This document shows positions 1 through 64,000 of a stretch of 64,000 bases of DNA, piece after piece. Position numbers and translations under genes: made by a program. Under the pieces are notes generated by a model. The model was not told the origin of the DNA. It ran no database searches and saw only the letters and a list, made by a program, of their open reading frames with translations. Source of the DNA: an uncultured Chloroflexia bacterium (GTDB taxonomy: Bacteria; Chloroflexota; Limnocylindria; Limnocylindrales; CSP1-4); NCBI GenBank assembly GCA_963749735.1, contig CAVVNZ010000004.1:104567-168566 (forward strand), read 5' to 3'. The number at the start of each line of letters is the position of its first letter. The stretch's first letter is position 1.

Positions 1-1861
1 GCTCGCCGCCCTCCATCTCGAACGGCCAGCTGATCAGGTTCGTCAGTCGGTCGTACGTCGCGATCGACGGATCCAAGCCAGGGAAAAGGTCCCGCAGCCG
101 CTGCCCGACGAGCTCGTACATGGCCGACATCTCGAGCTCGCCCGAGAGCGCCGTCCCGATCTCGTTGACGATCGCGAGTTCCGCGGCCCGGCGGCGGGTC
201 TCGTCGATCAGGCGGGCGTTCTCCAGCGCGACGCTCAGGCTTGCCGCGAGCGTGTTCAGCAACTCCAGCTCCGGCCGTCCGAAGGCATGCTCCCGGTCCA
301 GGTTCTGGAGCGAGATCATCCCGGTCGGCACCCCGCCGGAGATCAGGGGCGCGAAGGCCGCGGTCTTGGGCATCTCTCCAGATAGCGGGGTGAGGGGATT
401 GTCGTATTCGGCGGCCTGCCGGTCGACGTCGTCGACCAGGAGCGGCTGGGCGGTGCGAAGCACGTGTCGCCGGAACCCGTACGGAACCACCGACTCGTCG
501 GGGAACCGGACACCGCGCTCGATGGTGTACGGGAAGTGGAGCAGGTCCGACTCCCGGTCATAGTTCGCGATGTCGACCACGTGGGTGTCGAAGATCTCGG
601 CGATCTTGTCGCCGACCAGGTCGTACATCGCCTGCATGTCGAGCTCGGCAGCCAGGCCCGCCTGGACGCTGTTGATGACCGCCAGCTCGGCGTTGCGCTG
701 ACGCGTCTGGTCGAGGAGGCGAGCGTTCTCGAGCGCCACGCTCAGGCTGGCCGTGAGGGTCGCGAGCAGGTCCAGGTCCGCCCGATCGAAGGCGTGCGCT
801 CGGTCGAGGTTCTGGAGCGAGATCACGCCGATCGATCGACCGCCGGAGATCAGGGGAGCGAACACGAGGGACTTCGCCGGCTCACCCTGCAACGGAACCG
901 AAGGGTTCTGGTACTCCGCCGCCTGGCGTTCGAAGTCATCGATCAGCAGCGGCTCACCGCTCTCGAGGACATGTCGTCGGAACCCGAACGGGATCACCGG
1001 CTCGTCGGGGAACCGGACACCGCGCTCGATGGTGTACGGGAAATGGAGCAGGTCCGCCTCGGCGTCGTAGATCCCGATATCCACGACCTGGGTGTCGAAG
1101 ATCTCGGCGATCTTGTCGCCGACCAGGTCGTACATCGCCTGCATGTCGAGCTCGGCGGCGAGGCCACCCTGGACGCTGTTGATGACCGCCAGCTCGGCGT
1201 TGCGCTGGCGCGTCTCCTCGATCGCCCGCGCCCGACTGAGGGCGGTCGCGACGTGCTGGCCGACGAATGCCAGCAGGTCGACGTCGGCGTCTGAGTAGCG
1301 CCGCCCCGGCTCGTAGGTCTGGACGACGAGCACACCGAGCCTCTGGTCTTCCGCCACGAGCGGGACCCCGAGCCAGTCCTCGGCCGGCGCGCCCAGCCGA
1401 TCGATCTCACCGTCGGCGATGAGCGCTTCCCAGCGCTCGAGGGTGAGGTGCGCCGGGCGCCCGGTTCGAAGCACGTACGCCGTCGTGCCACGAGCCTGGC
1501 CGGTCCCGATCGGCTCCCATGACCCGGGCGCCGGGAAGTCCACGTCGACGGAGTCGACGGCGTACGGGTAGTCCATCGTCTGATGCTCGTCGTCGTAGAG
1601 CGCGATGTAGAAGTTGTCCGCGTCCATCAGCTCGCCGACGATCCGGTGGATCGCCGGGTAGAACTCGGCCATGTCGTGGACGCCGCTCGCGGCATCGGCG
1701 ATCCGGTAGAGCGCGTCCTGGATCTTCAGCGCGCGTTCGCGATCCGCCTCCAACGCTTCGAGCTCGGCGATGCGCGCTCGAAGGGCGGCTCGGTCATCGG
1801 TCGAGCCCGTCGCCGCCGACGTGGAGCGCTTTCGCTTGCCGGACCCGCGCTTGTCAGGCAT
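1..1861 (-). CDS. multi-GAF-domain signalling protein, N-terminal part (C-terminus lies beyond the window start)
   Basis: My own reverse-strand translation from the ATG at 1861 (MPDKRGSGKRKRSTSAATGS..ALYRIADAASGVHDMAEFYPAIHRIVGELMDADNFYIALYD..) stays open to position 1. It has at least three GAF-like modules, each ending ..ISLQNLDR.HAF....L.LL..LA.SLSVALENARL. The ORF track omits it because it runs off the edge. The listed + ORF 464..1294 is its antisense. Confidence 0.8.
   Translation of the reverse strand, partial: MPDKRGSGKRKRSTSAATGSTDDRAALRARIAELEALEADRERALKIQDALYRIADAASGVHDMAEFYPAIHRIVGELMDADNFYIALYDDEHQTMDYPYAVDSVDVDFPAPGSWEPIGTGQARGTTAYVLRTGRPAHLTLERWEALIADGEIDRLGAPAEDWLGVPLVAEDQRLGVLVVQTYEPGRRYSDADVDLLAFVGQHVATALSRARAIEETRQRNAELAVINSVQGGLAAELDMQAMYDLVGDKIAEIFDTQVVDIGIYDAEADLLHFPYTIERGVRFPDEPVIPFGFRRHVLESGEPLLIDDFERQAAEYQNPSVPLQGEPAKSLVFAPLISGGRSIGVISLQNLDRAHAFDRADLDLLATLTASLSVALENARLLDQTRQRNAELAVINSVQAGLAAELDMQAMYDLVGDKIAEIFDTHVVDIANYDRESDLLHFPYTIERGVRFPDESVVPYGFRRHVLRTAQPLLVDDVDRQAAEYDNPLTPLSGEMPKTAAFAPLISGGVPTGMISLQNLDREHAFGRPELELLNTLAASLSVALENARLIDETRRRAAELAIVNEIGTALSGELEMSAMYELVGQRLRDLFPGLDPSIATYDRLTNLISWPFEMEGGE
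313..1207. repeat. tandem intragenic repeat, period 507 bp (GAF module duplication)
   Basis: Near-identical stretches at a constant 507-bp offset: 494-548 vs 1001-1055, 583-700 vs 1090-1207, and 313-356 vs 820-863. An example shared string is ggtgtcgaagatctcggcgatcttgtcgccgaccaggtcgtacatcgcctgcatgtcgagctcggc. Confidence 0.8.
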
Positions 1862-1872
1862 CAGCCGGGCCG

Positions 1873-3267
1873 TCAGGACCGTTCGAGGTAGCGTTCGCGA
1901 TCCCAGGGATGGACGACCGCATCGTAGGTGGCCTGCTCGACTCGGGCGGCGTTGAGGTAGTGGTCGACGACATCCTGGCCGAAGATCTCGACCGCCGCTT
2001 CCGAGCGCTCCGTCGCCTGGATCGCCTCCCACAGCGCTCGCGGCATCCGGTCGCAACCGGTCGCGACGTAGCCGTTGCCCTTGTACTCGGCCGGCGGCGC
2101 CACCTTGTGGCGGATCCCGTAGAGCCCGGCGCCGACGAACGCGGCGTACGTCAGGTACGCATTCATGTCGCCGCCCGGGAACCGGCACTCGACGTGGAGC
2201 GCGGGTCCGTTGCCGACGACCCGGAACCCCGTCGTGCGGTTGTCCCGGCCCCAGACCACGTTGACCGGGGCCCAGCTCAACGCGGCGAAGCGCTTGTACG
2301 AGTTGATGTTCGGCGCGAAGAAGATCGCCAGCTCCCGGGCGAGCTGCATCATCCCGCCCATGAACTGCGCCATCGTCGTCGACATCCCGTACGGTCCGTC
2401 CGCCTTCGGGTCGTGGGTCAGCGACTTCGTTCCATCGTCGTTCCAGATGCTCATGTGGAGATGGCCCGACGAGCCCGTCCAGCGATGGTCGGGCTTGGCC
2501 ATGAAGGTGATCCCCCAGCCGTTGAGGTAGGCGATCTCCTTGGCGCCGTGCTTGAAGATCACGCTCCGGTCGGCCGACTCGAGGACCTCGTCGTAGCGGA
2601 TGTTGACCTCGTGCTGGCCGGGCGCCGCCTCACCCTTGCTGAACTCGATCGGGATGCGCGCTTCGGTCATCTGGTTGCGCAGCAGCCGGTGGAGCGGTTC
2701 GGCCTTGGTCGCCTGGAGGAGATGGTAGTCCTCGTTGTACGTCCCGAACGGCTCGGGCACGGCCCAGCCCGAGCGGTGCTGGTCCTCCCAGCTCGTCCGC
2801 AGGACGTAGTACTCGAACTCCGAACCGGCCTTGATGACATAGCCGGCGTCGGCGGCCGCGGCGACCTGGCGCTTGAGGATCGTCCGGGGCGAGACCGGGA
2901 TCTCCGTGTGGGTCGCCTCATCGATCGTGTCGGACAGGACGAGGGCGGTCTTGTCGAGCCACGGGACTACCCGGAGGGTGTCCCAGACCGGTGAGGCGAT
3001 CCAGTCCCCGTAGCCGGTCTCCCAGTTCATCAGGCGGAAGCCCTCGGGCGTGTTCATCTCCATGTCCGTCCCGAGGAGGTAGGTGCAGAAATGCGCGCCG
3101 TGGTCGATGACCCCGTTGAGGAACGCCTGGGCCTGGACGCGCTTGCCCATCAGCCGGCCCTGCATGTCGGTGATCGCGACGATCAGCGTGTCGATCTGGC
3201 CGTCGCGGACCTGCGCCTCGAGCTCCTCGAGCCGCGGGTGCTTGGCATGACCGTGGTCCTTGCTCAT
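1873..3267 (-). CDS. glutamine synthetase family protein (gamma-glutamyl-amine ligase type, GlnA3/GlnA4/PuuA-like)
   Basis: 464-aa ORF with a GS catalytic-domain pattern (..SEFEYYVL.., GQHEVNIRY, HLHMSIW, NSYKRF, VECRFPGGDMNAYL). It stops 11 nt before the GAF gene start. Confidence 0.85.
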   Translation of the reverse strand: MSKDHGHAKHPRLEELEAQVRDGQIDTLIVAITDMQGRLMGKRVQAQAFLNGVIDHGAHFCTYLLGTDMEMNTPEGFRLMNWETGYGDWIASPVWDTLRVVPWLDKTALVLSDTIDEATHTEIPVSPRTILKRQVAAAADAGYVIKAGSEFEYYVLRTSWEDQHRSGWAVPEPFGTYNEDYHLLQATKAEPLHRLLRNQMTEARIPIEFSKGEAAPGQHEVNIRYDEVLESADRSVIFKHGAKEIAYLNGWGITFMAKPDHRWTGSSGHLHMSIWNDDGTKSLTHDPKADGPYGMSTTMAQFMGGMMQLARELAIFFAPNINSYKRFAALSWAPVNVVWGRDNRTTGFRVVGNGPALHVECRFPGGDMNAYLTYAAFVGAGLYGIRHKVAPPAEYKGNGYVATGCDRMPRALWEAIQATERSEAAVEIFGQDVVDHYLNAARVEQATYDAVVHPWDRERYLERS

Positions 3268-3405
3268 CGTCGACTCCTCGCGCGGGGCTCGAGAGATGCG
3301 GAAGCGGGTGGAGGGCCGACCGAACGAGCGGCCGACCCTCCGATGCTACGAGTCTCGACGCCGCCGCGCGAGGCGGTGGCGCGGTCCGGTGGCTCCTCTA
3401 GCGGC

Positions 3406-5085
3406 TCAGATCTGGCTGGCGGCCTGGTCGAACTCGCGCTCGAGCTCGGTCAGGTCGGCCTCGACCCCCTGGACCTGCGGTCCCTTGAACCGCTGCCTGG
3501 CCCAGCCGAAGTAGTAGACCAGCAGGAGGACGATGGTGACGACCATGAACGGGAACGAGATGTTGCCCGAGGTCGGGAAGCTGAACAGGATCATCAGGAC
3601 GATGACCCAGAAGACGGCGAGCCAGGCGACCGGCTTGGAGAACCGACCGAGGCTCCAGACCCGGAACTTGAGCCAGTCCGTGGTGGTCGCCCCGAGGTAG
3701 ATGACCACGCCGTACGCGGCGTACAGGAAGATCGTGCTGATGGCCGTGACGATCACGATCGCCGTCCCGCCGCCGACGATACCCGCGGCCACGGTGAACA
3801 GCCAGGCGACCACCACGATGGCGGTCAACGAGTTGGCCGGCGTCCGATAGCGGTGCGACACCTTCTTCAGCCAGCCGGATCCCGGGATCCCGTCATCGCG
3901 ACTGAAGGCGAACAGCATCCGCCCGGCGGCCGCGACCGAGGCGAGGCCGCAGAACGACATGGCGATCGCGATCCCCGCCGCGAGAAGGTCGCCCATCCCC
4001 GCGCCGAGGATGATGATGCTGTTGAGGTTGTACTGGAGGATGGCGATGACGGCCACGCCCCCGCCGAAGTAGTACTGGCTCGCGGTCGCCTGGACGGGGG
4101 TATCGAGGGACTGCGGGAACAGGTCGCCAAGGCCGGGCAAGTGGGTCGTCAGGGCGAGCAGGAAGATGAAGCCGACGACGGCCGACACGGCGACCGACAG
4201 GAACACGCCCCAGGCGCTCGACATCCGGGCGCCGACGGTCTCCTCGGCCACGTGCGCCGACGCGTCGTAGCCGGTATACGTCCAGTTCGCGAGGAGGAGC
4301 GAGAAGAAGAACGCCAGGACGAGCGGATACGAGATCGCCGGTCCGTACTTCAGGCTGATGGGTCCGATGTCGTTGTTCCAGGAACCCGCCACGTCCTGCG
4401 GCTGGATCTTGAACAGCGTCAGTCCGCTGATGTCCGGTTTGCCGACCACGAAGATCAGGATGACCACGGCGGCGACGATGCCGATGTGCCACCACACGCT
4501 CACCTGGTTCAGGATCGCGACCAGGTTGATGCCGGCGATGTTGAGCGCCAGCTCCACGAGCATCAGGATGCCCATCGTCAGGAGCTGCCCGGTCAGCCAT
4601 GACTGCCCGAAGACCAGGGTCGTGTTCTGGTAGTCGATCGAGGCGTTCGCCAGGAGCGGCGTGATGATCGTCGCGTTCAGGAACGCTGCCGCCGCGAAAT
4701 TGATCCCGGCGACGATCGCGAACTGGCCGATCAGGTTCAGCCAGGCGGTCCACCAGCCCCAGCGATTGTTCTTCATCTTGCTGGCCCAGTAGTACAACCC
4801 GCCGGCCGTCGGGTAGGCCGAGGCGATCTCGGCCATCGATGCCGCGATCAGCAGGACGAACACGGTGACCAGCGGCCAGCCGATCAGGACCGCGGCCGTG
4901 CCGCCCCACGCCAGGCCGTAGTCGTACAGGATGACCGCGCCGGTCAGGATCGAGATGATCGAGAAGCTGATCGCGAAGTTGGAGAACCCGCCCATCGTCC
5001 GATAGAGCTCCTGGGCGTATCCCAGCCCGTGGAGGTCCTTGACGTCCTGGGCGATCTGGTCGTCCCGAGATTTCTGCTGGGTCAT
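3406..5085 (-). CDS. APC-superfamily amino acid/polyamine permease
   Basis: 559-aa ORF, polytopic and hydrophobic, with an APC-like N-terminus (LYRTMGGFSNFAISFSIISILTGA). GAGGGAGAG lies upstream of the ATG. Confidence 0.85.
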   Translation of the reverse strand: MTQQKSRDDQIAQDVKDLHGLGYAQELYRTMGGFSNFAISFSIISILTGAVILYDYGLAWGGTAAVLIGWPLVTVFVLLIAASMAEIASAYPTAGGLYYWASKMKNNRWGWWTAWLNLIGQFAIVAGINFAAAAFLNATIITPLLANASIDYQNTTLVFGQSWLTGQLLTMGILMLVELALNIAGINLVAILNQVSVWWHIGIVAAVVILIFVVGKPDISGLTLFKIQPQDVAGSWNNDIGPISLKYGPAISYPLVLAFFFSLLLANWTYTGYDASAHVAEETVGARMSSAWGVFLSVAVSAVVGFIFLLALTTHLPGLGDLFPQSLDTPVQATASQYYFGGGVAVIAILQYNLNSIIILGAGMGDLLAAGIAIAMSFCGLASVAAAGRMLFAFSRDDGIPGSGWLKKVSHRYRTPANSLTAIVVVAWLFTVAAGIVGGGTAIVIVTAISTIFLYAAYGVVIYLGATTTDWLKFRVWSLGRFSKPVAWLAVFWVIVLMILFSFPTSGNISFPFMVVTIVLLLVYYFGWARQRFKGPQVQGVEADLTELEREFDQAASQI

Positions 5086-5401
5086 CGATACTCTCCCTCA
5101 CCATCGAACCCGGGCCGGACGGTACGGACCGGCTCACGGGACCGGCAGCCCCTCCCTCAAGGAGCTCCGGCTCGAACAGACCCCGACCACGGACGGGTGT
5201 GGTCGGGTCGCGGGGATCGGATGCGAACGACGACGGACGCGGGCTCGGTCGCGGGCCCTCCTTTCGGACGCCAGCCCCGGGCGGCGGCGCCTGATGCGCG
5301 GGCGAACGATGGCGGGCACGATACTCCACGCATCGGCGCTGGCATAGGGGGTGGCACGGTGCGGTCCGGTGGGATCGTCCGGGTGCCGTACGATCGGACC
5401 C

Positions 5402-6565
5402 ATGGATGACACCACGCTCCCCATCCTCGAGGTCGGCGGGGTCCTCCTCGCCGCCGCGGCAGCGGGATTCCTCGGTCGGCGCGTGGGCCTGCCGGCGGTC
5501 GTCGGCTACCTCGTCGTCGGGCTGCTCGTCTCGCCGTTCACCCCGGGCTACGTCGCCGACCACCACCAGCTCGTGCTGCTGGCGGACCTCGGCGTCGTCC
5601 TGCTCCTGTTCGAGGTCGGGATCGAGGTCGATCTCGGCCGGCTCCGCGCCGAGCGGTCGACGCTGCTGTGGGTCGCGCCGGGGCAGACGGTCGTGACCAC
5701 CGTCATCGCGTGCGCCGCCTTCCTGCTGGCCGGCCTCGAACCTACGGGTGCAGCCCTGCTCGGGCTGGCCGTCGCCCTCTCGTCGAGCGTGGTGATCGTC
5801 AATATCGCCCGAAGCCGGCGCCGGACGACCGATCCGGCCACCGAGCACCTGCTCGTCGGCTGGGGCGTCCTCCAAGACGTGACCGGCGTCCTCATCGCGA
5901 TCGTCCTCCTGGCCGTGATCGGCACGGGCCGGCCACTCGGCGAGTCGATCCTCGGGCTCGCGGCGTTCGGCCTCCTCGTCGTTGCGGCCGCCGCGATCCT
6001 GCCGCTCGTCCTCGTGCGGCTGCGGGCCGAGCACGACCTGTTCCTGCTCGTCTCGGTCGCGACCGGGCTGGCGCTCGCCGGTGCCGGGGCCATCCTCGCC
6101 GGGGTCCCGATCGCGCTCGCCGCGTTCATCGCCGGCCTCGCGATCACGGACAGCCCGGATGCCGCCGAGGCGCGTCGACGGCTCCTGCCGTTCCGTGACG
6201 TGTTCGCGGTGTTCTTCTTCGTGTCGATCGGGACCCTGCTCGATCCCGAGGCGATCGCCCGCGGCCTGCCCTGGCTCGCGCTGACGCTCGGCCTGGTCGT
6301 CGTCGCGAAGTCGATCCTGGCGTACGGGCTCGTCCGCCTCACCGATCTCGACGGGAGCCCGCTCCACGTCGCGGTGGGGCTGGGGCAGATCGGCGAGTTC
6401 AGCTTCGTCCTGGCATCCGTGGCGCTGGCGCGTGGGGCGATCGGTCCGGAGGTGTTCGCGGCCGTGCTCGCCGCGGTCGCCGCATCGATCGCCGGCTCGA
6501 CCATCCTCGTCCGGCTGATCCCACGTCGGGTCGCGCCGGTCGCCGCGCGGGCGACCGAGGCCTGA
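5402..6565 (+). CDS. cation:proton antiporter (CPA2/Kef-like membrane domain)
   Basis: Within ORF 5351..6565. I chose the internal ATG at 5402 (MDDTTLPILEVGGVLLAAAAAGFLGRRVGLPAVVGYLVVGLLVSPFTPG), a typical CPA2 N-terminus. Confidence 0.8.
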   Translation: MDDTTLPILEVGGVLLAAAAAGFLGRRVGLPAVVGYLVVGLLVSPFTPGYVADHHQLVLLADLGVVLLLFEVGIEVDLGRLRAERSTLLWVAPGQTVVTTVIACAAFLLAGLEPTGAALLGLAVALSSSVVIVNIARSRRRTTDPATEHLLVGWGVLQDVTGVLIAIVLLAVIGTGRPLGESILGLAAFGLLVVAAAAILPLVLVRLRAEHDLFLLVSVATGLALAGAGAILAGVPIALAAFIAGLAITDSPDAAEARRRLLPFRDVFAVFFFVSIGTLLDPEAIARGLPWLALTLGLVVVAKSILAYGLVRLTDLDGSPLHVAVGLGQIGEFSFVLASVALARGAIGPEVFAAVLAAVAASIAGSTILVRLIPRRVAPVAARATEA

Positions 6566-6568
6566 CGG

Positions 6569-7351
6569 TCAGTAGATCAGGGTCGCGTCCGTCGGGAAGC
6601 TGAACTCGAAGATCGTCGGCGGGAGTGGCGCGTCGGGCGCGAGCTCCACCGCGACGGCGTCCCGGGTGGTCCCGCCACCGATGGTCTCGGTCAAGCGGAC
6701 GATCACCCCGGTGTCACGGTCGAACGCCACCGCGAGGTGGTGATCCGGGCGGTCCGCGGCGATCCCGATCGTCCTGGGGTGATCGCACTCGACGACGATC
6801 GCCTCGCGCTCGGCGACGGACGCCGTCCCGGACACCCAGCAGCGACCGGTAGCGAGGACGTTCTGGCAGAAGCCCGCCGGGTGGACGAACGTGTCGGGGA
6901 GGGTCTCCTTCGGCAGGGCGGTCAGCGGCCGGTAGACGGTCGACATCCCGGGCAGATCGGGGTCCTCGAGCCCCACGACCGCGCGGCGGACCGGTCGCTC
7001 GGTGCCGAGTCGGTGCGGTGCCGAGTAGGTCCGGACCGTCTCACCGTCGGACACCCAGGTCTCGTACGCTCCGGCCACGCCGAGACTCGGCTGCGTCATC
7101 GTCACGCGAGCCTGACCCGGGTGGCGGATCGCCGTCTCGATCACGCTGACGTGCTCGCCGCGCGTCGTCCATGTCCGCTCCTCGATCCGCAGCCGGAGCG
7201 TCTCGAAGCGGAGCTCGGCATCCCGGGCGAAGGTGAACAGCGTGTCGACGCTCGGAAGCCCGTCCGGCAGGCTGGCGAGCTCGGGCCGATCCCGGCCGTC
7301 GATCCGATCGGGCGGGCTGGCGGCGCGATCCCACAGGCGGGGCGATGACAT
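6569..7351 (-). CDS. hypothetical protein (soluble, beta-rich)
   Basis: ORF 6569..7447 trimmed to the internal ATG (MSSPRLWDR..). Composition is protein-like and GC3 is high. I recognise no motif. Confidence 0.55.
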   Translation of the reverse strand: MSSPRLWDRAASPPDRIDGRDRPELASLPDGLPSVDTLFTFARDAELRFETLRLRIEERTWTTRGEHVSVIETAIRHPGQARVTMTQPSLGVAGAYETWVSDGETVRTYSAPHRLGTERPVRRAVVGLEDPDLPGMSTVYRPLTALPKETLPDTFVHPAGFCQNVLATGRCWVSGTASVAEREAIVVECDHPRTIGIAADRPDHHLAVAFDRDTGVIVRLTETIGGGTTRDAVAVELAPDAPLPPTIFEFSFPTDATLIY

Positions 7352-7423
7352 CGGCCGGATTGTAGCGGCTCCGTCGGCCCGGTCGCGCCGCCCCGTCCGC
7401 GCTGCCGATGATCCGTCGACCGC

Positions 7424-7468
7424 TTGACACGGCCCGATGCCGGGCATATATATCGCATGACGATATAT
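7424..7468 (+). promoter_or_regulatory. sigma70-like promoter with overlapping palindromic operator upstream of the PadR operon
   Basis: TTGACA (7424-7429), a 17-nt spacer, then TATATA (7447-7452). A perfect inverted repeat ATATATCG-CATGA-CGATATAT (7448-7468) overlaps the -10 box. This is the most AT-rich spot in the window. Confidence 0.55.
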
Positions 7469-7517
7469 CGTGCCACGAGTGTCGTGCGCCGACCGATGAC
7501 CGAACGGAGGATCTGGG

Positions 7518-7838
7518 ATGAGCGGTGGTCTGACCGAGTTGGGGCGGTTCGCCGAACCCTCGCTCTATGTCCTCGTCTCGCTCAGCGACGGACCCAAGCA
7601 CGGGTACGCGATCATGACCGACGTCGAGGCCCTGTCCGGCACGCCGCTGGGTCCCGGGACGCTGTACGGCGTCCTCGACCGGCTTCAGCGCCGCGGCCTG
7701 ATCGAGGCGCTGCCGACCGAAGACCGCCGCCGACCGTATCGACTTACCGGGACCGGGGTGGCGACGCTCGAAGCCCAGCTGGCGAGCCTCGACGGTTTCG
7801 TGCGGACCGGGATCGCCCGGCTCGGAGAGCGCTCGTGA
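7518..7838 (+). CDS. PadR-family transcriptional regulator
   Basis: 106 aa with a winged-helix PadR pattern (PSLYVLVSLSDGPKHGYAIMTDV...GPGTLYGVLDRLQRRGLIE). GGAGGA lies upstream. Confidence 0.85.
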   Translation: MSGGLTELGRFAEPSLYVLVSLSDGPKHGYAIMTDVEALSGTPLGPGTLYGVLDRLQRRGLIEALPTEDRRRPYRLTGTGVATLEAQLASLDGFVRTGIARLGERS

Positions 7839-8479
7839 CCGGGGACGCACCAGGTCCGCAGGCGTTGCGGGCGCTCCGTCACGGGACCGCTGGACGTCTC
7901 TCGCGTCGGCAGTTGCTTCGGACGTCGCTCGCGGCCGGTCTCGGACTGTGCTTGGCGGAGGCGACCGCCGGCACCCTCGGCTTCCTGTGGCCCTCGGCCA
8001 CGCTGGCCCTGGCGAAGGTCCGGGTCGGGACCCTGGCGGACCTCGTCGCCATGAATCCGTCGCTCCCGATCGCCGACGGGTTCCCGGCGTACGTCCCCGC
8101 CGCGCGGGCGTTCGTCGTGCTGGTCGACCCGGGCCTGGGCGGGTTCCGGCCCGGCGAGGACACGAGCGGGGACGGGACCACCCTTAACGTCCGCGCCCTG
8201 TACCAGCGGTGTCCGCATCTGGGATGCCGCCCGAACCCATGTATCGAGGACTTCTGGTTCCGTTGCCCGTGTCATCAGTCGCGCTATGACCGGTTGGGGA
8301 CGAAGGCCGCGGGCGTCGCCTTCGGGCCCGCGCCGCACGGCATGGATCGTTTCGCGATCGAGGTGGACGAGGCGGGATCGCTCACCGTCGATCGGACTCG
8401 GCTGACGCTCGGACCGCTCCCGGTCGTCCTCGGTCAGCCGGGCCTGATCCCGCCGAAGGTCCCGAACGGCTGCGTATGA
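7835..8479 (+). CDS. Rieske [2Fe-2S] domain protein with twin-arginine signal
   Basis: C-terminal part of ORF 7424..8479. The GTG at 7835 overlaps the PadR stop (GTGA). Contains a Tat motif (SRRQLLRTSLAAGLG) and Rieske boxes CPHLGC and CPCH. Confidence 0.75.
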   Translation: MTGDAPGPQALRALRHGTAGRLSRRQLLRTSLAAGLGLCLAEATAGTLGFLWPSATLALAKVRVGTLADLVAMNPSLPIADGFPAYVPAARAFVVLVDPGLGGFRPGEDTSGDGTTLNVRALYQRCPHLGCRPNPCIEDFWFRCPCHQSRYDRLGTKAAGVAFGPAPHGMDRFAIEVDEAGSLTVDRTRLTLGPLPVVLGQPGLIPPKVPNGCV

Positions 8480-9222
8480 CGGATCGGCGGGATCGTGCGG
8501 AACGCAGCCGGATCTCCGCGGCACGGCTCATCGCCCTCTATCCGCACGCCTGGCGGGAGCGCTACGAAGAGGAGTTCCTGGCCGTCCTGGGATCGCGCCG
8601 GGCGACCCGAGCCGATCGGATCGACATCGTCCGCGGGGCGCTCGACGCGCACCTGCACCCTGACCGGCCGTCGATCGTCCCGGGGATCGCCGCGCTCATC
8701 GGCGGCGGCCTGTGGATCCTCGGCGCGGGTCCGATCCTGGCCCTGCCTGCGCCTCCGGACTGGCCGGGCTACCTCATCGACACGCTGCCCCTGGCGCTCC
8801 TGGCCGTGCTCGCCCTGACCGTCGCGATCGTCGGGGCATGGCTCCGCCTCGACGGACGAGCCGCGCCCGCCGAGCGTCGACTCGGGGCGGTCGGCGTGAG
8901 CGTTGCGATGATCGGCCACGTGGCCTGGATCGCGTTGCTCCTCGGTGCACTCGGCGGCGTGGTCTACGGCGCACCGGTGGCCGTGGCCTCGACCCTGGCC
9001 GGTGTCGGGACCGTGTTGATCGGCGTGGCCCTGGCGCGGGTCGGAGACTGGCCCATCGCGGGGTTGCTCGTGCTCGCGCCGGTCCTGCTGGTGATCCCGC
9101 CGTCGATCGTCCCGTCGCCCGTCGCGTGGATCGCCTTCGGTGGGGCGTGGCTCCTCGTCGGCCTCGTCCAGGTGGTATCGGCGATCAGGCCGGCCGGCCC
9201 GGTCGGACCGTTGGTGGGCTGA
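8476..9222 (+). CDS. PadR-associated integral membrane protein
   Basis: 248 aa with an ATGA overlap onto the Rieske stop. A cytoplasmic N-terminal helix ([17 protein letters not shown]) is followed by about 5 TM segments. I recall this prefix from membrane proteins encoded next to PadR genes. Confidence 0.7.
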
Positions 9223-9274
9223 TCCGCGCCCTCAGCTCGACCTCGCGGGGAAGCGCTCGACGTACACTCGGAGG

Positions 9275-10714
9275 ATGACCCCGGATCGACCCGACCCCAC
9301 GGCCCCGGACGCCGGGTTCCGGACCGAGCACGACGCCCTCGGCGAGGTCCGTGTCCCGGCCGACCGGTACTGGGGAGCGCAGACGCAGCGGTCCGTGGAG
9401 AACTTCCGGATCGGCGTCGGCCGGTTCACCTGGGGTCGCCCGGTCATCCGGGCGCTCGGCATCCTCAAGCTGTCGGCCGCCCGCGCGAACGCGGAGCTCG
9501 GTCACCTGCCACCCGACAAGGCCGAGCTGATCGAACGGGCGGCGCGCGAGGTGGTCGACGGCGCGCTCGACGCGGAGTTCCCGCTGGTCGTCTTCCAGAC
9601 CGGGTCGGGCACCCAGACGAACATGAATGCCAACGAGGTCGTCGCCGGCCGGGCCAACGAGCTGGCGGGCGCCGGGCGGGGCGGCAAGCGGCCGATCCAT
9701 CCGAACGACGACGTGAACCTCAGCCAATCCTCGAACGACGCCTTCCCGACGGTCATGCACATCGCCGCCGTCGAGCAGATCGAGGGCGCCCTGATCCCCG
9801 CGGTCGAGGCGCTGGGCGCGACGCTCCGGACGAAGTCGGCGCGGTACGCCCAGGTCGTGATGCTCGGGCGAACGCACCTCCAGGACGCGACGCCGGTCAC
9901 CGTCGGCCAGGTCATCGGCGGGTGGGCCGCGCAGCTCGACGCGGCGCTCGCGGGGATCCGCGGGACGCTGCCCGGCCTCCACGAGCTGGCCCTGGGTGGC
10001 ACCGCCGTCGGGACGGGGCTCAACGCCGATCCGCGGTTCGGGGAGGTCGCCGCCCGGCGCATCGCCGAGGAGACCGGTCGGCCGTTCCGGACCGCCCCGG
10101 ACAAGTTCGCCGCGCTCTCTGCGCATGACCCGATGGTCGCCGCGTCGGCGGCCCTGCGGACGCTCGCCATCGCCTCGATGAAGGTCGCCAACGACGTCCG
10201 CTGGTATGCGTCGGGCCCGCGCGCCGGGATCGGCGAGCTGCTCATCCCGGAGAACGAGCCCGGATCGTCGATCATGCCCGGCAAGATCAACCCGACCCAG
10301 AGCGAGGCGCTCACCCAGGTGGCGGTCCAGGTCTTCGGATGCGACGCCGCGGTCGCCTTCGCCGGATCGCAGGGCAACTTCCAGCTCAATGTCTACAAGC
10401 CGGTGATCCTCGACAACCTGCTCACCTCGGCGACCCTGCTGGCGGAGGCGATCGCCTCCTTCGACCGCAACTGCGCGACCGGGATCGAGCCGAACCTGCC
10501 GCGGATCCGCGAGCACCTCGAGGACTCGCTGATGCTGGTCACGGCGCTCAATCCGCACATCGGCTACGAGCGCTCGGCCGAGATCGCCCTCCTCGCCCAC
10601 CGCTCCGGCACGTCCCTTCGAGCTGCGGCGCTCGAGCTCGGCTACGTCACCGACGAGCAGTTCGATGCCTGGGTCGACCCGGCGGCGATGACCCGTCCGC
10701 TGACCGAGGGCTGA
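9275..10714 (+). CDS. fumC: class II fumarate hydratase
   Basis: Within ORF 9140..10714. ATG at 9275 follows GGAGG. Contains the signature [16 protein letters not shown] and the N-terminus [26 protein letters not shown]. Confidence 0.9.
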
Positions 10715-10727
10715 CGGCTCGGGGTCC

Positions 10728-11333
10728 GTGCGGCGCGTCACGGGACGTCCCGACCGGGGATGCCCCCGGCCGATCGTGGCGGCACCGCCTAGACTCCGGT
10801 CCGTGGACATCGCGCCGGACATCTTCCGCAAGGTCATGGGCCATTTCGTGACGGGCGTCACGGTGGTGACGACATTCGAGGCTGACGGCCGACCGGCAGG
10901 GATCACGGTCAATGCCCTCAGCTCGGTCTCGCTCGAACCGCCGCTGGTCGTCGTCGCCCTCGACCGACGGCGGTTCATCACGCCGATCGTCCACGCGTCG
11001 GGCCGGTTCGCGGTCAACATCCTCGGCGAGCAGCAGCAGGCGCTGTCCGACTGCTTCGCGGGAGCCCCCGTCCTGCCGGGTCGCGAGGACTTCTGCGGCG
11101 CCGCCTGGGCTCCGGGGACCACCGGCCTGCCGTTGCTCGAGGGCGCGATCGCCTCGCTCGAGTGCACCGTGACCGGGACGTATCCGGTCGGCGACCACGA
11201 CCTGTTCATCGGTCGCGTCGATGCGCTGGCGAACGAGGAGCACCACCCGCAACCGCTGCTGTACTACCGGCGTCGCTACCTCCGGGTCGACCGCTCGGAG
11301 ACGCTCCCGGTCGAAGGCCGCCAGGAGGGCTGA
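10728..11333 (+). CDS. flavin reductase family protein (HpaC/RutF-like)
   Basis: Contains FRKVMGHFVTGVTVVTT...GITVNALSSVSLEPPLVVVAL...GDHDLFIGRV. The true start may be the GTG near 10803. Confidence 0.8.
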   Translation: MRRVTGRPDRGCPRPIVAAPPRLRSVDIAPDIFRKVMGHFVTGVTVVTTFEADGRPAGITVNALSSVSLEPPLVVVALDRRRFITPIVHASGRFAVNILGEQQQALSDCFAGAPVLPGREDFCGAAWAPGTTGLPLLEGAIASLECTVTGTYPVGDHDLFIGRVDALANEEHHPQPLLYYRRRYLRVDRSETLPVEGRQEG

Positions 11334-11336
11334 CGG

Positions 11337-12167
11337 GTGTCGACCGTCCACGCCAACGGGCTCGACATCGGATACGAAGTCCACGGCGCCGGCCCGCCCC
11401 TGATCATGCTCCACGGCGCCACCTCGGCAGGGCGCGAGGACTTCGCGGCGCAGATCCCCCTGTTCTCGAAGGCCTTCCTCGTGCACGTCCCGGACGCCAG
11501 AGGTCACGCGACCACCCGCTGGGATGTCGCCGACGGCTGGTCCTACGAGACGCTGGTCGACGACCTGGTGGCGTTCGCCGACGCACTCGGCCTGGCGACC
11601 TTCCACCTGCTCGGGTTCTCGATGGGGGCGATGACCGCACTCCAGTTCGCGGTGCGCTGGCCCGAGCGTCTGCGGACCTTGGTCGTCGCCGGGATCACGA
11701 CCCAGCGTGAGCCGCGCACGAGCGTCGCCCGACGCCTGATGGACCCGGGCTGGATCGACCGCAACGAGCCGCGCCGGGCGGCGATCCTGTCGCGCCGCCA
11801 CGATCCCGTTCAGGGGGTCGCCGCTTGGCGCCGGCTCCTCCCCGCGATCGCCGAGGACATCGCGAGCCAGCCGCTTCTCGGCCCGCGGGACCTGCGCCGG
11901 ATCGAGCTGCCGGCGCTGGTCGCGGTCGGCGATCGGGACGTCTTCGTGCCGGTCGACCACGCCTGGGGACTGAGCCGGCAGCTTCCCGACGCGCGGCTGC
12001 TCGTCGCGCCCGACTGCGGCCACGAGATCGTGGCCCGTCGACCCGGCCTGTTCAACGAGGCCTGCGGCGAGTTCTACCGCTCGACCGAGGCGATCGCCCG
12101 CGGGCGGACGGCCGGCCCGTGGCAGACCGCCGACCATCCGACCGATATCGAAGGAGGATCGTTGTGA
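11337..12167 (+). CDS. alpha/beta-fold hydrolase
   Basis: 276 aa with HG oxyanion motif (LIMLHGATS) and nucleophile elbow GFSMG. GTG start lies 3 nt after the previous stop. Confidence 0.8.
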   Translation: MSTVHANGLDIGYEVHGAGPPLIMLHGATSAGREDFAAQIPLFSKAFLVHVPDARGHATTRWDVADGWSYETLVDDLVAFADALGLATFHLLGFSMGAMTALQFAVRWPERLRTLVVAGITTQREPRTSVARRLMDPGWIDRNEPRRAAILSRRHDPVQGVAAWRRLLPAIAEDIASQPLLGPRDLRRIELPALVAVGDRDVFVPVDHAWGLSRQLPDARLLVAPDCGHEIVARRPGLFNEACGEFYRSTEAIARGRTAGPWQTADHPTDIEGGSL

Positions 12168-12502
12168 CCACCCTGTTGGCGCTGTTCCGTCGGCCGGAGG
12201 GCGACGCGGCGGCGCTCGACACCTTCGAGCGCGCGTACGCGGAGACGCATCTCCCGCTCATCGCGGACACCCCGGGACTCCGCTCGATGCGCTGCCAGCG
12301 CGTCGTCGATGGGCTCGGGGCGCCGACCGACCTCGTCCTCGTCACGTCGATGACCTTCGACGATCGAGCCGCGCTCGATGCCGGTCTCGCGTCCGAGGAG
12401 ATGCGTCTCGCGGGCCGCAATCTGCGCCAGATCGCCCCCGGGCTGTCGACTCTGCTCGTCCTGGAGGACGCCTCCGAGCTGGTCCCCGCGGCCTGGCGCT
12501 AG
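12164..12502 (+). CDS. EthD-domain protein
   Basis: C-terminal part of ORF 11825..12502. The GTG at 12164 overlaps the upstream stop, with AAGGAGGA 6 nt upstream. About 112 aa (LLALFRRPEGDAAALDTFERAYAETHLPL..). Confidence 0.6.
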   Translation: MTTLLALFRRPEGDAAALDTFERAYAETHLPLIADTPGLRSMRCQRVVDGLGAPTDLVLVTSMTFDDRAALDAGLASEEMRLAGRNLRQIAPGLSTLLVLEDASELVPAAWR

Positions 12503-12564
12503 CGCCGGGACCCGTCCGGGGGAGACACGGCGGTGGATACTGGCGCCACGCACCAGAGGATGTC

Positions 12565-13422
12565 GTGGTGACCGAGGCAGCCGCCGGACGGGCGAACGGA
12601 CCGGGCGAACCGAAGTTCGACGCCGTTGTCCGGGTCGACCTGCCCGCTCCACCGCCGTTCGGTCGAGGAAGCGGCGATCCGGGTGTCGCGCTCGTCACGA
12701 TCGACCGGCCCGCGGTGCTGAACGCGCTCGATTCCGCCGTCCTGAGCGCGATCGCCGCGGCGTTCGAGCGACTCGATGCCGATCCATCGTGTCGGGCGAT
12801 CGTCCTGACCGGCTCCGGGTCGCGCGCCTTCGCCGCCGGTGCCGACATCAAGGCGATGGTCGACGCGACCCCCGGGACGATCGAGGCGGTCGGCGGGTTC
12901 GAGCACTGGGAGACGATCGCCGCCGTCGGCCTGCCCGTGGTCGCCGCGGTGCGCGGCTTCGCCCTCGGCGGAGGTTGCGAGCTGGCCCTCCAGTGCGACG
13001 TGATCGTCGCCGGCGACGATGCCACCTTCGGCCAGCCGGAGATCAAGCTGGGGATCATGCCCGGCGCCGGTGGGACGCAGCGCCTGACCCGAGCCATCGG
13101 CAAGGCACGGGCGATGGAGCTCATCCTCACTGGGCGCTCGATCGACGCTCGCGAGGCCGAGCGGCTCGGGATGGTCAGCGTCGTCGTGCCGGCGGAGGAG
13201 ACCCTCGACCGCGCGCTCGAGCTGGCCGGCCGGATCGCCGCGATGCCGCCCCTGGCCGTGCGCTCAGCGAAGGCCGCCATCGGCGCCGCGCAGGAGCTGC
13301 CGCTCGGGGACGGCCTGCGACTCGAGCGCCGGGTCTTCGTCGACCTGTTCGCCACCGAGGATCAACACGAGGGGATGACCGCCTTCATCGAGAAGCGGCG
13401 ACCGCGCTGGACCGGACGCTAG
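12565..13422 (+). CDS. enoyl-CoA hydratase/isomerase (crotonase family)
   Basis: Contains ALVTIDRPAVLNALD...AIVLTGSGSRAFAAGADIKAM...ALGGGCELAL. AGAGGA lies upstream. Confidence 0.85.
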   Translation: MVTEAAAGRANGPGEPKFDAVVRVDLPAPPPFGRGSGDPGVALVTIDRPAVLNALDSAVLSAIAAAFERLDADPSCRAIVLTGSGSRAFAAGADIKAMVDATPGTIEAVGGFEHWETIAAVGLPVVAAVRGFALGGGCELALQCDVIVAGDDATFGQPEIKLGIMPGAGGTQRLTRAIGKARAMELILTGRSIDAREAERLGMVSVVVPAEETLDRALELAGRIAAMPPLAVRSAKAAIGAAQELPLGDGLRLERRVFVDLFATEDQHEGMTAFIEKRRPRWTGR

Positions 13423-13432
13423 GAGGGATGGC

Positions 13433-14227
13433 ATGACCGACGACCTCGGCCAGGGCGGTCGGGACTACGGGAGCGACTTCGAGCGGGACGTCGGCGACGA
13501 GCCACCGGCCTCGATCCGCGATGCGCCGCCGGACATCTTCGCTCCGATCGACGCTGCGTCGCCCATCAGCGGGCACGTCCGGGCGCCGGACCCGAGCGGG
13601 ACGGCCGCCTCGCGAACGCCCGAGCACGACTGGGAGGCGGCAGCCGCGGTCCTCGTCCCGGTCCTCCGACCGATCGGGACCGTCGGGCTGCGGCTCGACG
13701 ACGTCGACCGGGAATCGCTCGTCGCCAACGCCAATAAGGCGCACACACTCCCGCTGCTCGGCGACGGTCCGTGCGGTCTCGTCGTCTCGTACGCGCTGCC
13801 GGCCACCGGCTTCGACGTGATCGTCAATGGAGAGCACCTCGTGTCCTGGGGCGTCGAGCCGGGCGAGGTCCATGCCGGGGCCATGGCCAACCTGGCGGCC
13901 TGGTCCGCCGGCGCCAGCTGGACCGACGAGGCCTCCGGGGACCGACGCCTCCTGAGCTCGGACTCGGGCTCCGGGCTCGACGCCTCGCGGATCCTGCTCC
14001 CCGAGGTGCTGGCTCATCTCGCCGCCGAGCTCGGTTCGGGGGGACGCGTCCTGGTGGGCTTGCCTGACCGACATCTCCTGCTCGCGGGGACGCTCCGCCC
14101 GGGGGACGACGACTTCGCCGCGCTCATCCGGGACTACGTAACCGAGCACAGCGCGGACGCCGACGAACCGATCGACCGCCGCGTGTTCGAGCTCGTCGGG
14201 ACCACGCTCGTGGAGTTCGCCGGCTGA
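13433..14227 (+). CDS. hypothetical protein
   Basis: 264 aa, with GGAGGGA upstream. Acidic N-terminus then a globular part. I recognise no motif. Confidence 0.6.
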   Translation: MTDDLGQGGRDYGSDFERDVGDEPPASIRDAPPDIFAPIDAASPISGHVRAPDPSGTAASRTPEHDWEAAAAVLVPVLRPIGTVGLRLDDVDRESLVANANKAHTLPLLGDGPCGLVVSYALPATGFDVIVNGEHLVSWGVEPGEVHAGAMANLAAWSAGASWTDEASGDRRLLSSDSGSGLDASRILLPEVLAHLAAELGSGGRVLVGLPDRHLLLAGTLRPGDDDFAALIRDYVTEHSADADEPIDRRVFELVGTTLVEFAG

Positions 14228-15018
14228 TGTCGGGCTCCGGGTTCGGTGCCCTTCGCTGGGAGGTCGCCGAGGGCGTCGGTTCGATCACCCTCGACCGCCC
14301 GGAGGCCCTCAACGCTCTCGATGCGACGCTCAAGGCCGAGCTCCTGGGTGTCCTCCGGGTGGCGGAGCGCGACCCCGCCGTGCGAGCGGTCATCCTGACC
14401 GGCGCCGGCCGCGCATTCTGCGCGGGCCAGGACCTCAAGGAGCGCCTCGGTCCGGATCCGACGCCGCTCGACGTCGAGGTGCGCGAGCGGTTCAACCCCA
14501 TCGTCCTCGCCATGCGCCGCCTTCCGAAGCCGATCATCGCCGCCGTCAACGGCGTGGCCGCCGGCGCCGGGGCCTCGCTGGCCTTCGCGGCCGACCTCCG
14601 GATCGCGTCGGAAGGCGCGAGCTTCGTCCTCGCGTTCGCCCGCCTCGGCCTCGCCCCGGACAGCGGCGCGAGCTGGTTCCTGCCGCGGCTGGTCGGGACC
14701 GCCCACGCCGCCGAGCTCCTGTACCTGTCCGACCCGATGCCGGCGGAGGAGGCGCTCCGGATCGGCCTGGTTTCCCAGGTGGTGTCCACAGAGGCCCTGC
14801 TCGACCATGCTCGAACCCTCGCGGCCAAGCTGACGCAGGGCTCCCCGACGGCGCTCGCGCTGGCCAAACGGGCGATGGATCGATCGCTCGAGGTCGGTCT
14901 GGCGGAAGCGCTCGACCATGAGGCGTCGCTCCAGGGGATCGCCGGTCGCACCGCCGACCATGCCGAGGGGCTCGCCGCCTTCGTCGAGAAGCGGACGCCG
15001 CGCTTCACCGGCGAGTGA
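14227..15018 (+). CDS. enoyl-CoA hydratase/isomerase, PaaG-like
   Basis: 263 aa (ITLDRPEALNALD..VILTGAGRAFCAGQDLKE..AAVNGVAAGAGASLAFAADLRIA). The start overlaps the previous stop by 1 nt. Confidence 0.85.
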   Translation: MSGSGFGALRWEVAEGVGSITLDRPEALNALDATLKAELLGVLRVAERDPAVRAVILTGAGRAFCAGQDLKERLGPDPTPLDVEVRERFNPIVLAMRRLPKPIIAAVNGVAAGAGASLAFAADLRIASEGASFVLAFARLGLAPDSGASWFLPRLVGTAHAAELLYLSDPMPAEEALRIGLVSQVVSTEALLDHARTLAAKLTQGSPTALALAKRAMDRSLEVGLAEALDHEASLQGIAGRTADHAEGLAAFVEKRTPRFTGE

Positions 15019-16205
15019 TCGGACGCCTGCGGGCCGGTCCCGAACGGGAGCGGGCGCTGGGCTGGCTGTCCGTCGCGGGTCTGATCGTCTACATCCTCGT
15101 CGCCGTCTACGACTGGCGCCTGCCCAGTCGGGACGGCACCTCGTTCGGGCCGGTCTGGGCCGTCGGGAGCGTCGCGACCGTGCTCGTCCTCAGGCTGGTG
15201 CGCGGGCGCTGGGAACCGGTTGTCGTCCTCGCCGCGATGACCGGCGTCGCCGCCCTGCTGACCGATCTCGTGCAGTTCAACGGGCAGTTCCTGCGCGACC
15301 TCGGGATCTACCTTCGGGCCGGAGAGCACTTCGCCGCCGGGGCTCCCGTCTACCTCACCGCCGCGCTGACCGAGGCGCCCGTCGACAAGACGACCTATCC
15401 ATTCCTCTACCCGCCGCCGCTCCTCCCGATCGTGGCCGCGCTGGCGACCCTGCCGAGGGGGCTCGTCGACGCCGGCTGGCTCGTCCTGTCGGCGCTCGCC
15501 GCCCTGTGGGGCCTGCGTCTCCTTGGACTGTCGGCCCGGTGGGCCGTCGCCGCCCTGTTCTGGCCGCCCCTCTTTCAGGGCCTCTACGTCGGCAACGTGG
15601 CGGCCCCGGCGTTCCTCCTGTTCGCGGCCGCGCCGTGGTTCGGCGCCGGCCTGATCTTTGCCGCCGCGTTCAAGCCGTACAGCGCGATCGCGGCGCTGTG
15701 GCTCGTCCGGGAGCGACGCTGGCGGTCGATCGCGATCGGCGCGGTCGTCCTGGGAGTCGTCTCGCTCATCACGATGCCTCTCGTCGGCCTCGATTCGTGG
15801 CGGGCCTGGATCGACGGGCTTCGCTGGTATGCGATCTCCCAGCCGCTCGTGCCGGCCCTCCTCGGGCTGAGCGTCGGTGCTTACCTGCCCGGCTGGCTGC
15901 CGACCGTCGTCGCGCTGGTCGCGATCGGCTGGGCGTGGCTGGGGCGGGGTCTCGACGGGCTGGCGAGGTTCGGGGTCGCGACGGTGGTCGGCTCGCCGTC
16001 CCTGTTCTCGCACGGGTTCCTGGTCGCCCTCCCCGCGTTCCTCCAGCTTCGGCCGGTCGGACTGTGGCTGGCGATCGGGCTCACGAGCGTCGCGCCCGGG
16101 CTCGGGTGGTGGCTGGCGATCGCGCTGGTCGTCGTCGCCTCGGCGGCGACCGGTCTCCGTCGCTCGACCGGCGGACCGTGGCCGGGGGCCTACGGGACCG
16201 TGTAG
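15015..16205 (+). CDS. polytopic membrane protein, GT87/DUF2029-like glycosyltransferase
   Basis: 396 aa with at least 9 TM segments. Contains the motif YPFLYPPPLLPIVAAL typical of DUF2029 mannosyltransferase-like proteins. GTGA overlap with the crotonase stop. Confidence 0.65.
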   Translation: MIGRLRAGPERERALGWLSVAGLIVYILVAVYDWRLPSRDGTSFGPVWAVGSVATVLVLRLVRGRWEPVVVLAAMTGVAALLTDLVQFNGQFLRDLGIYLRAGEHFAAGAPVYLTAALTEAPVDKTTYPFLYPPPLLPIVAALATLPRGLVDAGWLVLSALAALWGLRLLGLSARWAVAALFWPPLFQGLYVGNVAAPAFLLFAAAPWFGAGLIFAAAFKPYSAIAALWLVRERRWRSIAIGAVVLGVVSLITMPLVGLDSWRAWIDGLRWYAISQPLVPALLGLSVGAYLPGWLPTVVALVAIGWAWLGRGLDGLARFGVATVVGSPSLFSHGFLVALPAFLQLRPVGLWLAIGLTSVAPGLGWWLAIALVVVASAATGLRRSTGGPWPGAYGTV

Positions 16206-18001
16206 GTCACGACGTCCGAGTGGGCGACGACGAAGGTCGACGACCCGCCGGGCCCGATCGAGCGGATGACCTCGAGCCGGAGGTGATAGGTGCCCGGTGC
16301 CAGGTCGACCAGCGCGCTCGCCGTGGTCCGGTCGCCGCTGGCGAAGGCCACCTCCGCGCCGGTCAGCGCGCTCGGGGTGGGATCGTCGGCCGACCAGACC
16401 AGGACGGATCTCGTGAAGCAACCGCGGGGTCCGTCGTACGGGCTCCAGCCGAGCGCCGTCCGCGAGCCGTCGCCGGGTCCGACCTCCAGCGCCCCGAGCT
16501 CCCGAACCCCCATCACGACCGCCCCTTCGACCGCGCTCGCCGCGACGATCCTGTCGGCGAGGTCCAGGACGACCGTGCGGTAGTACGACGTGGCACCGGC
16601 GGTGCCGGACGTGTCCACCACCCCCGTGCGCGCCCGATCGGACAGGACCGAACCGTCGACCACGGTCGTTCCGGGGTGCGGTGGATAGGTCCTCGGGATC
16701 GCCGGGCTCGAGCTTCGCAGGGTCACGTAGCGATCGAAGCTCGTCCCCGGGTAGCGGCTCCAGCCGACGGCGATCCCTCCATCGCAGGAGGTCAGACGCA
16801 GGCGGAGGTCGGACGGCGGGGTCCACGTCGGTCCGGGCGTCGGTGTCGGCCCGCCGGTCGGCCGGGGGGTCGCGGTCTGCTTCGGCCGCGGATCCGAACC
16901 GGGGCTGGTGGTCGGCTCGGACGTCGGCCGCGCGGTCGGGGCATCGCCCGGCGTGGACGTCGGCGCAGCGGCCGGCTCCGGCGTCGCCCCCGCGGTCGCC
17001 GTCGGGCCGGCGGGCGTGGAGTCGTCCCGAGGCCCTGGCGATGCCCCGGAAGTCGGCGTGGGACCGACCTCCGGCGCGGGCAGGACGCCGAGCGGGAACC
17101 CGAGTGCCTGATCGCTCCGGGCGTTGGCGGCGAGCCACGGGTCGGCGAGCATGACCGGATCGATCGGGGCGACGACCAGGGCGGATGCGGTGTCGTCCTC
17201 CACGGTCAGCGACGCCGCCTCACCCTGGCCGACCGTCGCCGTCCCGTTCGGGCCGGTCATCTCGACCGGATGCTCGAGAGCGAGGAAGCTGATCCGGTCC
17301 GCTCCGCCCGCGGCAGGCTCGCGATCGAGGTCGAAGGCCGTCCCGCGGGCCGTCCAGGTCACCGGTCCTGTGACCACGGCATACGTCCCACCCGCGGGCA
17401 CGACGACGCGGTGGTAGCTCCGGCCCGCCAGCACCTCGAGGCGCAGACGATCGGCGGCCAGGCCGTCGAGGCGAAGGTCGGCGCCCCCGTCCAGCCGTGC
17501 CCGGCTGGCGCCCAGCTCGAGGGTCGCCCGACCGGTCGCGGCCACGCGGATCTCGTCGCCGGTGAGGAGCGCGGTGCCGGTGGCCAGGGTCGTCGCGGTT
17601 CCGTCGCGGACGAGCGTGGCGCCGTCGACGTCGGTCGCCCGGGCGGCGACGGTGGCCGGGGCCGGTCGTCCCGAGATCGACGCGATCAGCGCCACGACCA
17701 GCACGGCGGCGATCGCCGCGGTCGCGGGCATCGTCCACCGAGCGATCGAGGCCGCTGCGAAGCGTCGCGTAGCGGGCGCGACGGCCGGTATCGCGGCGAT
17801 CGGCGGCGGAGGGAGCGGGGCCGGGGCCATGGGCCCGCTCGCCGCGCCGGCGTGGGCAGCGACGAGTCGGGCCCGGAGGCCCGCCGCGAACGCCGGATCC
17901 GGGAGATCGACTCCGGTCAGGCCCCGTTCCATCCGGATCCTCGCCCCGGCCGCGGCCAGCTCGGCTTCGAGAGCGGCGCGGGTCCGCGTCGCGGCATCCA
18001 T
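16190..18001 (-). CDS. anti-sigma factor with FecR domain, P/T-rich linker and two FN3-like C-terminal repeats
   Basis: ORF 16190..18076, with the start at ATG 18001 or the upstream codon at 18076. Single TM (AIAAVLVVALIASI), FecR-like segment (LLTGDEIRVAATGRATLELG..), then a PT-rich linker. Lies downstream of the ECF sigma gene. Confidence 0.65.
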   Translation of the reverse strand: MDAATRTRAALEAELAAAGARIRMERGLTGVDLPDPAFAAGLRARLVAAHAGAASGPMAPAPLPPPPIAAIPAVAPATRRFAAASIARWTMPATAAIAAVLVVALIASISGRPAPATVAARATDVDGATLVRDGTATTLATGTALLTGDEIRVAATGRATLELGASRARLDGGADLRLDGLAADRLRLEVLAGRSYHRVVVPAGGTYAVVTGPVTWTARGTAFDLDREPAAGGADRISFLALEHPVEMTGPNGTATVGQGEAASLTVEDDTASALVVAPIDPVMLADPWLAANARSDQALGFPLGVLPAPEVGPTPTSGASPGPRDDSTPAGPTATAGATPEPAAAPTSTPGDAPTARPTSEPTTSPGSDPRPKQTATPRPTGGPTPTPGPTWTPPSDLRLRLTSCDGGIAVGWSRYPGTSFDRYVTLRSSSPAIPRTYPPHPGTTVVDGSVLSDRARTGVVDTSGTAGATSYYRTVVLDLADRIVAASAVEGAVVMGVRELGALEVGPGDGSRTALGWSPYDGPRGCFTRSVLVWSADDPTPSALTGAEVAFASGDRTTASALVDLAPGTYHLRLEVIRSIGPGGSSTFVVAHSDVVTYTVP

Positions 18002-18065
18002 GTCGGGGCTGTTCGGATGCGGGCCGGGTCCCGTCTGGAACGGCCGGGATCGCCGGCGACGCTCG

Positions 18066-18686
18066 TCAGGCCGCATCGGTCGCCATCCGTTCGAGCGTCG
18101 TGCGGAGGGCCCGCAGGGCCCGGTGGAGCTTGACGGCGAGGGTCGCCGCCGAGCACCCCAGGACGGCGCACAGCTCCTCGGTCGACAGGTCGTCGTAGAA
18201 CTTCAGGACGAGCACCCGGCGGTGGCTCTCGGACAGGGCCTGGAGGGCCCGTTGGAGCTGGTCCCGGTCCAGCGCCGCCGCGAACTCATCGACGGCGGCG
18301 GCGTCGGCGGACGGCCCCGGTACTCGCTCGACGTCGGCCCCGTCCTCACGGGTCGTCGCGGCAGGCCGGGCCCCGAGCGAGGTCAGGCGTCGATCGCGCC
18401 GGACGTGGTCGACGATCGCATTGGCGGCGACCCGGTAGAGCCAGCCGCCGAACGCGTCGTTCCGGAACGATCCGGAGCGGAGTGCCTCCAGCGCACGCTC
18501 GAAGGTCATCGCGGTCAGGTCCTCGACCGTCGCCCGATCGCTGATGCGCCGGGCCACGTAACCGTGGATCCGGGGCAGGTAGTAGTCGTACAGGACACCG
18601 AACGCAGCGGCATCGGCGCACGCCCGGTCCACGAGGGACCGTTCGCGCTCCGGGTCCATCCGACTGGTGCCATGGTCTTCCGCCAT
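18066..18686 (-). CDS. ECF-type RNA polymerase sigma-70 family factor
   Basis: 206 aa with region 2 (YDYYLPRIHGYVARRISDRATVEDLTAMTFERA) and region 4 (LSESHRRVLVLKFYDDLSTEELCAVLGCSAATLAVKLHRAL). Confidence 0.85.
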   Translation of the reverse strand: MAEDHGTSRMDPERERSLVDRACADAAAFGVLYDYYLPRIHGYVARRISDRATVEDLTAMTFERALEALRSGSFRNDAFGGWLYRVAANAIVDHVRRDRRLTSLGARPAATTREDGADVERVPGPSADAAAVDEFAAALDRDQLQRALQALSESHRRVLVLKFYDDLSTEELCAVLGCSAATLAVKLHRALRALRTTLERMATDAA

Positions 18687-18780
18687 CGTGGAGACGATGA
18701 AACGAGCGGACCCGGGCCGCCATCGAACGGCGGTACTGCCGTCGACGGGACCCGGGTCCGCCCCCGGTCAGCTCATGGGG

Positions 18781-19443
18781 TCAGCCGCCGGTCGAGCCTC
18801 CGGGGGTCTCGATCGCCTCAGCCGGGGTGCTGTTGACGACCCGGAGTCCGTGATGATGGGTCCGATCGAGGCAGAAGACCCGATACCAGACCGTGGTGCC
18901 CTGGGGCGCCCGATGGTCGATCCAGACCGTTCGGCCGCGATGCCAGGCGATCCCGACCAACCGATCGTGCGGGCCGAGCGGCCAGCTGACGGTCGCGTCG
19001 GTCGACCGGACGATCGCGTACCAGTCGAATGGGCCGGCTCCGCAGCGGGTCCAGTCGACCTTCACGCCGCGGTCGACGTTCGACAGCGTCAGGTCCATCG
19101 ACGCGGGCTTCGGGTCCGGCTTGGGCTTCTCGTTCGACCCGCCGGTGGGTGTCGGGGTCGGCGTGGGCGTCGGGGTCGTGCTCCCACCGCCCGGATCGCC
19201 GGGGCACGGGATGACGAATCCTTGCTCGTCCTGGCAGGTCGGCGCGGTGCTGACCAGCCCGATCGCGCCGAACGTGGTCGCGCCGAGCGACACGGCGCCG
19301 ACCAGAAGCAGCGCCCCGAGGAGGTTCGGCAGCACCACCGGCAGCCTGTGCCCCGTGCGGTGTCGTGTCCGAGGGGACGTGGCCCGCCTCGGGCCCACGC
19401 CCTCGTCGCGTTCGTCGAACCGACCTCGATCCATGAGTCCCAC
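18781..19443 (-). CDS. membrane-anchored protein with TPTPTP linker and FN3-like domain
   Basis: 220 aa with a TM segment (LPVVLPNLLGALLLVGAVSL). The C-terminal domain (VKVDWTRCGAGPFDWYAIVRS..WYRVFCL) resembles the anti-sigma C-terminal repeats. Confidence 0.6.
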   Translation of the reverse strand: MGLMDRGRFDERDEGVGPRRATSPRTRHRTGHRLPVVLPNLLGALLLVGAVSLGATTFGAIGLVSTAPTCQDEQGFVIPCPGDPGGGSTTPTPTPTPTPTGGSNEKPKPDPKPASMDLTLSNVDRGVKVDWTRCGAGPFDWYAIVRSTDATVSWPLGPHDRLVGIAWHRGRTVWIDHRAPQGTTVWYRVFCLDRTHHHGLRVVNSTPAEAIETPGGSTGG

Positions 19444-19687
19444 CCCGCTGTCATGTCGTTCGGACGGTCCGATCGGATCGGTCGCCGCGACCTGTATCGA
19501 CAGAACGTGGAGCGCCGGCCCGGATTACCGGTCGGCCGGCATCTGATGGTCCCGAAACGCGCACCGGACCAGCACCGGTACCCGGTCCGCGGCGAACGCA
19601 TCCAGGTCGTCGAGTCGCGACACCTCCGGTCTCCCGGCGTACCATCGGGGACCACGGACACCACCTCCGGCTGGAGGCCCCACCGCC

Positions 19688-20677
19688 ATGACCGATCCGC
19701 TGGCGCTCGACCCGATCCTGCCCGAGCCGGAGCGCAGCCGCCTGAACTTCGCCGCCGACGTCCCGCATGACGAGCGCTACCGCGTGTTCGAGGCGCACAT
19801 CGCCGCGGGGGGGACCGTCGAGGCCGGCGACTGGATGCCGGACGAGTACCGGACGGGCGTCCTCCGCTTCGTCGAGATGCACGCCAACAGCGAGCTGATG
19901 GGCGTCCTCCCGGAGCGCGAGTGGCTGATGCGCGCCCCGACGCTCAAGCGGAAGCTGGCGCTGACGGCCAAGGTCCAGGACGAGGTCGGGCACGCCCAGC
20001 TGCTCTACCGGGTCGCGGAGGACCTCGGGAAACCCCGCGAGGCGATGCTCGACGATCTGCTGGCGGGCCGGACGAAGTTCCACAACGTCTTCCACTACCC
20101 GACCCGCAGCTGGGGCGACGTCGGGGTCATCGCCTGGCTGGTCGATGCGGCCGCGATCGTCGCGCAGCAGGCGCTTCGCGACAGCAGCTACGGCCCGTAC
20201 GCCCGGACCATGCGCAAGATCTGCTGGGAGGAATCGGTCCACATCATGCACGGGCGCGACGTCGTCGTGACCATGGTCACCGGGACGAGCGTCCAGCGGG
20301 CGATGGTCCAGGAGGCGCTCGATCGCTGGTGGGGACCGCTGATGCAGATGCACGGACCGCGATCGCCGCGCGAGCGCGACCGGGACCTCCATTGGCGGAT
20401 CAAGGCGAAGACGTCAGAGGAGCTCCGCCAGGAGTTCCTCGGGATCTACGTCCCCCGGATCCTCGAGCTGGGCCTCACGATCCCCGACCCCGACCTCAGG
20501 TTCGACGCCGCAGCCGACGCGTGGCGCTACGGCGAGCCGGACTGGGACGAGCTGCGGACGGTCGTCACGAACCACGGCCCGATGTCCCAGGCCCGTCTCG
20601 AGTTCCGCCGTCTGAACCGTGCCGAGACGCAGTGGGTGCGCGACTCGATCCTCGCCGCCCCACGCGCGGCTGCCTGA
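19688..20677 (+). CDS. paaA: 1,2-phenylacetyl-CoA epoxidase subunit A
   Basis: 329 aa with a di-iron ferritin-like pattern (NSELMG..QDEVGHAQLLY...CWEESVHIMHG). Confidence 0.9.
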   Translation: MTDPLALDPILPEPERSRLNFAADVPHDERYRVFEAHIAAGGTVEAGDWMPDEYRTGVLRFVEMHANSELMGVLPEREWLMRAPTLKRKLALTAKVQDEVGHAQLLYRVAEDLGKPREAMLDDLLAGRTKFHNVFHYPTRSWGDVGVIAWLVDAAAIVAQQALRDSSYGPYARTMRKICWEESVHIMHGRDVVVTMVTGTSVQRAMVQEALDRWWGPLMQMHGPRSPRERDRDLHWRIKAKTSEELRQEFLGIYVPRILELGLTIPDPDLRFDAAADAWRYGEPDWDELRTVVTNHGPMSQARLEFRRLNRAETQWVRDSILAAPRAAA

Positions 20678-20682
20678 TCGCC

Positions 20683-21087
20683 GTGCTTCCCCCGTCGACG
20701 ATCGAGCCCGGGGAGCCTGCGGGCGCCGACCCGGAGCCCGGGGACGGTCGGCTCGAACCATACGAGGTCTTCCGCCAGGAGAAGGAGGGCGACGCGATGC
20801 GTCACGGCGGGAGCGTCCTCGCGCCGGATGCGACACTCGCGACGCACTACGCCCGAGAGCTCTACGGCCGCCGCCAGGAATCCGTCCGCCTATGGGTCGT
20901 CCGCCGGGCGGACATCGTCGAGCTCGGCGATCCCGATCTCCTCCAGCCGCCGCTCGACCGATCGTTCAAGAAGCCGGGCGGCTACGTCATGCGCGACAAG
21001 CTCGAGGCGGCCCGCGACCGGGCCGGCACGTCGAAGCCGCAGCCGAGGCCGGGATCGAAACGGACCCCGCCGGCGACGGGAGGCTGA
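20683..21087 (+). CDS. paaB: 1,2-phenylacetyl-CoA epoxidase subunit B
   Basis: C-terminal part of ORF 19921..21087, starting at GTG 20683. Core YEVFRQEKEGDAMRHGGSVLAPD...YGRRQESVRLWVV matches my recollection of PaaB. It has a longer C-terminal tail than E. coli PaaB. Confidence 0.8.
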   Translation: MLPPSTIEPGEPAGADPEPGDGRLEPYEVFRQEKEGDAMRHGGSVLAPDATLATHYARELYGRRQESVRLWVVRRADIVELGDPDLLQPPLDRSFKKPGGYVMRDKLEAARDRAGTSKPQPRPGSKRTPPATGG

Positions 21088-21089
21088 CC

Positions 21090-21872
21090 GTGTCCTCGGG
21101 CGACCATCTGCTGCCGGCCACGCGCAACGCGCTCGCGATCCAGCTGCTAGCCATCGCCGACGACGAATTCGTCATCGGCTCCAGCGACTCCGAGTGGACC
21201 GGCATCGCACCGATCCTCGAGGAAGACGTGGCGATGAGCTCGATCAGCCAGGACGAGATCGGGCACGCGCGCGCGTTCTACGAGCTCCTGGCGGAGCTGG
21301 TCGCCGACGGTCGCGACGCCGACGCGATCGCCTACGACCGGCCGGCGACCGGCTACTACCACGCCCGCCTGCTCGACCATCCGCGCGGCGACTGGGCGCA
21401 GACGATCGCCCGCCGCTACCTCTACGACACGGCGGACGCGGTCCGTCTCGAGGCGCTCTCGGGGTCGAGCTGGGCGCCCCTCGCGGCGCTCGTCGGCAAG
21501 GTCCGGCGCGAGGAGCGGTATCACCTGATGCATGCCACGACCTGGCTCGAGCGTCTCGCCGGGGCCGAGGGTGGACCACGCCGCCGGCTCGTCGACGCGC
21601 TCGAGCGTCTCGGTCCCGACGCCGGAACGGTGCTCTGCCCGCTGCCGTCCGAGATGGCCCTGGTCATGGCCGACATCAGCACCGGGGTCGGCGCCGAGCT
21701 CGAGGCACGCTGGCGGGTGGCCATCGCGCCGACCTTCGAACGGCTGATCCTCCCGATGCCGCCCCCGACCCGGTCGCCGGAGACCGCCCGGTCACATCAT
21801 TCCGCGGCCTTCGCGGAGCTGCACGAGGCGTTCACCTCGGTCCGCCGGATCGATCCGGCGGCGACCTGGTGA
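21090..21872 (+). CDS. paaC: 1,2-phenylacetyl-CoA epoxidase subunit C
   Basis: C-terminal part of ORF 20619..21872, starting at GTG 21090. Contains LLAIADDEFVIGSSDSEWTGIAPILEEDVAMSSISQDEIGHAR. Confidence 0.8.
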   Translation: MSSGDHLLPATRNALAIQLLAIADDEFVIGSSDSEWTGIAPILEEDVAMSSISQDEIGHARAFYELLAELVADGRDADAIAYDRPATGYYHARLLDHPRGDWAQTIARRYLYDTADAVRLEALSGSSWAPLAALVGKVRREERYHLMHATTWLERLAGAEGGPRRRLVDALERLGPDAGTVLCPLPSEMALVMADISTGVGAELEARWRVAIAPTFERLILPMPPPTRSPETARSHHSAAFAELHEAFTSVRRIDPAATW

Positions 21873-22429
21873 TGGACGGACGCGCTGCGCCCACGCCTCC
21901 GCCGGGTCCGGCCGGGACCGCGGCCTCCACCCGGGCCGCGACCCCGGGCCTTGCCGCAATTCGCGCGGCGCTAGCGGACCTCCCGGATCCGGAGCTGCCC
22001 ATCGTCACGATCGCCGAGCTCGGCATCCTCGGTCGGATCAGCCGCAAGGCCGGTCGCGTCGGCCTCCGCGTCGAGCTCCACCCGACGTTCGTCGCCTGTC
22101 CGGCCACCGACATGATCCGTGCCTCGGTGATCGCCCGGCTCGGCGAGGTCGCGCCGGGGCAGGTCGTCGACGCCGCCCTCGTGTTCGACCCGCCGTGGAC
22201 CAGCGACCGGATCACCCGCGCCGGACGGGCGAAGCTGGCCGCCGCGGGGATCGCTCCGCCGCTCGTCTCCGATCCGACCGTGCCGATCGCCCTCGATGCG
22301 GTCGTTCCCTGCCCGACCTGCGGGTCGCGCCGGACGCGCCTGGAGAACCTGTTCGGGCCGACGCTCTGTCGGACGATCCGGTGGTGCCCCGACTGCCGCC
22401 AGCCGTTCGAGGCCATCAAGACGGTCTAG
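21872..22429 (+). CDS. paaD: phenylacetate-CoA oxygenase subunit PaaD
   Basis: C-terminal part of ORF 20828..22429. ATG at 21872 overlaps the paaC stop. Contains PIVTIAELGILG..HPTFVACPA.. and a C-terminal CPTCGS..CPDC. Confidence 0.8.
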   Translation: MDGRAAPTPPPGPAGTAASTRAATPGLAAIRAALADLPDPELPIVTIAELGILGRISRKAGRVGLRVELHPTFVACPATDMIRASVIARLGEVAPGQVVDAALVFDPPWTSDRITRAGRAKLAAAGIAPPLVSDPTVPIALDAVVPCPTCGSRRTRLENLFGPTLCRTIRWCPDCRQPFEAIKTV

Positions 22430-22496
22430 CCCGATCCCGACGTTCCCCGTCGAGGGCGGCGACGGTGGCGCGAGCCGACCGGGTACGCTGCCCGGC

Positions 22497-23804
22497 ATGA
22501 CCCAGGTCGCAGGGATCGTCGGCGTGGTCGGGTCCGGGACGATGGGTGCCGGCATCGCCCAGGTGGCACTCGAGGCCGGCGAGCGGGTGGTCCTCCACGA
22601 TCCGGATCCGGAGGCGCTGGCACGCGGGGTCGCGCGGATCCGCGACGGCCTCGGGCGACGCCGACGGACCGTCGGCCCCGGGTCCGCCGAGCGGAAGACG
22701 CACGGCGTGGACGAGGCCATGGCCCGCCTCGCCACCGAACCGGATCTTGGGCGGCTGGCGGCGAGGAGCGACCTCGTGATCGAGGCCGCGATCGAAGACC
22801 TGTCGGTCAAGCGCGCGGTCTTCGTCGCGCTCGACGCCGCCGCATCGCCGCAGACCATCCTGGCGACGAACACCAGCGCGCTGTCCGTCGAGGCGATCGC
22901 CGACGCCACCCGGCGACCGGACCGGGTGATCGGCCTGCACTTCTTCAACCCGGCGCCGCTGATGGCCCTGGTCGAGGTGGTGGCCGCTCCCGGCTCCGAC
23001 CCGGGTGTGGTCGACCGTGCGCTGCGCCGGATGGCGGGTTGGGGCAAGACGCCCGTCCGGACGTCGGACTCGCCGGGGTTCGTCGTCAACCGGGTCAACC
23101 GACCGTTCACGCTCGAGGCGCTCCAGATGCTCGAGCTCGGGCTCGGCTCGGTCGAGACGATCGACGAAGCGATCCGAGCGGCCGGGTTCCCGATGGGGCC
23201 GTTCGAGCTGATGGACCTCGTCGGGATCGACGTCAACCTCGCCGCCGCGCGCGGCATCTTCGAGGCGACCCGGTACGAGCCCCGCTTCCGGCCCTCGGTC
23301 ATCCAGGAGCGCCTGGTCGAAGCCGGCCGGTTGGGTCGCAAGACGGGCGAGGGCTTCTACTGGTACGGCGAGGATGGGCGGCGACTCGGGATGGCCGGAG
23401 CGTTCGTCGAGGAGCCGGCTGCGACCCCCGGATCGAGACCGTCCGTCCCGCGGCTCCTGCCGTCGGGCGACGCGCTGACCGGACCGGTCGATCCGGCGGA
23501 CCAGGGGCCGATCGATCCGGCGGATCCGGCGGCCGAGGGGCCGATCGTCGAGCGGATCGTCCTGGCGATCGTCAACGAGGCGTATCGAGCGGTCGGTGAT
23601 GGCGTCGCGACGTCCGACGACGTCGACCTGGCCCTGCGGCTCGGGGCTGGTCACCCGTGGGGACCGTTCTCGTTCGTCCAGCGGGCCGGCGGACCGGTGG
23701 CGATCGTCGATCGGCTCGAGCGGATCGAAGCCCGCCGGGACGACGGAGAGGGCCGGTTCGACCCGGCGCCGCTGCTGCGCGCGCGGGCACTGGCCGAGGG
23801 CTGA
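22497..23804 (+). CDS. 3-hydroxyacyl-CoA dehydrogenase (PaaH/FadB-like)
   Basis: Within ORF 22296..23804, starting at ATG 22497. Rossmann motif VGVVGSGTMGAGIAQV, followed by ..GLHFFNPAPLM..SPGFVVNR. Confidence 0.85.
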   Translation: MTQVAGIVGVVGSGTMGAGIAQVALEAGERVVLHDPDPEALARGVARIRDGLGRRRRTVGPGSAERKTHGVDEAMARLATEPDLGRLAARSDLVIEAAIEDLSVKRAVFVALDAAASPQTILATNTSALSVEAIADATRRPDRVIGLHFFNPAPLMALVEVVAAPGSDPGVVDRALRRMAGWGKTPVRTSDSPGFVVNRVNRPFTLEALQMLELGLGSVETIDEAIRAAGFPMGPFELMDLVGIDVNLAAARGIFEATRYEPRFRPSVIQERLVEAGRLGRKTGEGFYWYGEDGRRLGMAGAFVEEPAATPGSRPSVPRLLPSGDALTGPVDPADQGPIDPADPAAEGPIVERIVLAIVNEAYRAVGDGVATSDDVDLALRLGAGHPWGPFSFVQRAGGPVAIVDRLERIEARRDDGEGRFDPAPLLRARALAEG

Positions 23805-23895
23805 CCGGGCGGTCGAAGGCGCGCTCGGCGTTCTTGTCGCATCATGCGTGGGCCCGTCCAGCCCACCCTGTCGACGGGATCATCCCGAGGCATCC

Positions 23896-24591
23896 GTGAT
23901 CTCTCGCACCATCGCCCTCGTTGCCGTCGCCACGCTGATCGTCGCCTGTGGATCGTCGACCGGCGGCGCCACCGTCCCGGCCACGTCCGGCCCCTCGGCG
24001 ATCGGCCCGTCGAGCGCCCCGACCGCATCCCCGTCGACCGCCGCCGTGGCCACCCCGGGCGCGAGCGCGGCGCCGGCATCGACCGGCCCGAGCGATTCCC
24101 CCGAACCCTCGGTCGACTCGCACGGCGTGCCGGCGCTCGAGAAGCTCCTTCCGGCCACCATCGGGGGCGTGGCACTCGAACGCATCAGCCTCAAGGGCGC
24201 CGACTTCTACGCGACCGGGAGTGCCGACAACCAGACCCACCTCGACGCCTTCCTGAAGGGGCTCGGAAAGACCGTCTCCGACCTCCAGGTCGGGGACGCC
24301 TACGATCCGTCGGGCCTGACGCGTCTCGAGGTCGGCGTCTTCCAGGTGGTCGGCGCGAAGCCGGCCGAGCTGCTCTCGGGATGGGTCGCCTCGACCCAGG
24401 CATCGAAGCCGGGGATGATCGCGGTGACGAACACCACCGTCGACGGCCAGGCGCTGACCAAGCTCGTCGACGGGACCCGCGACGTCGGCAAGACCACCTA
24501 TGCCTACGCCAAGGGAGACACGATCTTCCTGATCGCAGCCGACGACCTCGGGCTCGTGTCCGGCGCCCTCGCGCAGCTGCCGAAGCCCTGA
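23896..24591 (+). CDS. lipoprotein of unknown function
   Basis: C-terminal part of ORF 23596..24591, starting at GTG 23896. Lipobox LIVACGSS, an S/A/P-rich linker, then a globular domain ending GDTIFLIAADDLGLVSGALAQLPKP. Confidence 0.65.
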   Translation: MISRTIALVAVATLIVACGSSTGGATVPATSGPSAIGPSSAPTASPSTAAVATPGASAAPASTGPSDSPEPSVDSHGVPALEKLLPATIGGVALERISLKGADFYATGSADNQTHLDAFLKGLGKTVSDLQVGDAYDPSGLTRLEVGVFQVVGAKPAELLSGWVASTQASKPGMIAVTNTTVDGQALTKLVDGTRDVGKTTYAYAKGDTIFLIAADDLGLVSGALAQLPKP

Positions 24592-24672
24592 CAGGGGTTC
24601 GCGGCCGGGCGTACGATGCGCCGGCACATCCCGCGTCCGGGGACCTGCCCCGTCGCCGGTGAGGAGGACCAG

Positions 24673-25303
24673 ATGAGTCGATCCATGCCCAGCCGCGTCG
24701 CTCGCGGCCGGACGTTCGCGAGCGTCGCCCTGATCGGCGCGGTCGCCCTGCTCGCGGCGTGCGGCGGTTCGTCGACGGCCGCCACGCCGGGCGCCGAGCG
24801 TGCCGGTGGTCGTGAACCCCGGCGCCAGCGACGCCGGGAACAACGGGTTCGCCCAGAGCGCCAAGCTCGAGGCCACGCTCCCGAAGACCGCCAACGGCGT
24901 GACGCTGACGACCGGATCGACGAACGTCCTCCAGCTCTACACGACCGGGAACGTGGCGCTCAACCTGCTCACGACGTTCTCGGTGGATCTCAACGTGCCA
25001 CCGGCTCAGATCGGGGCGGCCGCAGCGATCGACGCGACGGGCGGCACGATCCAGATGGTCGCCGGGCAGTTCACGGGCCAGACCAGCGCGGCCCTCCAGG
25101 CCGAGTTCGAGAAGGTCGCCACGACGACCGACCCCAAGGTGACCCTGGCCAACACCACGATCGGCGGGAAGCAGGTCACGACCGCGACGTTCCCGGGCTC
25201 GCAGACCGGCCCGGTCATCGGCTACATCACCGGCGACACGATCTACATCACCCAGTCTGCCGTGCCGGCGACCGCCGAGGACGCGATCAAGCAGCTGCCG
25301 TGA
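24673..25303 (+). pseudogene. paralogous lipoprotein, apparently frameshifted near 24780-24800
   Basis: GAGGAGGA followed by ATG 24673 gives the lipoprotein signal [34 protein letters not shown] in frame 1. The homologous body (ORF 24800..25303, ..[23 protein letters not shown]) is in frame 2, which has a TGA at 24731. Confidence 0.55.
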
Positions 25304-26685
25304 CGATCGGACGCTCCCTCGACCGACCGCTCCGCGACCCCTGGATCGTCGCCGCGGTCCGGACGCCGATCGGTCGGTACGGTGGCGCGCTCGCGACGAT
25401 CCGTCCGGATGACCTCGCCGCGGCGGTCCTGCGAGCGGTCGTCGACCGGGCCGGTCTCGACCCGGCCCTCGTGGAGGACGTCATCCTCGGCTGTGCCAAC
25501 CAGGCCGGCGAGGACAATCGCGACGTCGCGCGGATGGCGCTCCTCCTCGCCGGGTTCCCCGTCGAGGTGGCCGGGCTGACCGTCAACCGCCTGTGCGGGA
25601 GCGGGCTCCAGGCGATCAACTCGGCGGCCCACGCCATCCAGGTCGGGGACGGCGACGTGTTCATCGGGGGCGGGGTCGAGTCGATGACCCGAGCGCCGTA
25701 CGTCATGGCCAAGCCGGCCGCAGCCTGGGATCGGGGCTCGCGCGAGCTGGAGGATTCGACGCTCGGGTGGCGCTTCGTCAACCCGAAGCTGGCCGCGGCC
25801 CATTACCCGTACTCGATGGGCGAGACCGCGGAGAACGTGGCCGAACGCTGGTCGGTCGACCGTGCGCGCCAGGATGCGTTCGCCCTCGCCTCCCAGCAGA
25901 AGGCCGTGGCGGCGATCGACGCCGGCCGGTTCGACTCGCAGATCGTGCCGATCCCCGTCCCGCAGAAGAAGGGCGACGACGTCGTCGTCAGCCGCGACGA
26001 GCATCCCCGGGCGGACACGACCGCCGAGGCGCTCGGTCGCCTCCGACCGGCGTTCCGCGAGGGTGGCACGGTCACGGCGGGGAACGCATCGGGCATCAAC
26101 GACGGCGCCTCGGCGGTCCTCCTGGTCGAGGCGGGCCGGGCCCGCGCGCTCGGTCTGTCGCCCCTCGCCCGGATCGTGTCGACCGCCGTCGCCGGCGTCG
26201 ATCCCGCGATCATGGGGATCGGTCCGGTCCCGGCCACCCGGAAGGCGCTCGAGCGGGCGGGGATCTCGGTCGACGACCTCGACCTCGTCGAGCTCAACGA
26301 GGCCTTCGCCAGCCAGTCGGTCGTGTGCATCGACGAGCTCGGTCTGGACCCCGCCACGGTCAACGTGAACGGCGGAGCGATCGCGCTCGGGCACCCGCTC
26401 GGGATGAGCGGCGGTCGGTTGATCACGATGCTCGTCCACGAGCTGGTCCGGACCGGCGGCCGCTACGGTCTGGCGACGATGTGCATCGGGGTGGGGCAGG
26501 GGATCGCCACGATCGTCGAGCGGATCGACGCGCTAGGTCGGACGTTCGGGTCCCGGCGGCAGGTATTTTCAGCGCGACGCTTGTCGAAACTCGTTGCCGT
26601 GCGTACGATGGCGGTGGACATCAACCGATCCGACCCTCGCCCGGAGGACGCAGCGCATGCTCGAGACCCAGCCGACCTTCCTTGA
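25300..26685 (+). CDS. acetyl-CoA C-acyltransferase (thiolase; PaaJ/FadA-like) with an abnormal C-terminal tail
   Basis: Part of ORF 24616..26685. GTG 25300 overlaps the lipoprotein stop. Contains [46 protein letters not shown] and [15 protein letters not shown]. About 50 extra residues follow the usual end. Confidence 0.85.
26581..26609 (+). promoter_or_regulatory. candidate promoter for the Fe-S carrier gene
   Basis: TTGTCG (26581-86), a 17-nt spacer, then TACGAT (26604-09), in a locally less GC-rich stretch 48 nt upstream of ATG 26657. Confidence 0.35.
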
Positions 26686-27037
26686 CCTGACCGACGCGGC
26701 CGCATCGAAACTGCGCGAGATCACGGCCGAGGAGACCAATCCGGACGTCGGCTTGCGCGTCTACGTCTACAGCGGCGGCTGCTCGGGCTTCAAGTACGGG
26801 ATGATGATCGAGGACGCCCCGACCGAGGAAGACCGCATCCTCCACGCCAACGGCGTCACCGTCTACGTGGACGGCAAGAGCGTCGATCTCCTCCAGGGCG
26901 CCCAGATCGACTACGTCGACACCCTGATGGGTGCCGGGTTCACGGTCAACAACCCGAACGCCGTCAGCGCCTGCGGCTGCGGCTCGAGCTTCCGGACCGC
27001 CGAGGACTCCGGCTCGCCCCGGAGCTGCGCCCACTAG
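26657..27037 (+). CDS. A-type iron-sulfur cluster carrier (IscA/ErpA/HesB family)
   Basis: Within ORF 26594..27037, starting at ATG 26657. Contains [17 protein letters not shown] and a C-terminal CGCGSSF. Confidence 0.85.
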
Positions 27038-27058
27038 TCCCGCCTCGCTCCTCCTCGA

Positions 27059-27094
27059 GAAGCCGCCGGACCCCCAACCGGCGGCTTCTTGATT
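27059..27094 (+). terminator. intrinsic terminator candidate
   Basis: 11-bp stem GAAGCCGCCGG / CCGGCGGCTTC with an 8-nt loop, followed by TTGATT, 22 nt after the stop. Confidence 0.5.
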
Positions 27095-27417
27095 CCCGGC
27101 GGGCGGTCGGACGTCGATCCGCGTGATGTCGTGACCATCGACCCCGACGCCCGGTACCGACGGGCGATGGTCTCGATCGGCGCGCTACCCGAGGCTTCAC
27201 TCTGTGCCCGACGACGTCCGGCATCCGAAGACAGGGGATCGACACGGTCCGACGTAGCGCGTCATGGATCTACCTGGCCGCCGGCCTGGCTGCCGCCGGC
27301 GTCTACTTCCTGCTGCCCTCCGGGAGTCTCGAGCAGGACCTCCTGTACGACGCGATCGGGGCCTCGGCGGTCGTCGCGATCGTCCTCGGCGTTCGCATCC
27401 GGCGTCCCGAGCGTCCG

Positions 27418-28809
27418 GTGCCGTGGCTCCTCCTGGCAGCCGGTCAGGCCTCGTTCGTCATCGGCGATCTCCTGTTCGTCTACTTCGACCACACGGGGGA
27501 ACGGCCATTCCCGTCGCTGGCGGATGCGTTCTACCTCGCCGGCTATCCGATCATCGTGGTCGGCCTGTTCCTGTTCATCCGGCGACGGCTCGGCGGAGGA
27601 GACCGGTCTGGCCTGCTTGACGCCGCGATCCTGACGACCAGCGCCGGCGTCCTGACCTGGACCTTCCTGATGCAGCCGGCCCTGGTGGGCCAGGACATGG
27701 ACCCCCTCTCGCTGGCGATCTCCGGGGCGTATCCGCTGGCCGACCTCGTGCTCATCGGCGTCACCCTTGGCCTGCTGGTGACTCCGGGGGCGCGGACGAC
27801 GTCGTTCCGGTTGCTGATCACCTCGCTGGTGTTGATGCTCGTCGCCGACCAGATCTACGCGCTCCAGAGCCTGTCGGACACCTACCAGTCCGGATCGCCC
27901 CTCGACCTGCTGTGGCTGCTCGCCTACCTCACGGTCGGCAGCGCGGCGCTTCATCCGTCGATGCGGACCCTGAGCGAGGCGCAGCCCGTCAACGTGACCT
28001 GGCTCGGTCCCGTCCGACTCCTGTTCCTGACCGCGGCGATGCTGACCGGACCCATCCTGATGACCGTCGGGCGGGAGGGGACCGATACCGGCCTGTGGGT
28101 CATCGCCGGTGGCTCGGCGCTGCTCTCCGTCCTCGTCCTCGCCCGCCTGGCCGGCCTCGTCGGGACGCTCGCCCGCGACGTCGAACAGCGGCGGGCCCTC
28201 GAGGAGCGGCTCAGTCATCAGGCGTACCACGACGCCCTGACCGGACTGGCCAACCGACGCCTGTTCGTGGAGCGCGTCGCCGCGGCGCTCGGCGCGCGAC
28301 GTGCGCCGGGTGGCCTCGCGGTCCTGTTCCTCGACCTCGACGACTTCAAGACCGTCAACGACGAGATGGGGCACGCCGCCGGCGACGCCCTCCTGGCGGC
28401 GGTCTCGGAGCGCCTCGCCGGCGCCTGCCGGGAGACGGACCTTGCGGCTCGACTCGGCGGCGACGAGTTCGGGGTCTTCGTGACCGAGCTGCAGGACGTA
28501 TCCGAAGCGCGACTCGTCGCCGAGCGGATCCATGCGGTCCTGTCGAACCCGGTCGAGATCGCGGGACGGACCGTGCCGGTCGGGGTCAGCCTCGGGGTCG
28601 CGGTCGACACCGCGGAGACCCGCACGGCCGACGACCTGCTCGGAGCCGCCGACGTGGCGATGTATCGGGCCAAGGCGGCCGGCAAGGGGACGGTGCACAC
28701 CGCACCGCTCGACCGCCGGGAGCAGGACGAGGGTTCCGGTCGGGTCGGCTCCCGTCGCGCACGCCCGGGCCCAGCGCCTCGCCTGGACGAGCGCTACCAG
28801 CCGACCTGA
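27418..28809 (+). CDS. membrane-bound diguanylate cyclase (GGDEF domain, I-site present); true start probably upstream
   Basis: 463-aa ORF with an N-terminal polytopic domain and a GGDEF domain (HDALTGLANRR..LDLDDFKTVND..RETDLAARLGGDEFGV). The same frame stays open and membrane-like back to 27265 (WIYLAAGLAAAGVYFLLP..) but contains no start codon there. Confidence 0.8.
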   Translation: MPWLLLAAGQASFVIGDLLFVYFDHTGERPFPSLADAFYLAGYPIIVVGLFLFIRRRLGGGDRSGLLDAAILTTSAGVLTWTFLMQPALVGQDMDPLSLAISGAYPLADLVLIGVTLGLLVTPGARTTSFRLLITSLVLMLVADQIYALQSLSDTYQSGSPLDLLWLLAYLTVGSAALHPSMRTLSEAQPVNVTWLGPVRLLFLTAAMLTGPILMTVGREGTDTGLWVIAGGSALLSVLVLARLAGLVGTLARDVEQRRALEERLSHQAYHDALTGLANRRLFVERVAAALGARRAPGGLAVLFLDLDDFKTVNDEMGHAAGDALLAAVSERLAGACRETDLAARLGGDEFGVFVTELQDVSEARLVAERIHAVLSNPVEIAGRTVPVGVSLGVAVDTAETRTADDLLGAADVAMYRAKAAGKGTVHTAPLDRREQDEGSGRVGSRRARPGPAPRLDERYQPT

Positions 28810-28844
28810 CCGCCGGGTCGGGCTCCTGGCCTACACTCGGGCCG

Positions 28845-29606
28845 ATGGAGCTTCCGCTGTTCCCGTTGCACACCGTCCTCTGCCCGGGCGTGGCGTTGCC
28901 GCTGCACGTCTTCGAGCCGCGCTACCGGGCGCTCGTCGCGCGCTGCCTTGCGGAGGGCACGCCGTTCGGCGTCGTCCTCATCCGCGACGGGCGAGAGGTC
29001 GGTCCCGGGCCGACGAGCATCGCCACCGTCGGGACGGTCGCCGAGATCCGAGAGGCGGGCAAGTTCAGCGACGGCCGCTATGAGCTGCTCATCGTCGGGG
29101 TCCGTCGGTTCCGGATCGAGTCCGTCACGGTGGGCCGCGAGCCGTACCTCGTCGGCGATGTCGAGGAGCTCGAGGAGGAGATCGGCGACCGACTCGCGGC
29201 GCGCGCCCTGACCGACCGAGTCACCCAACGGTTCGTCCGCTACCTGGCGCTCCTCCAACCGGCCGAGGGCGAGGATGCCGACGAGATCGACGTCCAGGTC
29301 GAGCTCGAGGTCGAAGACGATCCGGCCGACGCATCGGGATCGTCGGCGTCGGACGGCGAGCCGGACCCGCTCGACGACGTCGCGCGCCGGGTCGCCGTGC
29401 CGGACGATCCCACGATCCTGTCCTATCTCCTGTCCGGGATCATCCAGGTCGACCAGCCGAGACGCCAGCAGCTCCTCGAGGCACCGACGACGGAATCGCG
29501 GCTGCGGGAGCTGATCCGCCTGATCGATCGCGAGGTGGTCCTGCTCGACCGGCGATTGCGCAACTTCAGCGTCGACCCGCGTACGATCGCGCTCCGCCGG
29601 AACTAG
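28845..29606 (+). CDS. Lon N-terminal (LON substrate-binding) domain protein
   Basis: C-terminal part of ORF 27912..29606, starting at ATG 28845. Contains LPLFPLHTVLCPGVALPLHVFEPRYRALV..FGVVLIRDG. Confidence 0.75.
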   Translation: MELPLFPLHTVLCPGVALPLHVFEPRYRALVARCLAEGTPFGVVLIRDGREVGPGPTSIATVGTVAEIREAGKFSDGRYELLIVGVRRFRIESVTVGREPYLVGDVEELEEEIGDRLAARALTDRVTQRFVRYLALLQPAEGEDADEIDVQVELEVEDDPADASGSSASDGEPDPLDDVARRVAVPDDPTILSYLLSGIIQVDQPRRQQLLEAPTTESRLRELIRLIDREVVLLDRRLRNFSVDPRTIALRRN

Positions 29607-29607
29607 G

Positions 29608-30741
29608 GTGGACATCAGGGAGGCGACGCCGGACGAGCTCGCCGATTGGGACGCGCAGGTCGTCGACACCCCGACCGGGAACGTCCACCAGTCGCGAGCC
29701 TGGGCCGCCTACCGGGGTGCGTCCGGGTGGCGGCCGCGTTTCCTGGTGACCGACGACAGCGCCCGGGTCCTGGCCCTCAGCCGCGCGTGGCCCGTGGTCG
29801 GCGGCAACGGCGTTTACGTGTCGCGCGGGCCGCTCCCCGAGGCCGACGTGCGGCTCACCCTGGCGCGCCTCGAGGCCGTCACGTCATGGCTCGCCGACCG
29901 GGGCTCAGCGGTCGTCGCCTCGGACGCCGAGGTCCCGGCGAGCTCGGGCTACCCCGACCTGCTCCTCGCCGCGGGATTCCACCGGATCGAGGAGCTCCAG
30001 CCGTCCCGGCACCGTCTCGCCGTCGACCTGACCGGCGGCGCCGACCCGGCCATGCTGCTCGGCAGCTTCAGCGCCACGACCCGGAACATGATCCGCGCCG
30101 CCGAGCGGAGCGATCTTCGGATCGTCAGGATCGGCCCGGCACCGCGACCTATCGCCGGGTCCTGGGGCGACGGGTCAGCAGATCGCGATCAGCCCGAGGC
30201 CGGACCGGCCGGCCTTGACCTCCTGCGCGCCGAGCTCGACGTCCTGTACGGCTCGATGCGTGCGACGGCGGAGCGTCGCGGGTTCGGCCTCGCTTCCCGG
30301 ACCAGGTTCCTCGACTGGTCGCGGCGTGCCTTCGCCGACGGACACCTCGTCTACCTCGGCGCCCACGAGCCCGGCGGGGAGCTGGTCGCGGGCGCCACGT
30401 TCTATCGTCACGGTCGGCGCTGGACGTACTCCCATGCCGCCGACGACGCACGCTTCCGGAAGGCCTATCCCGGTGCGGTGCGCCTGCTCGTCTGGGAGGC
30501 GATCAAGGGCGCGCTGGCCGAGGGTCGCGACGAGATGGACCTCGGCGGCGTCGATGTTCCGGGTGCCCGTCGTCGGCCCGAGCCCGGCGAGCCCGCTCAC
30601 GGGATGCTCGCCTTCAAGGAGTCGTTCGGAGCACGCTGGATCGAGCTGAGCGGCGCCCACGAGCGCGTCCTGAGCCCCGTCCGCTACGGACTGGGTCGGG
30701 TGACCGCCAAGGTCGCGGCCTCGCTGGGTCGCGCCAGCTGA
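29608..30741 (+). CDS. FemAB-family / GNAT-fold peptidyltransferase-like protein
   Basis: 377 aa, with a GTG start 1 nt after the upstream stop. N-terminus WDAQVV..GNVHQSRAWAAYR and C-terminus ..YSHAADDARFRKAYPGAVRLLVWEAI resemble FemX/lipid II aminoacyl-transferase-like proteins. Confidence 0.6.
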   Translation: MDIREATPDELADWDAQVVDTPTGNVHQSRAWAAYRGASGWRPRFLVTDDSARVLALSRAWPVVGGNGVYVSRGPLPEADVRLTLARLEAVTSWLADRGSAVVASDAEVPASSGYPDLLLAAGFHRIEELQPSRHRLAVDLTGGADPAMLLGSFSATTRNMIRAAERSDLRIVRIGPAPRPIAGSWGDGSADRDQPEAGPAGLDLLRAELDVLYGSMRATAERRGFGLASRTRFLDWSRRAFADGHLVYLGAHEPGGELVAGATFYRHGRRWTYSHAADDARFRKAYPGAVRLLVWEAIKGALAEGRDEMDLGGVDVPGARRRPEPGEPAHGMLAFKESFGARWIELSGAHERVLSPVRYGLGRVTAKVAASLGRAS

Positions 30742-30742
30742 G

Positions 30743-31345
30743 CTATTCGGAGAAGCGCTCTTCCTTCCACGGATCCGCGTCGTTGTTGTAGCCGTAGCGC
30801 TCCCAGAACCCGAGGATGTCGTGGTCGAGGAACTCGAGGCCGCGGATCCATTTGGCGCTCTTCCAGAAGTAGCGCTTGGGGACGAACAGCCGGAGCGGAT
30901 AGCCGTGCTCCGGCTCGAGCGGCTTCCCGTCGAAGGTGTCCGCCAGCAGGACATCATCGTCGTCGAGGACCGACAGCGGAAGGTTGGCCGTATAGCCCTG
31001 CTCCGAATGCGCCAGGACGTGGGTCGCCTCGGGCTTGACCCCGGCGGCCGTCAGGATCTCCTGGATGGCCACGCCCTCCCAGACCGTGTCGAGCTTGGTC
31101 CAGCGGGTGACGCAGTGGATGTCGGTCCGAACCTGCTTGCGAGGCAGCGCCTTGAACTGGTCCCATGTCAGGGTCAACGGCGCGTCGACGAGACCGAACA
31201 CGCGGAAGTCCCAGGTCGCCAGGTCCGTGCGCGGCACCGACCCGTAATGAAGGACCGGGAACTTGTCGGTCTTGTACTGGCCCGGCGGGATGCGCTCGGC
31301 GATGGCAGGGTCCGTGGGCTTGCCGCCGAACAGGCGCTCGATCAT
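30743..31345 (-). CDS. sulfite-oxidase-family molybdopterin oxidoreductase (YedY/MsrP-like catalytic domain, no signal peptide)
   Basis: ORF 30743..31387 trimmed to MIERLF. Contains [58 protein letters not shown]. Confidence 0.8.
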
Positions 31346-31432
31346 CGGCTGTCTCCCTGAGGTCGTCCTGTCCGCATGGTCCCACAAGGCGACGGATCGT
31401 TCCGGGGGGACGGCGCCGGGTCGGCCATGCCG

Positions 31433-32984
31433 CTACGGCGACGCCGCGTCCTCGACCCGGAGGACCCACATCCCGGCGGCCTTGTCGACCAGGATCGGGA
31501 CGTAGCGCGAACCGCCGATCACCGTCGGCTGGTCGATCTCGAGCAGCTGGTAACGCGGGTCGGCCGGGTCGTCGTCGAGGCGGTCGTGATAGATGAACGT
31601 CCCGGGCGCCGGCTTGCCGTTGGCCGGATCCAAGGCGGTCGCCAACGTCGAATAGGCGACCTCGGGGAGCGGCAGTCGGAGGTCGGCGACCGCTTGCGCA
31701 CGAAGCCTCGTCGGCACGATCGCGAGCGGTCGCGCCGAGATGTCCTGCGACGGTGGCAGCCCGTGCCATGAGGGGCGTGATCCCAGCTTCGCGTCGATCG
31801 CCTCGAACGCGCGTCGGGCGTTGGCATGCAGCTTCACCTGCGTGGCGATCGATGTCCGGGTCGCGATGTCCAGCTGCGCGATCGGCGCGACGGCGAGGGC
31901 GACGAGCAGGCCGCCCGCGAGCGGCAGCACGAGGCGGCGCGTCCCCTGTCCAAGGAGCCTGGCCCAGCCGACGCCGGATCTCGGGGACGTCGAGGACCGA
32001 GACGCCGATGGCCGCGGCGAACAGCAGACCGAGGTCGATCGGGACGAGGTAGCGCGACGACAGGAAGGTCCCGCGCGCGCCGGTGATGATGAACAGCCCC
32101 GCGATCCCGCCGACCACTCCGGCGAGGCCGACCGCCAGCGCCCACCGTCGACGAGCGACCAGCACGTAGATCGATGCGGCGGCCAGCGGGAGCAGGGCGA
32201 TCTGCCCGAGGAAGTGCTGCCACATCCAGCCGACCATCTCGACCAGGTTCCGGACGTCGCGACCCTCCGAGTTGGCGAGCGCGGTCGATGTCCAGAAGAG
32301 GGGATCGCCGAACACGAGCTGGTCGTGAGCCAGGAGGATCGGGATCGCCAGGAACCCGACCAGGGTCAAATACGCCCGTCCCGGCGGTCGCGGGCGGTGT
32401 CGCACGGCGGCCCGGATCTCGAGTGCGACGAGGGCGCCCAGGGCGACGGCCACGACCGCCAGGACCTCGGGCCGGACGAGCACGGCGAGCATCAGCGACA
32501 GGCCCGCGACGAGATAGCGCGGCCGCTCCGCGCTCACGGCCAGCCCGGCGATGAGCAGGAACAGGGTCATCCACGTGATCGCGTAGGCCAGGCTGATGTC
32601 GACGAGCAGGATCGGGGACACGAGGAACGCCACCGCGGCGAAGGCACCGCTCGCGAGCCCGCCGATCCGCTCGGCGAGCACGGTCGCGAGGACGACGCAC
32701 AGCGCGAAGGCGAAGACCGCCGCCCAGGCGACCGGGCGCCAGTCGCCGGATACGCCGTACAGCACGCCATAGACGACGTCGAGGAGCGGTTTCGAGGTCT
32801 GCGTGAGGCGACCTTCGACCTGCTGTCCGGCGAGCAGCCGCTGGAACTCGATGACCGGTGCGACGGCGTCGGGCCCGACGGATCCGGACCGGATGGGGCG
32901 GACCGTCTGGACGGCGATGGCGACCGCCGCGATGAACAGGCCGGCCAGCATCCCGAGGCGCCAACGGCTGCTCAGGTTGGTCAT
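31433..32984 (-). pseudogene. GT-C-like (ArnT/PMT-like) polytopic membrane protein, apparently frameshifted near 31930-31975
   Basis: The first ~340 aa of ORF 30954..32984 are a convincing polytopic protein up to ..SVLDVPEIRRRLG, after which the frame turns R/P/A-rich. The coding-like continuation (LVLPLAGGLLVALAVAPIAQLD...WVLRVEDAASP) is ORF 31433..31930 in another frame. Confidence 0.55.
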
Positions 32985-33018
32985 GGTCGTCCGGAAGTCT
33001 AGGGTATCCTCCTCGGCG

Positions 33019-33798
33019 ATGCCCTCCCCCGACGAAGGTCCCGCGCCCCACCGACCCCGGGTCGTGATCGTGATGCCGGCCTACAACGCCGCGCGGACCC
33101 TCGAGCGGACGTATGCCGACATCCCGCACGACATCATCGACCGGGTGATCCTCGTCGACGATGTCTCCCGGGACCACACGGTGGAGGTCGCCCGCCAGCT
33201 CGGGCTCGACGTCATCATCCACCGCCAGAACCGCGGGTACGGCGGCAACCAGAAGACGTGCTACGACGCCGCGCTGGCGGCGGGTGCGGACGTGGTGGTG
33301 ATGCTCCACCCCGACTACCAGTACGACGCGACGCGGATCCCCGACCTGATCGCGCCGATCCTGGCGGGCGACAAGGACCTGATGCTCGGCAGCCGGTTCC
33401 TGGGCGACCCGATCGCGGGTGGGATGCCGCGCTGGAAGTACGTCAGCAACCGGTTCCTGACCGGCCTCGAGAATCGTGCGTTCGGCCTCCACCTGAGCGA
33501 ATACCACACCGGGCTGCGCGCCTACAGCCGCAGGCTTCTCGAGGCCATCCCGTACAACCTCAACAGCGACGACTTCGTGTTCGACCAGGAGCTGATCAGC
33601 CAGGTCGTGGCGGCCGGCGGGCTCGGGATCGGCGAGATCGGCGTCCCGACCCGGTATTTCGAGGAGGCAAGCTCGGTCGGGTTCCAGCGCAGCGTCGTCT
33701 ACGGCCTGGCGACACTACGCGTCGTCGCCCGCTTCCTGCTCCATCGGATCAGGCTCCGCCGCTCTCCCAAGCTGACCCCCCGACCCCCAGCGGCCTAG
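33019..33798 (+). CDS. family 2 glycosyltransferase (polyprenyl-phosphate sugar synthase-like, Dpm1/ArnC type)
   Basis: Within ORF 32803..33798, starting at ATG 33019. Contains VVIVMPAYNAARTL..VILVDDVSRDHT..NRGYGGNQK..DVVVMLHPDYQYD. Confidence 0.85.
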   Translation: MPSPDEGPAPHRPRVVIVMPAYNAARTLERTYADIPHDIIDRVILVDDVSRDHTVEVARQLGLDVIIHRQNRGYGGNQKTCYDAALAAGADVVVMLHPDYQYDATRIPDLIAPILAGDKDLMLGSRFLGDPIAGGMPRWKYVSNRFLTGLENRAFGLHLSEYHTGLRAYSRRLLEAIPYNLNSDDFVFDQELISQVVAAGGLGIGEIGVPTRYFEEASSVGFQRSVVYGLATLRVVARFLLHRIRLRRSPKLTPRPPAA

Positions 33799-33802
33799 CG
33801 GC

Positions 33803-34819
33803 GTGAACCGCGGCCGCGGCGGACTGCTTCGGGCCGTCCTGGGCATCGCGATCTCGATCGCGTCGCTGTGGTTCGTCCTCCGCGGCGTGGACTTCGCGAG
33901 CGTGGGGGCCATCCTGCGCACCGCGGTCCCCGCGTGGATCCTCGTGACGGTGCTCCTCCAGGTCGTCGACGTGCTCTTCCGAACCGCCCGCTGGCAGCAG
34001 CTCGTGGCCCCGATCAAGTGGATCCGCTTCTCCTCGATGCTGGCCTACCTCCTCGTCGGCTATCTCGCCAACAACATCCTGCCGGCGCGCCTCGGCGAGC
34101 TCGTCCGGAGTCACTATCTGGGCGATCGCGAGGGGGTCAGCCGTGCCTCGGCGCTCGGGACGGTCGTCGTCGAACGGGTCGTCGACACGGCGGTCGTCGT
34201 GACCATCGGGGCGATCGCGATCTTCGTCCTCCACATCCGCGGTGTCGTCGCCAGCGCGGTGCTGGTGGGCCTCGCCGTGACCGGCCTGCTGGTCGTCGGT
34301 CTGGCGATCGGCATCGTCGCCCACCGCCTTCCGGGTGCGGACCGGATCATCGCCATGGCCGAGCGCCGTCCGCGGATCGCCGAGGTCGGGCGCCGTCTCC
34401 ACGACGGCCTCGCAGTGGCCCGCCGACCGCGGACGCTGACGGCGGCCGTCGGCCTGAGCGTGGCCGCCTGGGCGGCCAGCTTGCTGGCCGTCGCGACGGC
34501 TGGGCAGGCGCTCCGGATCGAGTTGACGATCGGCGAGGCCGCGCTCCTGTCGGCCGGCGTCGCCCTGGCCACCGCGATCCCGTCCGGCCCCGGCTACCTC
34601 GGGACGTTCGAGCTGGCCTTCGTCACGATCGGCACCGCCATCGGCCTGTCCAAGGACGAGGCGCTGGCCCTGGGACTCCTCGTCCACGTGACGATCCTCG
34701 TCCTGACCTCGGTCGGCGGGGCGGTCGCCTTCCTGCGACTCGGCTGGAGCCGCAGCAGCGGCGAGATCGCGGAGGTGGCCCGAGCCCTGGTCGACGACGA
34801 GGGCGCAGCGGACATGTGA
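33803..34819 (+). CDS. UPF0104/LPG-synthase-TM family membrane protein (flippase-like)
   Basis: 338 aa and polytopic, with the motif NNILPARLGELVRSHYL typical of this family. Starts 4 nt after the GT2 stop. Confidence 0.75.
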   Translation: MNRGRGGLLRAVLGIAISIASLWFVLRGVDFASVGAILRTAVPAWILVTVLLQVVDVLFRTARWQQLVAPIKWIRFSSMLAYLLVGYLANNILPARLGELVRSHYLGDREGVSRASALGTVVVERVVDTAVVVTIGAIAIFVLHIRGVVASAVLVGLAVTGLLVVGLAIGIVAHRLPGADRIIAMAERRPRIAEVGRRLHDGLAVARRPRTLTAAVGLSVAAWAASLLAVATAGQALRIELTIGEAALLSAGVALATAIPSGPGYLGTFELAFVTIGTAIGLSKDEALALGLLVHVTILVLTSVGGAVAFLRLGWSRSSGEIAEVARALVDDEGAADM

Positions 34820-34846
34820 AGACCCCGGCCGTCGGCCGGGGTCTTC
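34818..34846. terminator. bidirectional hairpin between convergent genes
   Basis: 13-bp perfect stem GAAGACCCCGGCC / GGCCGGGGTCTTC with a 3-nt loop, overlapping the stop at 34819. There is no clear U-tract. Confidence 0.5.
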
Positions 34847-34867
34847 GAGCGCCGGGTGGACCGTCCG

Positions 34868-35902
34868 CTACGGAGCGGGGTTGGCCAGGTCGCTCACCTT
34901 CTGAAGCTTGTACTTGTCGGCGGTCGCCTTGGTCACGACGAACGCGTTCTGGTCCGTCGCCGGGGCGAACGCCAGGGCGGTCAGCTTGAGCGGCGCGAGC
35001 CGCGTATTGAGCTTGGTGACCGTCTCGGCGGCGTCGCCGGTCGCCTCACCGGCGCCCTTGTTGACGAACTCGAGCGCGGTCGCCGCGTACTCGGCGAGGA
35101 TGTCGATGTCGCCCTTCTGGAGCGCGGGGAAGACGACCTCGCGGTTCCCCAGCTGGAACTTGCGTTCCACCGTGAACCCGTTGGCCTCGAGGACCTGGGC
35201 GAAGATCTCGCCGAGGATCTCCTGCTCGTAGAAGTTGGTCGATCCGACCTTGACCGTGATCCCGTTGCCGGACGTCCCGCCCGGGGTGAGGCCATTGGCC
35301 GCGAGCCACGCGCCGGCGACCGACTTGGAGTCCTTGCCGTCGACGGTGACCTGCTTGTTGAGGTCGGTCAGCGCCTCCTGGGTCAGCTTGGCCATGAACG
35401 GATTGATCAGGTCGGGCAGACCCGGCGCCTTGGCGAGCAGGTCGTTCCGAACGACCGGGACGAGGTTGTCGGCCTTCTGGAGATGCTTGTCGTCCTCGAG
35501 CGCGACCAGGTTGTTGACCTGGATCGACGGGTCGGACGAGAACAGCAGCCCGACGTCGACCAGCCCCGACTTGATGGCGCTGAGGCTGAGCGGCCCACCG
35601 GCATCGAGCGGCAGGAACAGCTTGAACTGGACGCCGTAGGTGTCCTTCAGACCGAGCACGCAGAACGGTCGCTGCGGGCACTCGGGCGGGCCCCCGAGCG
35701 TGAGCTGGGATGCGATCGAGCCTGCCGGCGCCGCGGACGCGGGCGAGGCTGCGGTCGATGGACTTGCGACGGCTGACGCGGCCGCAGTCGGTGCGGCCGT
35801 CGCGGCGGTCGTGGCGGATGGACTGCTCCCACCCGACGAGCATGCGCTCACGAGGAGCGCGACGATCGTCGCCCCGAGAGCGGCCCTGCGGAATGTCCGC
35901 AT
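34868..35902 (-). CDS. glycine betaine/choline-type ABC transporter substrate-binding lipoprotein (OpuAC/OpuBC-like)
   Basis: ORF 34868..35941 trimmed to ATG 35902, with GGAAGGAGGA upstream. Signal and lipobox LLVSACSS. Both lobes recognisable (KSGLVDVGLLFSSDP.., ITVKVGSTNFYEQEILGEIFAQVLE). Confidence 0.8.
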   Translation of the reverse strand: MRTFRRAALGATIVALLVSACSSGGSSPSATTAATAAPTAAASAVASPSTAASPASAAPAGSIASQLTLGGPPECPQRPFCVLGLKDTYGVQFKLFLPLDAGGPLSLSAIKSGLVDVGLLFSSDPSIQVNNLVALEDDKHLQKADNLVPVVRNDLLAKAPGLPDLINPFMAKLTQEALTDLNKQVTVDGKDSKSVAGAWLAANGLTPGGTSGNGITVKVGSTNFYEQEILGEIFAQVLEANGFTVERKFQLGNREVVFPALQKGDIDILAEYAATALEFVNKGAGEATGDAAETVTKLNTRLAPLKLTALAFAPATDQNAFVVTKATADKYKLQKVSDLANPAP

Positions 35903-36072
35903 GGGTCCTCCTTCCTGATCGTCCGGCGGTCGCATGGGCACGTCGCCTGAGACGTCCGGGGACTATACCGCGGGTCGTCGGAACCGTCAGACGGCGGCGG
36001 GAACCGGCGGTCGCCTCCGTCGGGGCCATGCGTCGACGGCGTCCGGACCGCCGGACGTCGGGGTCGGGACCG

Positions 36073-36774
36073 TCAGACGGCCGCGTCGGATCGGTCGCCG
36101 GCGGGGTCCTGCGCCAGCCGGATCCCGGGCGAGACGACCCGTCGTTCGGCCAGGGTCAGGCCGCGCTCGGTCGCGACCGCGAGGACCGCCACCAGGATGG
36201 CGCCCGCGACGAGCATCGCCTGGTCCTGGAGGGCGAACCCATCGACGATGTAGCGTCCGAACCCCCCGCCGGCGATCAGGGCGGCCAGGGTCGCCGTGGC
36301 GACCGCGGCGACGGCGGCCGTCCGGAGTCCCGCGACCATGATCGGCATGGCGGCGGGGAGCTCGACCCGGGTCAGGACCTGGGACTCGCGCATGCCCATG
36401 CCCCGGGCGGCGTCGACGATCTCGCGGTCGACTCCTCGCAGCCCGACATGGGTGTTGGCCAGGATCGGCGGGATCGACAGCAGGACGAGGGCGAGGAGCG
36501 GGGTCAGCAGCCCGAACCCGAGGATCGGGAAGAACACGAGGAGCAGCGCATAGGACGGGATCGCGCGTCCGATCCCGGCCACGTTGACCGCGAGCGCGCC
36601 GCCTCGGCCGGTATGCCCGGTGTACAAGCCGATCGGGACCGCGATGATGAGTGCCACCAGGATCGCCAGACCGGCCAGCTCGACGTGTTCGACGAACCGG
36701 GTCGGGATCCCGTCGGCTCCCTGCCAATGGGTCGGATCGGTGAGCCAGCCGAACGCGCCGGTGATCCCATCCAT
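36073..36774 (-). CDS. ABC transporter permease (Opu/ProW-like)
   Basis: 233 aa with an EAA-type loop (VDREIVDAARGMGMRESQVLTRVELPAAMPIM). Confidence 0.85.
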   Translation of the reverse strand: MDGITGAFGWLTDPTHWQGADGIPTRFVEHVELAGLAILVALIIAVPIGLYTGHTGRGGALAVNVAGIGRAIPSYALLLVFFPILGFGLLTPLLALVLLSIPPILANTHVGLRGVDREIVDAARGMGMRESQVLTRVELPAAMPIMVAGLRTAAVAAVATATLAALIAGGGFGRYIVDGFALQDQAMLVAGAILVAVLAVATERGLTLAERRVVSPGIRLAQDPAGDRSDAAV

Positions 36775-36778
36775 GCGC

Positions 36779-37417
36779 TCAGGCCGCTCGTCGCGCCCAA
36801 GGCGTCAAGAGACGCTCGGCGATCTGGAGGAGGACGTCGAGGACGAGCGCGACGACGATGATCAGCACGAACCCGACGTAGATCATCGTCGGGAACTGCC
36901 GGTTGAACCCGCGCAGCATCAGCTGTCCGAGGCCGCCCTCGCCGATGACGGCGGTGACCATCACCAGGCCGACCGTCGTGACGGTCGCGATCCGCAGGCC
37001 GGTGAAGATCACCGGGAGGGCCAGCGGGAGGTCCACGGCGAGCAGCCGCTGGCGGCGACCGTAGCCCATCCCGTCCGCCAATTCGCGGATCTCGGCCGGG
37101 ATCCCGTCGAGCCCTGCCAGGATGTTCCGGGTCAGGATCAGCAGGGTATACCCGATCAGGCCGATCTCGGCGGTGACCAGGGTCAGGCCGGTGAACGGCA
37201 CGAGGAAGGCGAACAGGGCGAGACTCGGGATCGTGTACAGGATCCCGAAGGTCGCCGTGACCGGGCCGCGCAGGAACCCGAGCCGACGGATGAGCAGCGC
37301 AGCCGTGAGCGAGATCAGCAGGCCGCACCAGACCGCGAGCACGGTCAGCACGAGGTGGTCGACGAGGGCACCGGCGATGACCCCGAGGTTGTCGGCGATC
37401 CACTCCGGCTTGATCAC
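36779..37417 (-). CDS. ABC transporter permease (Opu/ProW-like)
   Basis: 212 aa with an EAA-type loop (IPAEIRELADGMGYGRRQRLLAVDLPLALPVIF). Confidence 0.85.
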   Translation of the reverse strand: MIKPEWIADNLGVIAGALVDHLVLTVLAVWCGLLISLTAALLIRRLGFLRGPVTATFGILYTIPSLALFAFLVPFTGLTLVTAEIGLIGYTLLILTRNILAGLDGIPAEIRELADGMGYGRRQRLLAVDLPLALPVIFTGLRIATVTTVGLVMVTAVIGEGGLGQLMLRGFNRQFPTMIYVGFVLIIVVALVLDVLLQIAERLLTPWARRAA

Positions 37418-38658
37418 GACGGCACCCCCGGACCGCTCGATGCGGCCACCGCCTCCCGGGCGACCGGGGCGCTGAGCTCGGCGATGATCGCGTCCAACCG
37501 GATCAGCCCGGCGACCCGCCCGTCGCCGTCGACGAGGATCCCCTCCTGGACCCCGGCGTCGAGCAGCATCGACAGGGCGTCCTTCAGCGTGGTCCGCCGC
37601 TCGAGCAGCGGCGACATCGGACTGGCCAGGTCGCGGGCGAGCGACCCCGACGTCGGCAGATCCTCCTCCGACACCCAGCCGAGGGGATGGTCGTCCTCGT
37701 CGACGAGGAGCAGGTACGGCGACGGATCACCGGACAGCCGGCGCCGGGCGTCGGCGGCATCGTCGCCCGGCCGGGCCACGATCGCCGGGACCGACGGCAG
37801 GTCGCCGACCCGGACGAGCGACAGCCGTTTCAGGCCACGATCCGCCCCGACGAACCGCGCGACGAAGTCGGACGCCGGGTTCGCCAGGATGTCCGCCGGT
37901 GGGGCGAACTGGGCCAGCTTGCCGCCGGCCTGCATCACCGCGACGAGGTCGCCCATCTTGATCGCCTCGTCGATGTCGTGGGTCACGAACAGGATCGTCT
38001 TGGCGAGCTCCTCCTGGAGGCGGAGGAACTCGTTCTGGAGGCGGTCGCGGACGATCGGGTCGACCGCTCCGAACGGCTCGTCCATGAGCATCACCGGCGG
38101 GTCGGCCGCGAGTGCCCTGGCCACGCCGACCCGCTGCCGTTCGCCGCCCGACAGCTGGCTCGGATAGCGATCGCGGTAGCGAGACGGATCCAGGCCGACC
38201 AGGCCGAGCAGCTCGTCGGTCCGCTCCCGCTGGCGGGTCCGGTCCCAACCCAGGAGGCGCGGCACCACCGCGACGTTGTCGCCGATCGTCTGGTGCGGGA
38301 ACAGGCCGGTCGACTGGATGACGTAGCCGATCCCACGGCGGAGCTCGGTCACCTCGCGGGTCGCGGCATCGATCCCGTCGATCAGGATCCGCCCCGAAGT
38401 CGGCTCGATGAGTCGGTTGACCATCTTGAGCGATGTCGTCTTGCCGCAGCCGGAGGGTCCGACGAGCACGCAGATCCGGCCGGCCGGGACCGCGAGCGAC
38501 AGGTCGTTGACGGCGCCGGGCGTCCCCTTCTCGGTCCGGGCGTAGACCTTCGTGACATGCTCGAATTCGACGGTCGCCGCACGCCGGTCCGATCGCGCGG
38601 CGTCGGCGCCGTCGCTCGGGATCGATGCGATCGGACCTTGACTGTCGGTCGTCTCCAC
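37414..38658 (-). CDS. ABC transporter ATP-binding protein with C-terminal CBS pair (OpuBA/ProV-like)
   Basis: Part of ORF 37414..39690, starting at GTG 38658 after GGAGG. Walker A GPSGCGKTT, signature LSGGERQRV and Walker B VMLMDEPF. Its stop overlaps the next start. Confidence 0.85.
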   Translation of the reverse strand: METTDSQGPIASIPSDGADAARSDRRAATVEFEHVTKVYARTEKGTPGAVNDLSLAVPAGRICVLVGPSGCGKTTSLKMVNRLIEPTSGRILIDGIDAATREVTELRRGIGYVIQSTGLFPHQTIGDNVAVVPRLLGWDRTRQRERTDELLGLVGLDPSRYRDRYPSQLSGGERQRVGVARALAADPPVMLMDEPFGAVDPIVRDRLQNEFLRLQEELAKTILFVTHDIDEAIKMGDLVAVMQAGGKLAQFAPPADILANPASDFVARFVGADRGLKRLSLVRVGDLPSVPAIVARPGDDAADARRRLSGDPSPYLLLVDEDDHPLGWVSEEDLPTSGSLARDLASPMSPLLERRTTLKDALSMLLDAGVQEGILVDGDGRVAGLIRLDAIIAELSAPVAREAVAASSGPGVPS

Positions 38659-38768
38659 GGGTCGGGCACTACCTCCGGGTGTGGCCCGAACGGTACGGCA
38701 AAACGGCGGCGACCTTCCTCGCCGCCCGAGTCCGGCGTCGAACGCCCGGGCGCCCGCTCCTGCCCGCG

Positions 38769-39725
38769 TCAGCCGGCGTCGATGAGCGGCTTGACCTCCC
38801 CGATGAACCGCTCGAGCGACTCGACGTCGTAGGGCGTCGGCTGCTCCGAGATGACCGTCCGGAAGCCCATCTCGACGTACGGTCGGAGGCGGTCCGCGAG
38901 CTCCTCGGGAGTCCCGTTCCAGAACGTGTCGTCGTCCTCGATCTCGCTCAGCGGGGTCTTGTTGTAGGCCATCGCCTCGCGCCAGACCCGGTCGGCCTCC
39001 GCATGGGTGTCGCGGATGGTCACCTTGACGCCGAGCGTGAACTCGATCTCGGACGGATCGCGGCCGACGGCGGCGCAGTGCTCGTGGAGGACGTCGATCT
39101 TGTGGCGCATCAGCTCGACCGGCCCCATCGCGTTCCACATGTCGGCGTAGCGCGCGACGGTCCGGAGGGTCTTCTTCTCGCCGCTTCCGCCGATCATGAT
39201 CGGCAGCTTCGCCTGGGCCGTCGCCGGCTGGTGGCGCAGATCGTCGAAGGCGTAGCGCCCACCGGGCGCGGACGTGACCGAGCCGCCGTCCAGGACCTGC
39301 CGCATCGCGCCGACCGACTCGTCGAGCCAGTCGAGCCGTTGTCCGAAGCCGGAGCCGAAGTCGATCCCATGAGCGCGGTGCTCGGGCTCCATCCAGGCGC
39401 CCCCGATGCCCAGGATCGCCCGCCCGCCGCTGATGTGGTCGAGCGTGGTGGCGGTCTTCGCGACCAGGCCGGGGTTGCGGAACGTGTTGGCCCCGACGAG
39501 CAGCCCGAGGCGGGTCTGCTCCGTCGCCATCGCCCACGCCGCGAGCGTCGTCCAGCCCTCGAAGATCGGCTGGTACGGGTCGCCGAAGATCGCGTAGAGG
39601 TGGTCCCATGTCCACAGGTGCGCGTAGCCGAGCCGGTCGACCCGCTTGGCCGCATCGAGCATCTCGGGCCAGGTCGCCGCCTGGCTCCACAGGAGGATCC
39701 CAAGCTTCAGGTCGCGGTCGGGCAC
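38769..39725 (-). CDS. luciferase-like (LLM) oxidoreductase, probably F420-dependent
   Basis: 318 aa (LGYAHLWTWDHL..FEGWTTLAAWA..RLGLLVGANTFRNPGL..PIMIGGSGEKKTLR). Confidence 0.8.
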   Translation of the reverse strand: MPDRDLKLGILLWSQAATWPEMLDAAKRVDRLGYAHLWTWDHLYAIFGDPYQPIFEGWTTLAAWAMATEQTRLGLLVGANTFRNPGLVAKTATTLDHISGGRAILGIGGAWMEPEHRAHGIDFGSGFGQRLDWLDESVGAMRQVLDGGSVTSAPGGRYAFDDLRHQPATAQAKLPIMIGGSGEKKTLRTVARYADMWNAMGPVELMRHKIDVLHEHCAAVGRDPSEIEFTLGVKVTIRDTHAEADRVWREAMAYNKTPLSEIEDDDTFWNGTPEELADRLRPYVEMGFRTVISEQPTPYDVESLERFIGEVKPLIDAG

Positions 39726-39812
39726 GTCGTCCTCCAGTCTGTCCGGTCCGATGGCAGGCCCCTACGGTACGCGAGGACGGGGACCTCCATCAGCCCGCCC
39801 CGACCGGCCGGA

Positions 39813-40637
39813 TCAGCCGAGCGGCAGGGTGGCCAGGTCGCCGTCGATGAGCTCTCGCTCTTCGGGGTCGGCGACCCGTGCCAGGGCGTCGCGGGAGCGG
39901 TCCCGCCACGTCGCGGCGGCGACCGGGTCGCCGGCCACCGCGTGCGCCCGGGCGAGCGCCTCGTAGGCCGCGGGGAGGTCCCAGTCCTCGATCCCTTCGC
40001 CACCCGCCTCGAGGATGGCCAGGCAGCGTCGAGCGTGCCACACGGCCGGCTCACCCCGGCCTAGGACGGCGTACACGCGCGAGCAGAGCCACTCGCCTCG
40101 TGCGCGATTGGCCGGGAGACCGATCGTGTCCCAATGCAGGCGCGACGCATGGGCGGCATGGATCATCCGATCGACATCCTCCGCCGAACGGTCCTCCCGT
40201 TCGAGGAGCGTCCAGGTGTAGTTGAAGAGCCCCGCCGCCAGCTGGCGCTGCGTCGTCGGGTCGAGCTCGGGTGGCATCGATGGTCGGCTCACGATCGGCT
40301 CCCTTCGATTGATCGCTCCGCGGATGTGGTGGAGGACGTGCTGGCCCCGGGCGACCCTGGCCTCCATCCGGAGGCGGTGTCGGTCGAGCGCCGCGAGGCG
40401 CCCCAGCTCATCCGGTGCGTCGAGGACGAGCCCGACCTCGTCGAGCGGCAGGTCGAGCTCGCGCAGCCGGCCGATCGTCCTGGCGCGCTCGAGCTGCGCC
40501 CGCTGATAGCGGCGATAGCCGGTCCACGGGTCGACCTCGGCCGGCACCAGCAGGCCCAGCTCGTCGTAGTGACGGAGCGCGCCGATGCTGAGGCCGGACA
40601 GCCGGGCGAACCGGCCGATCGAGAGGATGTCGTCCAC
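39813..40637 (-). CDS. MerR-family regulator fused to a helical C-terminal domain
   Basis: ORF 39813..40871 trimmed to GTG 40637. HTH motif SIGRFARLSGLSIGALRHYDELGLL.. and a C-terminal domain ..NRARGEWLCSRVYAVLGRGEPAVWHARRCL.. Confidence 0.75.
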   Translation of the reverse strand: MDDILSIGRFARLSGLSIGALRHYDELGLLVPAEVDPWTGYRRYQRAQLERARTIGRLRELDLPLDEVGLVLDAPDELGRLAALDRHRLRMEARVARGQHVLHHIRGAINRREPIVSRPSMPPELDPTTQRQLAAGLFNYTWTLLEREDRSAEDVDRMIHAAHASRLHWDTIGLPANRARGEWLCSRVYAVLGRGEPAVWHARRCLAILEAGGEGIEDWDLPAAYEALARAHAVAGDPVAAATWRDRSRDALARVADPEERELIDGDLATLPLG

Positions 40638-40701
40638 GGCGCCGATCGTCGGGTCTCGACCAGGTCGAGAGTCAAGCCTCCCGACCCGCGGACCGCGGCG
40701 G

Positions 40702-40980
40702 TCAGGCGTTGTCGAGCTCACGGGAGATCGCCCGGAGGATGAACCGGGCGGCCTCGGCGCTCTTCCCACCGAGCTTCTGGTCGTCGTCCTGCTCGAGCGC
40801 GACATCGAGGTCGCCGAGCATCGCATCCAGCGCGGGCGTCCTGACCAGAGCGCCGGCGGCGAACGCCCCATCGAGCCGGGCAGCGGCTCGGCGGGCGTTG
40901 TCGACGGCGTGGCCCTTGTCGTCGATGATCGCCCGGATCTCCGTCCTGGCCGCGTCTGCCGCCGGACCCTGGCTCGCCAT
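40702..40980 (-). CDS. small helical hypothetical protein
   Basis: 92 aa. Its ATG overlaps the GNAT stop by 1 nt (TGATG), suggesting translational coupling. I recognise no motif. Confidence 0.4.
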   Translation of the reverse strand: MASQGPAADAARTEIRAIIDDKGHAVDNARRAAARLDGAFAAGALVRTPALDAMLGDLDVALEQDDDQKLGGKSAEAARFILRAISRELDNA

Positions 40981-41633
40981 CAGCTGGTCCGCTCGATCCG
41001 GACGACCGGGATCGTCTCACCTGCTGACGACCGCCCGATGTCGACGACACCCGGTCCGGGCGTCTGCGGGCCGCGTTCGCGGACCGCCCAATCCGAATCG
41101 AGCATGCTCATCTGGAGCTCGTCCCAGTACCGGCCGTCGCGCCAGATCGACTGACGGGCGCGGCCCTCGACGACGAAGCCGGCCTTGCGATAGGCGCGGA
41201 TCGCGCGCTCATTGAAGGCGAACACGGACAGCGACACGCGGTGGAGCCCGAGTCGCTCGAAGGCGTGCTCGATCATCAGTGTCGTCGCTTCGGTGCCGTA
41301 GCCCAGGCCCCAGACATCCTTCTCGCCGATCGTGATGTGGTACAGGGCCGAACCGTTGTCACCATCGAGCTGGCTGAAGGCGCACGTCCCGATGAGCCGA
41401 TCGGACTCGCGCAGGTGGATCGCCAGGGCCATCGAGTCGGGACCGACGACGCGCGCCTGGAAGAACCGGTCGATCTCGGCGACCGGCATGATCCCCTCCT
41501 GGTAGCGGGTCAGCCGGGCGACCTCGGGGTCGGCGTACCAGCGACGGAACGCCAGCAGGTTCTCGGGCACGTGTCGCCGGAGGACGATCCGATCGCCCGT
41601 GATGGAGTCCGGGAACCAGCCGCGATGGATCAT
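40980..41633 (-). CDS. GNAT-family N-acetyltransferase (RimJ/RimL-like)
   Basis: C-terminal 217 aa of ORF 40980..43445, starting at ATG 41633. Contains IGEKDVWGLGYGTEATTLMIEHAFERLGLHRVSLSVFAFNERAIRAYRKAGF. Confidence 0.8.
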   Translation of the reverse strand: MIHRGWFPDSITGDRIVLRRHVPENLLAFRRWYADPEVARLTRYQEGIMPVAEIDRFFQARVVGPDSMALAIHLRESDRLIGTCAFSQLDGDNGSALYHITIGEKDVWGLGYGTEATTLMIEHAFERLGLHRVSLSVFAFNERAIRAYRKAGFVVEGRARQSIWRDGRYWDELQMSMLDSDWAVRERGPQTPGPGVVDIGRSSAGETIPVVRIERTS

Positions 41634-41660
41634 GGGCGACGAAGGTATACCATCGCCGCC

Positions 41661-43370
41661 ATGCGCCGCTGGAGCGAGGTGGCCGAGCGGGTCGCTGCCA
41701 CGACGCGCACCTCCGAGAAGACCCGCCTGCTCGCCGACGAGCTGCCCACGCTGTCCCCGGACGAGCTGCCGATCGCCGCGGTCTTCCTCGCCGGCCGTCC
41801 GTTCGCCGAGGTCGACGGCCGATCGACCGGTCTCGGCTGGGCGACGATCGCGGCCGCGGTCACGGGTTTGGCCGGGGTCCCGGCGGGGGCGCTCGGCGAG
41901 GCCTACGATCGATCGTCCGACCTCGGGCTGGCCGTCGCCGACGTGCTGGGTGGCGCGAACGGGTCCCGGCCGGAGACCGGCGAGTCGCCGACCCTCGTCG
42001 ACGTCGCGGCGTTCTTCGCGGCGATCGAAGCGGCGTCGGGACCTGCCGCGAAGGGCGCCCTGTTCACCGACCTGCTCGCCCGCTGCGACCCGTTGACCGC
42101 GAAGTACGTCGTCAAGATCCTGTCCGGCGACCTTCGGATCGGGTTGCGGGAAGGGCTCCTCGAGGCGGCCATCGCCGCCGCGTTCGACCGACCGCTCGAC
42201 TCGGTCAAGCGGGCCGGGATGCTGACCGGCGACGTCGGAGCGACCGCGGTGCTGGCTCGCGACGACGCCCTCGACAGCGCCACCCTCCGCCTCTTCCACC
42301 CGCTCAAGTTCATGCTCGCCTCGCCGGCCGAGGACGCCGCCGAGATCATGGCCCGACTCGGGCCGACGGCCTGGGTCGAGGACAAGTACGACGGGGTCCG
42401 GGTCCAGCTGCACCGCGCCGGGGACGAGGTCCGCCTCTACAGCCGCGACCTGCACGACGTCAGCCGTCAGTTCCCCGAGATCGTCGACGGGGCTCGCGAC
42501 CTGCCCTGGGACGGCATCCTCGACGGCGAGCTGCTGGCCTATCGGGACGGTGCGGTGATGCCGTTCGTCGCCCTCCAGAAACGGTTGGGCCGGAAGGCGC
42601 CGTCGGCCTCGATCCGGAGCCAGGTCCCGGTCATCTGCGTCGCCTTCGACGTCCTGGCGATGGGGCCGCGCGACGGCCGGACCGAGCCCGGCCTCGACCG
42701 ACCGCTTTCGGATCGGCGGCGGCGGCTCGAAGGGCTCGGCCTGCCGCTCGTCGGGGACGGCGGGGTCTTCGCTCTGTCCCACCGCGTGTCGGTCGGGTCG
42801 GTCGAGGACCTCGAGCAGGCGTTCGCCGACGCTCGCAGCCGGAACAACGAGGGATTGATGGTCAAGGACCCGACGAGTCCCTATTCGCCGGGTCGACGCG
42901 GGCTCGGCTGGCTGAAGATGAAGAAGGCGCTGGCGACGATCGACTGCGTGGTCGTCGGCGTCGAGGTCGGTCACGGGAAGCGCCACGGGGTCCTGTCCGA
43001 CTACACCTTCGCCGTACGTGACGAGGTCTCGGGCGCGCTCGTGACCATCGGCAAGGCGTACAGCGGGCTGACCGACGCAGAGATCGCCGAGATGACGGCC
43101 TGGTTCGAGGCGCACACGGTGGAGCGGTTCGGCCGCTATCGGGTCGTCGAGCCCACCGTCGTCGTCGAGATCGCGTTCGACGTCATCGTCCGCTCGACCC
43201 GCCACCGATCCGGGTTCTCGCTGCGCTTCCCCCGGATCGCCCATCTCCGTCCCGACAAGACGGTCGCCGAGATCGACACGGTCGCCGACGTCGAAGCCAT
43301 CTGGCGCGGCCTGCAGCACGGTCCGGAGCACCTGGTGACAGCACGCGCCGGGAGTCAGCCGGAGAGCTGA
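41661..43370 (+). CDS. ATP-dependent DNA ligase (three-domain Lig1/LigB type)
   Basis: Within ORF 41241..43370, starting at ATG 41661. Adenylation motif I EDKYDGVRVQ, plus ..EGLMVKD.., ..WLKMKK.. and an OB-domain tail. Confidence 0.9.
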   Translation: MRRWSEVAERVAATTRTSEKTRLLADELPTLSPDELPIAAVFLAGRPFAEVDGRSTGLGWATIAAAVTGLAGVPAGALGEAYDRSSDLGLAVADVLGGANGSRPETGESPTLVDVAAFFAAIEAASGPAAKGALFTDLLARCDPLTAKYVVKILSGDLRIGLREGLLEAAIAAAFDRPLDSVKRAGMLTGDVGATAVLARDDALDSATLRLFHPLKFMLASPAEDAAEIMARLGPTAWVEDKYDGVRVQLHRAGDEVRLYSRDLHDVSRQFPEIVDGARDLPWDGILDGELLAYRDGAVMPFVALQKRLGRKAPSASIRSQVPVICVAFDVLAMGPRDGRTEPGLDRPLSDRRRRLEGLGLPLVGDGGVFALSHRVSVGSVEDLEQAFADARSRNNEGLMVKDPTSPYSPGRRGLGWLKMKKALATIDCVVVGVEVGHGKRHGVLSDYTFAVRDEVSGALVTIGKAYSGLTDAEIAEMTAWFEAHTVERFGRYRVVEPTVVVEIAFDVIVRSTRHRSGFSLRFPRIAHLRPDKTVAEIDTVADVEAIWRGLQHGPEHLVTARAGSQPES

Positions 43371-43407
43371 ACTCGGGCTGGTCCGGGTCCGAGGCCGGGC
43401 GTATCCT

Positions 43408-43959
43408 GTGCGGATGTTCGCTCCTGCCCAGCAGACGGAGCTCACGCTCTACACCGACTCGTACATCGTCCGGGGGACCGTCGAGACGCGCGAGCGGCGG
43501 GTGACGGACATCCTCAACCACGCCGAGCACGACTTCCTCGTCCTCCGCCAGACCAACCTCGACGAGTACGGCTCGCGGGCCATGAGCATCCAGTCCGAGT
43601 ACTCGCAGGTGAACCTGGCCAGCGTCCTGTTCGCGGTCGCCCAGGATTTCGTCGGACCTGCGCCGGAGCTGCGGATGCCCAAGGTCCCCGAGGAGGCGAT
43701 GATCATCGTCCCTCCCTTCCGGCTGACGGGGCGGATCCATCTCCTTCCCGAGCGCAACCTGGCCGACGCGCTGGGCGAGCTGATCGGTCGGTTCATCCCG
43801 GTCACCGATGCGGCGTTCTGGTCGGACAGCGTCGGCGAGGCGCGCCAGACGGCGACGATGGTCGCAGTCAACCACGCTCGGACCCAGATCTTCGCCCCGC
43901 ACCGCGTCGTCGACCCGTGGGCCGACCTGCCCGCCGACCACCCCGGGGATCGCGGCTAG
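43408..43959 (+). CDS. hypothetical protein
   Basis: 183 aa with balanced composition and high GC3. I recognise no motif. The alternative ATG at 43414 is equally possible. Confidence 0.55.
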   Translation: MRMFAPAQQTELTLYTDSYIVRGTVETRERRVTDILNHAEHDFLVLRQTNLDEYGSRAMSIQSEYSQVNLASVLFAVAQDFVGPAPELRMPKVPEEAMIIVPPFRLTGRIHLLPERNLADALGELIGRFIPVTDAAFWSDSVGEARQTATMVAVNHARTQIFAPHRVVDPWADLPADHPGDRG

Positions 43960-43963
43960 ATCG

Positions 43964-44839
43964 TCAGCGATCCACCGGCAGGTCGAGTCGGTCGCCCCAT
44001 TCCGCCCAGCCCCCGTCGTAGACGGCCACGTCGTCGTGGCCGAGCAGGGTCAGGATGAAGGCGAGCTTGGCCGCGGCGATCCCGGAACCGTCGTAGCAGA
44101 CCATCCGGCGACCACGGGTGACATTCGCCTTCAGCAGCCCATCGCGGATCGCATCGGCCGGCCGGAACCGGCCCGTGCCCGGCTCGGTCATCGTCGAGAC
44201 CGGCACGTTGACCGCGCCGGGGATGTGGCCCAGCCGTCGCGTGTTGCCTTCGAACCCGCGGTACTCGGCCGGGGCGCGTGCGTCGAGGAGGAGGACCTCC
44301 GGCGAGCCCATCAGGCCCCGGATGTCAGTCGTCGTCAGCCGCATCCGCGGCATGGCGTGCGGGATGAACGACGCCGGCGTCGGTGGCAGCGTCGCGGTCG
44401 AGACCTCGCGTCCCGCGGCCGTCCACGCCGGGAGGCCGCCGTCGAGGATCCGGCCCGACTCGAGGCCGTACGTCCGGAGACTCCACCACGCTCGAGCGGC
44501 GTACAGGCTCGCCGTGTCGTCGTACAGGACCACCGTGGCGCCGGCCCCGACCCCCAACCGGCCGAGTGCCGAGGCGACGTGGTCCGGGCCCGCGAGCAGC
44601 ATCAGCGCGCTGTCCTCCGGACGATCGATCAGGTCGGTCGTCCAGTCCAGGAAGGCGGCACCCGGGATGTGGCCCGCGGCGTGGGCCGCCCGACCGGTCC
44701 CATCCGGACGGGACCGGACGTCGAGCACGCGGATCTCGGGACGACCCAGGTTCTCGGCCAGCCAGTCCACCGTGGCCAGGAGCTCCGGGCGGGGGTAGCC
44801 GCTCACGCCTCGTATCATACGGACCCGTGGTGACCCCAT
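43964..44839 (-). CDS. tandem-rhodanese sulfurtransferase (SseA/thiosulfate-3-mercaptopyruvate type)
   Basis: 291 aa with two rhodanese repeats (VLDVRS..GHIPGAAFLDW ; LLDARAPAEYRG..GHIPGAVNVP..MVCYDGSGIAA..GGWAEW). The start is ambiguous (44839, 44818 or 44806). Confidence 0.8.
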   Translation of the reverse strand: MGSPRVRMIRGVSGYPRPELLATVDWLAENLGRPEIRVLDVRSRPDGTGRAAHAAGHIPGAAFLDWTTDLIDRPEDSALMLLAGPDHVASALGRLGVGAGATVVLYDDTASLYAARAWWSLRTYGLESGRILDGGLPAWTAAGREVSTATLPPTPASFIPHAMPRMRLTTTDIRGLMGSPEVLLLDARAPAEYRGFEGNTRRLGHIPGAVNVPVSTMTEPGTGRFRPADAIRDGLLKANVTRGRRMVCYDGSGIAAAKLAFILTLLGHDDVAVYDGGWAEWGDRLDLPVDR

Positions 44840-46056
44840 TCCTCCCGGACGGCGAGAAGCTGGCGGCCGTCCGCGAGGCCCTGCCGGCGATCGCGGCGGG
44901 CATCTACCTGAACGCGGGCGCCGCCGGACCGCTGCCCGCCGAGACGCACCGGGCGATGGCCGAGCAGGCGGAGCGCGAGCTTCGCGTCGGGCGCGCCAGC
45001 CCGGACGACTCCCTCGAGCTGCTCGAGCGGATGGACGAGGCTCGCGGGGTGATCGCCGCCGTCGCCCGAGCCGACCCCGCCTCGATCGTCCTGACCCACT
45101 CGACGAGCGAGGCCATGGACCTCGCCGCCCGAGCGATCGACTGGCGACGCGGCGACCGAGCCGTCACCGGACCCCGCCGGCATGCGGGGGCACTCGGCGC
45201 CCTGCCTGTCTTGTCCGAACGGCTCGGGATCGAGCTGGCGGAGGCCGCCATCGGCGACGACGGCGACGAGGATCGGGTGCTTGCGGCGTTCGACGCCGCC
45301 ATCGCACCCGGGACACGGCTCGTATCCGTCGGGCACGTCGCCTGGACGACCGGGGTGCGACTGCCGATCGGTCGGATCGCCGAGCTCGCCCACGCGCGCG
45401 GCGCCCTGCTGGCCGTCGATGGGGCCCAAGCGATCGGCGCGATCCCCGTCGATGTGGCGCGCGAGGGCGTCGACTTCTACGCGATGCCGGCTCACAAGTG
45501 GCTGCTCGGGCCGGAGGGGATGGCGGCGCTGTACGTCGCCCCGGGCATCGCCGATCGCATCCCGGACGACACGGGCGGGGGCGACCCGGCAGGAGCCTCG
45601 GATGCTCTGGCCGGGGCCGCGTCCGGGCGCCGGTCCGAGCTGTCGGGGTTCGGTCGGGCGGCGGTGGTCGGGATGGCCCGGAGCATCGCCTGGCTGTCGA
45701 TGTACGTCGGCCTCGAGTGGGTCCATCGGCGGGGGACCGCCCTGGCAGGTTCGCTCGCCGATCGACTCGCCGCGATCCCGGGCGTCGAAGTCCTGACCCC
45801 TCGGCAGGCGATGGCGACCACGATCGCCTTCCGGATCGCCGGCTGGCACCCGGAGGACGCCTTCGAGGAGATCTCCCGCCGCTCGTTCGCCATCTTCCAG
45901 ACCGTCCCGGGCGAAGCGCTCCGGGTCGGCGTCGGCTTCTACAACAGCGAGGAGGAGCTCGAACGGTTCGCCGCGACGGTCGAGCTGCTCGCCGCGCACA
46001 CGCCCGAGACGATCCCGCCCCGGCGCACCCTGACGATCATCGGGGACGCAGGATGA
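44827..46056 (+). CDS. class V aminotransferase / cysteine-desulfurase-like PLP enzyme
   Basis: Part of ORF 44383..46056, starting at GTG 44827 or 44830. Contains IYLNAGAAGPLP, ..THSTSEAM.., and the PLP-lysine region DFYAMPAHKWLLGPEG. Confidence 0.8.
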   Translation: MVTPFLPDGEKLAAVREALPAIAAGIYLNAGAAGPLPAETHRAMAEQAERELRVGRASPDDSLELLERMDEARGVIAAVARADPASIVLTHSTSEAMDLAARAIDWRRGDRAVTGPRRHAGALGALPVLSERLGIELAEAAIGDDGDEDRVLAAFDAAIAPGTRLVSVGHVAWTTGVRLPIGRIAELAHARGALLAVDGAQAIGAIPVDVAREGVDFYAMPAHKWLLGPEGMAALYVAPGIADRIPDDTGGGDPAGASDALAGAASGRRSELSGFGRAAVVGMARSIAWLSMYVGLEWVHRRGTALAGSLADRLAAIPGVEVLTPRQAMATTIAFRIAGWHPEDAFEEISRRSFAIFQTVPGEALRVGVGFYNSEEELERFAATVELLAAHTPETIPPRRTLTIIGDAG

Positions 46057-46475
46057 CGGTAGGTGACGGGGCTGGGCGCCCCGCCCCGCCCGATGGGATC
46101 CGACGCCGCGGCTGGGTCGAGGTGCGCTGGCGCCAGTTCCGGAATGCGCCCCGCCCGATCGTCCGGGCCGTCCTCAGCCCGCTCGTGGTCGCGATCGTCC
46201 TCGGATCGGCGTACCTGCTCTACGACGTCGCCCTGTCCCGTGGCGTCGTCCTGCCCGGTGGCGATCTCCGGTCGCTCGCCGTGCTGGTGTTCGTCGTCCT
46301 CGTCCTGGTGGTCGGGACCGCCGTGACCTATCTCATCGTCCCGCAGCCGACCGGATCGGGGACGGCGCGGACTCGAAGCGTGTGGAGCGCGGCCCTCGGC
46401 TTCTTCGCCGCGGTCCCGATCGCGTACCTCGTCCTGGTGGTCGAGGCGCAGTTGCTTCGTCCGCTGCTCGTGTGA
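46053..46475 (+). CDS. small membrane protein
   Basis: C-terminal 140 aa of ORF 45498..46475. ATGA overlap with the upstream stop. Three predicted TM helices. Confidence 0.55.
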   Translation: MTVGDGAGRPAPPDGIRRRGWVEVRWRQFRNAPRPIVRAVLSPLVVAIVLGSAYLLYDVALSRGVVLPGGDLRSLAVLVFVVLVLVVGTAVTYLIVPQPTGSGTARTRSVWSAALGFFAAVPIAYLVLVVEAQLLRPLLV

Positions 46476-46650
46476 CTGCCCGACGGACCGGACGTTCGTT
46501 CGTGGTCGTGGTCCGTACGCACCGCTTCCACGCACGGGGGCCCATCAGGGACTAGCCCCTCCGTACCATTCCGCGATATCGTGCGGTCGCTATCATCTGG
46601 CCCGGGACCGTCGCCATCGACGGTTTCGATGGAATCGTCCGAGGTCGCGC

Positions 46651-46938
46651 GTGTCGTCTGAAGAGCACCACCTCGCTCTGCCCAAGCTCTACGGTGCCCC
46701 GGCCTACGCGCGTCCGCCCCGTTCGCTCGAGATCATCGAGCGGCCCATCGACCCGGACGACCTCCCCCTCGAGCTCGAGCGGACCGACGACGAGCACGAC
46801 TTGGTCTCGCGGCTGAGCGGCAGTCCGTTCGCCCCGGTCCTGACGGCACCGTCCAATGGTCATGGGCAACGCCACGGGATCCAGGGCCGTCCGTTCCGCC
46901 TGCGGTCGCTGACCGAGAAGCTCTTCCGGGGCGACTGA
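46651..46938 (+). CDS. small hypothetical protein
   Basis: 95 aa from a GTG start. Composition is plausible but there is no motif, and it is weakly supported. Confidence 0.35.
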   Translation: MSSEEHHLALPKLYGAPAYARPPRSLEIIERPIDPDDLPLELERTDDEHDLVSRLSGSPFAPVLTAPSNGHGQRHGIQGRPFRLRSLTEKLFRGD

Positions 46939-46993
46939 CCCCGTCGGGACCGGCTAGGGTCCCCACGCCGGCGTCGAAATGGCGCCGCGTCAC

Positions 46994-47022
46994 GGTATCC
47001 CTCCAGGATTGGAGAGGATACC
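46994..47022. promoter_or_regulatory. imperfect inverted repeat upstream of the Mo-responsive regulator gene
   Basis: GGTATCCCTCC-N6-GGAGAGGATACC at 46994-47022. A second small palindrome ACATAC-GCG-GTATGT spans the ATG at 47059. Confidence 0.3.
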
Positions 47023-47058
47023 TAGACATCGGACGGACTTTCTGCTTACATACGCGGT

Positions 47059-47472
47059 ATGTCCACGTCCGATGTCCGCATGCTTCGGATCGGCGAGGCC
47101 GCCGAGCTGCTCGGCGTGGGGGTGGACACGCTGCGACGCTGGGAGGCGGACGGCCGCCTCGAGACGGTCCGGACCGAGGGGGGCCAGCGGCTCGTCGCGC
47201 TCGGCGAGGTGAGCCGGCTCCTTGCCGAGCGACGGCGGTCAACCAGCGATCGCCCGATCGTCGCCCAGTCGGCGCGGAACCGCTTCAGCGGGATCGTCAC
47301 CCGCGTCGAGCGCGATGGCGTCGTCGCGGTGGTCGAAGTGCTGTCCGGACCCCATCGATTGGTCAGCCTGATGACCGCGGAGGCGGTCGACGATCTCGGA
47401 CTCGCCGTCGGGATCGAGGCCGTGTGTGTCATCAAGGCGACCCAGGTCATCGTCGAGATCCCAGCCGCCTGA
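47059..47472 (+). CDS. MerR/excisionase-type HTH fused to a TOBE/Mop molybdate-binding domain
   Basis: 137 aa. HTH (LRIGEAAELLGVGVDTLRRWEADGRL) plus TOBE (SARNRFSGIVTRVERDGVVAVVEV....AVCVIKATQVIV). Confidence 0.75.
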   Translation: MSTSDVRMLRIGEAAELLGVGVDTLRRWEADGRLETVRTEGGQRLVALGEVSRLLAERRRSTSDRPIVAQSARNRFSGIVTRVERDGVVAVVEVLSGPHRLVSLMTAEAVDDLGLAVGIEAVCVIKATQVIVEIPAA

Positions 47473-47486
47473 CGAAGGGGAGTCCC

Positions 47487-48359
47487 ATGTCCGCCTCCCG
47501 TCGGTTCAGTCTGCTCGTCGTCGTTGCCCTCCTGGCAGCGGCCTGCTCCAGCGGGGGTTCGAGTGCCGCTCCGTCCGCCGCGGCTACGGCGGCGCCGCCC
47601 ACCGCTGCGCCGTCGGTCGCGGCGTCGAGCGCGCCGAGCACGGCCGCCGAGGTGGATCTCACGGTCTATGGCGCCGCCTCGCTCAAGAAGGCGTTCGGTG
47701 ACATCAAGACCGCCTATGAAGCGGCGAACCCCGGCGTCAAGCTGACGATGTCGTTCGACGCCTCGAGCGCGCTCGAGACCCAGATCGAGCAGGGCGCCCC
47801 GGCCGACGTCTTCGCGTCCGCGGACACGAAGAACCCGCAGAAGCTGGTCGACGGCGGGTTCGCGACTGGACCGGTCACGAACTTCGCCGGCAACACGCTC
47901 ACGGTGATCGTTCCGGCGGCGAACCCGGCAGGCGTCACGACGCCCGCCGACCTGGCCAAGGCCGGCCTCAAGGTCGTCGGCGCCGGCGACGACGTGCCGA
48001 TCACGAAGTACGCCAACCAGCTGATCGACAACCTGGCCAAGCAGGCGGGCTATCCCGCCGACTTCGCGACCAAGGTCAAGTCGAACATCGTGTCCAAGGA
48101 GGACAACGTCGCGGCGGTCGTGTCGAAGGTCGAGCTCGGCGAGGGTGACGCGGCGATCGTCTACGTGACCGATGCAAAGGGCTCGTCCAAGGTGACGCCG
48201 GTCGCCGTGCCGGACGCCGCGAACGTCCCGGCGACGTATGGCGCCGTCCCGGTCAAGGCATCCAAGGGCCCCGCCGCTGCCGCCGCGTTCATCAGCTGGC
48301 TCGCCGGCACGGACGGCCAGGCCATCCTCGCCAAGTACGGGTTCCTCCCGCCATCGTGA
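47487..48359 (+). CDS. modA: molybdate ABC transporter substrate-binding lipoprotein
   Basis: Within ORF 47424..48359. Lipobox LLAAACSS. Contains LTVYGAASLKKAF..VFASADTKN..AAIVYVTDA. Confidence 0.85.
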   Translation: MSASRRFSLLVVVALLAAACSSGGSSAAPSAAATAAPPTAAPSVAASSAPSTAAEVDLTVYGAASLKKAFGDIKTAYEAANPGVKLTMSFDASSALETQIEQGAPADVFASADTKNPQKLVDGGFATGPVTNFAGNTLTVIVPAANPAGVTTPADLAKAGLKVVGAGDDVPITKYANQLIDNLAKQAGYPADFATKVKSNIVSKEDNVAAVVSKVELGEGDAAIVYVTDAKGSSKVTPVAVPDAANVPATYGAVPVKASKGPAAAAAFISWLAGTDGQAILAKYGFLPPS

Positions 48360-48378
48360 GCGCGGGGGAGCACCTCCG

Positions 48379-49248
48379 ATGACCGGACGTGCGGCCGCGC
48401 GACCGGGGCGGCGGCCGGCCATCCGGTCGGAGACGGGTTCGTCGGCGCAGTCGATCCCGCCCGTCGTGGTCGTCGTCGCGGCGATCGCCGTCGCGCTGCT
48501 GGCGCTGCCGGTGGTCGCGCTCCTCGCCAAGGCCCTGGTCGGCGGCGCCCTGGCCGGAGCGCTCAGCGACCCGGCGATCGTCGCCGCGCTGACACTGAGC
48601 CTGATCACGACCGGGGTGAGCCTGGTCATCACCGTCGTCCTCGGCATGCCGCTCGCGTTCGTGCTCGCCCGCCGCCGGTTTCCGGGTTCGTCGCTGGTCG
48701 AGGCGATCGTCGACCTGCCGATCGTCCTTCCGCCTTCGGTCGCCGGGCTCGCTCTGCTGCTCGCGGTCGGCCGACGGGGCCTACTGGGCGAGCCGCTCCA
48801 CGCGGTCGGGATCGAGCTGCCCTTCACGACCGTCGCGGTGATCCTGGCCCAGACCTTCGTGTCGGCGCCGTTCTTCATCCGCGCGGCGCGTTCCGGGTTC
48901 GTCGGGGTCGACTCCGACCTCGAGGACGCCGCGCGATGCGACGGTGCCGACGAGTGGGCGGTCGTCCGGCGGATCACCGTGCCGCTCGCCGGAGCGGCGC
49001 TCGCCTCCGGCCTGGTCCTCAGCTGGGCCCGGGCGATGGGGGAGTTCGGCGCCACGATCATGTTCGCCGGCAACGTCCAGGGTCTGACCCAGACGCTGCC
49101 GCTGGTGGTGTACTCCGAGTTCCAGTCGAGCCTCGACGCCTCGATCGCGGCCGCGGCCATCCTCGTCCTCGCGGCGCTCGGCGTCCTCCTCGCGGTCAGG
49201 ATCGTCCACTGGCGATCCGTCTTCGCCGGAAGCGCGGTCCTGCCGTGA
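48379..49248 (+). CDS. modB: molybdate ABC transporter permease
   Basis: Within ORF 48238..49248. Contains LPIVLPPSVAGLALLL and the EAA loop DLEDAARCDGADEWAVVRRITVPLA. Confidence 0.85.
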   Translation: MTGRAAARPGRRPAIRSETGSSAQSIPPVVVVVAAIAVALLALPVVALLAKALVGGALAGALSDPAIVAALTLSLITTGVSLVITVVLGMPLAFVLARRRFPGSSLVEAIVDLPIVLPPSVAGLALLLAVGRRGLLGEPLHAVGIELPFTTVAVILAQTFVSAPFFIRAARSGFVGVDSDLEDAARCDGADEWAVVRRITVPLAGAALASGLVLSWARAMGEFGATIMFAGNVQGLTQTLPLVVYSEFQSSLDASIAAAAILVLAALGVLLAVRIVHWRSVFAGSAVLP

Positions 49249-49324
49249 GCCACGCCCATCCGACCGGCCAGCGCTGCGGCTGCTGCGGGATGCCCGTGAT
49301 CGCGTCGCGTTGCGTCCGGACGAC

Positions 49325-50050
49325 ATGAGCCGACCGCTTCGGGTCTTCGCGGCCGGCTCGCTCCGTCCCGCCTTCGAACCGAGCCTGGTGGGGCCGACCG
49401 CATGGCCGGGCGGACCGGTCGACTTCCGGTACGCCAACGCCCGGGACCTCGCCCACGCGATCGAGCGCGGCGATCCTGCCGATGTCTTCGCCTCCGCCAG
49501 CTCGACCGATCCCGCTCGCCTCGAGGCCGCCGGTCGCCTGACCCGGGTCCTGCCCTTCGCGAGGAACCGGGTGGTCATCGGCGTCTCGACCGAGCAGGCG
49601 AGTCGGGTCGCCGACGTCGCCGACGTCGCCCGGCCCGGCACGCGGGTCGTGATCGAGATCGCCGGCGTCCCGCTCGGCGACTACACCCGCGAGGCCCTCC
49701 GACGCCTCGACCAGCCGGACCTGGCGGACGCGATCCTCTCCAACGTCGTCAGCGAGGAGGTCGACGTCGCGTCGGTCGTCGCTCGCCTGACCGACGGGTC
49801 GGCCGACGCCGGTTTCCTGTATCGGACGGACGTCCTGGCGGCCGACGACCGGCTGCGCGCCGTCGATCTTCCTCCGGGGGCCCAGGTCGAGGCGACGTAT
49901 TGGGTCGGCCTCGTCCGCGGGTTCGACCGCGGCGCTCAGGCCCGTTCATGGCAGGACTGGCTGCTCGGCCCGAGCGGTCGAGGGCTGCTCGAGGCCGCCG
50001 GTTTCGATGCCGTGGAGGCGGTGCTAGCATCCGGTCCGGCGGGGGAGTAG
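49325..50050 (+). CDS. ModA-like periplasmic-binding-fold protein lacking a signal peptide
   Basis: ORF 49310..50050 trimmed to MSRPLRVFAAGSL.. Contains DVFASASSTDPARL..AGFLYRTDV. It sits where modC would be expected, and its last 10 nt overlap the tRNA gene. Confidence 0.65.
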   Translation: MSRPLRVFAAGSLRPAFEPSLVGPTAWPGGPVDFRYANARDLAHAIERGDPADVFASASSTDPARLEAAGRLTRVLPFARNRVVIGVSTEQASRVADVADVARPGTRVVIEIAGVPLGDYTREALRRLDQPDLADAILSNVVSEEVDVASVVARLTDGSADAGFLYRTDVLAADDRLRAVDLPPGAQVEATYWVGLVRGFDRGAQARSWQDWLLGPSGRGLLEAAGFDAVEAVLASGPAGE

Positions 50051-50117
50051 CTCAGCGGTTGAGAGCAGCCGTCTTATACACGGCCGGTCCCTGGTTCGAA
50101 TCCAGGCTCCCCTACCA
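50041..50117 (+). tRNA. tRNA with anticodon TAT (tRNA-Ile, UAU), CCA encoded
   Basis: Hand-folded cloverleaf. Acceptor GGGGGAG/CTCCCCT (G1-U72 wobble), D arm GCTC-AGCGGTTGA-GAGC, anticodon arm GCCGT-CTTATAC-ACGGC (TAT at 50075-50077), variable loop CGGTC, T arm CCTGG-TTCGAAT-CCAGG, discriminator A, CCA. Confidence 0.85.
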
Positions 50118-50174
50118 GCCGTCCGGTCGGATCCGGCTGGCGACTTGGCCTAGTGGCGTGGTACGAATCGCGCC

Positions 50175-51458
50175 ATGACCGCGAGCGCCGCCACCGTCAG
50201 GCCGCGGTGGCACTACGCGTTCATCGTCGCGCTGGTCACGTTCGCCGTGATCATGGTCAGCGCCGGTGTTCGTGCCGTGCCCGGCGTGCTGATCAAGCCG
50301 TTCGAGGACGAGTACGGCTGGAACCGCGGCAGCATCTCGCTCGCGGTGGCGATCAGCATCCTCGCCTACGGCTTCGCGGCGCCGCTCGCCGGCGGCCTGA
50401 TCGATCGCTTCGGGCCGCGTCGGATCGCGGTGGCCGGCTGCGCCCTCATCGCCTGCGGTCTGCTGCCGATGCTGTGGATGACCCAGGAATGGCAGCTGTT
50501 CCTGTTCTGGGGCATCGTCGTCGGAGCCGGGACCGGCGCGATCGGGGGCGTCCTCGGGGCGACGATCGCCACCCGCTGGTTCCGGACGCATCGCGGGATG
50601 GTCGTCGGGCTGTTCGCCGCGGCGTCGTCGGCGGGCCAGCTCATCTTCCTGCCGTCGCTGGTCGCGCTGTCCGTCTCGAGCGGCTGGCGCGCCGCGATCG
50701 CCGCGCTCGCGATCGCCGTGATCGCCGTGACGATCCCGACGCTCTTCTTCCTGCGCGACCGCCCGTCGGATCTCGGCCTCCAGCCGTACGGAGACGACGG
50801 CTCGAAGGAAGCGGCCGAGCTGGAACGGACCGAAGCGGCCCACGGCTCGACCCTGCGTCAGGCCGCCCACACCCGTGACTTCTGGCTCCTCGCCTCGAGC
50901 TTCTTCGTCTGCGGGTTCACGTCGAACGGGCTGATCGGGACGCATCTGATCCCGCACGCGGTGGAGCACGGCTTCACCGAGGTCACCGCGGCGACCGCGG
51001 TCGGCCTGATGGGGATGATGAACGTCGTCGGGACGCTGGCCAGCGGCTGGCTGACCGACCGCTACGACAATCGGCGGTTGCTCGCCTTCTACTACGCGTT
51101 CCGGGCCCTGTCGATCGCCTTCCTGCCGGTGATCCTGGCCGTGCCGTGGCTGTTCGTGTTCGCCATCGTCTACGGCCTCGATTGGATCGCGACCGTGCCT
51201 CCGACCGTCAACCTCACGTCGCGTCTCTACGGCCGGGCGCACATGGGCACGATCTACGGCTGGATCTTCTGTTCGCACATGGTCGGGGCGGCGCTGGCCG
51301 CCTATCTCGGCGGCGCGGTCCACGACGCGCTCGGGGATTACACCTCGATGTTCCTGGCGGCGAGCCTGCTCGGGTTCATCGCCGCCGGGCTGGCGATGCG
51401 GATCTCCATCCCCGGCCGGCCCGACCGAACCCCGGAGGCGACCGCGGCCGTCGCCTAG
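50175..51458 (+). CDS. MFS transporter (oxalate/formate antiporter-like)
   Basis: 427 aa with 12 TM helices, in two halves joined by a charged loop (RDRPSDLGLQPYGDD). Contains the motif GGLIDRFGPRR. Confidence 0.85.
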   Translation: MTASAATVRPRWHYAFIVALVTFAVIMVSAGVRAVPGVLIKPFEDEYGWNRGSISLAVAISILAYGFAAPLAGGLIDRFGPRRIAVAGCALIACGLLPMLWMTQEWQLFLFWGIVVGAGTGAIGGVLGATIATRWFRTHRGMVVGLFAAASSAGQLIFLPSLVALSVSSGWRAAIAALAIAVIAVTIPTLFFLRDRPSDLGLQPYGDDGSKEAAELERTEAAHGSTLRQAAHTRDFWLLASSFFVCGFTSNGLIGTHLIPHAVEHGFTEVTAATAVGLMGMMNVVGTLASGWLTDRYDNRRLLAFYYAFRALSIAFLPVILAVPWLFVFAIVYGLDWIATVPPTVNLTSRLYGRAHMGTIYGWIFCSHMVGAALAAYLGGAVHDALGDYTSMFLAASLLGFIAAGLAMRISIPGRPDRTPEATAAVA

Positions 51459-51507
51459 CTCGTCGCCGCGGCCGGACGCCGCTCCGGTCCGGGCCGGGCC
51501 CGCATCG

Positions 51508-52428
51508 CTACCAGGGCAGGATCTGGCGAAGGGCGAACAGGACGTTGGCCGGGCGCTCGGCCAGGCGACGCATGTACCACGGGTACCAGTGCGCGCCGTA
51601 GGCGATCAGGCAGCGCACCTTGAACCCGCGGGCAGCGAGCTTGCGCTGCTGGTCGGTGCGGATCCCGTACAGCATCTCGATCTCGATCTGCCCGGGCTCG
51701 ACTCCGAGCGCATCCCCGGACCGGGCGAGCTGTTCGACGAGGTCGACGTCGTGCGTGCCGGCCTGGAAGCGCGCCCGTCCGTCCCGGACCGGCTCCAGGA
51801 AGCTGGTCGCGATCCCGAGGAATGCGGCGTCGACCTCGCGCTTGGCGCGGTAGGCGATCGTGGCCGGCTCGGCGTACGCGCCCTTGACCAGCCGGATCGC
51901 GGGTCGGATCGGGAGGAGTCGCTGGACATCGGCCGGCGTGCGGTGGAGATAGGCCTGGAGGCACAGGCCGACGTTGTCGTGGGTCGCCCGGACACGCTCG
52001 TAGAAGGCGATCGTCCCCTCCACGTAGTCGCTGCCCTCCATGTCGATCCAGGCGAAGGTGCCGATCTCGGCCGCCCGCCCGGCGATCGCCTCGAAATGAT
52101 GGAAGGCGGCCTCGACGTCCAGGTCGTAGCCGAGCTGGGTCAGCTTGATCGACACCTCGGCATCGAGCTTCCGTGCCCCGATCTCGTCGAGGACCGTCCG
52201 GTAGTGCGCGGCGACCGCGTCCGCTTCGCTGAGGTCGGATACGTTCTCGCCGAGCCGGGTGAACGCCGCCGTGACCCCGCCGGCCCGGGTCGTCTCCGCG
52301 GCCGTGATCGCCGACGCGAGGTCCTCGCCGGGCATGAAGCTGCGGACCGCGCGACGGACGAAGCGGAGGCGGGGCACGCGCTCCTTGAGCCAGGCGTTGC
52401 GCGCCATCCAGAGCAGGATCGTCCGCAT
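51508..52428 (-). CDS. monofunctional proline dehydrogenase
   Basis: 306 aa (SIKLTQLG..IDMEGS..CLQAYL..IRLVKGAY..THD..MLYGIR). Confidence 0.85.
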   Translation of the reverse strand: MRTILLWMARNAWLKERVPRLRFVRRAVRSFMPGEDLASAITAAETTRAGGVTAAFTRLGENVSDLSEADAVAAHYRTVLDEIGARKLDAEVSIKLTQLGYDLDVEAAFHHFEAIAGRAAEIGTFAWIDMEGSDYVEGTIAFYERVRATHDNVGLCLQAYLHRTPADVQRLLPIRPAIRLVKGAYAEPATIAYRAKREVDAAFLGIATSFLEPVRDGRARFQAGTHDVDLVEQLARSGDALGVEPGQIEIEMLYGIRTDQQRKLAARGFKVRCLIAYGAHWYPWYMRRLAERPANVLFALRQILPW

Positions 52429-52496
52429 CGTCGTCTACCCCGGGAGCGATCGTCGACCTCCGAAGAGTACCGCCGCCGCCGGGTATCCTGCGGCCC

Positions 52497-53321
52497 ATGA
52501 CCGACCCGCCGCCTCCGCCCGGCGATGGACCCTCGACGGCCGACGACGATCTCCCGGCGGTCGCCGATCTGACCGATCACGCGGCGTTCAATCGGGCCGC
52601 CTGGAACGCCAAGAGCGACGCGTACCAGGCCCACTCGGGTCCGCAGCTGGCGGCCAGCGGCGGCATGGCCTGGGGTGTCTGGCAGATCCCCGAGGCGGAG
52701 CTCCGGATCCTGGGCGACGTCACCGGCCGCGACATCCTCGAGCTGGGATGCGGCGCGGCGCAGTGGTCGATCGCCCTCGCCCGAGCCGGGGCCCGTCCGG
52801 TCGCGCTCGACCTGTCCGACGGCCAGCTGCAGGCCGCCGCCCGGCTCCAGGCCGAGGCCGGGGTCGCGTTCCCGCTCGTCCATGCCAGCGCGGAGTCCGT
52901 GCCCCTTCCGGATGCCGGCTTCGACATCGTCTTCTGCGATCACGGCGCGATGACCTTCGCCGACCCGTATCGGACGGTGCCCGAGGCGGCTCGACTCCTC
53001 CGACCCGGCGGGCTGCTGGCGTTCTGCCACGGCTCGCCGATCCTCGATCTCAGCTGGCCGGCCGACGCCGACGAGGCTGGCGACCGGCTGGTCCGCGACT
53101 ACTTCGGGCTCCACCGGATGGAGTTCCCGGACGAAGTCTCGTTCCAGCTGCCCTACGGCGAGTGGATCCGTCTGTTCCGGGCCAATGGCTTCGAGATCCT
53201 CGATCTCATCGAGCTGCGCCCGTCGCCCGACGCGACCAGCACGTACCGGGGCGATGCCGAGCGCGACTGGTCGCGGCGATGGCCGGCCGAGGAGATCTGG
53301 CGAGTCCGGCGCGCCGGCTGA
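52497..53321 (+). CDS. class I SAM-dependent methyltransferase
   Basis: 274 aa. Motif I ILELGCGAAQWS, followed by ..VALDLS.. and ..FDIVFCDHG..LLRPGGLL. Confidence 0.8.
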   Translation: MTDPPPPPGDGPSTADDDLPAVADLTDHAAFNRAAWNAKSDAYQAHSGPQLAASGGMAWGVWQIPEAELRILGDVTGRDILELGCGAAQWSIALARAGARPVALDLSDGQLQAAARLQAEAGVAFPLVHASAESVPLPDAGFDIVFCDHGAMTFADPYRTVPEAARLLRPGGLLAFCHGSPILDLSWPADADEAGDRLVRDYFGLHRMEFPDEVSFQLPYGEWIRLFRANGFEILDLIELRPSPDATSTYRGDAERDWSRRWPAEEIWRVRRAG

Positions 53322-53325
53322 ACGC

Positions 53326-54081
53326 TCAGACGACGGAGCGGAGGAGCTCGACGACCTGGGCTCGGCGCTCCGGCGTGAACCCGCGCTGGACCGGCAGGGA
53401 GTTCAGGTACGCCGGGATCGACTCCCGGGTGACGACGGCGCAGTTGGCGGTCCGCTTGATGAGCTCGTCGGACGAGACGACCGCGGCGTGGACGCGGACG
53501 ACGAAGCCCCGGTCCTCGGCGGTCAGCCAATGCCGGACGCGGTCCGCGCTCCGCACCGTCCGCTCGAGCGGGCTCTCGAGCGGGACCCAGCGGTCCTTGC
53601 CCACGCGGAGCTCCCACCGCCCGGCATCGACCCGGATCAGCGCCGCCGGTGGCGCCGGTTCGAAGACCGCGATCCCGTGCGGCCCAACGATGATCTCGGA
53701 CACGATCCGACCGTCCGGCAGGCGGACGTTCGTCGCCGCGGCGTAGTCCGATCCGAGGAGGCGGCTCAGCCCGACGACCGGGTGCGGTCTCGTCCGCAGC
53801 ATCGACGTCCGCTCGGCGACCCCCGCGAGCCAGGCGACGCCGGCGATCGCGGCCGTCGCGGGCGCGACGATGAGCAGGGTCCAGCCGATCACGCCGACCA
53901 CGACGCGGACGCCGCTCGAGCGCGGTTCCGGGATGAACGCCTGGCTGAACGGGGTCGCCAGGGCGAGGTAGGCCAGGACCACACCGAGCCCGACGAGGAG
54001 CAACCCGATGGTCACCCCGGTCACGACCGACAGGCGGGAGACCGACCGCGTCGGGGCGGGCTGGAAGACCTGCATGGCCAT
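53326..54081 (-). CDS. membrane protein with NERD-like domain
   Basis: 251 aa with two N-terminal TM helices. A C-terminal region (NVRLPDGRIVSEIIVGPHGIAVFE) resembles the NERD core. Confidence 0.55.
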   Translation of the reverse strand: MAMQVFQPAPTRSVSRLSVVTGVTIGLLLVGLGVVLAYLALATPFSQAFIPEPRSSGVRVVVGVIGWTLLIVAPATAAIAGVAWLAGVAERTSMLRTRPHPVVGLSRLLGSDYAAATNVRLPDGRIVSEIIVGPHGIAVFEPAPPAALIRVDAGRWELRVGKDRWVPLESPLERTVRSADRVRHWLTAEDRGFVVRVHAAVVSSDELIKRTANCAVVTRESIPAYLNSLPVQRGFTPERRAQVVELLRSVV

Positions 54082-54337
54082 CAGACTGCGGGCGCGTCGG
54101 GCGATCCGCCATCACCACTTCGGGGTATCGCGAGCGAGCCGTCCGGACCAGCCGGCGCCCCGGAATCCACCGGACCGCCCAGGTCGTTGTTCGCCCGCAC
54201 CGCCCGCCCGGACCGACGGCCGCCGTCGTCAGAGAAGTCCGTACCATTGCCCTCCGCCGCGGCCGGGGCCATGCTCCAGACAGCACCGGGCTTGTCTTCA
54301 TCCGTCTTCATCCGGGCCCGGGGCGGAGGTCTGATCC

Positions 54338-55865
54338 GTGCCGTTCGTGCACCGCCCAGCCGGGTGGCGGCACGCTCGACCATGGCTATCTGCCGTGGCC
54401 GTCGTGTTGCTCCTGCTCGCCGCGCTCGCCGGACCGGCGCTCGCCCAGAGCGGCTGGTCATCGTTGCGCGACGCCTCCGTCTCGCCGCGTCTCGGCCGCC
54501 CATCGACGACGATCCGCTTCGGTGTGACGTTCCGTGACCGCCAGGACCGCCCGCCGGCCGCCGTCCGGGTCCTGATCGACGGCGTTCCGCGGGCGATGGA
54601 ACCCGGCACGGCGGCCGGTTCGGACCATGGGTCGCCCTATGTCTTCGCGACCCGGCTGGCGGCCGGAGGACATCGGATCCGGTTCGACGCGACCGACGCC
54701 GACGGCCGACGACTGTCGGTCGACGGAGGCTCGGTCTGGATCAAGTCGACGGGTGGCGGGACGACCCCGACTTCGGGCTCGGGTACCGGACCCGAAGGTG
54801 GGACCCCGGGCACGCCCGGCGCCGGGGGCGGGGGGACCTCGCCGGAACCGACGGGCGCTCCGTCGGGCGGCAGCACGACCCCGGCGCCGACGAAGGGTGG
54901 CTCGCACGACGCAGCGGACAAGGGCACCGGCAGTCGGAGCGGACACCCACCGGCCGGTTCTCACGACCAGACGCCCGGGCGAGCCGGGTCGGGACCCGCC
55001 GTCAAGGTGCCGGCCCGCCCTGACCCGGTCGTCGCCGATCCGTCGACCGGGCCGACCGTCGGGCGTCGTGCCGCCTCCGGGTTCCCTTGCCGAGAGCCCG
55101 ACCGACGACGCGCCGGGGATCCAGCCGTTGGACACCGGTCCGGGTCGACGGACGCCGCTCGGGCCGGATGGCGGCCAGTCGGCCCCGAGCGGGCTGGAGC
55201 AGCTCGGGCTCGGCGGCGGTCCGTTCGACCAGGTCTTCCGCGCCTATCCCGTCCTGATCACGACCAGCGGGACGGCCGTGGTCTGGGCCGCATTCGTGAT
55301 CTTCGGAAAGCGTCGCCGTGACGGCGAGCCGCCCGCCCCCGACGAGGTCCTGGCCGTCCACGCTGCGACCGGCCTGGCGCCGCTTCCGGCGGCCGACCTG
55401 GTGCCACCCGTCGCGCAGCGCCAGCTGCCTCCCGGCGTCGAACCGGACGAGGCGGACCTCCCTCGCTGGCGGCGACCCTCCCTGCTCCAGGCGCGCAAGG
55501 CCGACCCGCTCCGGATGGCCTCGACCGCGGTCAGCCTCAGCTTCGGCGACATGACGGTCGGCGCGAGCGGGCCCGGCGAGGGCGAGCGGCGGCGCATCCG
55601 CTATCGGCTCGTGCGCCTGCTCGACGTCCCCGATGAAGCGACCGGTCGCGAGCTGGCGGTGCTCGATGCGGGCGATGAAGTCCAGATCGTCGAGGAGTAC
55701 GGCATCTACCGGCTCGTCCTGTGCCCCGATGGGACCCGCGGCTGGCTCCACAAGATGGTGCTCGGAGAGCTCGTCGGGGAGGACCTCACGATGGATGGCG
55801 TCCCCGACGGCCTCGACGAGGATGTGCTCACGGCCTTCCTCGCGGCGAGGCGGCAGACCGCCTGA
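54338..55865 (+). pseudogene. secreted-domain / PT-linker / TM / SH3-like protein, apparently split across two frames near 55000-55070
   Basis: ORF 54338.. gives a signal peptide (AVVLLLLAALAGPALAQS), a beta-rich domain and a P/T/G linker, then GC3 falls. The coding-like continuation (..FRAYPVLITTSGTAVVWAAFVIFGKRRRD...GDEVQIVEEYGIYRLVLCPDGTRGWLHKMVL) is in the frame of ORF 54627..55865. An independent GTG start at 55068 is possible. Confidence 0.5.
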
Positions 55866-55904
55866 CCGGCGGCATCCGCCGCGACGACCGCCGGTCCCGC
55901 CGGA

Positions 55905-56882
55905 TCAGCGCTCGCGGCGCAGCACGAGGATGTGCTGGTGGGCGATGTTCGGGACGAACGCGTTCGGGTAGCCGTACGGCCGGAGCCGCGTTCCCGCCTG
56001 GTACCAGACCAGGTCGCCCTTCGGGATGAGGCCGACGCGCTCAGCGCGACCGGCGATGTCCGCGCCGGTGAAGACGTAGCGGCCGTCCTGGTACGCATCG
56101 CGCACGATGACGACGGCGTAGCGGTTCGGACGGAGCAGCCTGCGGCACTCCGCGAGCACCGCTTCCATCCGGTCGAGGAAGGTCGGGTAGTCGGGGCTGT
56201 TGGCGAGGTCCGCCGGATCGTCGGTGACCATCGCATAGTCGGTCCGCCGGTTGGCGTGCGACTCGGACAGCTTGCCCCCGGCCATCGTCAGCGGCAGCTG
56301 GACGTTGTACGGCGGGTCGGTCGCGACGAAGTCGACCGACGCGTCGGCGAGGGTGGGGAGGATCGTCATCGCGTCGCCGAGGCGCAGCTCGAGCCCGGAC
56401 GGGTCGAACGCACGAGCGCCGCCCGGGTCGCTCGGACCGATGTCGGCGAGGATCGGGCCACGCCCGTCGCGCTCAGCCAGGGATCGGGCGATCACCCGGT
56501 CGTAGACCTCGATCCAGCGGGGCTCGAGCTCGATGCCGACGGCACGGCGCGGCCCCTGCGCGATCGCCGCTCCGAGGAGCGTGCCGCCGACGCCGGCGAA
56601 CGGATCGAGGACGAGCTCGCCTGACTTCGTGAAGAACTCGATGAGCCGGCACATCAGCCGCGGCGGTTTGTTCGCTCCATGGGCCTTGCGGAGATCGTGG
56701 CCGAGCTCGGACGGGTAGGCCGTCGACCAGATCGACTTCGTGAAGTACAGCCACTCCTCGCCCGACAGCTCGTTGAGCGCGTTCGACGGATGGGGCGTGC
56801 CGCGTCCGACCGGGTCGCCGACGACGGCCGCGCCGTCGATCGGATCCGCGTCCGGGGCTGGACCGGTGGTGCGTGCAGGCAT
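55905..56882 (-). CDS. DNA methyltransferase (N6-adenine/N4-cytosine family, DPPY motif), no adjacent endonuclease
   Basis: C-terminal 325 aa of ORF 55905..57335, starting at ATG 56882. AdoMet motif VLDPFAGVGGT precedes the catalytic motif FVATDPPYN. Confidence 0.8.
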   Translation of the reverse strand: MPARTTGPAPDADPIDGAAVVGDPVGRGTPHPSNALNELSGEEWLYFTKSIWSTAYPSELGHDLRKAHGANKPPRLMCRLIEFFTKSGELVLDPFAGVGGTLLGAAIAQGPRRAVGIELEPRWIEVYDRVIARSLAERDGRGPILADIGPSDPGGARAFDPSGLELRLGDAMTILPTLADASVDFVATDPPYNVQLPLTMAGGKLSESHANRRTDYAMVTDDPADLANSPDYPTFLDRMEAVLAECRRLLRPNRYAVVIVRDAYQDGRYVFTGADIAGRAERVGLIPKGDLVWYQAGTRLRPYGYPNAFVPNIAHQHILVLRRER

Positions 56883-56937
56883 GCACCCAGCGTACCGGTT
56901 CAGCGACCGCGGGTTCCGCGGCCGCCTAGAATGCGAC

Positions 56938-59900
56938 ATGGCCGCAAGGTTCACGAGCGCGCGGTTCATCGGCAGGGAGCGGGAGCTCGCCCGCCTGGCC
57001 GGTGCGCTCGAGGCCGCCGCCGCGGGCCGACCGTCGACCATCCTGCTCTCGGGAAGCGGCGGTCTGGGCGCGAGCCGCCTGCTCGACGAGGCCGAGCGTC
57101 GGATCGCGGCGCTGCCTGAACCGTTCACCGTGGTCCGCTGCCGGGCGCGACCCGGCCAGGTCGGTGACCCGTTCACCCCGGTCGCGACCGGTCTCGGTCG
57201 GCTGCTCGGCGAGCTCCCCGACCGCGAGCTCGCCGGGGTCGTGGGCGCCGGGGCCGAGGAGATCGGCCGGCTCCTGCCGGGGATGATCGCCCGCCTCGGT
57301 GGGCTCGGCCTGCTGCCGTCGCGCCCGACCATCACCGAGCCCGAGCGCCGCCAGACGAGGATGCTCGAGTCGATCCTCGACGTCCTCCATCGCCTGGGCG
57401 AACGACAGCCCGTGGTGCTCTGCCTCGAAGACCTCCAGTCCGCGGACGCGGGGACGCGAGCGCTGGCGACGTTCCTGGCGCGGGTGGCGCGCCCCGGTCG
57501 GCTGGCCGTGCTCGTGACCTACCAGCCCGACGAGCTCACCCGTCCACACCCACTCCGGTCCGCGCTGACCGAGATGAGCGAGGCCGCGGATCCCCCGGCG
57601 GAGCTGCCGCTCCGGCCGTTCGATCGGGACGAGCTGGCCGAGCTCATCGAGGCGATCGAGGGCGAGCGGCCGTCGGCCTCGGTCCTCCTCCTCGTCGCCG
57701 AGCGGTCGCACGGGAACGCGCTCGTGGCCGAGGAGATCCTGGCCGCCCGTCGCGAGCTCGCCGGGGTGTCCCTCACGGGCTCGCTCGACGAGCTGGCGAT
57801 GGCGCGCCTCGCCCAGCGGACGCCGGAATGTCGGCGAGTCCTGCGGCTGCTGGCCCCGGCCGGCGAGCCGCTCCGGATCGACGAGCTCGCGGCCGCGTCG
57901 GCCGCCTTCGAGCGGAGCGCGGACCGTCCGGCGCCCCGGTCCAGCGGTGCGCCCCGTCGCGGCGGCGGCATCCTGGAGCCGGACCTTGCGGTCGGCCTGG
58001 TCGAGGCCATCGAGCACGGCTTCGTGGTCCTCGACGGAGACACCGGCATGCGGGCCGGCCGGCCCGACCCCCCGGCGCTCACACCGAGCGATGCGGCCGC
58101 CCTCCCCGCCGAGGCGACCGTCGGCTTCCGCCACGAGCTCATCGCGCGCGCCGTCGAGGCGGACCTCCTGCCCGCCCAGCGTCGCCGTCACCATTCCGCG
58201 CTGGCGGTCGGACTCGGATCGCGACCCGGGTCGCGGGCGCGCCAGCACCTCGCCGCCCATGAGCCCGGGCCCGCCCGTGCCGCGGCGATCGAGGCCGCCG
58301 ACCTGGCCGAGGCCATCGACGCCTCCGGCGATGCGCTGGCCCATCTCGAGCTCGCCCTCGAGCTCGACGACCGGACGATCCCGCCCGGGGGACCGAGCGA
58401 TCCGGCCGCTCCCGTCCAGCTCCTGGCCCGAGCCGCCGAGGCGGCGTTCGCCGCCGGTCGGCCGATCCGGGCCGCGGCCTACGCCGAGTCGTCGATCGCG
58501 CGGCTCGATGAGCGGGCGGATCGTGTGGAGCTCGCCCTCCTCCACGAGCGGCTGGGGCGGTATCGCCGAGCCGCGGGGGACCAGGAGGGAGCGATCGCGG
58601 CCCACCGCCGAGCCGCCCGCCTCATCCCGTCGGAGGCGATCCGCGAGCGGGCGTTGATCCTCGGATCGCTCGCCCAGGTCCTGATGCTGGAGGGCCTGTT
58701 CACGGAGGCCGAGCGACTCTGTCGTGAGGCGATCGGGGTGGCCAGGTCGGCCGGTCCCGCGGCGCGCGGCGAGGAAGGCCATGCGATCTGCACCCTGGGC
58801 ATCACCAAGGTCTGGGGGGAGGATCCGGAGGCTGGGGTGGCCCTCCTCCGCGAGGCGCGCTCGATCGCCGAGGAGCTCGGCCGGCTGGGCGACATCTTCC
58901 GGGCGACCGCCAACCTGACCACGGCCCTCGACGTCCTCGGGCGTCGGCGCGAAGCCGTCGATGTCGCGATGGCCGGGATCGAGGCGGCCCGCGAGTACGG
59001 TCAGGAGGCGACCTACGGCAACTTCCTGCGGGGCAACGGGGCCGACTCGCTGTTCATCCTCGGCCGCTGGGAAGAGTGCCGCCGCCTCGGCGAGACCGCC
59101 CTCGAGTGGAGTCCCGTCGGGCTCAACTTCGTCAATGCGGCGACGAACCTGGCGATGGTCGCGGTCGAGACGCGGTCGGGCGAGATCGCCGGTCGGTTGC
59201 TGGGTCGGCTGATGCTCGAGCTCGAGACGGTCCCCGACGCCCAGGCCTCCGCCCCGGCGTACCTTGCGGCCGCGTCGTTCGCCCTGTGGCACGAGGACCT
59301 CGGCGACGCCCGCCGCGCGGTCGAGCTCGGATGGGCGCCGATCCGCGACACCGAGGACTGGGTCCTGATCGCCAGGATGGCGGCGACGTTCCTCGAGACG
59401 GACGCGGCCGTCTTCGCCGACGCCCGCGAACGGAGGGACCTGCCGACGCTGGCCGCGGCCCGGGAGCGGGCGCATCGCGTCCTCGAACGAGCCGAGGAGG
59501 CGGTCTCGGCCTCCGGCGTGGCCCGGGCGATCGGATCGCGGCGCGAGGCCGATGCCCATCTCGCGACCGCGCGGGCCTTCCTGGCCAGGATCGACGGCCA
59601 CGACGAGGCCTCGGCGTGGGAGTCGCTGGCGCGGACCTGGGAGGAGCTCGGGATCCCCTATCAGGTCGCCCGCAGCCGATGGCGCCAGGCGGAGGCCGCC
59701 CTCGGCGCCGGGGAGGGGCGGCCCGGTCGAGCAGCGGCGCGCCGGCCGATCCTCGACGCGGTCCGCATCGCCCGAGAGCTCGGAGCCCGACCGCTCCTGC
59801 GCGAGCTCGAGGAGCTCGCAGGTCGGGCCAGGATCTCCATCCCCGGGGTCCCCGGGGCGGATGTCGAACCCGAGCCGGAGACGGGCGTCCCGCTGCCGGT

Positions 59901-60210
59901 CGCGGTCGCGGTGGGTCCCGGGCGCGACGGGTCGAGCGATGGCACGGGCGTCGAAGCGGGCGGCCTCGCCCGGGAGTTCGTCGGGCCCGCCCGTCCGAAG
60001 TCGGCCGTCTTCGGGCTCAGCCCGCGCGAGCGGGAGGTCCTCCTCCTGCTGGCCGCCGGCCGAACGAACCGTGAGATCGGCGAGCACCTGTTCATCAGCC
60101 AGAAGACCGTCGGGGTCCACGTCGGCAACATCCTGGCCAAGCTCAGCGTGTCGGGCCGGGTCGAAGCCGCCGCCGTCGCCATCCGCCTGGGGCTGACCGA
60201 CCGGCGCTGA
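56938..60210 (+). CDS. large LuxR-family regulator (LAL/MalT-like: N-terminal P-loop NTPase, helical repeats, C-terminal LuxR HTH)
   Basis: Within ORF 56740..60210, starting at ATG 56938. Contains FIGRERELARL, a P-loop-like LLSGSGGLGASRLL, Walker-B-like VVLCLEDLQSAD, and the C-terminus LSPREREVLLLLAAGRTNREIGEHLFISQKTVGVHVGNILAKL. Confidence 0.85.
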   Translation: MAARFTSARFIGRERELARLAGALEAAAAGRPSTILLSGSGGLGASRLLDEAERRIAALPEPFTVVRCRARPGQVGDPFTPVATGLGRLLGELPDRELAGVVGAGAEEIGRLLPGMIARLGGLGLLPSRPTITEPERRQTRMLESILDVLHRLGERQPVVLCLEDLQSADAGTRALATFLARVARPGRLAVLVTYQPDELTRPHPLRSALTEMSEAADPPAELPLRPFDRDELAELIEAIEGERPSASVLLLVAERSHGNALVAEEILAARRELAGVSLTGSLDELAMARLAQRTPECRRVLRLLAPAGEPLRIDELAAASAAFERSADRPAPRSSGAPRRGGGILEPDLAVGLVEAIEHGFVVLDGDTGMRAGRPDPPALTPSDAAALPAEATVGFRHELIARAVEADLLPAQRRRHHSALAVGLGSRPGSRARQHLAAHEPGPARAAAIEAADLAEAIDASGDALAHLELALELDDRTIPPGGPSDPAAPVQLLARAAEAAFAAGRPIRAAAYAESSIARLDERADRVELALLHERLGRYRRAAGDQEGAIAAHRRAARLIPSEAIRERALILGSLAQVLMLEGLFTEAERLCREAIGVARSAGPAARGEEGHAICTLGITKVWGEDPEAGVALLREARSIAEELGRLGDIFRATANLTTALDVLGRRREAVDVAMAGIEAAREYGQEATYGNFLRGNGADSLFILGRWEECRRLGETALEWSPVGLNFVNAATNLAMVAVETRSGEIAGRLLGRLMLELETVPDAQASAPAYLAAASFALWHEDLGDARRAVELGWAPIRDTEDWVLIARMAATFLETDAAVFADARERRDLPTLAAARERAHRVLERAEEAVSASGVARAIGSRREADAHLATARAFLARIDGHDEASAWESLARTWEELGIPYQVARSRWRQAEAALGAGEGRPGRAAARRPILDAVRIARELGARPLLRELEELAGRARISIPGVPGADVEPEPETGVPLPVAVAVGPGRDGSSDGTGVEAGGLAREFVGPARPKSAVFGLSPREREVLLLLAAGRTNREIGEHLFISQKTVGVHVGNILAKLSVSGRVEAAAVAIRLGLTDRR

Positions 60211-60280
60211 GCGAGCCGCGGTCGACGGCCCGCGGTTGACGGCCCGCCGCCGTCGCCCGTACCATCCGCCCACAACCGAA

Positions 60281-60392
60281 GAGCGCTTATCAAGAGTGGC
60301 GGAGGGACCGGCCCGTCGAAGCCACGACAACCTACCGGCGATGCAGTCGGCAAGGTGCCAAATCCGGGCAGGTCCTCCTGCGAGATAAGGGA
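60281..60392 (+). promoter_or_regulatory. SAM-I (S-box) riboswitch aptamer
   Basis: CTTATCAAGAGTGGCGGAGGGACCGGCCCGTCGAAGCCACGACAACC...GGCAAGGTGCCAAATCCGGGCAGG...GCGAGATAAG. P1 pairs CTTATC (60286-91) with GATAAG (60384-89). The conserved S-box core strings are all present. Confidence 0.85.
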
Positions 60393-60401
60393 ATCACCCG
60401 A

Positions 60402-60433
60402 GACCCTTCCTCCGGGGAAGGGTCTTCTCGTTT
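60402..60433 (+). terminator. riboswitch expression-platform terminator
   Basis: 9-bp stem GACCCTTCC / GGAAGGGTC with a 5-nt loop, followed by TTCTCGTTT, 48 nt before ATG 60481. Confidence 0.65.
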
Positions 60434-60480
60434 CCCGGTCCCGAGCGCCGACCCGCGACCGCCGAGGAACGACCCGACCG

Positions 60481-61818
60481 ATGACCGCGCAGCTGCTGAC
60501 CGGAACGCCGCCGCCCGAGCTCGGGCCGGCATCCGCCGCGCCCGCGAACCGGATCGTCGGGCTGCGCTGCCGCAACTGTGGACGCGCCGAGACCCTCGGG
60601 CCGAGCTACGTCTGCCCGGCCTGCTTCGGACCGCTCGAGGTCGCCTATGACCTGGGCACGATCGCCGGTCTGATCGACCGGGCGACCATCGCGGCCCGGC
60701 CGGCGGGGATCTGGCGCTACCTGGAGCTCCTGCCGGTCGACGCGGCCCCGGTCCGCGGCCTCGCCGTCGGATCGACCCCGCTGGTCCACGCCGACCGTCT
60801 CGGCGCGGCGCTCGGGATCGACCGGCTCCTGATCAAGGACGACACCCGCAACCCGACCCTGTCGTTCAAGGATCGTGCCGTGGCCATCGCGGCGACCCGC
60901 GCCGTCGACTTCGGGCTGAGCGCGCTCGCCTGCGCCTCGACCGGCAACCTGGCCGGCGCGACCGCCGCCGCCGCGGCGGCCGTGGGGCTGCCGTCGTACG
61001 TCTTCATCCCGGCCGATCTCGAGCCGGCGAAGATCGACCACGCCCTGGCCTACGGCGCGACGGTCGTCCCGATCGACGGGACCTACGACGACGTGAACCG
61101 GCTCTGCCTCGAGGTCGCCGACGAGCTCGGCTGGGGCTTCGTCAACGTCAACCTCCGACCGTTCTACGCCGAGGGCAGCAAGACGCTCGCCTTCGAGATC
61201 GCCGAGGCGCTCGGCTGGCGGCTGCCCGACGTCATCGTGGCGCCGATCGCCTCGGGTGCGATGTTCATCAAGTTGGCCAAGGCGTTCGACGAGCTGGCCG
61301 AGGTCGGGCTGATCGATCGACGGACGCCGGTCCGGTTCGTCGGCGGCCAGGCCGCGGGCTGCGCTCCCGTGGCGACCGCGTTCGCGGCCGGGACCGACGT
61401 GATCGACCCGGTCCGGACCCCCGACACGATCGTCCGCTCGCTGGCCATCGGCAACCCGGCCGACGGACGCTATGCCGTCGAGCTCGCCAACGCGAGCGGC
61501 GGCACGATCGAGGCCATCCCGGACGCGGCGACGGCGGAGGCGATCCGGCAGGTCGCCCGTCTCGAGGGCATCTACCCGGAGACCGCGGGCGGGGTGACCC
61601 TGGCCGCGGCGCAGGCCGCCCGGGCCCGCGGCATCATCCGCGATGGCGACGAGGTCGTGGCGCTGCTCACCGGGAACGGGCTCAAGACCCCCGATGCGGT
61701 GCGCTTCGGCGAGGGCGACGGTGGCGCCACACGCGAGCGAGCGCGCGGCGGGCAGCCGGGCCTGGCCCCGACGCTCCCGCCGCGGTTCGCGGCGTTCGAA
61801 GCGTGGCTCGAGTCGTGA
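60481..61818 (+). CDS. threonine-synthase-family PLP enzyme with N-terminal zinc ribbon (MetM-like homocysteine synthase candidate)
   Basis: Within ORF 60355..61818. Contains CRNCGR..CPACFG and the PLP lysine motif NPTLSFKDRAV, plus ..ASTGNLAG.. It is placed under a SAM riboswitch. Confidence 0.8.
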   Translation: MTAQLLTGTPPPELGPASAAPANRIVGLRCRNCGRAETLGPSYVCPACFGPLEVAYDLGTIAGLIDRATIAARPAGIWRYLELLPVDAAPVRGLAVGSTPLVHADRLGAALGIDRLLIKDDTRNPTLSFKDRAVAIAATRAVDFGLSALACASTGNLAGATAAAAAAVGLPSYVFIPADLEPAKIDHALAYGATVVPIDGTYDDVNRLCLEVADELGWGFVNVNLRPFYAEGSKTLAFEIAEALGWRLPDVIVAPIASGAMFIKLAKAFDELAEVGLIDRRTPVRFVGGQAAGCAPVATAFAAGTDVIDPVRTPDTIVRSLAIGNPADGRYAVELANASGGTIEAIPDAATAEAIRQVARLEGIYPETAGGVTLAAAQAARARGIIRDGDEVVALLTGNGLKTPDAVRFGEGDGGATRERARGGQPGLAPTLPPRFAAFEAWLES

Positions 61819-62174
61819 GCCTCGTCCGCATCCCGCCCGTCCTCCGCACGTCGACGGGCGGCGAGAAGCAGGTCGAGGTCGGCGGGTCGACCGTGCGCGA
61901 GGTCATCGACGGGCTGGTCACGACCTACCCCGGCCTGGCGCCGCAGCTGCTCGACGGGCAGGGCGATCTCAACCGGTTCGTCAACGTCTTCCTCAACGAC
62001 ACGGACGTCCGTCACCTCCAGGCGCTCGACACGCCGGTCGACGCGCGCGACACCCTGATGCTCCTGCCCGCGATGGCGGGCGGCGACGGCCTGGACCCGC
62101 AAACGGGCGTCACGCCGCGCCATGGCACGCACGGCGGGCCGTGCTCCTGTCCGGGGCGGGTCGCCGTTCGCTGA
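61815..62174 (+). CDS. CysO/MoaD/ThiS-type sulfur-carrier protein with a 29-aa extension after the GG motif
   Basis: ORF 61803..62174; the GTG at 61815 overlaps the upstream stop (GTGA). IPPVLRTSTGGEKQV..NRFVNVFLNDTDVRH..LLPAMAGG closely parallels my recollection of M. tuberculosis CysO. GG ends at 62084 and the frame continues to 62174. Confidence 0.75.
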   Translation: MSLVRIPPVLRTSTGGEKQVEVGGSTVREVIDGLVTTYPGLAPQLLDGQGDLNRFVNVFLNDTDVRHLQALDTPVDARDTLMLLPAMAGGDGLDPQTGVTPRHGTHGGPCSCPGRVAVR

Positions 62175-62235
62175 CGCCGATCACGGCGCACGACGAGCGA
62201 CTCGCGGAACCCCGGCCCGGCCACCCAGTCCCATC

Positions 62236-62736
62236 GTGTCCAGGAGAACCCTCTTCGTGTCGATCCCCGTTCGCAGCCCCATCCGTCTCATCGATCCGCG
62301 CGGCCAGCGTTTCGGCGCCGCCGGGTCGGCCATCGTCCTCGCCCTCGCGATCGTCCTCGACCTGCCGATCGTCGTCGCGTTGGTCGCGCTCGCGCTCGGC
62401 GTCAGCTCGGCGCTTGGGACCCGCACCTTCGTCTTCGGCCGACCGTGGCCATATGTGCGGGACCTCCTGAAGCTCGGGCCGCCGGCAGCGCCCGAACCGG
62501 AGGTCGGTCCACGATTCGCCCAGGCGCTCGGGTTCACCTTCCTGGCGCTCGGCTTCGTCCTGCTCGTCGCGGGCATCCGGCCGCTCGGCTGGCTCCCGGT
62601 CGTCGCGGTGGTCGCGCTCCAGACGCTCCTCGCGACCACCGGCTACTGCCTCGGCTGCCGGTTGTACGGCCTCCAGTGGTGGGTCCCGGAGCAGTTCGAC
62701 CGGTTCGTCCTGCGGCGGACGCCGACCGTCGACTGA
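62236..62736 (+). CDS. DUF4395-like membrane protein
   Basis: ORF 62122..62736 trimmed to GTG 62236. Four TM helices and a C-terminal TGYCLGCRLY motif that I associate with DUF4395. Confidence 0.55.
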   Translation: MSRRTLFVSIPVRSPIRLIDPRGQRFGAAGSAIVLALAIVLDLPIVVALVALALGVSSALGTRTFVFGRPWPYVRDLLKLGPPAAPEPEVGPRFAQALGFTFLALGFVLLVAGIRPLGWLPVVAVVALQTLLATTGYCLGCRLYGLQWWVPEQFDRFVLRRTPTVD

Positions 62737-62823
62737 GCCGATCGCGCGGACGGTCCGTCAACGGATCGCAACCGAGCGGTCGCGTATCCGACGCCGACGG
62801 GTCGCTCGCGAAGGCGTCATCCT

Positions 62824-63642
62824 GTGGAGGTGAGCACCGCCACAGGTCCGTTCGAGGCGCCCACGGCCGACGACGTCGTCTCGATCGACGGGGTGGCCGT
62901 GGCCCGCGGTGAACCGCTCAAGATCCTGGTCGTTGACGACGAACCGGCGATGGTCGGGGTCATCGGCGCGATCCTGGGCAGTGCCGGACATCGGATCATC
63001 GCCGCCTACGACGGGCGTGAGGCGATCCGCCGGTTCGAGGAGGACCGGCCGGACCTCGTCCTGCTCGACCTGGCGATGCCGGGGATGGACGGCGCGGACG
63101 TCTGTCGGCGGATCCGGGCGGCCGGTGACACGCCGATCATCGTCGTGTCGGGTGAGAGCGACCTCGGCGTCACCGTCGAGCTGCTGGACGCCGGTGCGGA
63201 CGACTACATCCGCAAGCCGTTCCGGGCCGCCGAGCTCCTGGCCCGGACCCGGACCGTCGTCCGGCGACAGCGTCGGGCTCCCGCCCGTGACGGCTGGCTG
63301 GTCGACCGCAATCGCCACGAAGTGACCTGGCTGGGGCGCCGCGTCGAGCTGACCGTGACCGAGTTCCGGCTCGTGTCGCGGCTGGTCGACCGACTCGGCG
63401 AGGTCGTCGACCGGCGCGATCTGCTCGCCTATGCGTGGCCGGGGGTCGACGATCCCGATGTCCTGTGGCTCAAGCCGCACATGGCCCGCCTCCGCTCGAA
63501 GCTCATCTCGGTCGGCGCGCCGCTGCCGGTCCCGATCCGCGGCGTGGGCTATCGGCTCGACGACGCGCCCGACGGGCTGCTCGGTGACGGCACGGTTGCG
63601 AGCCCCGCATCCGAGTGGTCACCGACCGAGGGCGAGGCGTAA
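62824..63642 (+). CDS. OmpR/PhoB-family response regulator, no cognate kinase adjacent
   Basis: 272 aa. Receiver domain (ILVVDDEP..DLVLLDLAMPGMDG..IIVVSG..DDYIRKPF) plus winged helix (LTVTEFRLVSRL..VWLKPHMARLRSKL..IRGVGYRL). Confidence 0.85.
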   Translation: MEVSTATGPFEAPTADDVVSIDGVAVARGEPLKILVVDDEPAMVGVIGAILGSAGHRIIAAYDGREAIRRFEEDRPDLVLLDLAMPGMDGADVCRRIRAAGDTPIIVVSGESDLGVTVELLDAGADDYIRKPFRAAELLARTRTVVRRQRRAPARDGWLVDRNRHEVTWLGRRVELTVTEFRLVSRLVDRLGEVVDRRDLLAYAWPGVDDPDVLWLKPHMARLRSKLISVGAPLPVPIRGVGYRLDDAPDGLLGDGTVASPASEWSPTEGEA

Positions 63643-63778
63643 CCGTCGCGTCGCCGTCGCGCCACCCCCCGAACGTCGATATGGGCGGCTCGCACGCCTA
63701 GCCTCCTGATGGGAACGCCCTTGCCCCCAGCCTGACGATCGTCGGACGCGAGGGTCCCACTGGAGTGAGGGTCGAGCG

Positions 63779-64000
63779 ATGCGAGATCGGATCAGACGAG
63801 GATTGGCGGCCGCCGGGATCGGCGCGGCCCTGCTGGCGGTCCTGCCGGGGACGGTGGCCGCGGCCGACGGGTCCACGATCGATACCGGCGACACGGCCTG
63901 GATGCTGATGTCGACCGCGTTGGTCATGATCATGCTCCCGGGGCTGGCGCTGTTCTACGGCGGTCTCGTCCGGCGCAAGAACGTCCTGTCGACGATCATG
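63779..64000 (+). CDS. amt: ammonium transporter, N-terminal fragment (continues beyond the window end)
   Basis: My own translation from ATG 63779: [74 protein letters not shown]. This is the classic Amt N-terminus. The track omits it because it runs off the edge. Confidence 0.8.

Follow-up and report, generated by a model that had tools for sequence, protein, structure and literature searches.

A likely MetM/MetO-type operon behind a SAM-I riboswitch in a Limnocylindria bacterium carries a DUF4395 gene and a probable cysteine-responsive leader

Three adjoining genes in a 64-kb stretch of DNA from an uncultured Limnocylindria bacterium (Chloroflexota), here called the window, very likely form a MetM/MetO-type operon of the methionine branch that is repressed by SAM; the third of them is a DUF4395 gene with a probable cysteine-responsive leader (Table 1). 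MetM would turn O-phosphohomoserine into homocysteine with sulfur from the C-terminal thiocarboxylate of MetO, and DUF4395, whose CxxC motif lies in a small membrane protein of four predicted helices, would support this pathway by sulfur relay or uptake.

Table 1. Features of the metM-metO-DUF4395 region, in window positions
Feature	Position	Strand	Basis or remark
Promoter-like site TTGACG-18-TACCAT	60236..60265	+	19 nt 5' of aptamer; consensus match only
SAM-I (S-box) riboswitch aptamer, helices P1-P4	60284..60391	+	Rfam RF00162
Candidate antiterminator, P1 3' strand (GAGAUAAGGG) with terminator 5' half (CCCUUCCUC)	60382..60412	+	folding
Terminator-like hairpin (12-bp stem, 60400-60426) and tract UCUCGUUUCC	60400..60436	+	MFE folds
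metM-like gene, 445 aa, PLP enzyme of the ThrC family, Cys4 ribbon near the N-terminus	60481..61818	+	PALP, TIGR00260
metO core, ThiS/MoaD/CysO-like ubiquitin-fold sulfur carrier, residues 1-90, ending ...LLPAMAGG, GTG start	61815..62084	+	ThiS, SAMP1
metO in-frame extension, 29 codons (DGLDPQTGVTPRHGTHGGPCSCPGRVAVR) and stop codon	62085..62174	+	comparison with related loci
Cys box UGC UCC UGU (MetO Cys110 and Cys112)	62142..62150	+	coordinates from sequence
Conserved hairpin, opening with GCGGG and closing with CUCGC, enclosing the metO stop codon	62156..62205	+	folding, covariation
Shine-Dalgarno AGGAG of the DUF4395 gene	62242..62246	+	10 nt before GTG 62257; read from sequence
DUF4395 gene, 159 aa, four predicted TM helices, invariant C131-L-G-C134	62257..62736	+	PF14340

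The leader of the operon has a SAM-I riboswitch, as the sequence-only reading had proposed. The aptamer matches Rfam RF00162 over its full length (1-108/108) with 72.5 bits (E=4.9e-15), well over the gathering score of 44.4 bits. A purpose-built SAM-I model, with matches counted at 70 bits or more, finds the riboswitch 5' of every metM with available upstream DNA (42 matches, in 41 related loci and the window), and three type B loci, which have metM without metO, were confirmed with Rfam as well. The promoter consensus scan returned one site, against 0.1 expected in shuffles. Downstream of the aptamer lies a G+C-rich hairpin whose core CCCUUCC...GGAAGGG is kept in all 31 aptamer-downstream regions compared (the window and 30 related loci). 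The U-rich tract that had been described behind this hairpin did not hold up to the same degree: the window tract is weak, and it is the type B loci that have a tail richer in U. A simple terminator scanner made no call for the window hairpin, and the whole-leader fold has a z of only -1.58. When the terminator 3' half is blocked in constrained folding of the window leader, GAG..AAGGG pairs with CCCUU.CUC, and an antiterminator pairing between the P1 3' strand and the left arm of the terminator appears possible. Abundant SAM would bind the aptamer and lock P1, so that the hairpin forms and transcription stops; at low SAM the P1 3' strand would pair with the left arm and allow read-through.

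The metM-like product matches PALP (E=1.5e-67) and has SFKDR at residues 128-132, including Lys130, and a Cys ribbon at residues 30/33/45/48. It also passes the NCBIfam threonine synthase equivalog TIGR00260 (thrC, 248.8 bits, cut-off 167.1), which is a counterpoint to its identity as MetM; the best solved ThrC scores 190.7 bits, over the core only. Its stop overlaps the metO start in a GTGA at 61815-61818, and the two genes are translationally coupled. The carrier ORF (61815-62174 in full) matches ThiS (E=1.6e-12) and SAMP1 NF041918 (62.7 bits, cut-off 60), and the DUF4395 product matches PF14340 (E=1.5e-23), with YCLGC at residues 130-134. The sequence-only reading had named the three genes as a ThrC homologue, a CysO-like carrier starting within the stop of the first gene and a DUF4395-like membrane protein with a YCLGC motif, all of which these matches bear out.

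The MetM/MetO thiocarboxylate route to homocysteine is described for Streptomyces albulus (Hasebe et al. 2024, AEM 90:e01247-24, as cited in GapMind 2026 and in PMC12172450); the Streptomyces precedent named in the sequence-only reading was correct. According to these two accounts, a ThrC-family enzyme adjoins a ThiS-like carrier and metM is preceded by a SAM riboswitch (PMC12172450), as in the window, and the carrier is matured by a Mec-type hydrolase and loaded by MoeZ. The three-part layout is also verified in an actinomycete, the Nonomuraea gerenzanensis chromosome, where SAM-I is followed by metM (54% identical to the window product) and by a metO that ends at GG and is 45% identical to the window core; MetO homologues of 90 aa with a GG end are common. 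Relatives of metM at 77-80% identity occupy SAM-I-metM-metO operons, and in L087 (77% identity) the operon runs on into an S-methyltransferase/MTHFR fusion gene and a B12-dependent metH. At a further locus, L089, a Cys_Met_Meta_PP gene adjoins metO. The published pathway, the Nonomuraea layout and the L087 operon together place the window core in a known system, of which it is a new member, in agreement with the methionine-branch role first proposed for it. The orthology of the window metM and metO to those of S. albulus is proposed from the Nonomuraea proxy and from gene context, and by analogy with S. albulus the metM-like product is a predicted O-phosphohomoserine-dependent homocysteine synthase. 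Compared with the S. albulus system as summarised in these two sources, the window differs in its Chloroflexota/Limnocylindria host, in having DUF4395 in the operon, in lacking moeZ and mec within 64 kb, and in its carrier, whose 29-aa tail contains Cys and shares its nucleotides in part with a conserved RNA hairpin.

Pfam searches with about 55 candidate ORFs from the whole 64 kb identified no ThiF/MoeZ, JAB/Mec or other met genes, as the sequence-only reading had stated. The relatives' loci likewise show neither a MoeZ-type E1 nor a JAMM protease over about 8-10 kb, and both absences count against the MetM/MetO identity. The JAMM/Mec-type and MoeZ-type helper enzymes would be encoded outside the window. 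What the searches did pick up, at about 44-46 kb, are a rhodanese with two domains and an aminotransferase of class V.

In Mycobacterium tuberculosis, the CysO-CysM-Mec-MoeZ pathway to cysteine has a carrier thiocarboxylate as sulfur donor for a PLP enzyme whose substrate is an O-phospho amino acid, and a JAMM hydrolase acts at the Gly-Gly of CysO. The window is predicted to share the ubiquitin-fold carrier thiocarboxylate, the PLP enzyme and the O-phospho substrate, whereas its enzyme is of the ThrC family rather than CysK/CysM and is under SAM riboswitch control. The enzyme and carrier might make cysteine from O-phosphoserine in a CysM/CysO-like manner, or a thiocarboxylate-derived secondary metabolite, since the carrier resembles CysO/SAMP-type proteins, a Cys-codon box suggests a tie to cysteine status, and DUF4395 homologues adjoin rhodanese in some genomes. 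This is very improbable, given that the cysteine synthase A model NF007989 scores 40.7 bits against a cut-off of 387, that SAM-I riboswitches govern methionine and SAM genes, and that the window survey shows no biosynthetic cluster genes nearby. Relatives' operons are also linked to the Cys_Met_Meta_PP gene and to the MTHFR-domain gene and metH, and the product is therefore predicted to be homocysteine, not cysteine. It is equally improbable that the first gene is a genuine, perhaps housekeeping, threonine synthase under SAM control, with the carrier and DUF4395 serving another process. Beyond the TIGR00260 match, the threonine synthase model PRK08197 comes just below its cut-off (291.6 against 303), solved ThrC structures can be aligned to the catalytic core (E=5e-55), relatives are called threonine synthase in the source databases, and the 64-kb window showed no second thrC. 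But a SAM OFF-switch on such a gene would cut threonine synthesis and send O-phosphohomoserine to methionine at high SAM, which is anti-homeostatic, and at every type A locus metM and the sulfur-carrier gene are translationally coupled. The 77%-identical relative shares its operon with the MTHFR-domain gene and metH, one of the three ThrC-like places in the Nonomuraea chromosome is riboswitch-linked, and MetM is "often misannotated" as threonine synthase (GapMind 2026).

The Gly-Gly of the window MetO is internal (residues 89-90) and is followed by 29 further codons, a point absent from the sequence-only reading. Each of the 18 complete type A MetO ORFs has such a tail, of 22-45 aa with a C-x-C..R motif and always in frame, and the box is also in frame in P0273 (L092). 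Several database relatives have a Cys immediately after GG, at the start of the tail. Tail-less MetO is found at five Limnocylindria-type loci and in Nonomuraea, none of which has DUF4395. The nonsynonymous/synonymous ratio is 2.12 in the tail motif against 0.70 in the MetO core, which indicates that the constraint is at least partly on nucleotides and not on the peptide. Since MetO is made with 29 residues past Gly-Gly, a Gly-Gly-specific protease step would be needed, and a JAMM/Mec-type enzyme would strip the tail before a MoeZ-type E1-like enzyme loads sulfur. In the QbsE/QbsD system of thioquinolobactin synthesis, the carrier is likewise made with residues after Gly-Gly that a JAMM protease removes. 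Unlike the two-residue QbsE extension, MetO-type tails are Cys-rich, overlap a conserved RNA element, and also occur as an independent mini-ORF in genomes without an adjacent carrier.

The Cys box and the hairpin behind it, between the MetO core and DUF4395, are likewise absent from the sequence-only reading. They travel with DUF4395, fused to MetO here and as a mini-ORF elsewhere. The box lies in a stand-alone mini-ORF in 19/25 type B loci, where the MetO core is gone, the ATGA overlap with metM is kept and no obvious Shine-Dalgarno is seen; it is also present in 22/37 type C loci (DUF4395 genes unlinked to metM). In the window the hairpin opens at an offset of 14 nt from the first Cys codon, 5 nt past the box. 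Its folding energy is -32.0 kcal/mol, and segments of equal length from the window sequence average -18.0 (z=-3.0). The 14-nt offset from the box to the GCGRG hairpin is identical in 52/57 loci and a hairpin follows the box in 55/57, with a mean z of -2.75 across related loci. Helix positions 3 and 5-9 covary (A-U/G-C/G-U; C-G/G-C/U-A), and the element matches no Rfam family. The box and hairpin are probably a ribosome-mediated cysteine-responsive leader, which in this lineage is fused in frame to metO and may sense cysteine. A known precedent comes from mycobacteria, whose leaderless polycysteine sORFs act as attenuators (Canestrari et al. 2020, bioRxiv 10.1101/834739); there, Cys codons lie just 5' of a stable RNA structure and of genes for sulfur metabolism, a rhodanese operon among them. 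As there, the window has Cys codons in a short ORF ahead of stable structure and sulfur-linked genes. As in the mycobacterial Ms5788A model, its Cys codons are complementary to a downstream Shine-Dalgarno, that of DUF4395: CUCCUG at 62144-62149 pairs with 62241-62246 in the MFE fold. Six complementary bases in a row give p=0.024 when compared with random 13-mers, but the pairing occurs in only 12/57 loci and is not general, and generic duplex energies are no better than those of shuffles. Unlike the mycobacterial sORFs, the window ORF is operon-internal, not leaderless, and fused to the metO 3' end, and its box has two Cys codons with one codon between them rather than a consecutive run.

A less likely but real possibility is that the tail or mini-ORF is a functional Cys peptide, not a leader. 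It could be a pro-sequence or a small DUF4395 partner in metal, persulfide or disulfide exchange, made as a ubiquitin-style MetO fusion and freed by cleavage after Gly-Gly. The motif always lies within an ORF having start and stop codons, and every tailed MetO compared keeps it in the MetO frame although the tails come in at least 8 lengths. Tails hold from 2 to as many as 13 Cys, the latter in database relatives, in metallothionein-like CxC repeats, and type C mini-ORFs have non-Cys residues in common (L.RL.GEPC.C.RR). The motif strictly co-occurs with DUF4395, which itself has an invariant CxxC, and maturation of S. albulus MetO is stated in GapMind to need Mec. The leader remains the better reading, as the conserved "RR(A/V/G)" falls exactly on the base of the covarying RNA helix GCGAG...CUCGC, the second Cys is always encoded by UGU, the rarer codon, the motif has more nonsynonymous than synonymous changes, and the motif-to-stop distance varies from 1 to 19 codons. 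It is very unlikely that the tail is neutral read-through after stop-codon loss and DUF4395 a passenger gene. Open frames of 20-40 codons are frequent by chance at 72% G+C, the stretch from GG to the motif is poorly conserved, and DUF4395 is missing from many metM-metO loci. However, the box-hairpin spacing is fixed in 52/57 loci across three gene contexts, the stability of the hairpins far exceeds the background, the type B mini-ORF retains its overlap with metM despite loss of the MetO core, and the order metM to DUF4395 is held in about 45 species-level genomes.

DUF4395 is tied to sulfur metabolism through its genomic contexts. It lies directly after a SAM-I-controlled metM in about 45 of 80 DUF4395 genome loci. 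Of the metM loci with DUF4395, 19 also have metO and about 25 do not. Four further loci have DUF4395 ahead of a two-domain rhodanese, and divergent LysR-family genes are present in 16 DUF4395 loci. The GTG start at 62257 is consistent with homologue N-termini (MSIPVR...). For the AlphaFold2 model (pLDDT 85.3) a search of the PDB gave no structural neighbour at E<1, and Pfam and PDB searches returned no structural or family relative with known function. Most likely DUF4395 is a component of a thiol/sulfane-sulfur relay or of sulfur-compound uptake that supports the pathway.

The core of this operon is a Chloroflexota (Limnocylindria) member of the known MetM/MetO system. What is new is the placement of DUF4395 behind a SAM-I-controlled metM, and a MetO whose Gly-Gly is non-terminal and is followed by a C-x-C box before a covarying hairpin.

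The operon is headed by a SAM-I aptamer that aligns over the full length of its Rfam model and scores far above the gathering cut-off, as the sequence-only reading had proposed, and it is the sole riboswitch reported by Rfam at gathering thresholds in the whole window. The same reading had placed a GC hairpin and a U-rich tract behind the aptamer. The hairpin holds, its core CCCUUCC...GGAAGGG being kept in all 31 aptamer-downstream regions compared (the window and 30 related loci), whereas the tract proved weak, and a simple terminator scanner leaves the hairpin uncalled because the U run is short. A U-richer tail behind the core is frequent among the 31 regions. With the right arm held unpaired, constrained folding joins the P1 3' strand GAGAUAAGGG to the left arm of the hairpin, CCCUUCCUC, over 3+5 bp, with the weak U tract following the hairpin; this predicted pairing is the classical S-box antiterminator arrangement. 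Directly 5' of the riboswitch lies a 1156-aa AAA_16/TPR/LuxR-type regulator (56740-60210, +), and its cluster (c5) holds the same position in the relatives that have all four parts of the operon.

Features of the metM-like operon and its control elements, in window coordinates
Feature	Position	Strand	Evidence
Promoter-like TTGACG-18-TACCAT	60236-60265	+	Consensus match
SAM-I aptamer (RF00162)	60284-60391	+	Rfam 72.5 bits vs gathering 44.4, E=4.9e-15, model 1-108 of 108
Terminator-like hairpin, 12-bp G+C-rich stem, then UCUCGUUUCC	60400-60426	+	Minimum-free-energy fold
ThrC homologue (metM-like), 445 aa	60481-61818	+	Pfam PALP E=1.5e-67; NCBIfam TIGR00260 thrC 248.8 bits vs 167.1
Sulfur carrier (metO-like), ThiS/MoaD fold	61815-62174	+	ThiS E=1.6e-12; SAMP1 62.7 bits vs cut-off 60
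Conserved hairpin	62156-62205	+	-32.0 kcal/mol vs -18.0 for same-length windows, z=-3.0
DUF4395 gene	62257-62736	+	PF14340 E=1.5e-23, 84 bits vs 24.5, profile 1-127 of 130

The three genes are of the kinds that had been recognized from the sequence. The first encodes a ThrC-family enzyme, with the SFKDR motif at residues 128-132 (Lys130) and a Cys ribbon at 30/33/45/48; the CysO-like carrier starts with a GTG that overlaps the TGA of the enzyme gene (GTGA, 61815-61818); and the DUF4395 protein has YCLGC at residues 130-134, its gene starting with GTG at 62257, 10 nt downstream of an AGGAG. The top matches of the enzyme are all ThrC models; PRK08197 scores slightly below its cut-off (291.6 vs 303 bits). 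The cysteine synthase A model NF007989 gives only 40.7 bits vs 387, which places the enzyme outside the CysK/CysM-family O-phosphoserine sulfhydrylases. TIGR00260 evidently does not tell MetM from ThrC. Solved threonine synthases align to the catalytic core only (best 190.7 bits) and all lack the N-terminal ribbon. A threonine-pathway context is also absent, with no hom or thrB in the window, SAM-I upstream and a sulfur carrier coupled downstream. No public assembly gave an exact match to the MetM of the window. The closest relatives are MAG contigs with 95% identity, the gene order is identical in a 95%-identical contig, and the best protein matches are labelled Chloroflexota or Candidatus Limnocylindrales.

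In Streptomyces albulus, MetM is a homocysteine synthase that depends on the thiocarboxylate of the carrier MetO and uses O-phosphohomoserine, acting with Mec and MoeZ (Hasebe et al. 2024, as cited in GapMind 2026), in agreement with what the sequence-only reading had said of Streptomyces MetM/MetO. MetM is frequently misannotated as threonine synthase (GapMind 2026), and a SAM riboswitch lies upstream of S. albulus metM (PMC12172450). The chromosome of Nonomuraea gerenzanensis, whose record is filed among plasmids, served as a proxy, standing in for the S. albulus sequences. It has SAM-I (60.6 bits, own model), a Zn-ribbon ThrC homologue and a 91-aa carrier ending GG, in this order; its MetM and MetO are 54% and 45% identical to the window proteins, and three places in the record are ThrC-like. 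Relatives with MetM 77-80% identical to that of the window have SAM-I in front and a carrier behind. In one relative (L087:4492-12026) a single SAM-I-led operon holds metM, metO (90 aa, ending GG), an S-methyltransferase/MTHFR fusion and B12-dependent metH, which from its gene content would be a complete O-phosphohomoserine-to-methionine module, and in another (L089) a Cys_Met_Meta_PP gene adjoins the metM-metO locus. A SAM OFF-switch suits a methionine-branch enzyme and is ill-suited to a threonine synthase, thus favouring the MetM/MetO reading. This regulatory logic supports the methionine-branch role suggested earlier, and the MTHFR-domain gene and metH of L087 lend it indirect support. Given the proxy, the solved structures, the relatives and the regulatory logic, we accept that reading, and the enzyme and carrier are likely a MetM/MetO pair. 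We infer that the MetM of the window makes homocysteine from O-phosphohomoserine and MetO-thiocarboxylate. The core operon is a further member of the system published in 2024, sharing with S. albulus a ThrC-family enzyme, an adjacent Gly-Gly ubiquitin-fold carrier and a SAM riboswitch upstream of metM. The DUF4395 gene embedded in the operon and the Cys-codon and hairpin element fused to metO are the parts that make this operon a new variant, and they are worth follow-up.

Pfam searches with ~55 candidate ORFs from all parts of the window gave no ThiF/MoeZ, no JAB/Mec and no other met gene, as had been stated from the sequence, and there is no ThiF or JAB domain near the operon in the relatives examined either. 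Genes for the MoeZ and Mec partners may lie in other parts of the genome, presumably along with a separate thrC. Among neighbour-gene clusters, c2 (the gene after DUF4395 where metO is missing) was suspected to be MoeZ and turned out to be a DAO-family FAD oxidoreductase; c21 and c26 had been taken for Mec candidates and encode SRPBCC and MerR proteins. Divergent genes for a two-domain rhodanese (~43967-44800, -) and a class-V aminotransferase resembling cysteine desulfurases (~44900-46053, +) lie some 15 kb upstream of the operon; it is possible that they are sulfur-mobilising partners of the operon.

The Gly-Gly of MetO is internal (residues 89-90), followed by 29 codons, DGLDPQTGVTPRHGTHGGPCSCPGRVAVR. 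Since LLPAMAGG is strictly conserved, thiocarboxylation at the Gly-Gly is most likely kept, and the internal position means that MetO requires processing. The tail would be cut off by a Gly-Gly-specific protease, consistent with the need for Mec that is cited for S. albulus. Database relatives of MetO include proteins with as many as 13 Cys, arranged in CxC repeats, and others of 90 aa that end in GG, the tailed relatives having 2-13 Cys. In one homologue (P0289, 148 aa), which still ends GG, part of the ubiquitin-fold core is duplicated internally.

DUF4395 genes were surveyed by an alignment scan with one genome per species, which returned 80 loci, mostly from Limnocylindria MAGs, along with single contigs of Polarisedimenticolia, Miltoncostaeaceae, Eisenbacteria, Acidimicrobiales and Deferrimicrobiaceae. 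The loci were typed by combining tblastn and jackhmmer with a covariance model made from 13 aptamers. Co-occurrence of DUF4395 with the metO-like gene, put forward earlier as a check, was seen at 19 loci besides the window (type A: SAM-I, metM, metO, DUF4395), and ~25 more have SAM-I, metM and DUF4395 in this order, with no ThiS-like ORF within ~8 kb (type B). At ~37 loci, DUF4395 of 50-62% identity lies without metM or SAM-I (type C). By our covariance model, SAM-I is present upstream of every metM that has upstream DNA, and Rfam verified it in three type B loci. Jackhmmer found no diverged MetO within ~8 kb in type B, and there is no MetO tail at the C-terminus of type B MetM.

The MetO tail goes with DUF4395. 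Each of the 18 complete type A MetO ORFs has a tail of 22-45 residues that ends in C-x-C-(P)-x-R, and the C-x-C motif is always in frame with MetO across at least eight different tail lengths. The tail-less MetO loci, five of Limnocylindria type (L084, L086, L087, L089, L090) and that of Nonomuraea, are all without DUF4395. L091, whose tail is degenerate with a single Cys, is likewise devoid of DUF4395, and L092 has both a tailed MetO and DUF4395. The flanking synteny of L086:6353-7036 and L091:5461-6096 is like that of the window (LuxR ... response regulator, Amt, GAF kinase, GltB), and in both the place of DUF4395 is taken by a secreted protein bearing the HNH-like motif EDHLIPLSIGG. These two loci suggest a joint loss of the tail and DUF4395. 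In type B the motif persists in a mini-ORF of its own, e.g. MTRPTGIPGRCSCPRRA, which lies between metM and DUF4395 and whose ATG overlaps the metM stop in six loci, exactly at the metO start position; it looks like a remnant left by deletion of the MetO core. A motif-bearing mini-ORF also precedes DUF4395 in 22 of the 37 type C loci. The pattern of tails and mini-ORFs across the types indicates that the element travels with DUF4395, not with MetO.

This element consists of a Cys box (two Cys codons separated by one codon) 5 nt before a hairpin. In 55 of the 57 loci the hairpin opens with GCG(A/G)G and closes with C(U/C)CGC, and in 52 of the 57 the GCG(A/G)G starts exactly 14 nt past the first Cys codon. 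Helix positions 3 and 5-9 covary among the 57 loci, and the hairpins far exceed same-length windows of the same loci in stability (mean z -2.75). All Cys boxes examined have UGU as the codon before the hairpin; of the two Cys codons it is the rarer in the window (TGC 14, TGT 5). No Rfam family matched the element, either in the leader region at permissive E-values or in ten type B and C loci at gathering thresholds. In the window, CUCCUG (62144-62149, in the Cys box) is predicted to pair with the DUF4395 Shine-Dalgarno CAGGAG (62241-62246). This complementarity is found in 12 of the 57 loci (the window and 11 others) and is absent in the other 45, and generic duplex energies are no better than those of shuffles (mean z -0.26), so the Cys box was rejected as a general anti-Shine-Dalgarno.

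The DUF4395 protein itself is highly conserved in the motifs IDPRGQRFG, GRPWP, EPExGPRFAQALG and GYCLGC. Its AlphaFold2 model (pLDDT 85.3) has four long helices with the CxxC right after the fourth. For this model Foldseek retrieved no PDB structure below E=1, and weak matches to MAPEG and 4-helix proteins were set aside. A tblastn search of the plasmid collection gave no match, and the literature that names the family gives no function. The surroundings of the gene differ by locus type. A DAO-family FAD-dependent oxidoreductase of ~390 aa is encoded behind DUF4395 on the same strand, and may be co-transcribed with it, in ~14 type B loci (e.g. L044:8529-9704, L029, L021), and in four type C loci (L039:8511-9377, L054, L071, L079) a two-domain rhodanese follows. 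A LysR-family gene (cluster c3) is divergent from DUF4395 in 16 loci, e.g. L074:6892-7836, and the LysR-adjacent type C loci are mostly without the Cys-box leader. DUF4395 apparently falls under SAM control in types A and B, under the Cys box and hairpin in A, B and part of C, or under a LysR-type regulator in the rest of C, as far as locus architecture tells. These modes of regulation and the rhodanese neighbours point to a role in sulfur supply or in membrane thiol/persulfide handling, any specific version of which is rather doubtful.

The operon is followed by genes for an OmpR-type response regulator (62824-63642, +), whose N-terminus weakly matches GlnR, and an ammonium transporter (63780-64000, +). 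In relatives (e.g. L001:4087-12497) a GAF histidine kinase and glutamate synthase come next, forming a nitrogen-assimilation cluster with conserved synteny. Elsewhere in the window, 9095-26685 and 47026-50047 encode a fumarase-class lyase, enoyl-CoA hydratases, PaaA/PaaC, 3-hydroxyacyl-CoA dehydrogenase and thiolase (a phenylacetate/beta-oxidation cluster), as well as a molybdate-type MerR/TOBE regulator and ABC transporter genes. The sole tRNA is a tRNA-Ile with anticodon UAU (50041-50117, +; ARAGORN; Rfam tRNA 68 bits), an uncommon isoacceptor, since most bacteria decode AUA with a lysidine-modified CAU tRNA. In L084, a metM-metO locus without DUF4395, a DoxX-family membrane protein (1949-2497) is encoded two genes 5' of the SAM-I-metM-metO locus. 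DoxX acts with a rhodanese in mycobacterial thiol homeostasis; its presence near this locus may be a coincidence.

Two explanations of the conserved tail were weighed. It may be a functional Cys peptide or pro-sequence. Nonsynonymous changes outnumber synonymous ones within the motif, and the nonsynonymous/synonymous ratio of 2.12 there, vs 0.70 in the MetO core, gave no support to peptide-level purifying selection on the tail and turned us to an RNA-level reading. The 'RR' of the peptide motif is just the base of the helix. A functional peptide is second in likelihood and on balance unlikely. A cysteine-responsive leader formed by the Cys box and hairpin is the most likely reading, held with somewhat less than even confidence; the two are not mutually exclusive.

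The closest precedent for a cysteine-responsive leader of this kind is the mycobacterial polycysteine sORF attenuators, in which stalled ribosomes open a structure that hides the ribosome-binding site belonging to the following gene, upstream of a rhodanese operon (bioRxiv 10.1101/834739). That paper is silent on whether Ms5788, downstream of a polycysteine sORF, is a DUF4395 protein. The mycobacterial 'Cys ribulon' sORFs are the leaderless first ORF of a transcript, whereas the element here is operon-internal, fused to metO (or placed after metM elsewhere). Those sORFs are translated and have clustered Cys codons; the Cys codons of the candidate mini-ORF here precede the hairpin and are non-consecutive. 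A wider proposal, which we put forward tentatively, is that the Cys box and covarying hairpin represent an undescribed cis-regulatory class that would sense cysteine by ribosome pausing and was captured in the metO frame, so that the operon would integrate SAM and cysteine, with DUF4395 as a dedicated membrane part in sulfur supply or a thiol relay.

These results extend the MetM/MetO methionine route of 2024, with its SAM riboswitch, to abundant uncultured Chloroflexota of soil and freshwater. Many genes labelled 'threonine synthase' in these bacteria are probably homocysteine synthases, which bears on metabolic reconstruction from MAGs. DUF4395, a widespread family without literature on its function, gains a first functional handle through its association with SAM-I-controlled metM in dozens of genomes, and it is further tied to rhodanese in other genomes and to a conserved Cys-codon leader of its own. 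Cysteine sensing by this leader would, if true, make it a second independent case of ribosome-mediated cysteine attenuation, outside mycobacteria, and an unusual instance of a regulatory leader joined to the C-terminus of a ubiquitin-like protein.
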